A stretch of 61,702 bases of DNA, filler included, from Sphacelaria rigidula (lineage: Eukaryota): the NCBI GenBank assembly GCA_964200075.2. It is 10 parts of 10 records of this genome, joined end to end, with 100 filler letters (N's around TTAATTAATTAA, not from the genome) between each part and the next. Parts side by side here need not be neighbours in the genome. Positions count along the whole stretch, not along the records: positions 37,083 to 43,162 come from CAXNAA020022374.1; 9 more parts are not named here. One strand, 5' to 3'. How positions within the stretch are numbered: the stretch's first letter is position 1; each line of letters starts with the position of its first letter. The notes beneath the pieces are model-generated. The model saw only the letters and a list, made by a program, of their open reading frames with translations. It had not been told where the DNA came from and made no database searches. The translations under genes were made by a program, and so were the position numbers. Shown here in pieces: positions 1 to 61,702 of this stretch.

Positions 1-2
1 AA

Positions 3-98
3 CCCCCCCCCCCATGCCCCCGCCCGAAAGGAATGGGGGGTCAATGGTCAAACCACAAAGGCAAGAAACAAAAGAGTAACCCCCCCCCCCCCCCCCCT
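3..98 (+). mobile_element. Short 3'-terminal fragment of the poly(C)-tailed LINE
   Basis: CGAAAGGAATG..GGTCAATGGTCAAACCACAAAGGCAAGAAACAAAAGAGTAA matches the LINE 3' end at 13500-13580 and 53872-53950. C-runs lie on both sides. Confidence 0.7.
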
Positions 99-340
99 CA
101 CCTGCGTCTCAAGCTCCCTGCAACGTCGCCTGGCGGCTGACGCCCTCATGGCCACCTTCCGTAGGGCCATTTTCAATTCCTCTACTCCCCTGTACGGAGA
201 GTATGTCGGAGGCGCGGATAGTTGGGTGAGGCGGGGAGGGACAGCACAGTGGACCCTCCCAGAACTACCGGCGGATTAGCAGTGTTTGCTGGATGCTCGG
301 CTATTCAGGAGTCTCGTATTTTCGTGCAATGTCTCTTTAG

Positions 341-690
341 GATTTGATCGATTTGGTTGATGAATTGTCGCCCTTCAACTGCCCACCCCCAGGTAGTCAT
401 GGCCCAGCCGTGGCCGTTACCCATCAAATAGACGTGGCCAGACAATAAACGAAACCAAAACACTCGCTGAAGAATAACGAGGAAAAAACGGGAAATCTGA
501 AACAGACCAACAGTGTAGATTAAGAAAAAAAACGAAAAAGAAGACAGCAGAAAAAGGTGGAGATGCCAAAAGGACTCAGAGCAGCAGAGTAGGTACAAAC
601 ACACCAGGGGGGCACCGCAGAACCACCGACCAAGGACACAACCAACAGCTGCTAGGGCCGGACATAATTCTCCGATTGGCGGCCCTCGAC
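341..690 (-). repeat. Interspersed repeat ending in an (AATC)n tail; probable 3' end of a second non-LTR family
   Basis: On the plus strand, (GATT)n followed by a cttcaactg..cccccagg..cagccgtgg core recurs at about 341, 5706, 9328 and 13103 on three different contigs. Confidence 0.6.
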
Positions 691-734
691 GCAGCAGCTT
701 CTCGTTTGTGACGGCGGTTCGATATTACGTCCTG

Positions 735-965
735 CCCATCTAGGATATCCTTCTAGGATATCAATTTCCATCTGGGACGTCCATCTGGGATATGGATATC
801 CATCTGGTATGTCACTCTAGGGGATGTCCATGAGGTAGATCCATCTGAGACGTCCATGTCGTAGATCCATTTATGATATCCATATCGCAGGTGGATGTCC
901 ATATCCCAGGTGCATATCCCAAAGGGGTATCGAAACGCCAGATGGATCTGGTGTCCCATATGGAG
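735..965. repeat. Degenerate minisatellite of GGATATCC / ATCCATCTG / GGACGTCC motifs
   Basis: Dense recurrence of these short self-complementary motifs; no coherent ORF. Confidence 0.55.
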
Positions 966-2220
966 GTCTCGCGATCATTCAAGACGGGGGTGGATTGCTT
1001 GGCGAGATACCTTGGACGCACATCTTTACACACCATGTGCTGACCCACTGGATCCACTCTGAATTCACGCGCGTTAAATCACAAAGAGGATAGACAGAGA
1101 GATCTAAGATAGCGTCTACTATACGAAGACGCGAGGATTTTGAGTTAGTTGGCCGTTGAGCACGATGGACGGTATGTTTCTGTTCCGTTGAATGTTGATG
1201 CGTTGAACAAACTGTTCAAGGCCTTCCCGTGCGCGAAATTACCCTGGAAAAATGGTTGTTCGGGCAAATGTTGACTAAACTCATTGAGACTTAGGTCGAG
1301 GGTGAGGGTGGAGGGGAGGGAGGGGGGCTCGCGAGATGTTTTTAACTTTGATATGCTCATCTACATCGCAGAATGAACAGGGATGTAGGTGATATACACG
1401 CCTGGGCCGGTAAGATCATCCTTGCAACTTAACTGACGCAGCTGACCGATGAGTTTTTAGACGTTAGCTCAAAACAATGCAACCTGTTCTTGACGGCAAA
1501 TCCGGAAATCTGTGTTCTCTATACAAACCGCAAAGTGCCGACCTCCAGTTTCTGGCACTTCGATCGTTATCCACCAATGAGTTATACGGTGCGTCACCTC
1601 TGCGGTAGACTCGCCTCGTCGTCGTCGAGCTCGTCTCCCCAGCTGGACCCAACGCTTTCCTCGCCAAACGGCAACAACCATTTTTCGCGGAGCGGTGTAG
1701 CGCACAGTACATAAATTTCATACACAGGAATAGCGGATACAAAAGAACAACAAAAGTGCAGCGATGCCAACGGTTTTACAGGGGAAACGCGCAGACACTT
1801 GGCGCGGAATATTAGGCGCACCGGCAGCGAAGCAGTCAGCAGGGCATTCAACACCGCAGGATAACGCAAGTAAAAGGGCTTGCGTAAACGGCATGAAGAA
1901 GAGAGATTTCGCGTGAAACATCCAAAGGCTGCTATTGATGTCAACGCCCATATACACCCGGAGCCGTTCTGGACCAGCATGAGATCTCCTGAGCGACATA
2001 TTTCACGAACAGTACTGCCCGTAGATGAGTACGGGGGGACTTGAGTCTCGCACGGGTCGTCGTTTTCCCATGGTGGGAAAGACTTCGTTTTCCGTTGGCG
2101 CGGGAGAGATCGATAGATCTAAGCGCTGCAGCCTTTCCACCAAAGGTACGCCCGAGTAAAAGATGTGCTAGTGTACTCATTGGTCAGTCGGATAAGTTTG
2201 CGTAAGTACCGAAGTTATGC

Positions 2221-2300
2221 CCCCCCCCCCCCCGCCGGCCCGCTCGCGGTCAATGGCCAAATGACCAAGGCGAGCAACAAATAAATACGCCCCCCCTCCT
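2221..2300 (+). mobile_element. Short 3'-terminal fragment of the poly(C)-tailed LINE
   Basis: GCGGTCAATGGCCAAATGACCAAGGCGAGCAACAAATAAATACGCCCCCCC, preceded by a long C-run. Confidence 0.7.
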
Positions 2301-3385
2301 CGCCCACAGGCGATGGGCATTGCGAACCTTGACGTTTTTGAAGCGGCGCTTTATAGCGGCGTCTCAACTTGCGCCGTTGGAGAGCTTACCGTCGAGATCT
2401 TTCCATGCATACGTATTTCGACTGTGCAGCACATGTTTACCCTCTAGCACAGAAACACCATGGGGGAAGATTCGATCGCTGTGGGGGTGTAGGCGGCGCG
2501 ACTTTACCAACTGGGCGACGCCTGGCGGGTCGAACGCATCTCTTCCACCTCGGACTCCAGTCTAGATACCTCCAAGTCGGCGGTCGTGTGTAGGCTCTGC
2601 GTCTCATCCATCGACAGAGCCAACCTGTCACGGAGCTACAAATCGCGACAAAAAGAGCGCAACCATGAGGCCGTTTGCATTTCTTGACCCACCGCTTCTA
2701 TCCAGTACAGAGTATGACCAGCAGATACAGTACGCATCTAGGATACTGATTGGCTCCCAACGGCACCAGGTGCCGATTAAAGAGAGCCGCGTTCGTCAAG
2801 GGTTTGCAGTTGCGAAGCAGAGCGGTGGGGCCTCGTGTTATGTACGCTATACCTGCTCCAGAAGATGTGATGTGCCCCAGGAGCACCATTGGCAAGTGAC
2901 GGAGTGCAACGGTCTGGGTTATCGGTTCCCCCCATTGCCTTTTGTCTCCTCATTTAGACACGAAAATTCTCCCTGCTTGAGATTCTCTGCCCATCAACAT
3001 ATCTCAACAAGGTCTCGAACGACGACAAAGTTCCGTCACGCGGCTTCCAAAGCTTCAAAAATATCGACGTTGCTTTGCCCTTTGAAAACTTACGATCCAC
3101 ATCTGTTTCAGCCTTGATGGGGGGCGAGGATACGCTGTCTGCCACCAGAGGATGTGACCCTTGATAGGTATACCTCAAGCTGCAGTCGTCGCAAGTGTGT
3201 ACTCTGCAGGAAATATTACTGCGGATAGTCCACGGAGAAGAGAGAGAAGGAGGTCGAAGGGAGACTGACAGGAGACTGAAAGCGAGTAAAACGTTTGTTG
3301 CTGTTTGTCGTTGTAGGGGAGAAGGAACACTAACGCATTGCTTGTCCTGTCCCTCCATTCTTCATTGTACATGGCGCATACGTAC

Positions 3386-5279
3386 CTCAACAACTTCGGC
3401 CTCCAAGCGCTTCACGTGCTCGCTATACCGACTGTCGCATGCTCTCCTCTCCCGGTCAATATCACTCTCCCGAGCCTGCAGAGCCGCGACGTTCAGCCCT
3501 TGGCTCTCCTCTGCGGCACGTGCGAGTTTCGTCTCGGTATGTGCTTGCTGCAACTCCTCCCTAAGTCGAGCCACTTCTAGGTTCTAAGCAGCGGTGTGGA
3601 AACGAAGACGGCGGCCTAAGTCAGCTGAGCTAAACCCCATACGGCGTACGACAACTCCGGAATAATTTTCATGAAAAGTGATAATTTTCAACGGCAATTT
3701 GCCCCGGTGGCTCAGCCGGTAATCTCGAAACCCTCTGACGGTTGGGTCGTAGGTTCGAATCTCGGTGCAGTCGCACGATCTTTGATTTTTTCTCACACAA
3801 TGCCCAACTGTGGAGAGTGAATATGTCGTGGGTACACAAAATTCGACAGCATGGTCGACGAGGGAAAGGGACTGCTGAATCCCTCTTGCGATAAAAAATA
3901 AGGCAAGCGCTGAAGAAGGAAGGTGAATAACTAAAACATATGAAAAAGAAAAAGCTCCTGTGTTGGCCTTCCTCCTGTGTGACTTCGGCTGGTGCGTCCA
4001 CATATACCAGATGGTGTAGACTGGCGTCCAGAATACATGGGATGGCGACACACACACAATCTAGTATGCCAATTTGGCATGCAACTGAATGATGCCTGTT
4101 CCAACCATTTTCCGAGGCCGGCGGTTGCAGAAGGCACGTCGGACATCCGACGTGAACCAACCAGCTAGGCGAGTAGTAGTTGCGAGTTTAACTGATGTTA
4201 ATTTTTTCATTCGGGCGTTTTATTCGGTGAATTGTGGTGGTTGTGATTTCCTCCTGTCTCGAAATGATCGAGGTTTGAAATAGGTGTGATGACTGCCATT
4301 TGAACAACGGGATTGTGCTACCGCAGTTCCTGCCGGTGGAACGGCAGCAAGTTGAACTAGTGATAGCTCAGCCCACCTGACCCCGGTGGTGTACCCGGTA
4401 TACCGGCGACCATGAAGGACCGTGCTTTGCTTTTCGCCACACCTTGAACCCCTTTTCTTCCTCGACACGAACCCATGGTCTCGAGGAATCAACCCATCTC
4501 CCCCCCGGTACACGCCTTTCATTTCGGTCTCGCGGGTCGGCTCAGCGCTCTCGCACCGCGTCGAATCTCGTAAAACCAAACTCAGTCAGACGAACTATCG
4601 TTGTTACTCACATATGTCCTCGCGTTGTCAACGATCTAAATCAGATACGTTGGAGAAAACAAATCCAAGAAGATCTGGCGGGAATCGAACCCAAGTTCTT
4701 CCCAAACTAATGATGTCAGTTGGGCCATTTTAATTTAGGACACCGGAGCGCGGTGGACTGCGGGTTGAAATCTCGACCTTTGCTGTCTTTTCGAGCACAA
4801 TCTGGTTTCCAATATTGAAGGCGCGAGAAAGTGAGCAGTAAAGAGAAGCCGAAGAGAGTCGATGGGATGCGGGAGGGCTGATTCTGATCTCGATCGAAAA
4901 ACGCCCGGCAGGTACCGGGGAAGATATGGGTGCATATCTTGACACCACGGACTCGTTCCGAGGAAACAGGAGAAATCTATGGCGTAAGGAAGAGAGAAAA
5001 TACAGCACCAGCGAGTCGACAAATACCTAGTAGTAATGACATATTCTTGGTTAGTCTACAGGAATGATCTACCCTATTACTTCGACAGGGTAGATCGGTA
5101 CCTCTCGATGGCCATACACGAAGAGAGCTAGGCTAAGGGGACTGACTCACTGCTGCAGACGTCGTCTCCCTGACGTCTCGTAGCTCTTCCTTGAGCCGCT
5201 CCACGTCTTGGGAACACTCCCGCGCTTCTTCCACAGCAGGGACATCATGCTCTCCTTTCCGATCGTCCAAGGATTCCAT
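3386..5279 (-). CDS. Coiled-coil protein of unknown function, two internal exons (5279-5151 and 3583-3386)
   Basis: Both exons have AG acceptors and GT donors (aaaacag|ATG..GCA|gtgagt; gcttag|AAC..GAG|gtacgt). Lengths are 129 and 198 bp, both phase 0, and they splice in frame: MESLDDRK...VERLKEELRDVRETTSAA/NLEVARLREELQQAH...VKRLEAEVVE. Confidence 0.7.
3701..3924 (+). mobile_element. tRNA-derived SINE (intronic)
   Basis: Pol III A-box-like TGGCTCAGCCGG (3708-3719) and B-box GGTTCGAATCT (3752-3762), followed by a non-tRNA body. A second copy of the head is on the minus strand at about 55630-55678. Confidence 0.7.
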
Positions 5280-5705
5280 CTGTTTTACGATACGGGGGGA
5301 AACGCCTCCGTTTGAACGGGGGTGAAAAACGGAACAAACCCAATACACACAGTCGTTCCGTGCTCGCTTTCGGCCATGTATGATGGACGTGTGCATTGAT
5401 TCCGACGAAAACAAATGTGCCTTTGTTCCTAAGCGTCGACTAGGGGTCATCATCCATGACCGATGTTTTAGGCATGCTATGTGTCGGGAAAAGTGCTGCT
5501 TGCCTGTGCCACCAAACTAGGAGTATCATTGCCTGTACACATGTAGAGTCGTTATTTACCAAGACACAACAAACTGCCTGTTGCAGTAGGTTCACGTCTG
5601 GTATTTATTTCAGCGGCCGCGGTATCCGGTTGGGTAGATTTCATTTACCGAAAGCGCTCCAGCTATCTTCGGTACAGGGTCATCATTCTCTGAGCAACCA
5701 CTACG

Positions 5706-5900
5706 TGATTTTGATGTGATTTGATTTGATGTGATTTGATTTGATTGTCACACTTCAACAGATCCCCCAGGAGTCATGCTCCAGCCATGGTCACATGATG
5801 TGCATGCCCGAGACAAGAGCAGAACGAAAATACTCGCTGAAGAAGAATGAAACAAAAAAGTAGAGAAGGTAGAACAGACCAACGGAGTTTACTAAGAAAA
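5706..5900 (-). repeat. (AATC)n-tailed interspersed repeat, copy 2
   Basis: Same core as 341-690 (cacttcaac..cccccaggagtcatg..cagccatgg..actcgctgaagaa). Confidence 0.6.
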
Positions 5901-6081
5901 ACGTGCGTTGCTATATCCGACACTTTCTACGATAGCCCCCCCCCCGAAAAAGTGCATGGTTTTGGAAGGCAAACTCTTCCCGTAAATCGAAATGGGAAAA
6001 TTAGAGCACAACGAGAAGCTGGGAATTCCCACGCTTGGGTTCGTTCTAGCCAGTGTCGCTAGTATGAGGCGCTTCATGCAG

Positions 6082-6181
6082 NNNNNNNNNNNNNNNNNNN
6101 NNNNNNNNNNNNNNNNNNNNNNNNNTTAATTAATTAANNNNNNNNNNNNNNNNNNNNNNNNNNNNNNNNNNNNNNNNNNNN
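6082..6181. other. Artificial contig-joining spacer (first of nine)
   Basis: 44 N + TTAATTAATTAA (stops in all six frames) + 44 N. Identical spacers at 12263-12362, 18443-18542, 24623-24722, 30803-30902, 36983-37082, 43163-43262, 49343-49442 and 55523-55622. Intervening segments are 6081, 6081 and then 6080 bp each, i.e. length-sorted contigs. Confidence 0.98.
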
Positions 6182-6328
6182 GTGGTTGGGGGGGGGTGGG
6201 GGGGGGGGGGGGGGGGGGGGCAGAAGGTTTTGTGAGCTCGTGAGATTGCGTGTGGCCCTTAAGTTTATGGAAGGAGGGGGGAGAGCAGAACGAAGAGGAG
6301 GAGAGAAGTATTTTATACGATAGGACGA

Positions 6329-8679
6329 GGGGGGGGGGGGCGGGGCGTACTCATTCGTTGCTTGCCTTAGTCGTTCGACCATTGACCACGCATCCCTTTC
6401 GAGACGCAGCATCGTTTCCACTCCTAATAAAGGCACTCAAACATTCGGGCGAATATTGCGTTTCTACACCGCAAACCTTGTGCATATCTTAACCCCTCCC
6501 TGATTCGCCGTCTGTGGCCACTATCTGTCCCCTAGTATGCGATGGTTTTCTCTCTTCAGTCAAATGTATCAAACGACTCCAAACCACCTTCGCTTACTTC
6601 CCGCATTTGCCCGTGCAACACATCCCGCTCCTGCCTGTGTAGCTCACATTCTGCAACTCTATGGGTTCTACTCTCTATTGCTCTGCCACAGGGGCAATTC
6701 TGTACATTTACTTCCTCCTTCACTTGACCATTGGTATATATATTTCTTCTTTCCGGCAGGTCCAGGTCCCTCACCCGAAATCGCAGTTCCAATTTTTTCG
6801 CCGAGTGCATGGGGTCATGCAGATATGTTTTCATCCCTTTTCTCTTCTGACCCCCCCCGTATATCTTGCAGAGCAATGCTACGATAGGGGTTGCCCTTTT
6901 TGTTTCTGGGTCTCGTTTTTATGGGAGCCCAAATATATGGGGCTTACTGTGCAACCCAAATCTCCGGAGACAGGACATGGAGATTCAAACAGGGGCCTTT
7001 TAGTGAACTGGCATCATTTTCAGTCTATTTTTAGTGAAAAATGATGCCGATTCTCAAAATGATACGTCCAACACCCCGAGAAACATTTTCGCTCAAAAAG
7101 TGCAACCTCTACCGTAGCATCACTCTGCAGGTGCTCTTCTTTGTCGGTTTCCGTCTTGGTCATTATTTTCCCCTTATTTGTATCATGTCTTGCTTTTGTT
7201 TTGCACCCCCCGCATTCACGTATGGACAGTATCTCGTCTTGGTCTCCTCCTACCTCCTTCCATACTTTCTCGACTTCTCTATCCTACCTTATTTCACCCT
7301 GCTTTTTCGTCACTTTCTTCCATACAGCCCCATCAACTATGGCTGGCAATCTCTTTCTTTTCGTCTTCTTCAAGCCATATTGCCGTTGGAGTTTTGTCAT
7401 GGCTCTGTTTGTTTCAAGTGGGTACATTCCCAACCCTGATCTCAATGCTGTAGTACTCGTCGTTTTGGAACATCCAAGTATTTTCGTAGCTGCTGTCATC
7501 TGTACTGTTTCCAACATCTTGACCAATTCCCCGTTCCCTTCCCATACTTCTGCATATTCCAGCTTTGGTACGATCACGTTCATCCGGATGCATCTCTTAA
7601 TCCTAGTATCTAGGTGCGAGTCTCTGAGGATCATGTCCATCTTTCCTATCTGTGCCTTACCCCTTCATGTTACTTCATTCATGTATGCACCGCAAGAACA
7701 GTTTTTTATATATTTACGCCAAATCATGCGTACTGGTCTACAATCGGCAGTTCCTCTTCTCCTCACTTGTATTTGAACTCTTAAGGGTTCTTCTTATCTT
7801 CGTTGCATTCAAGTACCGCGCATATGTAAATGTTCGCTGTCATTTTCCATTTAGTTGTGAATTCTAGCGCCTTCTCTATTTGGTTCTGCAATCCTTCTGG
7901 TGTTTCTGATATCCGCACGAAATCATCCGCGAACACCAATCCTGATACCTCATCTACCCCCACCTTGACTCCTTGATTTGCTGCTTCTATTGCCATTGTC
8001 AGGTCAAAATAAATAATTTGAATAAAGTGGGTGACAACGTAACGTATATCCTTGTGCAACCCCTTGTAAGACATCACAATATTTCGATATTTCCCCACCT
8101 ACACCACAGCACTTTTGCGCATTCTGTCCTCTTCTCCATCTCTCTCCACATTTTCCCTCTGGTGCCAGTTTCCCATATCTTTTTCCACAGCCCATTTCTG
8201 CATACTGCCATAGGCCTTCTGCACGTCTAGAAAGAAACAGTACGTTGTTAGCCGGGCGTCATTTCTGCCTTGAATAATCTAACCTAATGTGTACACATAG
8301 TGTGCGCGACTACTTTTCGGTCTAGAACCTGCTTGGCCTTCGCTGATTTTTTCTTCCTTCTCTAGCATCGTCCCCAATCTAAGAATGTTCAGAATCTTCT
8401 AGAATGTCTCCCCTACGGTGCTAGGTAGCGTTGTTCCCCTACAATTCCCTGGGTCAGCCTTGTGTCGTCTTTCGAAAAGGTTCACTACCCCTTCTCTCCA
8501 CTCCTTGAGTGGGTACTCGTTATCCCATATCCAATTATACAGGATAGCCACCATGGTGATCATCTCCGCCCTCCTGTACTTTAGAAATCAGTTCAATATT
8601 GTCTGCCCCTGCTGCGTTTCTGTTCTTGAGTTTCGCTACGCACTCCTTTACTTCCTCTCTTGTAAAGTCTCTGCAATCT

Positions 8680-8685
<6 letters not shown>
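6329..8685 (-). mobile_element. Non-LTR retrotransposon (LINE), 5'-truncated and degenerate; RT domain plus C-terminal zinc knuckle
   Basis: Frameshifted minus-strand pieces give TREEVKECVAKLKNRNAAGAD, FFLDVQKAY, GLVFADDFV (YADD equivalent), PKLEYAEVWEG and CPCGRAIESRTHRVAEC (CCHC-type). Ends ATGAGTACGCCCCG + C12. Interrupted by a MITE at 6869-7127. Confidence 0.9.
6869..7127. mobile_element. MITE nested in the LINE
   Basis: About 34-bp imperfect TIRs: left CAGAGCAATGCTACGATAGGGGTTGCCCTTTTTG; reverse complement of right CAGAGTGATGCTACGGTAGAGGTTGCACTTTTTG. Splits the LINE sequence TATATCTT|CAGGTGCTC, which is intact at about 16200. Confidence 0.85.
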
Positions 8686-8710
<25 letters not shown>

Positions 8711-9327
8711 CTTCACATTATAAACCGTTCCGATATCTGCGCGGTACATTTGTACTGGGCATCTGATGCGGGCGCCTTCCGTGGTCACAGGCTAGCAAAA
8801 ACCAAAATAGACCCAGATTCAAAACTCACAAAACGCGATACAAGCAAAATAGGAATAAATAACACTGAAAAAAGGGAGTACATATGGCTCACCTCAGAAG
8901 ATCCGGTGCCGCAGGTGGCCATTCGGACCTTCAGGGGGTGGCACTCGGTTTTCCAACTCGACGCGCGACAAGTAGAAATGAACACAGGGTCCGACTACGG
9001 GCGAGACTCAAGGCCCCAAATACCGCCACCCAAAGAACTAAAGAACTACGAATCGCAATGTTCCATCTTGCGGCTTCTCGAGGGACAGCAATACGTACAA
9101 GCATACCAGGTGTATCAAGACAAGAACTGCATGACACAACGACACCCGTCATCGGGGGGGGTTCACATCGCATTGTGCACAATTTTACAAGAGAGTTCTC
9201 GTGGCCGATAATAACCACGTAATCGTTTGTGCTTACTTGCGGCCGTTGCACCAGAACAGCTCAGCCAAAGCAGTGCTCATCCAGCGTTGGAGACGGCGGT
9301 TGGTGCAAAGGCAGAGGGAGCGCGGCT

Positions 9328-9600
9328 TGATTGATTGATTGATTGATTGCCGCACTTTAACTGACCCCCCAGGGGTCCACCCGTGGTCTCATGATAGACC
9401 TACCCAACAAAAACGAAGCTGAAACACGCTCTAGGGGAAAAAAAAAAAGGAACAGAAAAGAAAAAGAGGGATCGAACAGAACGACATAGCAGACTAAGTC
9501 GTGACAAAAAGTAATAATAATAATAATAATAAGTCAACACAACCAAAGCACAGAAAGAAATGGCCGACCTAAAACAAGAAAAAGGAAAACAAGAGGAAAC
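9328..9600 (-). repeat. (AATC)n-tailed interspersed repeat, copy 3
   Basis: (TTGA)5 then gcactttaactgaccccccagg..ccgtgg..gatagacctacccaac, matching 13103-13215. Confidence 0.6.
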
Positions 9601-9609
9601 GCGGCAAGC

Positions 9610-9881
9610 TTGCGAATCAAGTCTCGCGTAAGAGGTACGCCTCGTGTACCCTGCGCACAGCTGCGCAGAGTGTTTGACGCTCAAAGCCGTTCACAAGGCA
9701 AGGTCAGTGAAGGAAGAAGCTGGCCGCGAAGGAGAAGGCGTGTTTGCACCCTTTTTCCTTCGCGACCAGCTCCTCCCTGCACTGACCTTGCTCCTCGTGG
9801 ACAGCTTTCAGCGCCGAGCGCACGCGCCAGCTTTGTGTAGGGGACACGTGGCGCGCCTCCGATGCGAGACTTCATTCGCAA
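9610..9881. repeat. Long imperfect inverted repeat (fold-back, about 130-bp arms)
   Basis: TTGCGAATCAAGTCTCGC...GCTGGCCGCGAAGGAGAAGG mirrors CCTTTTTCCTTCGCGACCAGC...GCGAGACTTCATTCGCAA around a loop of about 11 nt. Confidence 0.85.
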
Positions 9882-10607
9882 AATTGGCGTGTTCCCTCTG
9901 CCCTTCCCTCACCCGCCGTCTCCAATGTTGAATAAGCACTGCTTTGGCTGAGCTGTTCTCGTGCAACAGCAACCAGCAAGCAAAAAGCGATAAAACGATT
10001 GGGGTATTGTCGTCCACGAGAACGGTGTTGCGTAACTGTTTTCCGATGCCACCCCCCTCACCACCCCCAAGGCGTGCTTGTGATGGGCTGGCGGGTCACA
10101 CCGTTGAGCCGCTGGGACGAGGCTGTGTGTTTACTCGTTCGTTCTCGCATGGTGAGGCAAAGGTCAGCACATGTGAGACATCAGCTCGGGTGCGGCGCTG
10201 GTGCGTTATGCCTCTCCTCGGAGTATGCCAATACCCTGGTGACGCAATGGACAATAACTCAGTACGATGCGAAACACCCGACCAAAAAAACAACGCTTGG
10301 TACTTCTCTAAGCGACAACTGTCTCACGATGCGACGTAACACTACGTAACGCGACGCAGCCTTGCGTGTCCCTCCCGGGTGGACATCGTGACCGGAGTTC
10401 CTCGGGTTGGCTTTTTGCGAGAGACCATCCGTGAACACTATTCATGGATCCGTTCATCGATGAAGGACGAAAAAACGCAACCACGCACGCACTAAAAACT
10501 CATATTTTTCCACAAGGCGAACATTCATATATCGTGACGAAAGATACCGTGACGTAGTAAAAACGGCTCGCATCGACATCGTGACGGAATGACACCCCTT
10601 GAAATAC

Positions 10608-10844
10608 CTCAACAGCCCATCCCTTACCGTCGTCACTGCCTCCAGCATCGGCCCCGCTGTTCGAGTCCGAGGCAAGCCACAATCCCGTTCCAATGCACTC
10701 CGGCGAATTATCAGCTGTTGCCCGTAACGTCGATAATAACGTGAGAGAGGTGACTACGGAGTGCGACATGAATCTCTGGACATCTTGATGATCTATCTGG
10801 TCGAATTGGCGGCTAGGGGAAGGTAGCGCCGATTGCCGAACATC
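10608..10844 (-). CDS. Possible internal exon of an unknown protein
   Basis: ctcacgcag| acceptor after a pyrimidine-rich tract, GAG|gtattt donor, 237 bp open and phase 0 (DVRQSALPSP...GKGWAVE). No recognisable motif. Confidence 0.35.
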
Positions 10845-12362
10845 CTGCGTGAGACACACAGAGACAGACAGACACACGGCACAGGAGCACGCCCAAAAGG
10901 CGAAAACGCAAAGTAAGTATAATAATGGACAAAACGCAATATATAAACAAGAACACACGCACAGTAAAAATGCAACAAAAAAAAAAACGGCCAGGAAAAA
11001 CGTGGGAGACCGAAACCTTGACAAAATGGAAAATGGCAGCGACGCGCCAATATTGAAATAAGCAGCGGAGATGCACAACAAATAATAAATGACGGCGAAG
11101 CGAGGCAAAACGAGGCAAAGCGACGCAAAGCAAAGGGCAGAACATCGTTATGTATGCGATCGGTACTCTTCGGGGGAGGGCTATTCTTCTTCCTCGCAGT
11201 ATTTGTAATCCCCACCCTCTCCTGTACTCGTCGGGATCACTCCGTCGCGTCGAGCGGCCAACCAGCCCTTCTACTCCCGGTACCCGCCTGACCATCAACC
11301 GTCGAGCATTGGATCAGTACCCCCCGCAGACCGTCGATCTCTATCGAGTCTCGTTATTCTGCCAACTCCCGCCTGCCTTGTATGTTAACCCGGAGAGGTC
11401 ACCTCAGAATAATAACAATGATAAGACGCTAACGAAACTCCCCAAGACCCCAAGTGAACATACCTGCAATTATCCTGAACGTTATGGTGAACATACCGAG
11501 GTGTGCTCACCTCACGCAAACGCCTCCTACTCCGCAAAGGGGGCAAACCCCTCGCCGACACCGCAGCAGCCAACGCCGTCCGAGCCACCACTCTCCTCCG
11601 CCACGCCTGCGGCCTCGTCGCGGCGGGTCTCTGTGCATTCCGGGCGGTTTCTCGGGCACGCACTTTTCCAGCCAATCTCTTGATTTCCCTGTGTTTTTTT
11701 TTTTTGCGTTTTTCGAGCCTTTTTCTTAAAATAACGTGAGGAATTCAGGTGTGTATATTTCAATAAATGACTGAAGACATGAAAAGCAAACGTTTACGGT
11801 TGTTGATGGTTGAAAAAATATTACGGTACAGCGTTCATGACACGTCTTCTGGGCCATGATATACGGGTGATACGCGAATAACAACATGCATCGTACGGGC
11901 GGTATGGTTGTCAAGCTTACGGAAAATGACCATCGCAACTGCACACTTTGGTGACGGTATATTGTTTTGCCAGCGGTTGAGAAATATCGATCGCCAGTTT
12001 GTGCGCTGCGATAAGTAGAATTGAGCCAGAGCTTTTACAGGAGGTAGCCATCGATGAAGGGAAACGTATTGGTGGTTTAACGCTCTATCGAATTTGTCAA
12101 GGGTGGTACAAAACGTGACACCACACCCGGCGCACCATTGGTGCTTCATTTTCATAGCCAGTAAAAGTAAGACGGCGATATCGGTGACAATTGCCGGAAT
12201 GATGAGACACTATATACTGTATTGTATCGGCTGGATGTATCGATGATATCGGAACCAGTACGNNNNNNNNNNNNNNNNNNNNNNNNNNNNNNNNNNNNNN
12301 NNNNNNTTAATTAATTAANNNNNNNNNNNNNNNNNNNNNNNNNNNNNNNNNNNNNNNNNNNN

Positions 12363-13580
12363 GGGATGCACACATAAACAAAGTGATAAAAAAGGGTAAG
12401 GCACAGATAGGCAGGTTGGACGTGATCCTCAGAGACTAGCACCTAGACACTAGGATCCAAAGATGTGTCCTGATGAACGTGATCGTACCTACTGGAATAT
12501 GCGGGAGGAGTATGAGAGGGGAACGTGAAGTTGGTCGAGAGGTTGGAAACAGCACAGATGGCAGCAGCTAAGAAGATACTTGTAAGCTCGAAAACGACGA
12601 GTAGTACAGTTTTGAGAGCAGAGTTGGGAATTTATTCACTTGAAACGAACAGAGACATGAAAAAATTGCGATGGCAGTATAGCGTAAAAAACTTGCAAAG
12701 AAAGAGATTGCCAGTCATGGTTGATGAGGCTGTATGGAAGGAAAGGACGAAAGGGAAGGCCGGAGTAAGATGGGATAAAGAAGTCGATAAACTATGGAAA
12801 GAGAAATACTGGCCATAGATGAAGACGTGGGGTACAAGACAAAAGTAAGAGATATTATAGAAATAAGGGGGAAAGGAGCGCTCTCGAGTCGCTCGACGCA
12901 AGGTAGACGAGGAGGAACACCTGAAGATATACGGGGGGTTGAGAGAGAGGATCGGGATGACAACATATCTGCATGGCCCAATGGACGCTGCGAGCATGAT
13001 GAAACTACGATCTCGGGTGGGGGACCTGGACCTGTCAGAAAGAAGAAAGAGATATGCCAGTAACCGTGTGGAGGAGGAAGGAGATGCACAGAACCGCCTC
13101 TCTTTGATTTGATTGAATTGATTGTTTTCATTGATTATCGTACTTCAACTGACCCCCCAGGAGTCCAGCCGTGGTATTACGATAGACGTACCCAGCAAAA
13201 CAATACTGAAACATCTCTGTGGCAGAGCAATATAAAGCAGAAGTCATGTAGCTGCAGAATGTGACCTAGGAGGAACGGGACGTGCTAGAGGGGGAAATGC
13301 GGGTCGTGACGAACGAAGGTGGTATGGAATCGTTTGACGCATTAGACAGTAGAGAGAAAACGATGGCTATACTGGGAGATAGATGGTGGCCAAAGACGGC
13401 GAAACAGGACCGGGATACGATATGTAAAAGGTTTTTGTGTAATGTATGGAAGGAACGTAATGAGCGCCGGAATGTTGAAGGTGTCTCTTATCAGGAGTAG
13501 GAACGGTGCTCCGTCTCGGAAGGAATGCGTAGCCAATGGTCAAACGACGAGGCAAGCAACAAATGAACATGCCCCTCCCC
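12363..13580 (+). mobile_element. LINE 3' portion (same family as 6329-8685), degenerate
   Basis: KLVERLETAQMAAAKKILVSSKTTSSTVLRAELGIYSLETNRDMKKLRWQY, HLKIYGGLRE and MAILGDRWWPKTAKQ. Ends GCAAGCAACAAATGAACATGCCCCTCCCC. Contains a nested (AATC)n-tailed repeat at about 13103-13215. Confidence 0.9.
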
Positions 13581-15492
13581 CTAATGGCAGGAAACTAAGA
13601 TAAGCCAAAAATCGGCGGCTCGATGTTTTCGAGATCACAATCCTCAGGAATTGGCGTAATGGGTTGCAGCACGTGTGTTTCGTGGCGGAGAGCGTGTTGT
13701 TCAACCATATGGAAGGGCGGCGGGGAGATTCGAAGACGTCGCAACAGCAGTTCCTGATGGCATTGCACGCCCTGGAATGATGCTCCAGCGTCATCATCAG
13801 GAAGTGAGTTGTCTGAGCGACGCACACCTGACGGATACAACCCCTGCCCAATCGTCGAATGACGCAGCGGCCTTGATGCTTGAGGTGTCGAGTGCATGGG
13901 TACGCCTTCAACCGGCGCCGCAGAACGCGGCAGGACGAACACGCATGAGAATTCCAAGTTCGCGTTTCCGCACGGGACACATGCACCTCAGCAATCTTAC
14001 TCCCCTGTGGGGTTCTGTGTGAACGCTACCGAACATGCACCTCGACAGCATGCATACGCATGCACAAGTGAGTTCAAGTTTTTGATAGCAGGTTACCGAA
14101 AAAGTAAAATTATATTCCAGGACGAGGTTGAATGTTCAATACGTGCAGCATTTCCAGCGAAGTTGAGGAACGTTTTTTCCTCACCCGCTGTACTCCGGTG
14201 ATTACATGCACACCTGCTGCATCTCTATTTCACCTGCTAGAGGTGCTTCGTCGCGTCAGTGTTGTGTCCGGCGAAGCGAGGTCTCAGCACTACGGTAAGT
14301 GATGGACAGGCACCGTTCAACCATTGGGGGACCAATGGGCGTTTTACCCGTATACACAGCTCAGGTGTTTCACGCAGCTCAAGTGGTCGGAAGCCGCAGT
14401 AGCCATGACAGCATCGGGAGTGTTGGCGTCCGTGAAACGTGGTACCTGGACACTCCTCCTTGCGTGCAGCAGCACAGAACACGTTGACGTTGGTGTGAAC
14501 ACTTGTTTGTTTTTCATCGAAGATTTTCTTTTTCACCGGCGACAAGGGGTTCGATTCGGTGCCGCATCCAGGAAAAAACACGGAAAATCCATATTATTTC
14601 ATTGAGCAACCGATACCTCTTGTTCTCGGGTATACAGAAGAATACCAGCGCGTTGACTTTCACTTTCCGGGCACAGCGTCGAAATTCTAACTGTTCGATT
14701 GTTCACCCACTAGCGTCCCCAAAAAGATGGCTGATCGTCCCAAGGTCCGGTCTCCGGTAGGTCAAACTATCCAAAAGCATCATTGGAAACACTTGAGATC
14801 GAATTCTATCACAATGACGGACATTACTGTAAACATCACTAGTTCGATCAAATTTTAGAGTACCATACGTACGGTGCTCGAGTGTTTGAGGAGCTACCGT
14901 ACTTCCGAACGCAAGGTTTATGTGAGCATACGAGTCAACCCCCCCCCAACACACACACTCTGAAGGAACATAAAGACAGAAGCGTTCGTACTCTGTTGCT
15001 CGCAAACAGGAGGGCTTGATGTCAAATCTCTATACGCACCATGTGAGACGTGGACGGCCGGGAAAACATACTACAGTGGGGGTCCCGTCACAGGGCGGGT
15101 TTCCACCATAATGCAGTCAAATACACGAGTCCGATCCTGTATAGTACTATCAAGTCATCGAGCTATACCAGCGTAGTACGGGGTTCCAGCACAGTGCGGT
15201 CATGCCGGGCTGGCAGCCCAGTGCACAAAGCCGGGGTTCCAACCATTGAAATCAAGTACAACATCATCACCTGACCTGGTGAGATCTCTACGCATCCGAC
15301 GTTTTGCCTTGTTGTGGCGTTTTACCCCCCTTGAACTGCGAAGTAGTTGCCGATTTTCAGCGAGCATGTATGCCATTGTGAACGTCTGTGACTACATTTA
15401 GATAAACGAATGCTGCTACAGTGAATGAAGATCCCAATATTTGGAGTTAAAGGGCTGGCTGGTTTCCAAAATATGCTGGAGACGATACACAC

Positions 15493-17731
15493 CTATTGGA
15501 CTCCGTCATAACGGCGTTGAGGACGGGAAACTTCCGAAGTATTCCCGATCTCGATTTTTCCTTCTCCAGCTTACTGTCGCCCAATTTCCCCGCAACCTCT
15601 CCTGAGTCACTCAGCAGTAGGTTACGCACCGGGGGGAGGGAGGGTGGGGGGGGGGCAGAAAATTAGGCTGTACTCATTTTTTGCTTGCCTGAACCACTTG
15701 ACCGTTGGCCACGCATCCGTGTCGAGACGGAGCACCGTTCCTACTCCTGATAGAGACACCTTTAACATTAGGGCGCCCATTACGTTTTTTCGTTACCTTA
15801 CACAACAGCTTTTACATATCCCATCCCCTTGCTCCTGCGCCGTCTGTGGCCACTGTCTATCTCCTAGTATAGTCATCGTTTTCTCGTTACTGTCTAATGT
15901 ACCACACGATTTCATGCCACCCTCGTTTGCTCCCCACATTTCCCCCTCTAGCACGTCTCATTCCTCCTTGTATAGTTCGCATTCTGCCAGTACATGAGTT
16001 CTACTCTGCTCTCTGCTCTGCCAAAGCGGCAATACTGTGCATCCACTTTCCCCTCCAATCGACTACTGATAACACCTCTTTCTTCTTTCTGGCAAGTCCA
16101 GGTGCCCCACCCGAAATCGCAGTCTCAACTTTTTCGCGCAGTTCATTAGGTCGTGCACATATGTTTTCATCCCTATCTCCTCTCTCAGCCAGCCCCTCGT
16201 ATATCTTCAGGTGCTCTCGCTCGTCAAACCTTCGTCTTGGCGTTACTTTTGCCTTTTTCTCCATCGCATCTCCTCGCTTTGCCTTGTAATCCCCACATTC
16301 ACCTGTGCGTATTATTCCGTCTTGGTTCCTCCCATGTCCTTTCACACTTTCTCGAATACGCCATTCCACCTTGTTCCGGCTGCCCTTCGGTTACTTTCTT
16401 CCATACAGCCCTATCAACTATGGCTGGCAGTCTCTTTCTTCGCACGGTCCCTACGCTATGATATTGCCATTTCAATTTTCTCATGTATCTGCTTGTTCTT
16501 CAGTGAGTTCATTCCTAAGTCTGCCCTCCATACTATATTGCGCGTTGTTTCTGACCATCGAAGTATTTTCTCAGCCACCGCCATTCATACTGTTTCCAGC
16601 GGCTTCATTAACTTCGCGTCCCCCTTCCATACTTTCTCCTGCATGTCATAGATTCGGTACGATCACATTCATTAGGATACATATCTCAATCCTAGTATCG
16701 AGGTGCGAGTCTCTCACATCCATCTTGCCTATCTGTGCCTTACCCTTTCCTCCTACTTCATTGACGTGTGTATCCCACCAGCAGTTTTGTCAGATCTTTA
16801 CGACAAGGTAAGTATACTGGTCTACAATTGGCAATGCCTCTTCCCACTTCCAGTTGAACTCTACCGGGCTCTTCTGATCTTCATTACATACAATATGTCG
16901 CACTTGGTTACGTCCGCTGTCACTCTCCATGATATTCTAGTGTATTCTAGCGCCTCCTCTATTTGCTTCTGTAATCCTTCTGGTGTTTCTGATATCCCCA
17001 CAAAATCATTCGCGAACATCAATCGCGATTCCGTATCTTTCCCCACCGTGACTTCTTGCTTTGCTGTTTCTATTGCTATATCAAGTCATTGATAAATACC
17101 TTGAATAAAGTGGGTGATAGCGTACGTACTTGTGCAACTCATTGTATTTCGATACTTCCCCATCTAGCATCATGACACTTGTGGCACATTCTGTTATCTT
17201 TTCCCCCCCTCTGATCCCAGTTTCCCGCGCCGGGGCGGGAGGGGAATAAATCGTTCACTTTGATTTCAAACTCCGACACTGACGAAATCATCAATATGAA
17301 GGATATGCTCCACCGCAGAAGCAAATAAACAACACACACACAAAAAAACACTAGTGATCACCACGTGCCTCCTTCCGTCACCCCCTGTATGACTCGAAAC
17401 ACTTCAAAAGTCAATCTATCTATCTGCTACGGTCTTCACACAGTCAGACCAAAAGTGCCCGGGCGAGAAGATGTCATCGTTTCCGTGACTTCTCCCCCCA
17501 CTCATATAGGTGTAGTCCGCGGGCGTCTGGAGTTTACAGTTGTCCAGCGCCCTTCCCCGCTTCTGCCCCCCTTCCCCGACGTACACCCTCCGTGCTGGTA
17601 AAATGCTCACCATTAAGTTCTGCGAGAAGTGGTCCGCGAACAGGCTTGCCCTCATCAGACGCAAGGAGTTGCAGGATGCGCGCCATCGTAACCGACGTGG
17701 TGTCGTAACCGGCGAATATCGCGGCGATCAT
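15493..17731 (-). CDS. Cytochrome P450, two consecutive internal exons (17731-17611 and 15601-15493)
   Basis: Exon 1, MIAAIFAGYDTTSVTMARILQLL, carries the I-helix AGxDTT motif. Exon 2, ...GILRKFPVLNAVMTESN(R), carries the K-helix ExxR motif. Splice sites are GT-AG, and the phase-1 junction (AAT G|gtgagc...actcag|GA GAG) joins in frame. The heme-binding exon is not on this contig. Confidence 0.85.
15631..17226 (-). mobile_element. LINE, 5'-truncated and degenerate, inside the P450 intron
   Basis: RLMFANDFVGISETPEGLQKQIEEALEY, RKRLPAIVDRAVWKKV, HLKIYEGL. The 3' end AATGAGTAC is followed by a C-rich tract. Confidence 0.9.
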
Positions 17732-18895
17732 CTGTGTTGTTCGGAGAGCGTACGTCAGTCGTCACACACGATGCTGCACGTGTTTGGAAACAGGAGAAGG
17801 AGTTGACTTTTTGAAGAAACGATACTCGTAGGCTGGATACACAAGTGATAGAACTATTCCAATTTTCCAATTGGTTGTTGTCTCAGGCTATTCCAGATTC
17901 GGCATTAGATTTCTGTGACAGAAAACAATCTCGTTTTTTTCGGAATACTTTTCAAAAAACGAGCAGAACGTTTCGGAAAACGAGCAGAACGTTTCGAAAA
18001 ACTGCTCAAAAAATGACCCCATTATCTTGAGTACAGGGTGGTACACTCAGCACCAGACAACTCTGCAGTGGTATATGAAGTGCAGAGTACTACACTCAAC
18101 TCCAGACACTCAAGACAAGATACTTTTTGCAGTCGTGTATGGAGTACAGACTACTATTTTACAGTCAACACAAAACAACACAGCAGTTCTACAGCATCAC
18201 GAGAAATCACGCGCCGTTCTAATCGCGTTCCGCAGGAGAAGGAGAAGAAGCAACAGCAGCAGTATCAGCAGCATCTTTACTGTCAGTAGATGTACGCAGC
18301 TGGGGGTGGGTCTAAATCAGCCGGCCGATTTGTGTGTGTGTGAGCGCTGTCCAGCACGGTGGCTATCACTCGTAAGGTGCCTGGGTGTTGTCGCACGGTC
18401 GAAACGCGGACTGTCTACGATCAAGAGCAGCAGCAGCAGCAGNNNNNNNNNNNNNNNNNNNNNNNNNNNNNNNNNNNNNNNNNNNNTTAATTAATTAANN
18501 NNNNNNNNNNNNNNNNNNNNNNNNNNNNNNNNNNNNNNNNNNCTTGCACTGGGTCTGTATACATGTGTGACATCAGTCTTTGATATGTCACTGCAAAGAG
18601 ATATCTCCCATATATATATATACATATATATATCTTCATTCAACGGCGGTGCCGCGTGTTACAAGGCTGGTCTGCACTTCACAGCAGTATGCTCAAGTCG
18701 CGCTGATTTGGAAAACGTGGGAAGTTGTGGTGTGGAAAGCGAATGCGGGATTTACTGCTAGCCCAGCTCGTAGTAGCGAGCGCGACGTGCGCGTTTGTCC
18801 ACGGAAGTCACACCCGCCCACTCGCTGATGAACACTAACCCATCCCTGCCCCCCCTTCCCCCCCCCCTCCCCCCGTACGACCTTCCCGCGCATAG

Positions 18896-19211
18896 CCTCA
18901 CGTACCGTTCCATGGGCACGCCATCGAAGCACGCGTTTACGCCGAGGATCCTTTCCGCAAGTTTCTCCCATCCACCGGCTCCCTCGTCACATACCGACAG
19001 CCGGAGCCTTGTCACTTCCCGCCCAACTACGCTATTGGTGCCGACGCGGCGGCGGGGGAAGGGGAGGGCGAAGGGGGAGGGGTCAGGGTGGACGCGGGAG
19101 TTGTGGAAGGGTCCGCTGTGTCGATTTACTACGACCCCATGATCAGCAAGCTCGTCACGTATGGAGACACGCGGATGGGAGCGCTTCATCGCCTCGGCGT
19201 CGCCCTGGATG
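18896..19211 (+). CDS. PCCA: Biotin carboxylase C-terminal region exon, most similar to propionyl-CoA carboxylase alpha subunit
   Basis: C-rich tract + gcatag| acceptor and GATG|gtgag donor. Translates [36 protein letters not shown]...[51 protein letters not shown] and [13 protein letters not shown] are PCCA-type motifs; methylcrotonyl-CoA carboxylase alpha is the alternative. Missed by the ORF track. Confidence 0.85.
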
Positions 19212-19319
19212 GTGAGATTGATTGATCACTACATACAGGTATTTCGATTTTGATGGTCGTTGATGAAACATTTTGTGAAGAGTATGGAGAAAAAGAGTTT
19301 GCGTAGGAAGGATTTGATG

Positions 19320-19750
19320 GTGGTGGTACTTGTAGTTGTAGATGTAGTTGTAGATGTAGTTGCAGTTGTAGATATAGTTGTAGTGGTAGATGTAGATGTA
19401 GATGTAGATGTAGATGTAGATGTAGATGTAGATGTAGATGTAGCTGTAGTTGTAGATGTAGATGTAGCTGTAGTTGTAGTTGTAGTTGTAGTTGTAGTTG
19501 TAGTTGTTGTTGTAGATGTAGTTGTAGTTGTAGATGTAATTGTAGATGTAGTTGTAGTTGTAGATGTAGATGTAGATGTAGATGTAGATGTAGATGTAGA
19601 TGTAGATGTAGATGTAGATGTAGATGTAGATGTAGATGTAGATGTAGATGTAGATGTAGATGTAGATGTAGATGTAGATGTAGATGTAGTTGTAGTTGTA
19701 GTTGTAGATGTAGTTGTAGATGTAGATGTAGATGTAGTTGTAGTTGTAGG
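19320..19750. repeat. Compound hexanucleotide microsatellite (GTAGAT)n/(GTAGTT)n
   Basis: About 430 bp of tandem GTAGAT/GTAGTT, with (GATT)n at about 19830-19860. Confidence 0.97.
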
Positions 19751-19828
19751 TGTTGGGTTGATGTTGCCTAACCTGCAGGTCGGGTATGCACGGCTGTCAG
19801 AAGAACACAACGAACCGGACACTATTGG

Positions 19829-19859
<31 letters not shown>

Positions 19860-20072
19860 ACAATATCTCACATTTGCTGATTGCAACATTATGTGTGCAG
19901 CCCAAATAGACGTAAACGTCATTTGTCGAGGTAAGTGACAGGTCTGTAGCCGTCACACGTAGCCTGCCGCTGGGTCACTACCCATTCCATTTCTTGACAT
20001 TATCTGGCCTGTCGCCTTATATATATGTGTATGTATATATATTGCAAATCTATCGATGACCCCCGTCGTAGC

Positions 20073-21304
20073 TAGAGGTAGGCACCGGATACCAAAAACA
20101 AAAAACCGGTTACCGGATAAGAGGCATTATTCTCAGAAACAAAACACCGGTTTAACCGCTTTTTTTCAGCAGGTTTAACCGATTCACCGGGAAACCAGTT
20201 TAACCTGATGAGCAACGGAAAACGCCTCCACAACGTTGAAGCGCAGGCGAATTAGGCGTTGTTGTCGTGTGTTCCGTGTGTGATGGGTGATGGATACGCT
20301 CAAGCACACCCATTGCCAGTGACGGCAAGGTTTGATCTCACACATCCGCAACCGTGCAACACCTGTCGAACTCACAGCCCAGTGGCTGGTGACAACGATT
20401 ACAGTGTGTCGAAAGGAAAAACTGTAGTAGTAGGCACCTGAACTGTTCATGTCGTAATTTCTTCGTAATAATTGGCGATTTTCTTATGCTTTTTCGCTTC
20501 CCACCGCTCATCACTTTGGGGGGGGGGCGTACTCATTTGTTGCCTACATGGGGGATCTGAAGATACTTGTATCCGCTCCACATTTCAAGAAAATTTATAA
20601 TCTCTGTACTCAACATCGAGTGACCTACGGGCTTACCGGTCATCGGAGGTCCTGCACTTTTCAGCCGAGATTCTGACTCTTCGGTACTTTTTGTCGATCG
20701 ACCCCATCCCGATCGTATTTGTGAAACAAATGTACAGGCTTGCTCTTTTAAAATTCCACCTGCTCTTTGCACTAGAGCCGAATATCTGTATTTCACGGTC
20801 AATAAAACCCTCCTGATAAATGGGGTATCTACTCGTATCGTCCCATAACACCAAATAACACTAACTTGGGCACTGTGTTTTGGGGAAGATCTGCGTATTT
20901 TACAAAAATGTACCGACGCTAGCACTTTCGAGTTCTATCGAAGAGTAGTCAGCTAGAAACCCCCCAAACAACCCTGAACAGTTCAGGCGTCCCGTACTGT
21001 ATGCACCCCACGCCCTGCCCGCCCTTGCAACCCAACGCCCAACAATACGAGGGAGGAGTAGGTGTCATCCCATTCCTCAACTTCAAACTTCGCAATTGAT
21101 CCGGTTACACCGGAAGTACCGGAAGACCGGTTTAAGCGCCATAATAACGCCCCCTTCTCTCGGTTAAACCGGTTTTACGGTGAACCGTTTTAACCGTGAA
21201 AAAAAAACTCCGTTTTTTTTTACAGAACCGCAAACGGTAAACGCATGTTGGGGTTTCCAAGAACCGGTTATCTCCGGTGTTTTTTTTACAGGTGCCCACC
21301 TCTA
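20073..21304. mobile_element. Non-autonomous hAT element with intact 8-bp TSD
   Basis: TIRs TAGAGGTAGGCACC / GGTGCCCACCTCTA; perfect 8-bp duplication GTCGTAGC at 20065-20072 and 21305-21312; many subterminal AACCGGTT-type motifs at both ends. Confidence 0.92.
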
Positions 21305-21694
21305 GTCGTAGCGTCTCTTGCTTCGAGCGCCCCCTCCCTCTCCCCTCCCTACCTCCTCCCTTCGCATACATGTCGTGTTTTTGCTCTGGTGCAATGCGTG
21401 CTGGTTTTTTGCCGCTGGATCTTGCCGTTTTGAAAGGAAAGCTGATAAGGAAACAAGCATGCATACCGTTGATGTCGCTTCTGCTGCTTGGGTGTGGACA
21501 TCGGGACGTTTGGGCCCCACCCGCCCTATGGTCATTTTCCTCTTGCGATGATTTCGGAACATAACCAAACACGTTTTCATGTCTTGTCTGGTCGTTGCCC
21601 ACAGAATACGTCGTGAAAGGCGTGAATCACAACATTCCATTCCTGCGGGACGTGGTACGGAATTCAGACTTCGTGGAGGGGAACTACAGTACTT

Positions 21695-21956
21695 CGTTCA
21701 TTGGCAAGCATTATCCCGACGGGTGAGTGATCGCGTTTACTGGCGTAGAATTGTCCCGACGAGTGAGACGGACAGCGTTGATTGGTTTAGAGTTATCCCG
21801 GCGGGTGGGGTCGGCAGCGTTCATTGGCACAGCGTTATCTCGGCAGGCGAGATTGGTGGCGTTCATTGGCTTAGCATCATCGCGATGGCAGAGATGGATC
21901 GCGTTGATTGGTTGAGCACTATGCCGGCGGGTGAGCGACGACGTTAATTGGCTTAA
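21695..21956 (-). repeat. 42-bp tandem repeat (about 6.3 units), probable relic of a 14-aa protein repeat
   Basis: Units start CGTTNAYTGG every 39-42 bp. The minus frame reads P[IMV]NAxxLTRRDN[AS]x. Confidence 0.75.
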
Positions 21957-23129
21957 TCGTGTTTGTATGGTTTAGATGATGACTGTTTTTAAATGCGTTT
22001 GTGCTTGTTTTCTGAGACACGCATTGCTTTGCTCGAACGAATCAGCAGCACATGCTACCTACTACACAGGCCATTGTTGTTAAATGGCAGGTGTTTGATC
22101 TACTACTGTCTTGCTTGCTGAATATATTCTGTACCCATATCCCGTCATGCGTTTCGTTTGCGTATAACTGTGTGATGTTTGTATTAGATGATTTTTCCGG
22201 TTCATTTTCGAAGAAAGATTTATAGTCCCCCCGAAGGGTATGGTGATCAGAAACGCCAACAATTAAGCGGGCCGCGAAAATGGTTAAGGAAGTACAGCAT
22301 AGTCAGTCTACATTTTGCTGTCGAGTGTAGGGGTGACTACAACACTCCGTGGCCAACACACTGCTGCCCCCTAGTCATCTGTTCAGCTACTAATATTGAA
22401 CCTTCTTGTGTCAGCTCACGGCTTCGGCACCTACTACGCCATCACCACAAGCAGCGCTACTGTCTGTACAGCGCTACGTCTACTTCATGCTGCGTCCATA
22501 GCTACTGTCTGTACAGTGTGCGTAACGCGGCATGGGTGCTGATGTGGTGGTATTACGCTTGTAGAACACACCTGAGATATGGCGCACTACTCAGTAGTTC
22601 GTGCTGTGCAGCGACTGTCTGTACCGGCGGTTCGTACTTGTGTGCAGGTACAAGAGACCGCGGAGTGATCGACCATTGTGTGGCATTTCCGAACCTTCCG
22701 CGAGTGTGTGCAGGTCTGATAATACTCCATTTTGGCGAATGTGATATGATATGAAAATACTACTGACGTATCATGCTTGCATGGATTTTCGTCAGTCCAT
22801 AGTCGTCAACTTTACGATCTACTCGCAGTTGCAAAAGGATGGAGGTCGAGAGTATGTTCCTGAGGTTCCTGGGTTTCGGAGATGAAAATCTCCCAAACAA
22901 TACTCACCAGACATCATTCCCCACGATCAACGGCTTGCTAACTCTCGGGTCCCCACGAGATTCAGTCTCTTTAAGATGTTCAACTTGTAAATGCTCTACA
23001 TCACATCCACGAACACAGAAGTGACACCTGGGGCACAGGCAGGTTTGCGGTAGCCAGTGTTGCGTCGGATTATCGTCTTCCCGTTGGTGTTGATGGGAAA
23101 CAGTTACTTTCAGTCACTTCGTTGTTTTC

Positions 23130-23620
23130 TATATATTTGGCAAATATTGGCATAGGTGTCATCACCAAAATATTTCGTGAGTATTGCATTGACGTCTTCA
23201 TACTTGATACCTATTTGTGTTGATATCAATATGTTCGGTAAAAATGAGCATGAGTATCACCATCAATGTGCATTGGAGAATATGGTACAGTCAATATATT
23301 TGATGAATGTTGGCGTTTAGTACAATCAATATATTCGACGAAGATTAGCGTCTAGTATCATGAAATCAGTTAATATCAGCGTTTAGTATCGTCTTACATT
23401 TCGATGAATATTACCGTGTTGTATCATCAATATATTTGGTAAAGAGTAGCATTTAGTATGGTCGAAATATTTGGTGATCAATATGTCGATAGATATTGGC
23501 ATTAGTATCGTCAAAATATTCAACAAATACTAGCATTATTGTCATCATCAATATTTTTGATGAAGTCTAGCCTTTATCATCAACATACTTGGCAAATATT
23601 AGTAATAGTATTGTCTTCAA
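23130..23620. repeat. Degenerate AT-rich minisatellite, unit about 35 bp
   Basis: Recurring TCAATATATTTGATGAATATTAGCGTTTAGTATCA-like unit with no unique spacers. Confidence 0.75.
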
Positions 23621-24550
23621 TTTTCGCTTCTTTCAGCTCTCGCCGTGCGCACTATCCATGGTGATCGACGGTTAACAGCGTGCGTATCGATGTTGCAGGT
23701 TTTCAGGGGTGGTGCTTTCTGATTCGGAGGAGCTGAAGCTTGTGGCGGTGGCGGCTGCGCTGCGATGGGGTAGGGAGTACATGGACGCCTCCATTGGAAC
23801 GAAAACTGACAAGTGAGAGTTGCACACATACTTTTTCACTTTGCAACGAAAATTCGAACAAATATCTTTCACTTTTGTAATGCTCGCTCTCCGTCACGAT
23901 GTTGTAGTACGTGAGACAAGGAAACAATCTCTAATGCGTGAATCACTATTGATTGAACCTTTGGGAACGCATTGACGATTCTTGTTTTTGTGAATCGGCA
24001 TCATTTTGACTTGAAAATGACTGAAAATGATGCCGATTCGCGAAAACAAGAATTGTCAATCGGTTCCAATAGGGTTGAACTCGACGTACATTGATCACGT
24101 TGGTTCTCGCTTGGTTATTGGATGTTTTGATGTTTATTCATCTGTTTGTTTTGGGGGGAAAATGTACAGCACAAGACACGGCGGTGCAGTGTGCAGTGAT
24201 GCGCATCCATTTTTTTCATTTTCCCGGGGCGTGGGGGAGTGAACGAAGAGAGTCTGACGCACGGTCGATAGTCGTGCTAACAGCCTCCATGTGCGTGTGG
24301 CACACATCCTGGACAATGACAATTAGATTACATCATCAAAAGGTGTGCTGCGTACAGTATCGACTACAGCATCTATTGCGACACAGTCGATATATTCTAT
24401 ACTGTACGCAGTAAAGTATTTTGCAATGTAATCTTTTGTCCAGGGTGTGGTGTGGCAATGTGTGTGTGTGTGTACGCGCGCGCGCGTCACGTTGTTGAGC
24501 GCCTCCTCGTTCTCAGGATCAATTCGTAATTGTAAGGGAAAAATCGACCC

Positions 24551-24622
24551 CCCCCCTGGTCCGGCGTAGCCTGGTCCGGCGAGAACCCGGCGTGCTCCGT
24601 CCCGGCTTTGTAGGGGCGGACC
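24551..24622 (+). mobile_element. Fragment of the ~0.5-kb non-autonomous partner element
   Basis: CTGGTCCGGCGAGAACCCGGCGTGCTCCGTCCCGGCTTTGTAGGG, preceded by a C-run and cut by the contig end. Confidence 0.7.
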
Positions 24623-25665
24623 NNNNNNNNNNNNNNNNNNNNNNNNNNNNNNNNNNNNNNNNNNNNTTAATTAATTAANNNNNNNNNNNNNNNNNNNNNN
24701 NNNNNNNNNNNNNNNNNNNNNNGGAGAGATGGATTGATCCCTTGAGACCACGGACTCATCCCGAGAAAGGGGAGGGGTTCAAAGTGCGAGGAAAAAAAAA
24801 TAAAATATAGAAAATGAGACCAGCGTGTATACGTCATCAGATTTTTGGGCCACTTTTTTTCGTTTGTGGTCTATGGTATTTTCTTCGCGGCTTCTGATTC
24901 GTTTTCCAGCTTCTCACTTTTTCTTGGCCTCAAGTTCTTCACGTGGTCCCTGATTGTTTTCTTCAAACTGAAAACGTTTTTTCACCCACCCACCAGCCCC
25001 CAGCTGGCGGCCGGCCCCCTGCCCCGGTATACTGGTTCATGGTATGCGGTATGATGCAGGGTGTGTTGTCATCTTGCAGGTAGGTAACACGCAGGTGCGA
25101 CGCAGGCAGTCCAGCGCACCACCTTCAGCCAACTCGGTCTCCTCATTTTGCCGCAATTCTCACGTATGTCACTGCTGCCTTGTATTTCAGACGTCAAAAA
25201 TGATGGTCGTAACGTGGGTAAACGGTTTTCGTCCACATGATTCCAGATTGAAGACGAGGTAGCTAACACCTAGACTGTGATGACATCATCGGCAGCCAGC
25301 ACTACAATGGACACCACATCCTCACTCCTCACTGCTCGTTCTATGCCAAGCATGCATTCCAAACAACCCCGACGAACACATCCAACACATGATCCTCAAC
25401 CCCTGGGATGGTGTTCATTTTGTCTCTGCTATGGCAGCGTGCCACTGTGGCAGCGTGCCCCGTGTGTGGGAGGGTTGGGTGCTCCTCTCTAATTTCTTAT
25501 ACCTCTGGTACCGACACTCTAGCCCGATATGTCGAACCCATGGTCACTACTATTCCGTCGGCACAGCCCCAATAGCCGATTTTTCAGTACCTTCACTGCT
25601 ATTCGTCACAAGAGAGCTTAATATTATGATGCGGCTTTATTTTAGGCTGTAGAATAGGCAAAAGA

Positions 25666-25666
<1 letters not shown>

Positions 25667-25701
<35 letters not shown>
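25667..25701. repeat. (AG)n microsatellite
   Basis: Direct reading. Confidence 0.95.
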
Positions 25702-25703
<2 letters not shown>

Positions 25704-27249
25704 TCAACGAAGCAGAGGGAAAACAACAACCTCCATACTTTGAGAAACGACAAGAGGTGAGCGGTAGGGGGTTTCTTCTGGGAGAAAAAAAGAGCTCCCG
25801 AAAGGAAAAATGGTTTCCCCACTGAAAAAATAGACTCCGTTGCCTTGAAAAACGAAAAAATAGCGAAAACAAAAGAATGAGTCATTGTCCGGCTCCAAAA
25901 CAAGAAAGGATTTGTAGGCTGAAGCCCGCGGAGCAAAGGCCTAATTCACAGCCTATTGCAACAAATAAAATGTATCGATAGACAGCTTGCCCCCCCTCCA
26001 TTGTCACGGCAATGTTACATTTTATCCCCTGTCCCGAATCTGTTGTCGCCTACAAGAGCTATCGATAGACACTGGTGCCAGTCGATTATAGCTGACAATG
26101 AACGTTAACGGTCAATTTTTCGGGCTATTGCAACTGCAATGTTACATTACATAGTCTATTGTTCGGGGTATAAGCACCTCTCACCCACGCACAAGAGTAC
26201 CATAAGCGCTCAGTCCGTCAGATGAACAACCGTGAGTACCAACACCACACCAAGAACAAACCTCGTTCACTTTTTGTCCGCAAATATTGCGGATTCCTAC
26301 AGCATCTGCTGGTCCAAAATTGGAGAATCGTGATACCATGTATTCACAGGTAGTATCATCATCATCATCATATATGTATATATATACTGTATATATACCC
26401 ACTTCACGTTCACCTGCGGCCTCTCAACCGTCTTTCAACAGAATATAATATGCTCTATGCATGGTATGTTGCGATGTAGGTGCGGCGATAGACGACACAA
26501 AATGCCCATCAGTAGGTATTGTATACAACATTAGGTTGTGGAATGTATTCATCGATTTTCATTGCCGCCATCAATAGATATTGTAAACGATTCATCAAAG
26601 GCGATTGCCATCATCACCGTATTTGGTACACAATTTATCAAAAGCCGACGCCGTCATCCATATCTGTGGTACAGTCATTACCGTCGTCATCACTAGATGT
26701 GGAAATTTATTGAACCATGTTTTTGGTCGGCGGCAACAGTTTTCGGTGTAGGGCCACATGAAACTGCTGCCCAGACAACAGTGTGGGAAGTGGGTCTTTC
26801 GGTAGACATTGCCGACGACAATAGGAAGAGAAACTTGTCGATCGATGGCCATTGCCGACGACAGTATTGGCATCCACCACGGCAGGATCTATTGCTTGCA
26901 ACAGATGCCATCAATTGTCCAGGGTGTGATTTACTTCAACCGTATGCGCTTGATTGACAAACGTAACTGCGAGAGCGGGTTCCATGTTACGAAGACGACA
27001 TAGGCTTACTACAGTACAGTGTCTCTGCGCAATGCCACGATTCACGCACAACACATAGAAGGGAACCAACGAATACCTCCACTGCAGTAACTGACCCTCC
27101 GTCGGTTCTGGGGTTGGGATGTTCTTGAGTGTAGTGTGGCTTCCGAAACTAGTCGCTCCCAAAATGGAGTCCATGACTGCTGGGTTTCAGTGTGGTGGGT
27201 TTCTCGACTCGCGGGTACCCAACAGTTGATACGTGTCTCTCAGCGGGAA

Positions 27250-27330
27250 AAAGGCGGAGTCGAACCCGGGATGCCGTCTGTGGACATCCTTGACACGACG
27301 AAGCACAAACAACGCCACTAGCAGCAGCAA
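27250..27330 (-). mobile_element. Possible tRNA-derived SINE head
   Basis: Minus strand has TAGTGGCGTTGTTTG (A-box-like) and GGGTTCGACTCC (B-box); no full cloverleaf. Confidence 0.35.
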
Positions 27331-28326
27331 AGCACAAGAAGCAGCTTCCGCAACCGTACGAACAGATGCGACCTTACGGCGGCAGTACAGTACTCGAAGG
27401 GGGGAGATTTGTCTACCGTAGTCAACGTATCTGACTACTGACTTCCTTGTCCTGGGACGCCGTCCGCATGCCCATGAAATCAACATGGCAATATCGACAC
27501 CTGGTTGGATACCCGCCTTGTCGCTGTCTAAAATTCACACCCAAGGCAAACATGGGGGAGGGAACATCAACAGTGGACGTATGGAACCTCAAAGCCCTTG
27601 GGCCGGACATGTCTTGCATTCGTCACTCGAGCCTTGAAAGTCGGAACCTAAAAACCGGACGACGTCCACCATTCAGAGGAGGAGGCATTCCTTGCCGTAG
27701 TTTTCCTTCTTGTTTTGGCCGTTGGACCCACGTTACTTAATCTCCGCAAAATATGGAAAACCGCCTTCATGCAATAGAAGAAAAACTACTTCCAAGAACT
27801 GCGGTAACGAGCGTCTTCAAACAGTCGATGCGCTCCTCTTCTCAAAATTTGAGGCCCAGGCTGTCGAACATCAAGTGACAGGTTTCCGGCGGCGTTTTTG
27901 TTTTCGGTTTTGCTCAGTGGTAGCATCCAGAGCCAGACCGGAACCGAGTAGGTTCTGACGCCGCACTAGAAATGACCTGGTTCTCGACAAGCCAAGCAGT
28001 CATTGATACCTTGTTGACACCGATTATAATAGCTCTTAGCACCATCATAAGCTACAGTAGGATCTGGAACCACGCTCGATGCAAGCAGTTTTCGACACCA
28101 CGCAAATTGTATCGTTTTTCCTCACCACATGAGGAACATAAACATATCTGGGTGTCGCGCTGTGGACCGGCGAGAAGGGATCCGAGCTTCACAATACAAG
28201 ACTCAGAAGGGGTGCATACACGGAGTGGCTCGAAAAAAAACACTACAACCTTTGACACGTGCCCACCGCGGAAACGAAGTCTACACACTAGAACACAGAA
28301 TAGCTGTCGTTGTGTGGTGTTTCGAA

Positions 28327-28494
28327 GCGAGGAGCACGTGCAAGTCGGTCGTAGGGGCCAGAGAGCAGGTCGGGGGCGGGGAGGGAGGAGCGCACTGTCA
28401 AGCCGCCTTCGAAAAAGGCTTGGCAGTGCGCCCCTCCCTTTCCACCTCCACCCTGCGCTTTGGCCCCTACGACCGACTTGCACGCGCTCCCCGC
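28327..28494. repeat. Long inverted repeat / hairpin (about 78-bp arms)
   Basis: Includes a perfectly complementary 23-bp core, GTGCAAGTCGGTCGTAGGGGCCA / TGGCCCCTACGACCGACTTGCAC. Confidence 0.9.
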
Positions 28495-30087
28495 CTCTAG
28501 ACGTCATATATAACGAGAGATATTCTGTGCTCCAGTCTGCAGATTTCGTTTCCGCGGTGGGCACATGTATGAAGAGCGACATGAAATGCATCGGGGCCAA
28601 CGAGCGTTACTCCAAGCCACGACGATCGATAACGGTCTCCTCCCGACGAAAATGATTCGCGCTCAGGCCGTGTGTTGACGCAACAAGAAAAGTCAGAATG
28701 AAATGATGAGAATGATGACGAAAGGATGGTTCACAGCTTCATCATCACTGTAAATCACGCGCTGTTTCAGTCTCCAGAGGGGCAAAGTTATGATACAGTG
28801 CTCAAAATGCAATGCAAGGCTGGTGATGGGAATAAAGCCAGCGTGGTTACTGCCAATGATGGGAATAAGGCCAGCGCGGCCACCACCGGTGATGGGAAAG
28901 CTATATGTGTGCCTCATCAAGAGCCCAACAGCACAACCGTGGCAACCATTGTATGTCCCTCTCGCATCCTTATGGGATTGTTCTTCCGCTCTCACTCTCT
29001 TGTATTCCAAGCATATTTAATTTTGTGAGAATGATTCCCGGAGCGATGAGAATGGGGCATCAGCTCTCAACCGATCGGGAGGGACAGAAAACAAACACGT
29101 AACCGCCAGAGTCATTCTCAATCTCACGGTGTGCTCTTTCTCGCTTGTGTTGTCTCGTTAAAAACGGGGACCACATCATGTAAAGGCCGAACGCAAAAAC
29201 GCGACGCCCTGCACCCTGTCCACGTGTACCTTTGCAGGATCGTCAAACAGCGCAACAACTGAATGGAAAACGTTCACATACAATTGAATGCAAACGTGAT
29301 ACGCTATGGCTGAAGGACAAACCGAGAGGCAAAATAAAACTCACATATCTACCGCCACCGATACCGTCGCCGTCGTCGTCGTCGTCGCCATTGTCATCGT
29401 CAACATCGCGGCAGTTAGAGTACATGAGGTGAAAGGGCACGTGGTACGGCGAAAAAAAGAGATGAGCACCAAGGGATAAGAAGGGAGTGAAATGGACGCT
29501 ATTCCATATCGCGTACGAACATCAGACATGGTGAATGTGGTTCGTCTACTCCACCGAGATGAACGGCTTCTGCACTGAAATGCATGGGTTCTCCGGTATT
29601 AGGGTCAGGAACGAAAAGGTACGCAACAGGGGCGAGAGCATCCACTGCAGCCATGCGTGTTCAGCACACCAACGACAAGAGAACGTGGCCCGTCGTCTAC
29701 CAACTATGAAAAACACGATAGATGCGCCGAGACAGAACAGCCGCGCTGCTATAGGTAACCAAGTGTACCACTCCGTCGGGCGCAATAGCAACAGTTATTA
29801 CGCCTTGACTTATTTACCCCCATGTCTGCGGCATGGCTCATGTGTACCACGACAGGGCGGTGTGCAGTCCGCACGCACCCCACGGTGATACGAGGAATTC
29901 ATCATATTTCTACACCGAAAAACATCATCTTGTAGACCCCTGGGAAAAGGCAACCAGAAGACAGCTCTGGGGGGTATCGTACACTATCCCCAGCCGCCGG
30001 AGCTTGTCGCCACCGAGCTTTTGAGGGTGCCCCAGCCAATCCATTCGACGCACACAGCAGCTCGCTACTTTTCTTTGAGAGACGCAC

Positions 30088-30152
30088 CTCAACGTGCTCC
30101 GGTTGTAATACGCCCGCTGCATAGGCAGCGGTTCCTCGGGAGCCGGGGGCGC
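30088..30152 (-). CDS. Possible short internal exon
   Basis: ccgttacag| acceptor and AG|gtgcgt donor; reads APPAPEEPLPMQRAYYNRSTL. No homology recognised. Confidence 0.25.
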
Positions 30153-30902
30153 CTGTAACGGGGCCACATCAAAGATCGGTAGCCGGCACCCAAAGCAGGA
30201 GACATAAGACCAACAAGAGCATTCAGTCAGCAGACGCAGAGAAAACTCGTCATGAGTTGTCGCAGCAACGACGTACACGTCACCAGACGCAGAGAAAACT
30301 TGTCATCAGTCGTCGCAGTAACGACGTACACGCTTCAAATATCTGCATCTATATTCCGAGACGTGCCCTGACACTACGAGGTACGGCGTCAACGCGTGAC
30401 AGTGTTGATGTATTCTCCACCCCCAGACACACTGGCGTGGTCGACACCGGCGCAAGATCTCGCTGCTTTCTCGCCCACGGAAAATACAGCAGGTCATACT
30501 CCGCTAAACCAAGACCCCCCACCATGGAATGCCACGACAACGTATACAGCTTGGGTGAATGAACTAATCTCACGGACCAGCTAGTGACAGCGCACAGTCA
30601 GATCCATCAAAGGTTGGTGACGGATGGTACACGAAATCGTTTCCCAGATGCCGTGTTCCGAGCAAAATCATTTCGTGCTTTCAAAACGACAACATGGACG
30701 GGAGAGAACAGAGCAGGGGCAGGGGACGGGGGGTACTCACTTGTTGCTGGCCTTAATCGTTGGACCATTGACCAGAGCAGGCGATGGAGGGGCAACATTC
30801 CANNNNNNNNNNNNNNNNNNNNNNNNNNNNNNNNNNNNNNNNNNNNTTAATTAATTAANNNNNNNNNNNNNNNNNNNNNNNNNNNNNNNNNNNNNNNNNN
30901 NN

Positions 30903-31330
30903 CTGAGGGTTAATATATGAATAACTAAAGCTGCTGAAATCCATGTGCCCGTGATGGAAAGAGTCCACATGGCGATCTGATCTTGAGTGACAGAAGTCTA
31001 TGTGCCTGTGCACGCAGCGTGTTGCGGACAGCACGCACCCAAGCCTTGTAGAGACAGGACCGGACTGACAGTACACACAAGACTCCGAGATAGGTAGTGC
31101 TACTACTGTAGGACATCCAACGCATATATCACAACAGTAGTGTCCGTATTGTTGTCTGTGCTGCCCGTACAACCGAGCACTACACAGTGTAGCGAACTTG
31201 CGGCTCAGCTCAGGTCTGTGCATACAGCGTGTTGCGAACAGACGTAGCTTTGCATCACAGACTGCCTACGCACCTGAGCCTTGTAGAGACAGGACCGGAC
31301 TGACAGTGCACACAAGACTATGAACAGTGC
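30903..31330 (-). mobile_element. LTR remnant related to the gypsy LTR at 35167-35902
   Basis: 30903-31000 aligns with 35326-35403 (gctgctga..tgtgcccgtgat..cacatggc..gatcttgagtg.cagaagtcta). Internal direct repeat AGCCTTGTAGAGACAGGACCGGACTGACAGT occurs twice. Confidence 0.55.
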
Positions 31331-31496
31331 TACTGTTGTAGTACTACAGCCAATCAACGATGAACACTACGTTTCCAATGTTGATGGTGCGTCGATCACG
31401 TCAGATGGGCTACTTTGAAAAATTCTGTTGAAAATCGTGCTGTTGAAAAACGGCTTTTCTGATATTGTGTTTTTCATACACAAGAAGTAGCCTTAG

Positions 31497-31905
31497 TAGT
31501 GCATATCGTATCGAAATATCTTTATCGTCATCGTATCGAAAAAATCTCGATAAAACGATAACACGTGCGGGGTTGAGTATCAAGTTTTGCCGAATCTGGA
31601 CACGTCTTCTCCTAGGCTACGAGACCTTGATAAGACCATTTTCGATGGGAATATGAAGTGGAGCCATGTATCTCAACTTTCTCGTGTCCGGCTGCGCCTC
31701 CAGCGGGGCCGTCTCACAAGCCGCGCGCGCGGGGGGACGGGGACGGGGGGGGGGGTTGCGGGCATTTGGTGCTTGCACAGCGAGCGCCCGCTCGCTGCGC
31801 TCGCCAAGGTTAGGCTTCGCAGAAATTTATCGAAAAGTATCGTCATCGAACGCTGATAAAGTCGGTACTGTATCAAAGCGCTATATGGTCCGATATCCAA
31901 CACTA
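31497..31905. mobile_element. Degenerate MITE with hAT-like TAGTG termini
   Basis: Left TAGTGCATATCG, right CGATATCCAACACTA; many subterminal TATCG/CGATA motifs; no TSD retained. Confidence 0.5.
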
Positions 31906-34900
31906 TTTATGTTACGTTGATGTCTCATTCGAGATTTCAAAGTTACGTTTTGTTACATGTAATGCAGTATGAAACGTTTCATGGAACGTGTAACGTCTAA
32001 TATAACGTTTCATTGATACATGTAACGTTCGAATGTGAGGTTTCATTCTGTGCATGTTGCGGCTCATTTTCCAGTGTTTGAGGCGTTGTAACATGTTGAA
32101 CCCACCCAAGTCCCGGCAATTTTTCTCGACTCGATAGGTCTCGGAGAAGATTGCAAGTTTGGGCTGTGAAAAGTCTGCGGCTGTCAGGCCGAACATACAG
32201 GTATGTTGCAACCGTGTCGATGAACATTAAAATATATTCCTGAGGTCAAAATCCGCCTAGCTTCCGTTGCGGGCGTAAAAGGCGTAAAAGCTCTTGAAGG
32301 GTAGTTTTTCAGATTTCATCTCGTCTGCCACAAGGAGCGGGCGTTCCAGACAGGGTGAGTGTTACAAGTACAAGGGGATAGCCTGTGGAGATATCACAAT
32401 TATGTAGACTGCTCCTGGGCAAGGGACGCACATGTTGACTATATCAAGCCACCAGTACAGGCGTTGGCGTTGTCTCTGGACCTTCGTTGCTCACAAGTAT
32501 TCGGCCGGACGTCTGTGTACCCTAACCCTGTACCTCCATGACGCCATTTTACTGTCTCCGTGATATTTATTAGGACGTAAAACTAGATGCTGGGATTCTT
32601 CATGGGAGGCAATCGCCCAGCGTCGAGACTGAGATAACTTACGGCAGCAGATCTCTCCCTGCAGCACGGACCAGACGCACGTCATCTGCCCTTACCTGGC
32701 GAAGCAAACCGGTACGAGTTCAAATATATGTACCGTGGTGATTGGTTCCCAGCTAAACCGAGGAGATTGTTGGAACAAAAGATCTCTGTGGGAATTTTCA
32801 TAGTTCTTGGCATTCCACCGCTCATCCTGGAGCACGTTCGATCCCCAGAGTTGAGGATGGGGCGACAACAGGCGCCCGTTACACGTTTTGAAATATAGTC
32901 ATCTCTGTACTCAATATTGAACGACCAACGGGCAGAATCGATAGGGGTCTTGTTGACCGTTTTAGGCCCTCAACAGATATCTTCTCGGCTGTGGCGCGAC
33001 GGATATGTTGAGATGAAAAATACGGGTCTGCTATGCTCTTCACGGTCCGGCAATTTTCGTACTTTGGTGAGTTTCTGAATTTGTGGTCAATTATTTGTCT
33101 TCTGGAAGTTCCTCACCCTCATGGCACAATACTATCGAGAGTTTGGAAATACAAGCAGATCACCCTCATGGCACAATACTCAAGTTGTTGTCGGAGTGGG
33201 GCGGAGTAACCACCTTATTTATCGTGGGATGTCGGCCGTCACCGGTCAAAAACAGGTATAAATAAAACAGAACTCTGCTTCCATAGATTGCTTCCATCGA
33301 GCAAAAATGCCGAAGGTTCAGAAGCTACGAGTTCGTAGTCGCAGTGTCCCCCAATATCACTTCAGGCCGTCATTTTTTCAATATTCAGTGTAAATATCAT
33401 ATTTCAGAATGTGGAGTGGATGCATACATAGTATCTCCCAAACCTCAAATTTGAGGGTCGAATGTTTTTTGGGATAAGCGGTGGCATGCGTGAAAGTTCA
33501 TGTGAAACCGCACCTGCGAAAATATCACGAAAGTACTGCATTGTCTACCCTGTGGTAAAGACTGCTGAACATTGAGTGTTTTTGTACATTAATCGCCCAG
33601 CGCCATCACCTTTTCACCATCTTTTCGCGGTGGTGTATGCATGGCGCGAAAACGATACCATTGTGTTCCCTTTTGCAAAAACCAACAACCCAACCCCATT
33701 CAATCCCAAACCAAAACCAAAAACTCAACTGTTCCTGAACATTAATTGTTCCGACGCGCGGTTATAAATAGTATATAATGCAATGTTTCGGAAGGGGGGT
33801 TGGAGGTAGGTTGGGGTGGGATGGTTTGGATGATTATTTTTTGGTACAGGGGAACACAATATAATATGGATAATCTTGGTTACAAATCATATGTGTAGCG
33901 ACGCACACATTATACACTTGATAACGCCATACAAGAGTAACTACGTGTCATGCCGTCTTTTTTTTCTCACAGTAGGTGTGTCGACGAGCTGTAGGCTGCG
34001 CGGAGGAAAGATCTCCGATAAGTTCTCTGTACGACAGGCTTGCGGGACGAGCCCGGCCGCGACAGCGAGCAAGGTGATCACGCACGGTGCGACCGCCAAC
34101 GCCGCACCAATCTAACGAGTCGGATGAAGACGGTAAATTTGCCTGTGGCCGTGACGACGCAGGGTCTCTCCCGCCGACGCCGACAGTCAATGCGTATTTG
34201 AACCCGACGCCAGCGACGAAGATCACTCTGAAATCAACGAAGAAGACGACTTGTGAACTCCGGCGATGATTGTTCCCGGCGCAGCATAACCACCGATCGT
34301 GCTGACCAGCGTGCGAGGATACGCGGGCACACACTGCCGGTTTAGGTAGCCGCGGTGCCATAGCCATCTAAAGAAAAAGGAAGACACCTCCATTTTTTAC
34401 GACGTCATCAGCCGGGACTAAGTAGAGTGGCAACGTTATGACGCCACACTATGTTTTCAAGATGGCGATTCAGGACCGTGATGTCCCATTCGTCGATTAA
34501 GCGCGATGTAAAATGCAGTTCATGTCCCAACAGACTTGCAACTCACCTGCACCGCTTCTTCAGACAAACGGATACTACATCCACATTTTCCTTCCAGACG
34601 GAAATGATACATTCCATCAAAAGACTTTCCATCGCCAAAGATCACTCATCTTCAAGCACAAGAAACACTCGCGTTTTCTTTGCGTGGATACGAGCCTACG
34701 GATTTCGTAGTTCCTGCTCATTTCAACGCCAGCAGTAGCAATCATCATCTCCTACAGTCAGTGCCCACAAACCGCACGAAAAGAACTCCGCCGCGTGTCT
34801 GTGTGAGCAAGAATATATTAGGGTCCCCTCATCCAGCTTACAACAGTATATTGAAAACTGCTTCACCCTGACTCTTCGCCAGATACCATGCGCACTAGTA

Positions 34901-35157
34901 ACATACTGTAGGGAACATTCCACAAATGCAGGCCAGCATTTCACCCAGGACGTGCAATGCGATCTTTCTCGCAGCAAACGCCATGCATCATCCGTGCCAA
35001 CAATATCAGCACAACACACGCACCATAAATTAAATATCCACGCGTACGCCAGAATTCCACCCTGCACACGCGATGCGATCATACTCGCTCAACAACCCTG
35101 TTTCATGCGCAAACATGACCACAAACAACACAACAACAGGCTCCAACCTGTACACCA

Positions 35158-35913
35158 AGCCCCCATTGTTACCTAAGGTCAGGGACATTGTAGGTGGAGT
35201 TGCGGATCTGATTGCCGGACTCTGTGATGGGTGGCCTCCATGACGAGTAGAGTCGGTTTTGCCGCTCTAGTGGAGAGAGGCTATGGTCCTGTTCTACTGT
35301 ATATGCTGAGGATTAATACATAGATGACTTCAGCTGCTGAGGTCCTTGTGCCCGTGATTAAAGGAGTTCACATGGCAATCAGATCTTGAGTGGCAGAAGT
35401 CTACAATGAATGTTCATTAAGTCTGCTGATAGCGGTGGATCCGCTGACAAGCAGCTGACACTTCAAGATGGGGAAGTCTGCAGGCCTGATCAGTTTCCAG
35501 CAAACAAGACCTGCTCAAGGCCTGTAACGTCGCGCGGAGTTGGAGAAGCAGAGCCGAGGAGATTCTGAGACAGTGCTACGGTGGGCTGACGTATCGCTCG
35601 TGCGAGAGGTGCGGGGGGTTGACCGACAGCTGGCTAGCCCGTGCGCGTTCCAGAAAAAGCGGCGAAATTACCGTACTGCCTAGTGGAGTCAGCGAAGTTT
35701 GCGTGTTCCAGGCTTGGCCAGGTACGACCAGGAAGAGGAGTCTAAGGGCTTCGAACACGTGGTGAGACGCTGTGACCATTGTCGTTTTAAGGTGGTACAG
35801 CGTTTGGTGGCCAAGCGCGTCTTGGTGTAAGGAGAGACTTGTGCCCTACGATGTCAAGAAGAGAAAAGCATTCAATATCAGACCGCAGCAGGTCAAATCA
35901 CGATGCCCCCCCC
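35158..35913 (-). mobile_element. Gypsy LTR with PPT and tRNA-Pro-type PBS
   Basis: On the minus strand: G8 polypurine tract (35913-35906), LTR about 35902-35167 ending GGTAACA, then TGGGGGCT (35165-35158), complementary to the tRNA-Pro 3' end. Confidence 0.6.
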
Positions 35914-36055
35914 AGTATTATCCTAAAACACCAGCACGATCTACTCCAACATGTTAGGCAAATAATAACCAAGCGGTATACTCAACAAACACCAAATCGC
36001 ATAGTAGAATCCATGAACTACGCCAACAACCAATCACAGCTTGAAACCCAACCAA

Positions 36056-36982
36056 TCAGAGCTTAATCCCATACTTAGCTAGCAAACGCGTCCGTACATG
36101 CTTTGATACTTGCAACTTACGCAATGCAAAACATACACACTGCGGGGCTCCTTCCAAAATGGTTTCCAGTGGCTCTCACGAGATCTCGTCCTGGCCGAAA
36201 CCTACCCATTCCACGTGTACAACGAACCCATCACCGTTTTGAGCCTCGGACAAGTCAACGATCGCCTCCATCTCGAACTCCCCTAGAGTAAACGCATACT
36301 GGTACACTTCCTTGAGATCCGCAGTGACCGCCAGCTCCTTGCCCGCATTGTATCGTAGACGGAAGACAAGCGCGTCCCTCACCTCGCCATTCATGATACT
36401 CTGAATCTCGTACACATGTTGATGCTCCGCCGCCATGATCCTCCACGGTCCTGTTCACAGACTTACGAGTTTTGGCGTTGTTTCTGAGCGCCTAACCCTT
36501 GCAACCAACACATAGTCACCCACCATGAAATTTGGCAACTCTCCCTTACTAGCTACACGTCGTTACAGTTCACGAGTCTTCTCAACACGCTACGCCACCT
36601 TCTTGTGCACCGCTTGCTGCGCCTCCACGAACCGATGCTACCTTCTCCCGCAGCATGTCCTCATCCAGCACATCAAGTCGCCACTCACCGCCGGTCGACG
36701 ATGCCAGGGTTGAAAAACTTGTGCGCGGCGCCCGTCCAAACATCACATGGTATGGCGTACTGGCGTAGCGCTCGCGGGACGCCGTGTTCAATACCCACTG
36801 TACGGCAGACATCAGTCCCACCCAGCCACGAACGTCGCGCCTCTCTTCTTGCAGCATGGCCTTCAAAGTACGGACAGTCTCTCGCATCATCCTTTCACAC
36901 GTACCACTTGACCATGGCAAGTTTGGAACCGCGAAGCTCGGGTCCAGCTTCAGCGCCTTTTCCAGTGCTCGCATCACATGGT
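36056..36982 (-). mobile_element. Ty3/gypsy chromovirus-like pol 3' end (integrase plus chromodomain), degenerate
   Basis: PWSSGTCERMMRETVRTLK...WVLNTASRERYASTPYHVMFGRAPRT (integrase core), GDYVLV and TGPWRI (GPY/F-like), EFEMEAIVD...FVVHVEWVGFGQDEIS*EPL (chromodomain); frameshifts present. Confidence 0.9.
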
Positions 36983-37082
36983 NNNNNNNNNNNNNNNNNN
37001 NNNNNNNNNNNNNNNNNNNNNNNNNNTTAATTAATTAANNNNNNNNNNNNNNNNNNNNNNNNNNNNNNNNNNNNNNNNNNNN

Positions 37083-38130
37083 GGGGCGTACTCATTCGTT
37101 GCTTGCCTTAGTCGTTTGACCATTGACCACGCATCCCTTTCGAGACGGAGCAACCCCATTGGGGGGGGGGGGCATGATTTTGCATGCCGTAGTCAAATGA
37201 CCATTGACCTTGCACCCTTACAAAGCCTGGACGGAGTACGCGGAGTTTTTGCCGGACCAGACTCGCAATTAATCACCAAGCGCGAAGTGTCGTGATGTTT
37301 CTGGCGAGTCGCATTAAGGATGAGCTGCATCATTCTAAGATTGTGTGGCCCGAAGCTTATTAAGCATCTTGCATATGGGCGACAGCCTCACATGAGTTGC
37401 TTCATTTTCTGGTATCGCCACATGCAGAGACAGCCATGGGATCCACAGTGCCTCATGGGTGTGTCGCCATTACACACTACGTGGTATGATCATCCCCTGT
37501 GCGCATGATTGAGGTTCTCCCATCCCGCACAACATGACGTAGCTCGACCACCATCATGGCTACCGCAAAAAAACAACGCAAATGAGCAAAACAAACGGTG
37601 AGCTGGTTGTCTAGCTTACGCAGTGAGTGGTGTGTTTTACAGTGTCTTCGCCAATCGACGCCAACCCCATAGGGGGTCCATCCCCACGAAGCCGGGACGG
37701 AGCACGCCGGGTTTTCGCCAGACCAGCTAACCCTATTGGGGTGGTGCGCACTCATTTGCTGCTCGCCTTAGTCGTTTGACCATTGACCACACATCCCTTT
37801 CAAAACGGAGCACCATTCCTACTCCCAGTAGAGACACCTCCAACATTTCGGTGCTCATTACGTTTATTTCACACATTACACGAAAACCTTTTACATATCG
37901 TATCCCCTTCCTAATTCACCGTCTGTGGCCCCCATCTATCTGCTAGCATAGCGATTGTTCTCTCGCTACTGTCTAATGTACCAAACGATTTCATGCCGCC
38001 TTGGTGCGGGGGGGAGGGGAATGGTGTTGGCACGGGAGAGGCGAGCGATGGGGGGTGGGGCGTGCTCATTTGTTGCGCGCCTTAGTCGTTTCACTATCGA
38101 CCACGCATCCCTTTCGAGACGGAGCGGGCG
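37083..38130 (-). mobile_element. Cluster of five co-oriented LINE and partner-element 3' ends separated by G/C-rich runs
   Basis: LINE tail 37083-37153; full partner element 37173-37668; partner fragment about 37680-37725; LINE 3' fragment about 37737-38000; LINE tail about 38050-38126. Confidence 0.85.
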
Positions 38131-38849
38131 GTTGGGGGAGGCGGCTGGAAAGCTCCGGCTGTAGCGGGCTCCACGGTAGCACTGACGTCGTCTGTGGCGT
38201 CGTCTGCAACAGAAAACGAAACCCCCCGCTCGGGACGCCTTGGCAGGTAATATTTTTGCATGGAATGTTCAGTTTATTTTGGCAAGCGCCGAGCTTCGTC
38301 AAGTCCGGGCTTTCTGAATTAGTTTCCCGGCTGCACGTTTGAATCTCGATTCTCCTCTCGATATATTGTCTTTATTTTAGTGTTGTGTGAACAGTCCCGC
38401 GAATAGCACTATTATACATCCGTCAACGCTGTGTTATCCTCATCGTTTCGCAAATGGGATTTCCGAGAAAAATTGCGTCGAGCCGCTGTACCTGTGACGA
38501 TCGTCGCTGGCGAGTCTACAGATTATTGCGCCGCACAAATCAGGTACGAGAGTATTCCCATCATGAACCCTTGGCGTTGACGTACCGTGAGGCATTCGAA
38601 CCGCTGTCTGCCGAGTGAAGCTACTGTAATACGCAGATGACGAGTAACGACATCGCTTACAACATGTTGAATGCTCCCCTTCGGTGATGTCGATCGCACG
38701 TGGGAACCTCGACTAAAGGTTACAATACAACACCCCGCACCCCCCGCCCCTTCATACTGAATTATGCGGGGAGCTCTCACGCCCGTTACCGTCGCGGAAT
38801 GGTTCACCCGAACGCCAGCGCCCGATCTCAGCAAGTTGCCCTACGGCCG

Positions 38850-39830
38850 ACAGTACATACTTATTGTCCCGAACTTGGCAACTCATGCGGACCTTCTCAC
38901 GCAAGATGAAAATATCGGTATCCGGTTGTAAGCGAGCGTGTTGGCGGACCTTTCAAACGCCGTGGTCAACACGGGCTCACTCACCATTTCTCTCGTAAAT
39001 ACCTGCAGATGGTGACGCATTTTATTTTCCAGCTGTATTTTTGTCCAGAGGCCGTTGTCGAAACCTCGGAGCCGTTTTTTCGGGAAAGTGGGCTAGATCC
39101 CTCCCGGTGGGTCGAAACAAATTGTCCAAGACGTGTGATGGCGATGTTCTCTGTTCTGCGGCCAAGAACCGTGTCAAATGTCTCAAGATTGGAAAAAACG
39201 AGCCCAAAAAATACGAACCGTAGGAAGCGGCCTGAGTATCAGTATAAGGGGGCCACAGGGAATTCGATGTCGTGTGGAGACACCCAGGGATTCTTGCGTT
39301 TTGAGCCTTCTGCACCCCTCCACGCGTGACCACATTTTGCAGTCTGCAGACACACGGGTGCTGAGGGCCCACTGTTCTAGCCACAGCAGGATGCTGATCA
39401 CCTTGCTGCACTGGTGCTTGGAAACGGCGTGTACACTGCGTGCGTATCCGATCCGGTGATGATATATTGCAAGCAGGCATGCAGGGTGCCGGCGCCGCTT
39501 GTGGTGCCGCTTGCAACCGTGGATTGTTCGTTCGGACAGACGATATTTCTTTCGTCGTTGAACCTGACGTTCTGCCCGTCGGCGTTCCGCAAACCAACGT
39601 GTCCGCTATCACGAACGCTGGCCTCGCGGCGCTGGTGAAGAACACCAACAGTGAAGGTAGTAGCCATCAACGAACGATCAGTAGTGACCACGTTGGCTAC
39701 GCAGTTCCATTTGGAGATCCAGTTCCATCTGTTGATGAAGGTACACATGTTATCAACTGTTGCGAATGTCGATGCTACCTTTCGGTGATTGTAGCCTCCT
39801 TTTGTCCAAAGTCTCGTTCGCAAGTACATT
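38850..39830 (-). pseudogene. Decayed coding sequence, possibly a Plavaka-like DNA transposase
   Basis: Frameshifted protein-like pieces (VASTFATVDNMCTFINRWNW; QHPCVCRLQNVVTRGG; PTFPKKRLRGFDNGLWTKIQLENKMRHHLQVF) only loosely resemble Plavaka motifs. Needs an HMM search. Confidence 0.25.
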
Positions 39831-41138
39831 CATCCGCTTAGCTCCTACATAAAATGTCTTGGGCATTGCAGCTCAATGTGTTTGTCACTCATCATGTGGG
39901 CGGGGCCACCACACCCCTTGTGTATCTTGCGCTTTGCTCCGATGTCCGCTCGGTATTGTCACCGGGCAATGAACGAAGCTACTTCTGAACATGTTCTTGA
40001 CGTACTGTACCGCAGCATACCTCGGTGTCTCTCCTACTTGCGGGGGTCGGATTTGCATGCGTACGGGCCCTGCGCTTCCAATGATCTCGACAAAACGTTT
40101 GCTGGAAGCTTTCGACAATACCACAAAGCTCCTACGCACTCTACGAGTAGAGACGATGAAAAATGACTTGATTTCGCAGATATATCGTCGGCGCCACCGC
40201 TTCGCGAGAATTCTGTGCTACTCATGAGTCTGTCACGGCGGGTGCAGTGCTTGCCCTCATGCAGGACCTCACAAGCCCTTGGTGCTACGGCAACTCGTCG
40301 TACGTTACCGCTACAAAACTTGATGTAGAGCAAAACGTAAAAACTGACATACCTATCAGGAAACAAAATCCAGGGTGCCTGACAATGCGCGTGGGTTGCT
40401 TAACGACTCAAGCGATGTAGCTGTTTTCAAGGTACAGTATGAAAGGAGGTCAAGAAGAGCACAGAGCTGTCGGTGTGTATCCGTTGAACACAGTTGCTAA
40501 TAACGACGAGAAAGTCGGGTTTCTCAAAAACGCAACCTCTTTCGTACACTTGTTGCATACGCACCCGCGGCCGCGGCCGCGGGAAAATGATGTATAATAT
40601 GCGGAAATTGACTCGATTTCAGCTTTTTCGGTGGGTTTGGGTCTGGTGAAGGATGGTCAACTTCGACTCCCGACGTTTGTACTTCGTCCATGCGCATTCG
40701 AAGACGCCATACACACATGGTTCACGATTGAGTAACTCCATTCCCGCTTTCTTGCTCGAGTTGAGGTTGTCGAAACATGGAGTCCCATTACGTGCTGTGC
40801 ACTTCATGAACACATTCTCACACGAAAGCACCATCTACGCAAAAACTGACCGGAAGTGACTTTTGCGCTCCTCCTGACATTTCCAGAAGCCGTCCTGATG
40901 GCGGATATTGAATATCGACTTGGTTCGCCGGGTCCCCCTCAAATGGGCGATTCTCAGGAACAGCGCAGGTCATCGTAGTCAATCCTTCTTTGCTTCTACT
41001 TTCGGGCTCACTTCTTCGTGGCGGATCCTCATCCGTCAAAAACGTACGAAGTATGTCCCCTATTTCACCCAGCATCACTTTTACGTGGCGGATCCCCACC
41101 CTCAATATAGGCGAGTACTCGCTTGCTTCTTCAATGAC

Positions 41139-41140
<2 letters not shown>

Positions 41141-41215
<75 letters not shown>

Positions 41216-41246
41216 GTGTGTGTGTGTGCGCGCGCGCGCGCGCGTG
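41141..41246. repeat. (TG)n(CG)n microsatellite
   Basis: Direct reading. Confidence 0.95.
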
Positions 41247-42205
41247 TATACAATAACAGGCAAGCTACGAGTCATGCTACGATAGTAGTGGGATGTGGGG
41301 GGTGATTCCGCAAGCAAAAGGCTCATGCGGTAGGTGTGACTACCTAACAAACTCGCGGTGCGCTTGTTTCGGGGTGAAAATAGATGGTGCCAAGCTGCAC
41401 GAGTGTACGTTACTTGTCGGCAGCAAGCTAATTCGAACAACCGTTCCCGCTTTCGATGACGATTTTGATGTGAAATCTTGCAGAAGAAATGACCGAAAAT
41501 ACCCCCCAACCCCCTTCGCGGATCGTAGCATGATTTCTGCGTCTTCTGCTTGTTCGGAATCTTCATTTTTCTGGTACCTCGTACCCGATGGGATTCTTGA
41601 AGTCGCTGGGCACGAAGGAATGTTGATGGTGAGTAAAGCGTTTGCTCGTAAGTATATCATTTTTCGTTGTCTCACTGGTAAGTTGAAGAGCTTGCCATTT
41701 GAGCCTGCCATTTATTGTACTCCCCCAAATTATACCAAGAAAGGTGTAACCGCCCCTATTAATAGCCTGAATATTTGCCTCAGCTGCATATTAGGGGCAA
41801 AAGATTGAGGCTGCAAGCTCATCAAAGAAAAAACTCAACCGCGTTGTTACAGTCATACACAACAACTGATTATCGAGATGGGGCGCCCGGGCCTTATCCT
41901 CCTGGGTTTTGTTTTTGGCACGCTTTCAGCATGTGAGATGTTGATTTTCGGGGAAGCGACGAGGATGCTAATATTATACAGTTTTGGAAAGTCCCAAGTG
42001 CATTATTTTAGGCGGCGCAATTTTGGTGGGTATAACAACACGGGTGGCCACTGGTACACGTTATATCAAGAGGTTACGGCCGACCTTCCGTAACGTAGTC
42101 TATCCACATTTTGGAACCTGAAAGGTTCTGTGACGTACCCGCGTAACGTCTGAGCCGAGGTTACGTAACGTTCGTAACCACAAGGTGAAAGGTCATGGAA
42201 GGTGC

Positions 42206-42497
42206 CTGTTCGCTTCCTGAACAAAATATATGTTATGTGGTCCGTCCCGGCATGACACTTCAGTGATCCCCGGGGCTTCCTGCCTCTCACAGGTTTCACT
42301 GCGTCCCCATTACAAATCCCACCAACAACCGATCTTCTGGAGTCTCGAACCCCCGACTTCTTCCACAAGCGGGCATTTGACCATTGAGTCACTAGTGAGC
42401 GCGCACTACTCCAAAGGGTAAACTGTTCGCTTCCTGAACAAAAGATACGCTGTGCGTGGTCCGTCCCGGCATGACACATCAGTGATCTCCGGGGGCC
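42206..42497. repeat. About 72-bp direct repeat pair (42206-42277, 42423-42497)
   Basis: CTGTTCGCTTCCTGAACAAAA...GTGGTCCGTCCCGGCATGACAC.TCAGTGATC.CCGGGG present twice. Confidence 0.85.
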
Positions 42498-43715
42498 CTC
42501 CAGCCATAGCTACGTGCTCGGACTCGGTGGTTGACAGGGTAACGCAGTGTTGCGTTCGACTAGTGTGCTCGATACTGCTATCCGTCCGTACATCACCGCT
42601 ACCCCGGAGAAGATTTTACTTCTCCGGGTTCTCATCCTTTTTAAAAAAAATCCATCCCCAATTTGTAAAATCACGTCAAGAGTCTTATGAGGTGCTGAAA
42701 TGATCAAGGTTATAGAAGGGGGCAGCGAAAAAAAAAGTCAGGACACGTGGGCCCCAAGATCGAAAATTCGAGTTTTTGAGGGCGGGGGGGGGGGGCACCC
42801 AGCCGTGTGTCCCCTGGTTTTTTGCCGAAGCGTTGGCGGATGCGATCAGCTGCCGTAGACAGTAGAGATCCTTATATATCATATATCATATATTATATAT
42901 CATATATTATATTTCATGTATTATATTTCATATTCTATATTTCATATAATACAGAGCTATAATATAGCTCTATATTATACAAATGCTTCTCCTCAATATA
43001 TACTACATTATATACTCCGTATGTTATAAACAAAATATTTATATATTATAAATCATATAAATCATATAAATATATGAATATTTGTCAAGGGGCAAGCGAC
43101 GGTTTAAGAGACAACCAACTAGACTAATGACAAGTCAGCGCTGACTTGTCAGTAGTCTAGTTNNNNNNNNNNNNNNNNNNNNNNNNNNNNNNNNNNNNNN
43201 NNNNNNTTAATTAATTAANNNNNNNNNNNNNNNNNNNNNNNNNNNNNNNNNNNNNNNNNNNNATACGAAGATTGTAATCCTCCGGGTTCTCATCCTCAAT
43301 CAAAAGCACCACCCTCAACATAGATGATCGGCTGTTACAAGAGCAACATCATGAAGGTCCGTTGCGGGAACGTGACATCAGCATAATACGTTTGTTTGCT
43401 AGAATAGGATCAGTTGGCAGATAATGTGTGTGTTGACGACAGAATGCTCGTTGGGCCTCGGTTTACGCCCGAGACCGCTGTACCGAATGCTTCAGTGTCC
43501 AATAACAGATGACTGTTGCTGGGCAAACAAAGTACGCGTTGTGTTCGACGTATTCTTCTGTGGCGTTTAGGCTCCAAGTAAACAACGACCGAGATATTTT
43601 ATATAGATCGAAACTCGAATTACTTACCCTAAAAATTGACAGGGTCTCATGTTAGGAAAACAAAATATTTCCTGTTTGAATTGACTGGGTCAGGAGGGTT
43701 TCTTGGCGTCTGGTA

Positions 43716-44088
43716 TATTATGTGGGGTGGAGAACCTGAACTCCGCGCAAAGGGGGTGATTGTACTACGTAGTGTTTATATGGTGAAATAGCCATTAGGC
43801 AGTGTGAACCCGTGGCTGTCTCTGGAAGTAGCGAAACCAAAAAATAAAGCAACTAATTCGAGGCGGTCATCCATGTGCGAGTCATTCTGTACGCTTAGGG
43901 CCGAGCAATCGCATCAAGAGGCAGCTCACCCTTCATGCGACTCGCCGAACATGTCACGGCGCTCCGGGCCGAGGGATTGATTGCGAACCTGGTCCGGCGA
44001 ACCCGGCGTGCTCCGTCCCGGCGTTGTAGAGATGCTTGGTCAAAAGTCCCATGACTAACATACGGCATCCAAGATCATGAGTACACCA
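43716..44088 (+). mobile_element. Partner element, 5'-truncated diverged copy
   Basis: Aligns with the reverse complement of 50436-50800 (CCGTGGCTGTCTCTGGAAGT, TTCATGCGACTCGCCG, GTGCTCCGTCCCGG, AAGATCATGAGTAC). Confidence 0.75.
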
Positions 44089-44257
44089 CGCAGGGCTTTC
44101 GCTGTTTGATACTTCGAAATCCTATCCCGATACATTACCGCACTTCCGCGAAGATTTTGTGCACGACCATCACCGCGCTCAAACCAGGCAATGATCAGTA
44201 ATCTGTTCATGGTGTAACTTTCCGTCCCGTGCCCGCACCTTGCTATTTCCTTTGTAG

Positions 44258-46032
44258 GTGAAGTACGAAGACGTTCAGCACCTAATGTTCGCCAAGACGA
44301 CCAAGTTGGTGAACGCCGTCCCTCATCGCTGGATATCTGTATGCCAAGTACTACAATAGAGGAGGTTCTCCGCAACTGGGCGGCACTTGAAGAGCGCTTC
44401 CAGAAAAACGAGCGCGGCGCCACTTTTCTCTCTGGCGGCACACAAAACGGAGATAGAGGAGCTGTACAGCTTGATGAAACCGATGTCTGTGTTGATGAAG
44501 ACGAGCCAACAGACGGGAGTGCCGACAGGCCTTGACACTTTCCTCGCCCTCGTCATGCTCCGCTGTTCCACGCTGGACGTCAAGAAGCCGCTCGCCATCA
44601 CGGTATCCCGCAAGACTCTAGAAGGGGACGCCGGCACCACAGAAACGACAACCGTCAACCGCCCGCCCGAAAACCTGACGTCGGTGATCACCAAAACTTA
44701 TAAGATGCTGCTGGACGCAGTGAACAAAGTGCTTCTTTGATAAGCGATACAACGGAGCGGTGGTTGGAAACCCACCGCCGGGCTAAGTCTTCGAAATGGC
44801 GGCATGCATGAGCCCTTGCTTGATGTGGCTTCCGGCGGTGTGTAACAACGAGGGAGAAGCGCAGCGCGTCAGCAAGGTAATCAAGGACAAGGTGGTGGAC
44901 CTCCTGGTGAGCATGGCTGAGGAAGTAGGTGACGGGCAGGAAAAGGAACCTCAGGACAACGGCAGCAACGGCGATAACGGTGATAACGGCGGCAAGTCTA
45001 CCGCACCGGGCGAGAAGCGGAAGCACGGACTTTTCTCCACCGTGACCCCACCCAGCAAGAAAACGAGTGAGGCGAAGAAGAGATAACTCGCCAGCGGTGT
45101 ATTCGGCGATTGCTCGAGCAACACCAAAAATACGGGGCCGGTCGTCCTGACCACGCGGCAGATTTGCCAGCAGGAGTTCGATCACTTCCAAATGCGATTC
45201 GACGGTGCGTACGTAGACAACTACCCGGTGGCGCACCTACTCGACTTCTGGGCGGGCGAGGGGGGGTCGCTTTACCCGAATATGGCTCGCACTGCTCGAG
45301 TCCTGACGTCTATGCCGGCATCGTCTGCCGTTCTCGAAAGGGACCTCAGCACCGCTGGGCGTCGTATCACCGGGTCCCGAGGCAGGCTTGATTTGGCATA
45401 TGCGGAGATGGTGTTGTTCTTCCGTGGGAACCACGCGTACATCCGCGTGGAAGTTCCCGCTCTATCGACGGAGCAAGCGCTGCAAGCGGTACCAAGGCGG
45501 CTCTCTGATCCTAGGGCGGAGATCGGAGGTCTTTCTTCGGCGAATACGGAGCGGGATGATGACTTCGACGAGAACGCAGTCGAGATGTCCAACTACGTTG
45601 GGACGGGATGGTGATGAAGGATGTGCAATTTTTCCCAGCAAGGGTATTTTTCATAACCTTGATTGGTTGTCCAATATGCCTTTCTTCTCTGTTGGCGATA
45701 CTTGCCTTTATTCTTGTACCTTCTGTTGAGTTGAGGCTCTTGCCTGCATGGTTTTCAAGGGTCGAGTGAGTTAATTCGTCTGGAAATTGCTTGATTTTAG
45801 TGTAGTCAATTTGTACCGTACGAAGCAACCCTTACGCTTTGTTTTCAGTGTTGCAACCCAGGTACGCGCACCCTAGGCACGTGGAAATACGCAAACGTTG
45901 CGTGGATACCCCTCGGACCAGCGGTCAACTGTTTTCTCCCTTTTGGGAAATCAGGCCTGAAAAATCGTGAATTTGGTAATTCCAACCGGTCATGATTCGT
46001 CCGAATCGTGATGGCTGCACAACACACCCAAC
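44258..46032 (+). mobile_element. hAT (Ac-like) DNA transposon: decayed transposase C-terminal half and 3' terminal region
   Basis: KLVNAVPHRW..STTIEEVLRNW (TRWNS-equivalent) and LLDFWAGEGGSLYPNMARTARVLTSMPASSAVLERDLSTAGRRITGSRGRL (hAT dimerisation domain, ends 45614); frameshifts and stops. 45755-46030 is homologous to 56895-57190 in reverse orientation. Confidence 0.88.
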
Positions 46033-46409
46033 ATTTGATTGCTTATCCCTTTGACCGCGAGGGCAGGAGGTTTCTGAATCGGCATCATTCACACCCGAGA
46101 AATGTAGTGAATTACAGTAGGCGCCCGCACTCAAGAACCGCTTATTTTGCGTGAGGCTCAAGGCTTATGTATTGCCTCAACCCGAGCACCTGTTCTTATT
46201 TGCCTAGTTCTTACTTTGGCCAGGCACTACTCGTCCCTGAAAACGCGGGTTCTTGTTCTTATTTCAACACCCAGTGCTCCAGGGGGGTATGGCAACGTCC
46301 GTTCGTGGTGAACTACAGGACTCTGAGTACTTGACATGAGTATTAAATTCGCACCCTCCGCTTGTCGATTGGAAAACGCTTGTCAGCACAACAGACACTC
46401 GAACGCGTC

Positions 46410-47237
46410 GCAGCATCACGATCACTGGAAAGTACAAGTATATCACAACAAACGTTCGCAGAAGAGTTGGCACGGAAACTCAATGTTGAGGTAGGTAACA
46501 GTATTCCGATGAAGCCCGGTGTGAAGCTTGAAGAGTTCAGAGAACACGAAGAGCCAACGGAACTACCTTTCAGAGAACTGGTGGGATCACTCATGTGGCT
46601 GGCCACTCGAACACGGCCAGACATATCTAATGCAGTACGAGCAGTAGCAAGGTATTGTGCGTGTCCCAGAATCCTACATTGGCGTGCAGCGATTGGTATT
46701 TTGGGATATGTGAAACGGACCAGTACACTTGGGATTACCTACCGTGGAGGAAGTTTGCAGGGAATGAGCCTTCAGGCGTTTGCTGATGCTGATTACGCCA
46801 GCATAGCAGCGGACAGGCGTTCGGTGTCTGGGGGGCTAATCATGTGTGGTGGCGGATGTGTTTCTTGGTTATTCAGAACATAAAAATGCGTAACGCTATC
46901 TACATCGGAGGCAGAATACGTAGCCGTGACTGACGTGTTGAAGGAGGTAATGTTTCTCAGACAGGTATGGCAATTTATGTTGCCTCAGGTTGGAGTACCA
47001 TGTATTCCGTTGTTCGAGGATAATCAGGGAGCCGTTCAACTAGCACAGAATCCCATGACCATCTCGAACTCCAAGCATATCGACGTTAGATATCATCTCA
47101 TCAGGGAAGTAGTATCGAGGAAGGAGATTTCGATTATCCACGTAAGATCGGAATATCAACATGCTGATTTCTTGACAAAGGTGTTGCCCACAGAGGTCTT
47201 TGAATTTCATCGTAATTATGTCATGAGTATTATGTGA
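46410..47237 (+). mobile_element. Ty1/copia pol 3' end (RT C-terminus plus RNase H) with a premature stop
   Basis: PFRELVGSLMWLATRTRPDISNAV, AFADADYA..DRRSVSG, FRT*KCVTLSTSEAEYVA (TAA at 46881-46883), FEDNQGA, SKHIDVRYH, QHADFLTK. Confidence 0.95.
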
Positions 47238-47370
47238 ACTATTGAGATATTTTATGAGGCAAGGGGCACAGGTTTCGGGAGGAGCACAAAATATTCGAGG
47301 TAATATTTGCTGAAAATATTCAGGTTTCATATTTTATGTTTGTTGGGTTTTTAATGTGACCTGAGATAAG

Positions 47371-48037
47371 TGATGAGGGTTTTGGGGAAAACGAAATATT
47401 GGTATTTATTTTCTGGGTAACTTACGATTTTTATATCATATATTTATGGAGTTTGACCATGGCTTGAATTTTTCCATTTTTGTGTCGGATAATTATTATT
47501 TTTCATTCCGGTTTTCAATGGTATAGGTTTTCAAGTCATGGCTGAGCCGTGAACAGGGGGGCTAATCGACTATGCTCACGCTCTGCCATGGGCAACAGAA
47601 ACGCAGGATACAGTGCGGTACAAATAGCATGGACCATGTTGCAATTGCGGAGGGTTAGGTGACCAATCAGAGGGATGATATATAATGACGTAGGTTATGC
47701 GAGTACAGTCACGTGTGCAGTACGAGCATCCTGATCGAGCACCGCCCTCCTCAGTCAGTTCATCTTGGTCCATCTTAGTTCTGGGTTCTGGGTGCCAACT
47801 GCCTGCCTTGCTCTGGGGGTTAACATAAGTGTACATAGTGAGTCTGTGAGAGTGATACTGAAGTGAGAGGTATATTGAGCATGCATTACTGTGTGACTGA
47901 GTTGATTGGATTGTGTGAGAGTGAACAGGGTGAAGTGAAGAGATAATACAAACGTTCTGGAACATTGCTAACTGCCTGAGCCAAGGTGTTGACTGCTGTT
48001 CACCCACTTTATCTGTGAGGACACTTGCCCCTCATCA
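47371..48037 (+). repeat. Candidate copia LTR
   Basis: Lies between RNase H and gag. Ends CCCCTCATCA (48037), which is inverted-complementary to TGATGAGGG at 47371. A purine tract GAACAGGGGGG at 47551-47561 suggests an alternative start near 47562. Confidence 0.5.
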
Positions 48038-48245
48038 GAGCGGTCGATTACGCTAGCGTTAAGAGTCACCGCCGGTGCAGAAGGGTTTGAGATTGGAGAG
48101 AGTTTGAGCAAAAGGAGAGTTTGAGTCGAAGTGGGAGAGTTTGAGCAAGAGAAGGGTTTTAGTCGAGGAATATTTGAGAGAGGTGTGAAGTTTGACAGGT
48201 TTGATTACAGATTGAGCGAGGCTGATAATTTGACTAGGTTTTAAA

Positions 48246-49342
48246 ATGGAAGAGAGTCAACACCCCACGATGGAAGAACAAGTAAGATTTTTGACTGAAC
48301 AGTTGAGTGGGATGCAACAGAGCATGAACAACACAGCGGTGATGCATGCTAATACAGCACAGCAAGCACCGTTCCCCACTCCCCACGCCCCCAATTCTCA
48401 TCGCATTCGCAGCAACAAAAGCATCCTACCTTGGGATGAAAAAGCTGCCACATCTACCAATGTCAGGGATAGATTCGAGGTATTCAACATCCAGATGTGT
48501 GCCTATTTCAAGGATGAGAACTGCTATGACGCTTTGCTAGTTGAGAACCCCATCAGGGTTCACCATGAAAACGAGGACGATTTACGATCAACTTTTGGAA
48601 ACGAAGCAGTCGATAAGGCCAAGAGGGCTACGAGGATAATACTCGATAAAGTGACCTCTCCTCCCTTGGTGAGACATATCGATATGCTTGCGAGTCCAAG
48701 TCAAGCTTGGAATTATATCGTTCAGTACTACAGGATTCCAGAAGCCACGGAGAAAGCCAAGCTGGAACACGACTGGCAAACGTTGCAGATGGCCGACGGT
48801 GAATTGCCAATGAACTTTCTTTCGCGGGCCCAGTTTATTCGTACGAAGCGTGAAGAATTCGATGTAGTTCTCTCAGACTGTGAAGCGAACAGGCATATTG
48901 TAAGATGCCTTTCATCAGAATACGAGCACGAACGTAGGAACCTACTAGCATTACGGGAGATAAGCATAGATGAGGTAGCCCGCCAGCTAGGAAATGCGTA
49001 TGCAGAATCGCAGTTGTTGAAAGAAAGGCAGAACACAACCTTGAACCATGCACTTTCCGCCTCTAGTACTGGTGGAAGGGGCCATGGATCACCCGGCAGA
49101 AGGCAGAACGGGGGAAACCGCAGATCCCACAATCCGCAAAACCAACCCAACCACCACATCCCTTCCAACCCACATCGACCCAATTTCCATACCAACCATG
49201 GCTCACAGCAATACATCAGCAGTGGTCATGGTGGTCGAGGGGGATGGCATTCCCCGAGACAACAGCCATGGCGACCAAACAGTCCATGGAGTCACTCGGG
49301 ACCAGGCCGCGGTAGGGTTCACCAACCAAACCAAAGAACCTA
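48246..49342 (+). CDS. Ty1/copia Gag (UBN2/Retrotran_gag_2-like), open to the contig end
   Basis: Uninterrupted ORF of more than 360 aa with SPSQAWNYIVQYY..EKAKLEHDWQTLQMADGELPMNFLSRA and IVRCLSSEYE, followed by a G/R/N/H-rich region. Confidence 0.85.
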
Positions 49343-49442
49343 NNNNNNNNNNNNNNNNNNNNNNNNNNNNNNNNNNNNNNNNNNNNTTAATTAATTAANN
49401 NNNNNNNNNNNNNNNNNNNNNNNNNNNNNNNNNNNNNNNNNN

Positions 49443-49545
49443 CGGCAAAACCCCGGCGGTCTCCGTCCTGGCTTTGTAGGGATGCGACGTCAATGGTCAT
49501 ATGACTATGGGCATGCAAGATCATGAGTACCCCCCCCCTCCCCAT
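49443..49545 (+). mobile_element. 3' end of the partner element with C tail
   Basis: CTCCGTCCTGGCTTTGTAGGGATGCGACGTCAATGGTCATATGACTATGGGCATGCAAGATCATGAGTAC followed by a C-run. Confidence 0.8.
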
Positions 49546-49599
49546 TTCGGTCTCTTACCACCTTTTTGTTTCGCTGTTCAGATCACTCGTGCTGTTCAC

Positions 49600-61702: not shown

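Follow-up and report, generated by a model that had tools for sequence, protein, structure and literature searches.

A C-tailed LINE family and its non-coding partner in Sphacelaria rigidula, with features of the RTE-X elements catalogued in Ectocarpus

Positions 6329-8672 (minus strand) of the Sphacelaria rigidula DNA analysed here contain a dead LINE copy, 5′-truncated and frameshifted, of a family with an APE-type endonuclease. It very probably belongs to the RTE-X lineage of brown algae that the Ectocarpus catalogue lists as RTEX-1/2_Ec32, a placement made from the published classification and from matching features rather than from an RT tree or a consensus alignment. Taking all observations together, we think it fairly probable that this is an RTE-X-type LINE with a (C)n end, accompanied by a non-coding partner and inserted at G/C tracts through priming by oligo(G). 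The window, by which we mean the whole stretch of 61,702 nucleotides (assembly GCA_964200075.2), consists of ten unlinked pieces of 6080-81 bp with N spacers between them, and all counts of 3′ ends given below refer to these ten pieces only and not to the whole genome. The features discussed are collected in Table 1.

The family was first recognised from twelve tail sites named in an initial annotation, all twelve of which were recovered here. A 35-nt consensus taken from that annotation matched four times in the window at three mismatches or fewer, compared with 0 matches in 100 shuffles, and a looser 27-nt core matched nine times. The covariance model, built on the last 72 nt of the element, found 17 ends in the window with E≤1; for 15 of these, E was below 1e-4. 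The 16 ends with a complete 15-nt 3′ flank were used for the tail counts. Beyond the window, a 22-nt 3′ motif had no match in viral contigs and at least three in metagenome contigs. The window also contains a host subtilase-like ORF at 54010-54645, with one relative at 32% identity.

Table 1. Positions of LINE copies, partner copies and associated features, counted along the window
Feature	Position	Strand	Details
Short tail-only copy	3..97 (copy 9-80)	+	C11 on 5′ side, C18 on 3′ side
Short copy	2212..2296	+	C14 at 5′ side (2220-2233), C7 at 3′ end
C tail of the 6329-8672 copy	6329..6345	-	Element sense CCCC-G-C12, then unrelated flank
72-nt conserved 3′-terminal module	6346..6417	-	Last ~22 codons, stop TGA 6351-6353 and GTACG; covariance-model score 97.8 bits
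Decayed, frameshifted ORF remnant	6354..8672	-	Residues 668-1360 of P0124 (RT, post-RT region, CCHC, C-terminus)
(CAA)9 microsatellite	8683..8709	-	Immediately upstream of truncation point
Decayed copy cut by piece start	12365..13586	+	Residues 996-1360; tail CCCCTCCCCC
Decayed 5′-truncated copy	15646..17224	-	Residues 836-1360; 13 nt between end and C10 tail
Ultra-short copy	20518..20545	-	~17 nt of 3′ end, then C10
Partner 5′ end, cut by piece end	24548..24622	+	Directly behind C9 run
Short copy	30716..30800	-	C-rich tracts both sides
Consensus-like tail-only copy	37083..37158	-	Piece end cuts tail after CCCC
Full-length partner (unit 37173-37725, 553 nt)	37150..37746	-	C12 tail; target-site duplication CCACCCCAATAGGGTT on 5′ side, CCCCCCCAATGGGGTT on 3′ side
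265-nt 5′-truncated LINE copy	37738..38002	-	Residues 1281-1360; decayed C tail is the target of the partner insertion
Tail-only copy	38050..38132	-	Both sides C-rich
Older partner copy	43715..44085	+	No C-run left at 3′ end
Partner 3′ end and C-run	49443..49538	+	C9 at 49530-49538
Partner copy (query positions 94-600)	50419..50931	-	C17 tail; adjoins N10 assembly gap
Short partner-type copy	53619..53694	-	Matching flanks C9-TGCCTCC (5′ side), A-C5-AGCCTCC (3′ side)
Tail-only copy	53863..53952	+	C/T-rich tracts both sides
Ultra-short copy	58480..58530	-	Then CCCCT-C11

The LINE has a single long ORF that comprises an N-terminal region, the APE endonuclease, the RT, a CCHC motif and, at the C-terminus, ...GAPSRKGCVVNGQMTKASNK. 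Two full-length relatives, P0124 and P0129, carry RVT_1 (E 1e-31 and 2e-33), and Exo_endo_phos and Exo_endo_phos_2 were detected in these proteins, which identifies the endonuclease type, left to be identified by the initial annotation, as APE-type, with an N-terminal apurinic-like endonuclease. The description of the family as RT- and CCHC-encoding was likewise borne out, with residues 668-1360 of P0124 mapping to 8672-6354 and a CPCG...H....C motif present in that protein. P0129 is 90% identical to the protein P0128 of Ectocarpus sp. CCAP 1310/34 (353 of 391 residues, with a 25-residue gap), and this Ectocarpus is the named species for 6 of the 16 long matches. In a PDB sequence search, L1 ORF2p and R2 proteins matched about equally (E 1e-20), and thus this search does not inform the clade; the ESM Atlas returned generic EN-RT clusters only, among which the clade was not separated.

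The 6329-8672 copy itself retains only part of this ORF. Its endonuclease part is absent through 5′ truncation, its match to RVT_1 is weak (E 0.007), and tblastn of P0124 aligned in pieces at 49-81% identity, with stops and frameshifts present. No C-run was found at its 5′ junction. The (CAA)9 microsatellite may lie inside a linker of the element or may represent another element's tail; within the window, no further copy of the repeat upstream of it (8710-9630) ends in (CAA)n. Across the family, copy sizes range from 17 nt to more than 2.3 kb, with a constant 3′ end and variable 5′ truncation, and conservation is highest in the last 72 nt. Two loci on assembly contigs outside the window, L001 and L002, have uninterrupted ORFs of 1005 codons. 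As initially annotated, the TGA lies 5 nt (GTACG) before the C-run, both in the window copy (6351-6353) and in L001 and L002, where C8 and C10 follow, respectively. Since the ORF ends 5 nt before the end of the element, the last ~70 nt are coding sequence and conserved 3′ module alike.

The C tail, which the initial annotation had described together with the lack of an A-tail, is evident when the ends are counted. A run of at least four C follows 14 of the 16 ends (background 4.1%), at least eight C are found in the 15 nt after 13 of them (background 3.3%), and a run of at least seven C follows 8 (background 0.3%). A-runs of at least four follow none of the 16 window ends (background 6.8%), nor any of the three outside loci L001-L003, the last of which ends in CC-T-C7-T-CC-T-CCC. 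The two exceptions among the 16 are the end at 15669, where a C10 begins 13 nt downstream, and the old partner copy at 44003-44085. Run lengths span 4 to 37, and the C37 run at 61607 is preceded by GTACG. More generally, homopolymers of at least nine nucleotides in the window comprise 23 of G or C vs 12 of A or T, and at least 13 of the 23 adjoin an end of this family. The family and its partner appear to be responsible for most of the long G/C homopolymers in the window.

Sequencing-run data agree with this picture. Contigs of run X1 reach a summed depth of 3.1e6 at 6182-6384, compared with 65.9 in unique DNA, and the coverage is 3′-biased. A Logan contig of the same run, which may be the assembly's own sample, spans 6232-6358, including the G12 run, with 0 differences. 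In 114 X1 contigs, a long C-run lies directly 5′ of the ~70-nt unit, and contig joints show these tail units in tandem. In another run, X8, whose identity as RNA is only a guess, the loose ends beside the tail contain G-runs, with an agreement of just 0.4-0.5, and no conclusion is drawn from them. Among the runs listed as containing the stretch, none is on record as RNA.

The DNA on either side of the copies is also rich in C on the element strand. The 5′ flanks contain a mean of 12.0 C per 20 nt (n=12), with at least 10 C in 10 of the 12, and the 3′ flanks a mean of 12.7 (n=11), compared with a background of 4.95 ± 2.34. One target-site duplication is clear: the partner at 37173-37725 is flanked by 16 nt, identical at 14 of 16 positions, that begin with the C-run and include the non-repetitive AAT(A/G)GGGTT, and this convincing duplication came only from a partner boundary placed by hand. 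When flank pairs were scored by alignment, own pairs (8-22) did not exceed cross pairs (mean 15.1, sd 5.1, n=110), and therefore duplications other than that at 37173-37725 are inseparable from the shared C-richness. Insertions are also chained. Piece 7 (38132-37083) carries, in sequence, a LINE, a second LINE, a partner and a further LINE, with every insertion sitting on the preceding C tail. These C-rich flanks, the duplication starting with a C-run and the insertions on older C tails fit the part of the initial annotation that proposed a G-rich target. The 3′ run is longer than the 5′ run in five copies, shorter in four and equal in one, and thus there is no consistent asymmetry in run length and no sign of the element adding its own C.

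The second component of the system is a non-coding partner of ~550-600 nt, which has the same ~60-nt 3′ module and C tail as the LINE, with 67-81% identity over the last ~60 nt (12 pairs). Its head contains no recognisable tRNA, 5S or 7SL, and Rfam (at the gathering score) and ARAGORN gave no match over the whole window. The partner may be mobilised in trans through recognition of the 3′ module, by analogy with "stringent" LINE/SINE pairs. As for the structure of this module, base pairing is kept in 90.5% of cells in its two small hairpins; compensatory changes number 0, and shuffles are not exceeded. Folding z-scores are unremarkable in four of five cases. The fifth, L001 (-2.66), owes its fold to pairing between the element and a matching inverted stretch of its flank, not to the module itself. 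By eye, the arms of the first hairpin are kept between LINE and partner, while the loop differs (GAAA vs GGCUUUGUA).

From these features, we infer a route of insertion that combines a specific nick site with an RNA that carries C residues. The endonuclease would first cut the bottom strand at a G tract, read as C on the element strand, and so free an oligo(G) 3′ end, which would base-pair with the few C residues that terminate the RNA. The template for these residues could be the C-run that follows the source copy, and slippage could lengthen the run. Reverse transcription would then begin from the oligo(G) primer, and a second nick ~10-25 nt downstream would produce a target-site duplication that starts with the C-run. 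Every insertion would leave a new G/C tract and, with it, a new target, which would yield tail-to-head chains and tandems.

Other origins of the C-runs have to be considered. The runs could be duplicated target and not tail, with the RNA ending at ...GAGUACG without C and the endonuclease cutting (C)n/(G)n tracts. The equal C-richness of the 5′ and 3′ flanks, the 5′ runs, which in about half of the copies are no shorter than the 3′ runs, and the published note "(C)n termini/TSD" for RTEX-2_Ec32 (PMC12477816) would all be consistent with such an origin. However, the clear duplication has a pure C12 on its 3′ side vs CACCACCCC on its 5′ side, which is easier to understand if some of the C was newly made, and long uninterrupted runs occur on ultra-short copies (C10 at 20518, C37 at 61607 after GTACG). 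Neither point is decisive, and we regard an origin from the target alone as rather unlikely. Untemplated addition at junctions occurs with other LINE enzymes, and such behaviour, together with the wide spread of run lengths (4 to 37), would agree with a run made at integration by an RT that either extends the nicked DNA end with untemplated G or slips heavily, in which case the target would not have to be G/C-rich. This possibility strikes us as quite improbable, given that it leaves unexplained the C-rich 5′ flanks (10 of 12), the 37173-37725 duplication that begins with the run and the stacking of insertions on older tails.

One could also ask whether the C-runs are artefacts of sequencing or assembly, such as poly-G read ends, especially as an N10 gap (50357-50366) lies among G/C runs and oddly homopolymer-rich stretches. 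The chance of this appears negligible. The runs are internal, have unique sequence on either side and, on the element strand, always stand behind the same 3′ end; furthermore, they recur in three other assemblies and in the X1 contig (0 differences), and the curators of the Ectocarpus repeats have recorded them too (PMC12477816). Their recurrence across assemblies and fixed position behind the 3′ end rule out an artefact for practical purposes.

Returning to insertion primed by oligo(G), a broader interpretation can be advanced tentatively, as one that is somewhat less likely than not. The RTE-X lineage would replicate through oligo(C):oligo(G) primer-template pairing, with an endonuclease specific for G/C homopolymer tracts, an RNA that ends in C and insertions that seed further targets; the family would be the main source of the unusually dense G/C tracts in these algal genomes, and its last ~70 coding nt would form a self-sufficient retrotransposition signal. 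Such a signal, if real, would explain the abundance of ~70-nt tail-only units, which have one sharp 5′ boundary, are flanked by C-runs and often occur in tandem. 

In abundance, the family and its partner exceed all other Ectocarpus repeats: in the available text of PMC12477816, RTE-X makes up 3.41% of the genome and RTEX-N1 has more than 6000 copies. Given this abundance and the G/C homopolymers that they appear to account for in the window, the two shape the composition of brown-alga genomes, their assembly gaps and possibly G-rich structure-forming sites.

The initial annotation had considered that a C tail on a LINE might be undescribed, and on this point the published record says otherwise, as the Ectocarpus annotation table (PMC12477816 supplementary file 1, Genome Biology 2025) already records the tail as well as the C-rich duplications, for elements that very probably belong to this family. 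An earlier catalogue entry with this feature is one of the findings that the initial annotation itself had named as refuting its proposal. In the table, RTEX-1a_Ec32 (RTEX-1_Ec32) is listed as "single EN-RT ORF; (C)n 3′" with a "C-rich" TSD, RTEX-2_Ec32 as "(C)n termini/TSD", and RTEX-N1_Ec32 as a non-autonomous element of 607 bp, "60 bp 3′ end 83% RTEX-1/RTEX-2", that "can be present in tandem"; (C)n 3′ ends and C-rich TSDs are thus recorded for RTEX-1/2_Ec32 and their non-autonomous partners alike. For this reason, our analysis adds little as a discovery, and its interest lies in the mechanism. In the available text of PMC12477816, the tail is mentioned in the table of supplementary file 1 only, "C-rich" has 0 occurrences in the main text, and no mechanism is given. 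RTE-X is also mentioned in a ciliate, with no tail data in the available text (PMC9942856). Our literature search, for which "poly(C)" as such was not searchable, found no other report of C-tailed LINEs. A (C)n-tailed LINE is rare among described elements, and it raises the matter of where the template C comes from and whether the endonuclease reads G/C tracts.

Compared by description and not by consensus alignment, the window LINE and its partner resemble RTEX-1/2_Ec32 and RTEX-N1/N2_Ec32 in their single EN-RT ORF, (C)n 3′ end and C-rich TSDs and, as far as the available text on the Ectocarpus elements goes, in their very high copy number and frequent 5′ truncation. Close protein relatives of the LINE are, moreover, present in an Ectocarpus genome. 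The partner fits the description of RTEX-N1_Ec32 in its size of ~600 bp, its lack of coding sequence, its last ~60 bp, which are ~80% identical to the LINE, and its C-rich duplication; tandems are possible for both and were seen here for the tail unit.

Other systems offer partial parallels. Waldo, Mino, Kibi/Koshi and Dong are LINEs that target microsatellites with di- to tetranucleotide repeats, for which the reference is reportedly Kojima and Fujiwara 2004, and the tail of the present element resembles its target repeat as theirs do, although the repeat here is (C)n/(G)n. To our knowledge, there is no known LINE that targets (C)n/(G)n. Mammalian L1 and Alu have a poly(A) tail, a T-rich nick site and a target-site duplication starting with A. 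Here as there, the tail is a homopolymer whose letter also opens the duplication, older tails receive new insertions, and the LINE carries a partner along. In contrast to L1 and Alu, the letter here is C and not A, which ordinary mRNA polyadenylation is unable to supply, and LINE and partner have in common not just the homopolymer but a specific ~60-nt 3′ module. The dependence of L1 and Alu on the tail is cited in the available text of PMC3747384, which also describes LINEs that recognise a shared 3′ end and have non-A repeat tails with slippage, such as UnaL2, with (TGTAA)n, and the I element, with (TAA)n. Within Ectocarpus, RTE-1/2_Ec32 end in (CAA)n and CRE-1_Ec32 in (CA)n (PMC12477816 supplementary file 1). 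Like the family described here, these non-A-tailed elements carry a short repeat tail behind a conserved 3′ module, with presumed recognition of the module and slippage, but in the present family the repeat unit is a single C and the module lies inside the ORF, with a 3′ UTR of 5 nt.

The ends of this LINE family are indeed followed by C-runs, and at a frequency well above chance. The window comprises ten unlinked pieces of 6080-81 bp separated by spacers of the form N44-TTAATTAATTAA-N44, and our counts are based on about 60.8 kb of it and on sequences fetched from elsewhere. Within the window, the 35-nt consensus of the initial annotation gave 4 matches at no more than 3 mismatches, against 0 in 100 shuffles, and a 27-nt core, searched with a tolerance of 7 substitutions, gave 9. 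A covariance model of the last 72 nt, built from nine copies, recovered 17 ends at E<=1 (15 below 1e-4), and the LINE ends themselves were present on 8 of the 10 pieces. Among the 16 hits with a complete 15-nt 3′ flank, 14 had a C-run of at least 4 in that flank (background 4.1%), 13 had at least 8 C (3.3%), and 8 had a C-run of at least 7 (0.3%). The two exceptions to the run of at least 4 are an old copy at 15669, whose C10 starts 13 nt downstream, and an old partner copy at 44003-44085. All the places that had been named as C-run ends were recovered as covariance-model matches or C-run flanks, and the reported lack of A-tails also held, as an A-run of at least 4 was found behind none of the 16 window ends (background 6.8%) and none of three loci from metagenome contigs. 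Homopolymer runs of at least 9 were about twice as frequent for G/C as for A/T in the window (23 vs 12), and, by reading of the run flanks, at least 13 of the 23 G/C runs touch an end of the family. A long imperfect ATA/TAT-type microsatellite with open frames in several phases lies at 19155-19867.

A 22-nt motif that leaves out the tail, scanned against metagenome contigs, yielded the three loci (L001, L002, and L003). L001 and L002 hold uninterrupted 1005-codon ORFs, open at the 5′ side of the locus and ending in ...NGQMTKASNK* or ...NGQTTKASNK*, and their stops lie 5 nt ahead of C8 and C10, the spacing originally claimed. L003 ends in CC-T-C7-T-CC-T-CCC. Thus, the C-run is present in other assemblies on copies that are young and apparently intact, and is not a product of decay or of this assembly. 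In L001 (670-790, minus strand), the 3′ flank just past C8 (GCACCTCCAAC) is the reverse complement of the element about 100 nt upstream (GTTGGAGGTG). The fold formed by this inverted match has a z-score of -2.66; the match may be coincidental or stem from an inverted piece of another copy.

In the copy at 6329-8672, the ORF remnant is interrupted by frameshifts and stops, and the 5′ truncation point falls near 8672-8680 (minus strand), directly behind a (CAA)9 tract. A Logan contig of sequencing run X1, which may be the assembly's own source, spans 6232-6358 with 0 differences, so the C-run of this copy is present in reads as well. The (CAA)9 tract (8683-8709) directly borders the truncated LINE on its upstream side and is followed by about 900 bp (8710-9630) that are very high-copy in runs. 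Possibly it is the tail of another element of LINE type, since Ectocarpus RTE-1/2 and RTE-N1 are recorded as ending in (CAA)n in the annotation available from PMC12477816; no second copy with the (CAA)n end of 8710-9630 was found within the window. As a protein query, a 126-residue ORF piece returned 184 short and 16 long relatives, 6 of the latter from Ectocarpus sp. CCAP 1310/34 by name. Two full-length relatives, P0124 (1360 aa) and P0129 (1328 aa), both carry Exo_endo_phos, Exo_endo_phos_2, and RVT_1 (Pfam), a CPCG...H....C motif, and the conserved C-terminus, with no Pfam match to RNase H in either; PDB and Atlas searches did not resolve the clade of the LINE.

Features of the C-tailed LINE copy and of its non-coding partner in the window
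Feature	Position	Strand	Remarks
LINE ORF remnant	8672-6354	-	tblastn with P0124, residues 668-1360; pieces 49-81% identical
LINE stop TGA	6351-6353	-	then GTACG, then C tail
LINE tail CCCC-G-C12	6345-6329	-	after GTACG
Partner, full copy	37173-37725	-	unit 553 nt
Partner, partial copy	43715-44085		
Partner, partial copy	50424-50931		
Partner, partial copy	49443-49541		
Partner, partial copy	24557-24622		

The C-runs at 49530, 50419-50435, and 37161-37172 come after a related but distinct end, ...GGTCAATGGTCATATGACTACGGCATGCAAGATCATGAGTA, which belongs to a non-coding partner of 553 nt without tRNA or Rfam matches. Its last ~60 nt are 67-81% identical to those of the LINE (12 pairwise comparisons). 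The last 72 nt are also the best-conserved stretch among LINE copies, with a mean pairwise identity of 0.84-0.87 vs 0.63-0.85 upstream (0.93-0.94 vs 0.74-0.93 for L001-L003 alone). This module can be drawn with two small hairpins, in which 90.5% of cells pair; there were 0 compensatory changes and no excess over shuffled controls, and the folding z-scores were ordinary. A role for the module as a structured recognition signal is plausible. In the full partner copy, positions 35-86 are a diverged second copy of the first part (498-546) of its own 3′ module, the common sequence being TGGTC.GGC.A.AAC.C.GCGT.CTCCGTCC.GGCTT, which suggests descent from an old head-to-tail dimer.

Summed contig depth over the LINE is very high and 3′-biased, falling in X1 from 3.1e6 at 6182-6384 to 7e4-8e5 further into the element (65.9 for the unique part); this sum does not measure copy number, and a long G-run also lies in the first bin. 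On the element's strand, 114 X1 contigs pass from place 6411 directly into a long C-run, and joints that go back (6411 to 6342, 6410 to 6343) correspond to tail units in tandem with a few C between them. Many copies are just ~66-70 nt long (37083-37158, 38050-38132, 53863-53934, and 9-80, for instance). They start at almost the same nucleotide, immediately ahead of the first small hairpin (..GCTCCGTCTCG), and a C-run directly precedes them, which is the junction of the 114 X1 contigs. These units could come from a discrete mini-element, a strong RT stop, or tandem amplification. Very long runs with little or no recognisable end adjoining (C37 at 61607-61643, with just GTACG ahead of it; C20 at 55494-55513; C23+C9 at 6188-6220) could represent extremely 5′-truncated copies or tails that have expanded. 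Beside a partner copy, a homopolymer-rich cluster (C15, C8, C9, G17; 50272-50435) surrounds an N10 gap at 50357-50366, where C tails seem locally to break or confuse the assembly. A tail-only unit also sits directly at the end of an ORF (53935-54645, minus strand) that bears the motif GHGSHTA of subtilases; the one relative that the database gave for this ORF shares 32% identity and has the Pfam domain PF00082. By eye from translation, the window further holds a Copia-like polymerase ORF (46347-46883), a gag-like ORF (48234-49340), and a hAT-like C-terminal region (45087-45614).

Three aspects of the mechanism are directly seen: the flanks are C-rich, one insertion has a clear duplication, and copies are chained. 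Counted on the element's strand, C averages 12.0 in the 20 nt that precede the 5′ junction (n=12; at least 10 C in 10 of 12) and 12.7 in the 20 nt that follow the 3′ end (n=11), against a background of 4.95 +/- 2.34. Because both flanks are C-rich, plain alignment scores were no better for own than for cross-paired flanks. Nevertheless, the flanks of the full partner copy, CCACCCCAATAGGGTT (5′) and CCCCCCCAATGGGGTT (3′), are identical at 14 of 16 positions and form a duplication that has the C-run at its start and takes in non-repetitive sequence as well; a shorter case occurs at 53619-53694 (C9-TGCCTCC vs A-C5-AGCCTCC). On piece 7, a short LINE end, a 265-nt LINE copy, the partner, and another short LINE end follow in this order on the element's strand, every element placed on the C tract of the preceding one.

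The simplest reading of the insertion would be a parallel to L1 in which C takes the part of A: the bottom strand would be nicked at a G tract, the 3′ end of the G-run would prime on the template, the duplication would start with the run, and older tails would serve as new targets. The initial annotation had proposed an oligo(C) RNA end primed by a G-rich target, and half of this reasonable inference, the G-rich target, is supported by the flanks, the duplication, and the chaining. As to the other half, the oligo(C) end that the RNA may carry, the 3′ run is longer than the 5′ run in 5 copies, shorter in 4, and equal in 1, and an account in which the target alone supplies the run and the RNA carries no C is a less probable rival. 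Untemplated addition of the tail is less probable still, being weakened by the C-rich 5′ flanks. For the general scheme of module recognition and a non-A tail, a precedent is found in passages of PMC3747384 on LINEs that recognise a 3′ module in common with a SINE-like partner and have a non-A repeat tail with slippage.

The tail, for which the initial annotation could not confirm an earlier description, has already been recorded, very probably for the lineage of the window LINE, in the annotation table of the Ectocarpus TE landscape (Genome Biology 2025, PMC12477816); "C-rich" is absent from the main text, the tail goes unmentioned in the main-text passages covered, and the tail remark is found in the supplement only. 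Room for discovery lies in the mechanism, in the sharp-edged ~70-nt tail-only units between C-runs, and in the family's share of G/C homopolymers; neither of the latter two appears in the passages and tables concerned, and the RTE-X rows list no ~70-nt family. According to these sources, RTE-X LINEs in Ectocarpus comprise 7 families and 16,418 copies (3.41% of the genome). RTEX-1_Ec32 is described with "single EN-RT ORF; (C)n 3'" and a "C-rich" TSD, RTEX-2_Ec32 with "(C)n termini/TSD", the non-autonomous RTEX-N1a_Ec32 (607 bp) with a "C-rich" TSD, as an element that "can be present in tandem" and with "60 bp 3' end 83% RTEX-1_Ec32/RTEX-2_Ec32", and RTEX-N2_Ec32 measures 188 bp. These remarks agree with every feature measured, and an Ectocarpus genome encodes the same LINE protein (90% identity to P0129, 353/391, one 25-residue gap). 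Judged from these features and the protein match, the window LINE very probably belongs to the same lineage as the Ectocarpus RTEX-1/2_Ec32 elements.

Follow-up and report, generated by a model that had tools for sequence, protein, structure and literature searches.

Our analysis of a 61,702-nt stretch of Sphacelaria rigidula DNA (the window) and of further loci from the same genome makes it very likely that an RTE-X-type LINE and two passengers sharing its 3′ ~70 nt, a ~560-nt element (B) and a ~70-nt tail-only form, insert at genomic C-tracts by target-primed reverse transcription (TPRT), building head-to-tail arrays. We directly observed the C-tails, the C-runs at 5′ junctions, the target-site duplications (TSDs), the empty sites, the co-orientation of neighbouring copies and the coding of an endonuclease and a reverse transcriptase (EN-RT). 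The gain lies in the mechanism and the numbers, and the array described below is one of many. A LINE that ends in C and integrates at C-tracts offers a natural test of tail/target matching in TPRT, free of poly(A).

Layout of the array

The array (37083-38138) starts at base 1 of contig CAXNAA020022374.1, the seventh of ten in the window, and its left end is cut off. The source assembly is a 244-Mb draft of 27,214 contigs, ten of which, size-sorted and ~6.08 kb long, are strung together in the window: a 100-nt N-linker-N spacer at 6082-6181 and eight further ones recur every ~6180 nt, with unrelated contigs on either side of each. Several of these contigs have long G/C runs or family copies at or near their start or end.

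Four elements make up the array, all on the minus strand: three LINE 3′ ends (A1, A2 and A3) and one passenger (B). Read in element sense, A3 (38125-38050) comes first, followed by a C-rich stretch of 42 nt, A2 (38008-37738), a spacer, B (37728-37161), a second spacer and A1 (37153-37083), where the contig ends. The parts are as follows.

37083..37153, minus strand: A1, a ~70-nt LINE 3′ end copy with the last 19 codons, the stop, 5 nt and a C-tail cut at the contig edge (37083)
37152..37164, minus strand: 3′ spacer copy, CCCCAATGGGGTT, behind the C12 tail of B (37161-37172); 12/13 identical to 37729-37741, with which it brackets B
37161..37728, minus strand: B, a 556-nt non-coding passenger plus C12 tail
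37729..37741, minus strand: 5′ spacer copy, CCCCAATAGGGTT; TSD of B, beginning within the A2 tail
37738..38008, minus strand: A2, a ~260-nt, 5′-truncated LINE with a decayed C-tail (37738-37749)
38008..38049, minus strand: C-rich unique spacer between the A3 tail and the A2 5′ end; a C7 adjoins A2
38050..38125, minus strand: A3, a second ~70-nt LINE-end copy with an interrupted C-tail (38050-38060)
38126..38138, minus strand: A3 5′ flank, C5 plus 8 nt; 9/12 letters recur behind the tail (by eye)

The three LINE 3′ fragments named in the original prediction match the end of P0001, a 1360-aa protein that is the closest full ORF: A2 matches its last 80 residues (aa 1281-1360; 70%, E 2e-29), and A1 and A3 each match its last 19 (aa 1342-1360; 89% and 74%, respectively). 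The same prediction had counted five elements. The pile-up is real and lies entirely on the minus strand, but it holds four, and we rejected the five-element reading: the two supposed partner pieces are a single B. Of 697 candidates, 40 were scored, and in 38 of the 39 listed places other than this one the stretch 37660-37726 continues without interruption; the C5/G5 at 37672-76 is therefore family sequence and not a junction. The seven G-rich patches that had been read as separators are all present, but this one is internal to B.

Identity to the best relative among the sequences analysed is 100% for A1 (at least five other copies are identical), 92% for A3, 83% for A2 and 80.5% for full-length B; these values are rough age proxies only, because the families differ in spread. 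Judged in this way, the members appear to differ in age: A1 would be the youngest part, A3 older than A1, and A2 an old copy. No clear TSD was recognised at the flanks of A2, and the 5′ flank of A3 is probably a decayed TSD, below exact-TSD scoring.

To the left, the 13-nt spacer string is a variant of a motif internal to B (29 exact matches that include the next four B letters, 20 of them read), and at another locus, L142, insertions are stacked ahead of a truncated B that breaks off at the same spacer-like motif. These two observations incline us, mildly, to the view that the array probably runs on beyond the contig end into another B. The pattern of LINE end, C-run and spacer has no match in the assembly, which is itself incomplete.

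The LINE and its two passengers

P0001 contains endonuclease domains (PF03372 and PF14529) and a reverse transcriptase domain (PF00078), and in a PDB search it matches L1 ORF2p and R2. Across the RT region a genome copy is 70% identical to P0001, and the domain is recognised on copy L060 (PF00078, E 4e-21). Another copy, L058, follows P0001 collinearly from aa 162 to aa 1360, with 71% identity across aa 191-339; its decayed endonuclease piece alone gave no Pfam or PDB match. The family thus has the features of an APE-type LINE, with an RT domain and an N-terminal apurinic endonuclease in the same ORF, 5′ truncation, a simple 3′ tail and variable TSDs. The ORF stop lies 5 nt ahead of the C-tail, and all four metagenome relatives that reach the ORF end (five loci fetched) likewise show a stop, 5 nt and a C-run. 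The named relatives of its RT are Ectocarpus proteins, with up to 59% identity. The LINE fits the RTE-X type, a clade assignment that rests on its match to a published description.

Several further observations concern the LINE. Over the final ~70 nt of the ORF, the DNA of window 37087-37152 and that of four marine metagenome copies (L154-L157) scarcely differ, and this near-identity covers third codon positions, as expected for an RNA signal laid over coding sequence. Many RT relatives (among P0009-P0036) show 42-49% identity and come from contigs of great length, the longest reaching 3.3 Mb. We also saw inverted, twin-priming-like LINE segments within or beside copies (L074:1442-2207, L097:1799-2051 and window 6743-6990). 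One LINE copy is interrupted by a palindromic element of ~60 nt, which is present again at window 23986-24046. No RNA run was found among the public-run matches listed.

The closest published elements are those of Ectocarpus sp. 7. In the accessible text of the source, RTEX-1_Ec32 has a single EN-RT ORF and a "(C)n 3′" end, RTEX-2_Ec32 has "(C)n termini/TSD" with a "C-rich" TSD, and both occur in thousands of copies (PMC12477816). RTEX-N1_Ec32, a non-autonomous element of 607 bp with more than 6000 copies (2.48 Mb), is described there as having an unknown 5′ head, a 60-bp 3′ end 83% like the LINE and a C-rich TSD, and it "can be present in tandem" (PMC12477816). To judge from its size, it is probably the earlier Sower element, which makes up ~2.5 Mb (PMC3145265, accessible part), and RTEX-1 has also been reported in Saccharina (PMC4421812, accessible part). 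Compared by description only, the S. rigidula LINE shares with RTEX-1_Ec32 and RTEX-2_Ec32 the single EN-RT ORF, the (C)n 3′ end and the C-rich TSD; it comes from another genome, and the accessible text on the Ectocarpus elements gives no nick site, empty sites, nesting or orientation (PMC12477816). The (C)n end, the C-rich TSD and the tandem partners are therefore already annotated for Ectocarpus RTE-X, as far as that text goes, and the trait itself is not new. We found no printed account of the junction mechanics or of the young ~70-nt tail-only form, and a text search (most subscription journals and Repbase Reports lie outside its coverage) returned no report of a poly-C-tailed or C-tract-targeting LINE.

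B fits RTEX-N1_Ec32, again by description only: it is ~600 bp long and non-coding, shares the LINE 3′ ~60 bp, has a C-rich TSD and forms tandem copies (B-B tandems occur in L123 and elsewhere). Over its final ~70 nt it is similar to the LINE 3′ end (72-75% across 60 nt against L154/L155). B differs in its length of 556 nt and in a 5′ repeat: its first ~50 nt (37679-37728) duplicate part of its 3′ region (37215-37263), a feature absent from the RTEX-N1 row of the accessible table (PMC12477816). In L114, L137 and L151 this 5′ repeat reaches further upstream, into another body unit, and a tandem unit of ~465 nt may have given rise to B. Copies of B start preferentially near -560, -500 (at an internal C5) and -90. 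A garbled inverted copy of the B 3′ end lies at window 50272-50366 beside an internal N10 gap and is probably low-quality sequence. We considered a ribozyme or other structured-RNA head (retrozyme- or HDV-like) at the terminal repeat and rejected it for Rfam-listed classes: Rfam gave no match in the window at the gathering threshold, nor in 37083-38200 at E<=5, and the repeat folds like its shuffles (z -0.88). The same Rfam scans gave no match to a tRNA, 5S or 7SL head, the mark of a SINE in the strict sense, for either B or the 70-nt form.

Stringent SINE/LINE pairs share their 3′ ends, and the RTE and green-algal RTEX tails given in the accessible part of the source include (TTG)n, (CA)n, (CAA)n and (CCAT)n (PMC3747384). 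The LINE and its passengers share a 3′ end in the same manner, here with a single C as the repeat unit. A conserved 3′ stem-loop was not recovered: two hairpins with unlike loops can be seen by eye, but RNAalifold found no consensus pair in 36 decayed 3′ ends (36 of 37 listed, one with an internal insertion being left out), and we rejected a stem-loop common to A and B.

The shortest member of the family, to which A1 and A3 belong, is defined by its 5′ end. Eleven of 34 unselected LINE-end copies begin in a single 7-nt bin (p~6e-12 against uniform starts), and A1 starts at this fixed position. A T immediately precedes the start in 25 of 27 young copies, a position at which the four LINE relatives carry G. 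Where the TSD is clean, the target usually contains this T as well, which points to a one-base microhomology joint. We suggest tentatively, with slightly more doubt than belief, that the ~70-nt form did not arise by chance truncation but is a tail-only retroposon in its own right, with a 5′ end of its own, and ranks among the youngest passengers carried by a G-run-priming LINE; a fixed processing or stalling site may instead set its start. If the suggestion is true, the form would mirror L1/Alu on a minimal scale, being driven by poly(C) and lacking both an A-tail and a recognisable SINE head. The six RTE-X rows of the accessible Ectocarpus table span 188-5867 bp, and none is as short as ~70 nt (PMC12477816).

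C-tracts at insertion sites

Our unselected sample totalled 661 kb: the ten contigs of the window and 60 stretches, each of 10 kb, that were taken at fixed contig numbers from contigs >10.7 kb, which biases the sample to long contigs. It contains 89 family pieces (4.6% of bases), 58 of them with intact 3′ ends, and four copies are the array's own. A run of C>=4 stands behind 51 of 57 3′ ends and an A-run >=5 behind one. Within 25 nt ahead of the 5′ junction, where a tail is not expected, C>=5 is present in 32 of 51 copies and a G-run in none, against 2.3% of random windows, and a column table of the flanks gave no consensus beyond the C-run. The enrichment that the original prediction proposed to test genome-wide is thus borne out in this sample, and each of the three isolated copies that it cited (3-98, 2221-2300 and 50419-50942) indeed carries a C/G run where its 5′ end joins the flank.

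TSDs are clearest among young copies. From 29 loci we assembled 25 LINE-end copies that are at least 90% identical and have both flanks; 14 of these carry an exact duplication with at least four non-C letters, made of the C-run and unique bases, compared with 1.06 (maximum 3) after permutation. One of the 14 (L013) is spurious, a match to a tandem neighbour. Among the older, unselected copies exact TSDs are rare (2/51, against 0.8 permuted), and with a mismatch-tolerant score the copy's own flank was best in 11/51 (p=5e-4). For full-length B alone the statistic is weak (exact TSDs in 4/20 against 1.64 permuted), and the mismatch-tolerant test was not significant (own flank best in 7/20, p=0.11). 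Duplication of the tract, as first proposed, therefore holds for the young copies, but exact TSDs are scarce in old ones and B does not reach significance. Both runs are readable in 12 of 24 copies, and the non-C TSD part there measures 3-11 nt. In these 12 the 3′ C-run is longer than the 5′ run in seven and shorter in four, and the two lengths are uncorrelated (rho -0.15), which argues that the RNA carries its own C's and that the nick can fall within the run.

We searched for empty sites with both flanks of 87 copies against all DNA gathered for the analysis and, after dropping self-matches and family tail-to-tail matches, retained five filled sites. All five have empty counterparts, paralogous and not orthologous, that hold a C-rich tract: L027 (C12 in L055), L024 (C5), L020 and L008 (both C-rich) and L018. 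The last has four empties of C-run-TAT form (C9-TAT when empty); in the filled site C-run-TAT flanks the copy at either end. These data support the view, also part of the original prediction, that the C-tract pre-exists insertion and is duplicated as part of the TSD. Another short repeat family, in which a C-tract lies beside TACGATAG or TATCGTAGGATG, has repeatedly received insertions of the 70-nt form (L018, L015, L019, L027, L032 and L155); it supplies empty sites in L016, L043, L055, L079, L145 and window 5928-5945.

TPRT chemistry suggests how such sites would be used. The nick would fall inside the G-run of the G-rich strand, and the freed GGG-3′OH would anneal to the (C)n of the RNA and prime the cDNA. 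The other strand would be cut ~3-11 nt past the tract, usually after T; with this second cut beyond the tract, the TSD would consist of (C)n plus a few unique bases. The C-tail is most simply taken as copied from the C-run of the source locus, because poly(A) polymerase cannot make a C-tail. Each insertion would yield two same-strand C-tracts, the tail and the 5′ TSD copy, so later copies hitting either must be co-oriented, giving head-to-tail arrays. Locally, A2 was probably the oldest element; B would have entered the A2 tail, duplicating CCCCAATRGGGTT, A3 would have entered the C-rich patch 5′ of A2, and A1 would have come last.

L1 and Alu target A-rich sites and insert into older A-tails. 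The likeness is that a homopolymer tail would pair with a nicked complementary run, that the TSD starts with the homopolymer and that older copies provide targets. The system described here differs in using C/G instead of A/T, in a tail that does not come from poly(A) polymerase and in a passenger that shares specific LINE 3′ sequence.

In a variant of this mechanism with the same outcome, to which we give a little less than an even chance, the endonuclease has no sequence specificity and C-tracts are chosen at priming only, as a G-ending nick alone pairs with (C)n. The limitation of the flanking consensus to the C-run, the interrupted C-rich patches among the targets (L020 and L008) and the fact that nesting tracks plain tract abundance (see below) all agree with it, although the APE endonucleases of other LINEs have a sequence bias of their own (TTTT/A for L1). 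The endonuclease and RT of this LINE could reveal whether the cut or the priming picks the site.

Orientation, nesting and the origin of arrays

In the unselected sample all seven pairs less than 61 nt apart are co-oriented (4/4 without the array's contig), and 14 of 20 pairs farther apart share a strand (p=0.12). Across 894 kb of genome loci, chosen partly by family similarity, we found 46 same-strand neighbours within 45 nt; among close pairs with both 3′ ends intact, 29 are same-strand (manual count) and none opposite-strand, in line with the co-orientation originally predicted for adjacent copies. Strand-biased C-tracts were considered as the cause and rejected, since local C and G runs are balanced (195 vs 197).

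Arrays of three or four members also occur in L021, L122, L057, L112, L119, L121, L127 and L123. The spacer is found again behind the inner copy in L029, L016, L057, L032 and L007, the pattern expected of separate insertions. The original prediction had each new tail seeding the next insertion in the same orientation. The orientation holds, but in L069 and L002 the TSD of the upstream copy takes in the start of the downstream copy, so there the upstream copy landed in the 5′ C-tract of the older one and not in its tail. Nested copies number 6 of 49, while family-made tracts account for 88 of 1280 C>=5 tracts (6.9%; p=0.12). A specific preference for tails was rejected: measured against tails only (3.6%), 6/49 gives p=0.008, but 4/45 without the array's contig gives p=0.08. 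The family does create targets for itself, but these are few among the tracts available, and nesting is modest; to call it a self-propagating system was right in that family-made tracts serve as targets, but too strong given that nesting matches tract availability.

Template jumping has been attributed to R2, and arrays could mostly arise in this way from one event, with the RT moving from the 5′ end of one RNA onto the C-tailed 3′ terminus of another and leaving a head-to-tail concatemer within one TSD. We consider this improbable. Several junctions consist of C only (L030, L122, L127, L123 and L073) and are indistinguishable from template jumps; in L073 an A+B pair lies within a single TSD, and copies of the 70-nt form abut tail to head, without intervening letters, in 44, 23, 29 and 7 contigs of four public runs. 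On the other hand, a spacer lies on both sides of B, the array members appear to differ in age by the identities given above, and the repeated spacers in the five loci named require separate insertions. Jumping also leaves the C-runs at isolated copies and the empty sites unexplained.

Still less probable is that the array was wrongly joined in short-read assembly across homopolymers and repeats. The assembly is fragmented, the array sits at a contig edge, and its inner junctions are unbridged (31 nt each side) among the 32 pieces listed of ~163,500 public contig pieces. Against this, the locus-specific 13-nt spacer flanking B would not survive a chance join at C12, the longest homopolymer run is 12 nt, and the three- and four-member arrays listed above are of like build. 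In public unitigs the unique flank 38102-39045 is one piece in three of four runs, and there are exact pieces inside B and A2. At ~4.6% of the sampled DNA, a family that keeps duplicating C/G homopolymers may partly explain why brown-algal short-read assemblies are broken.

Random insertion, with clusters and C-runs left by retention bias or strand-biased C-rich DNA, is largely refuted and the least credible reading: separate copies 0.5-2 kb apart (L049, L038, L033 and L070) do lean to the same strand (9/11, p=0.065), but local C/G-run bias does not explain this, and the C-run TSDs and the empty sites count against it. The lean of these distant pairs possibly reflects intron orientation.

Other parts of the window, unrelated to the array, hold by eye a decayed Gypsy-like integrase/chromodomain piece at 36180-36982 (minus strand), and Copia-like RT and gag pieces together with a hAT dimerisation-like piece at 46347-46883, 48234-49342 and 45087-45614 (all plus strand).
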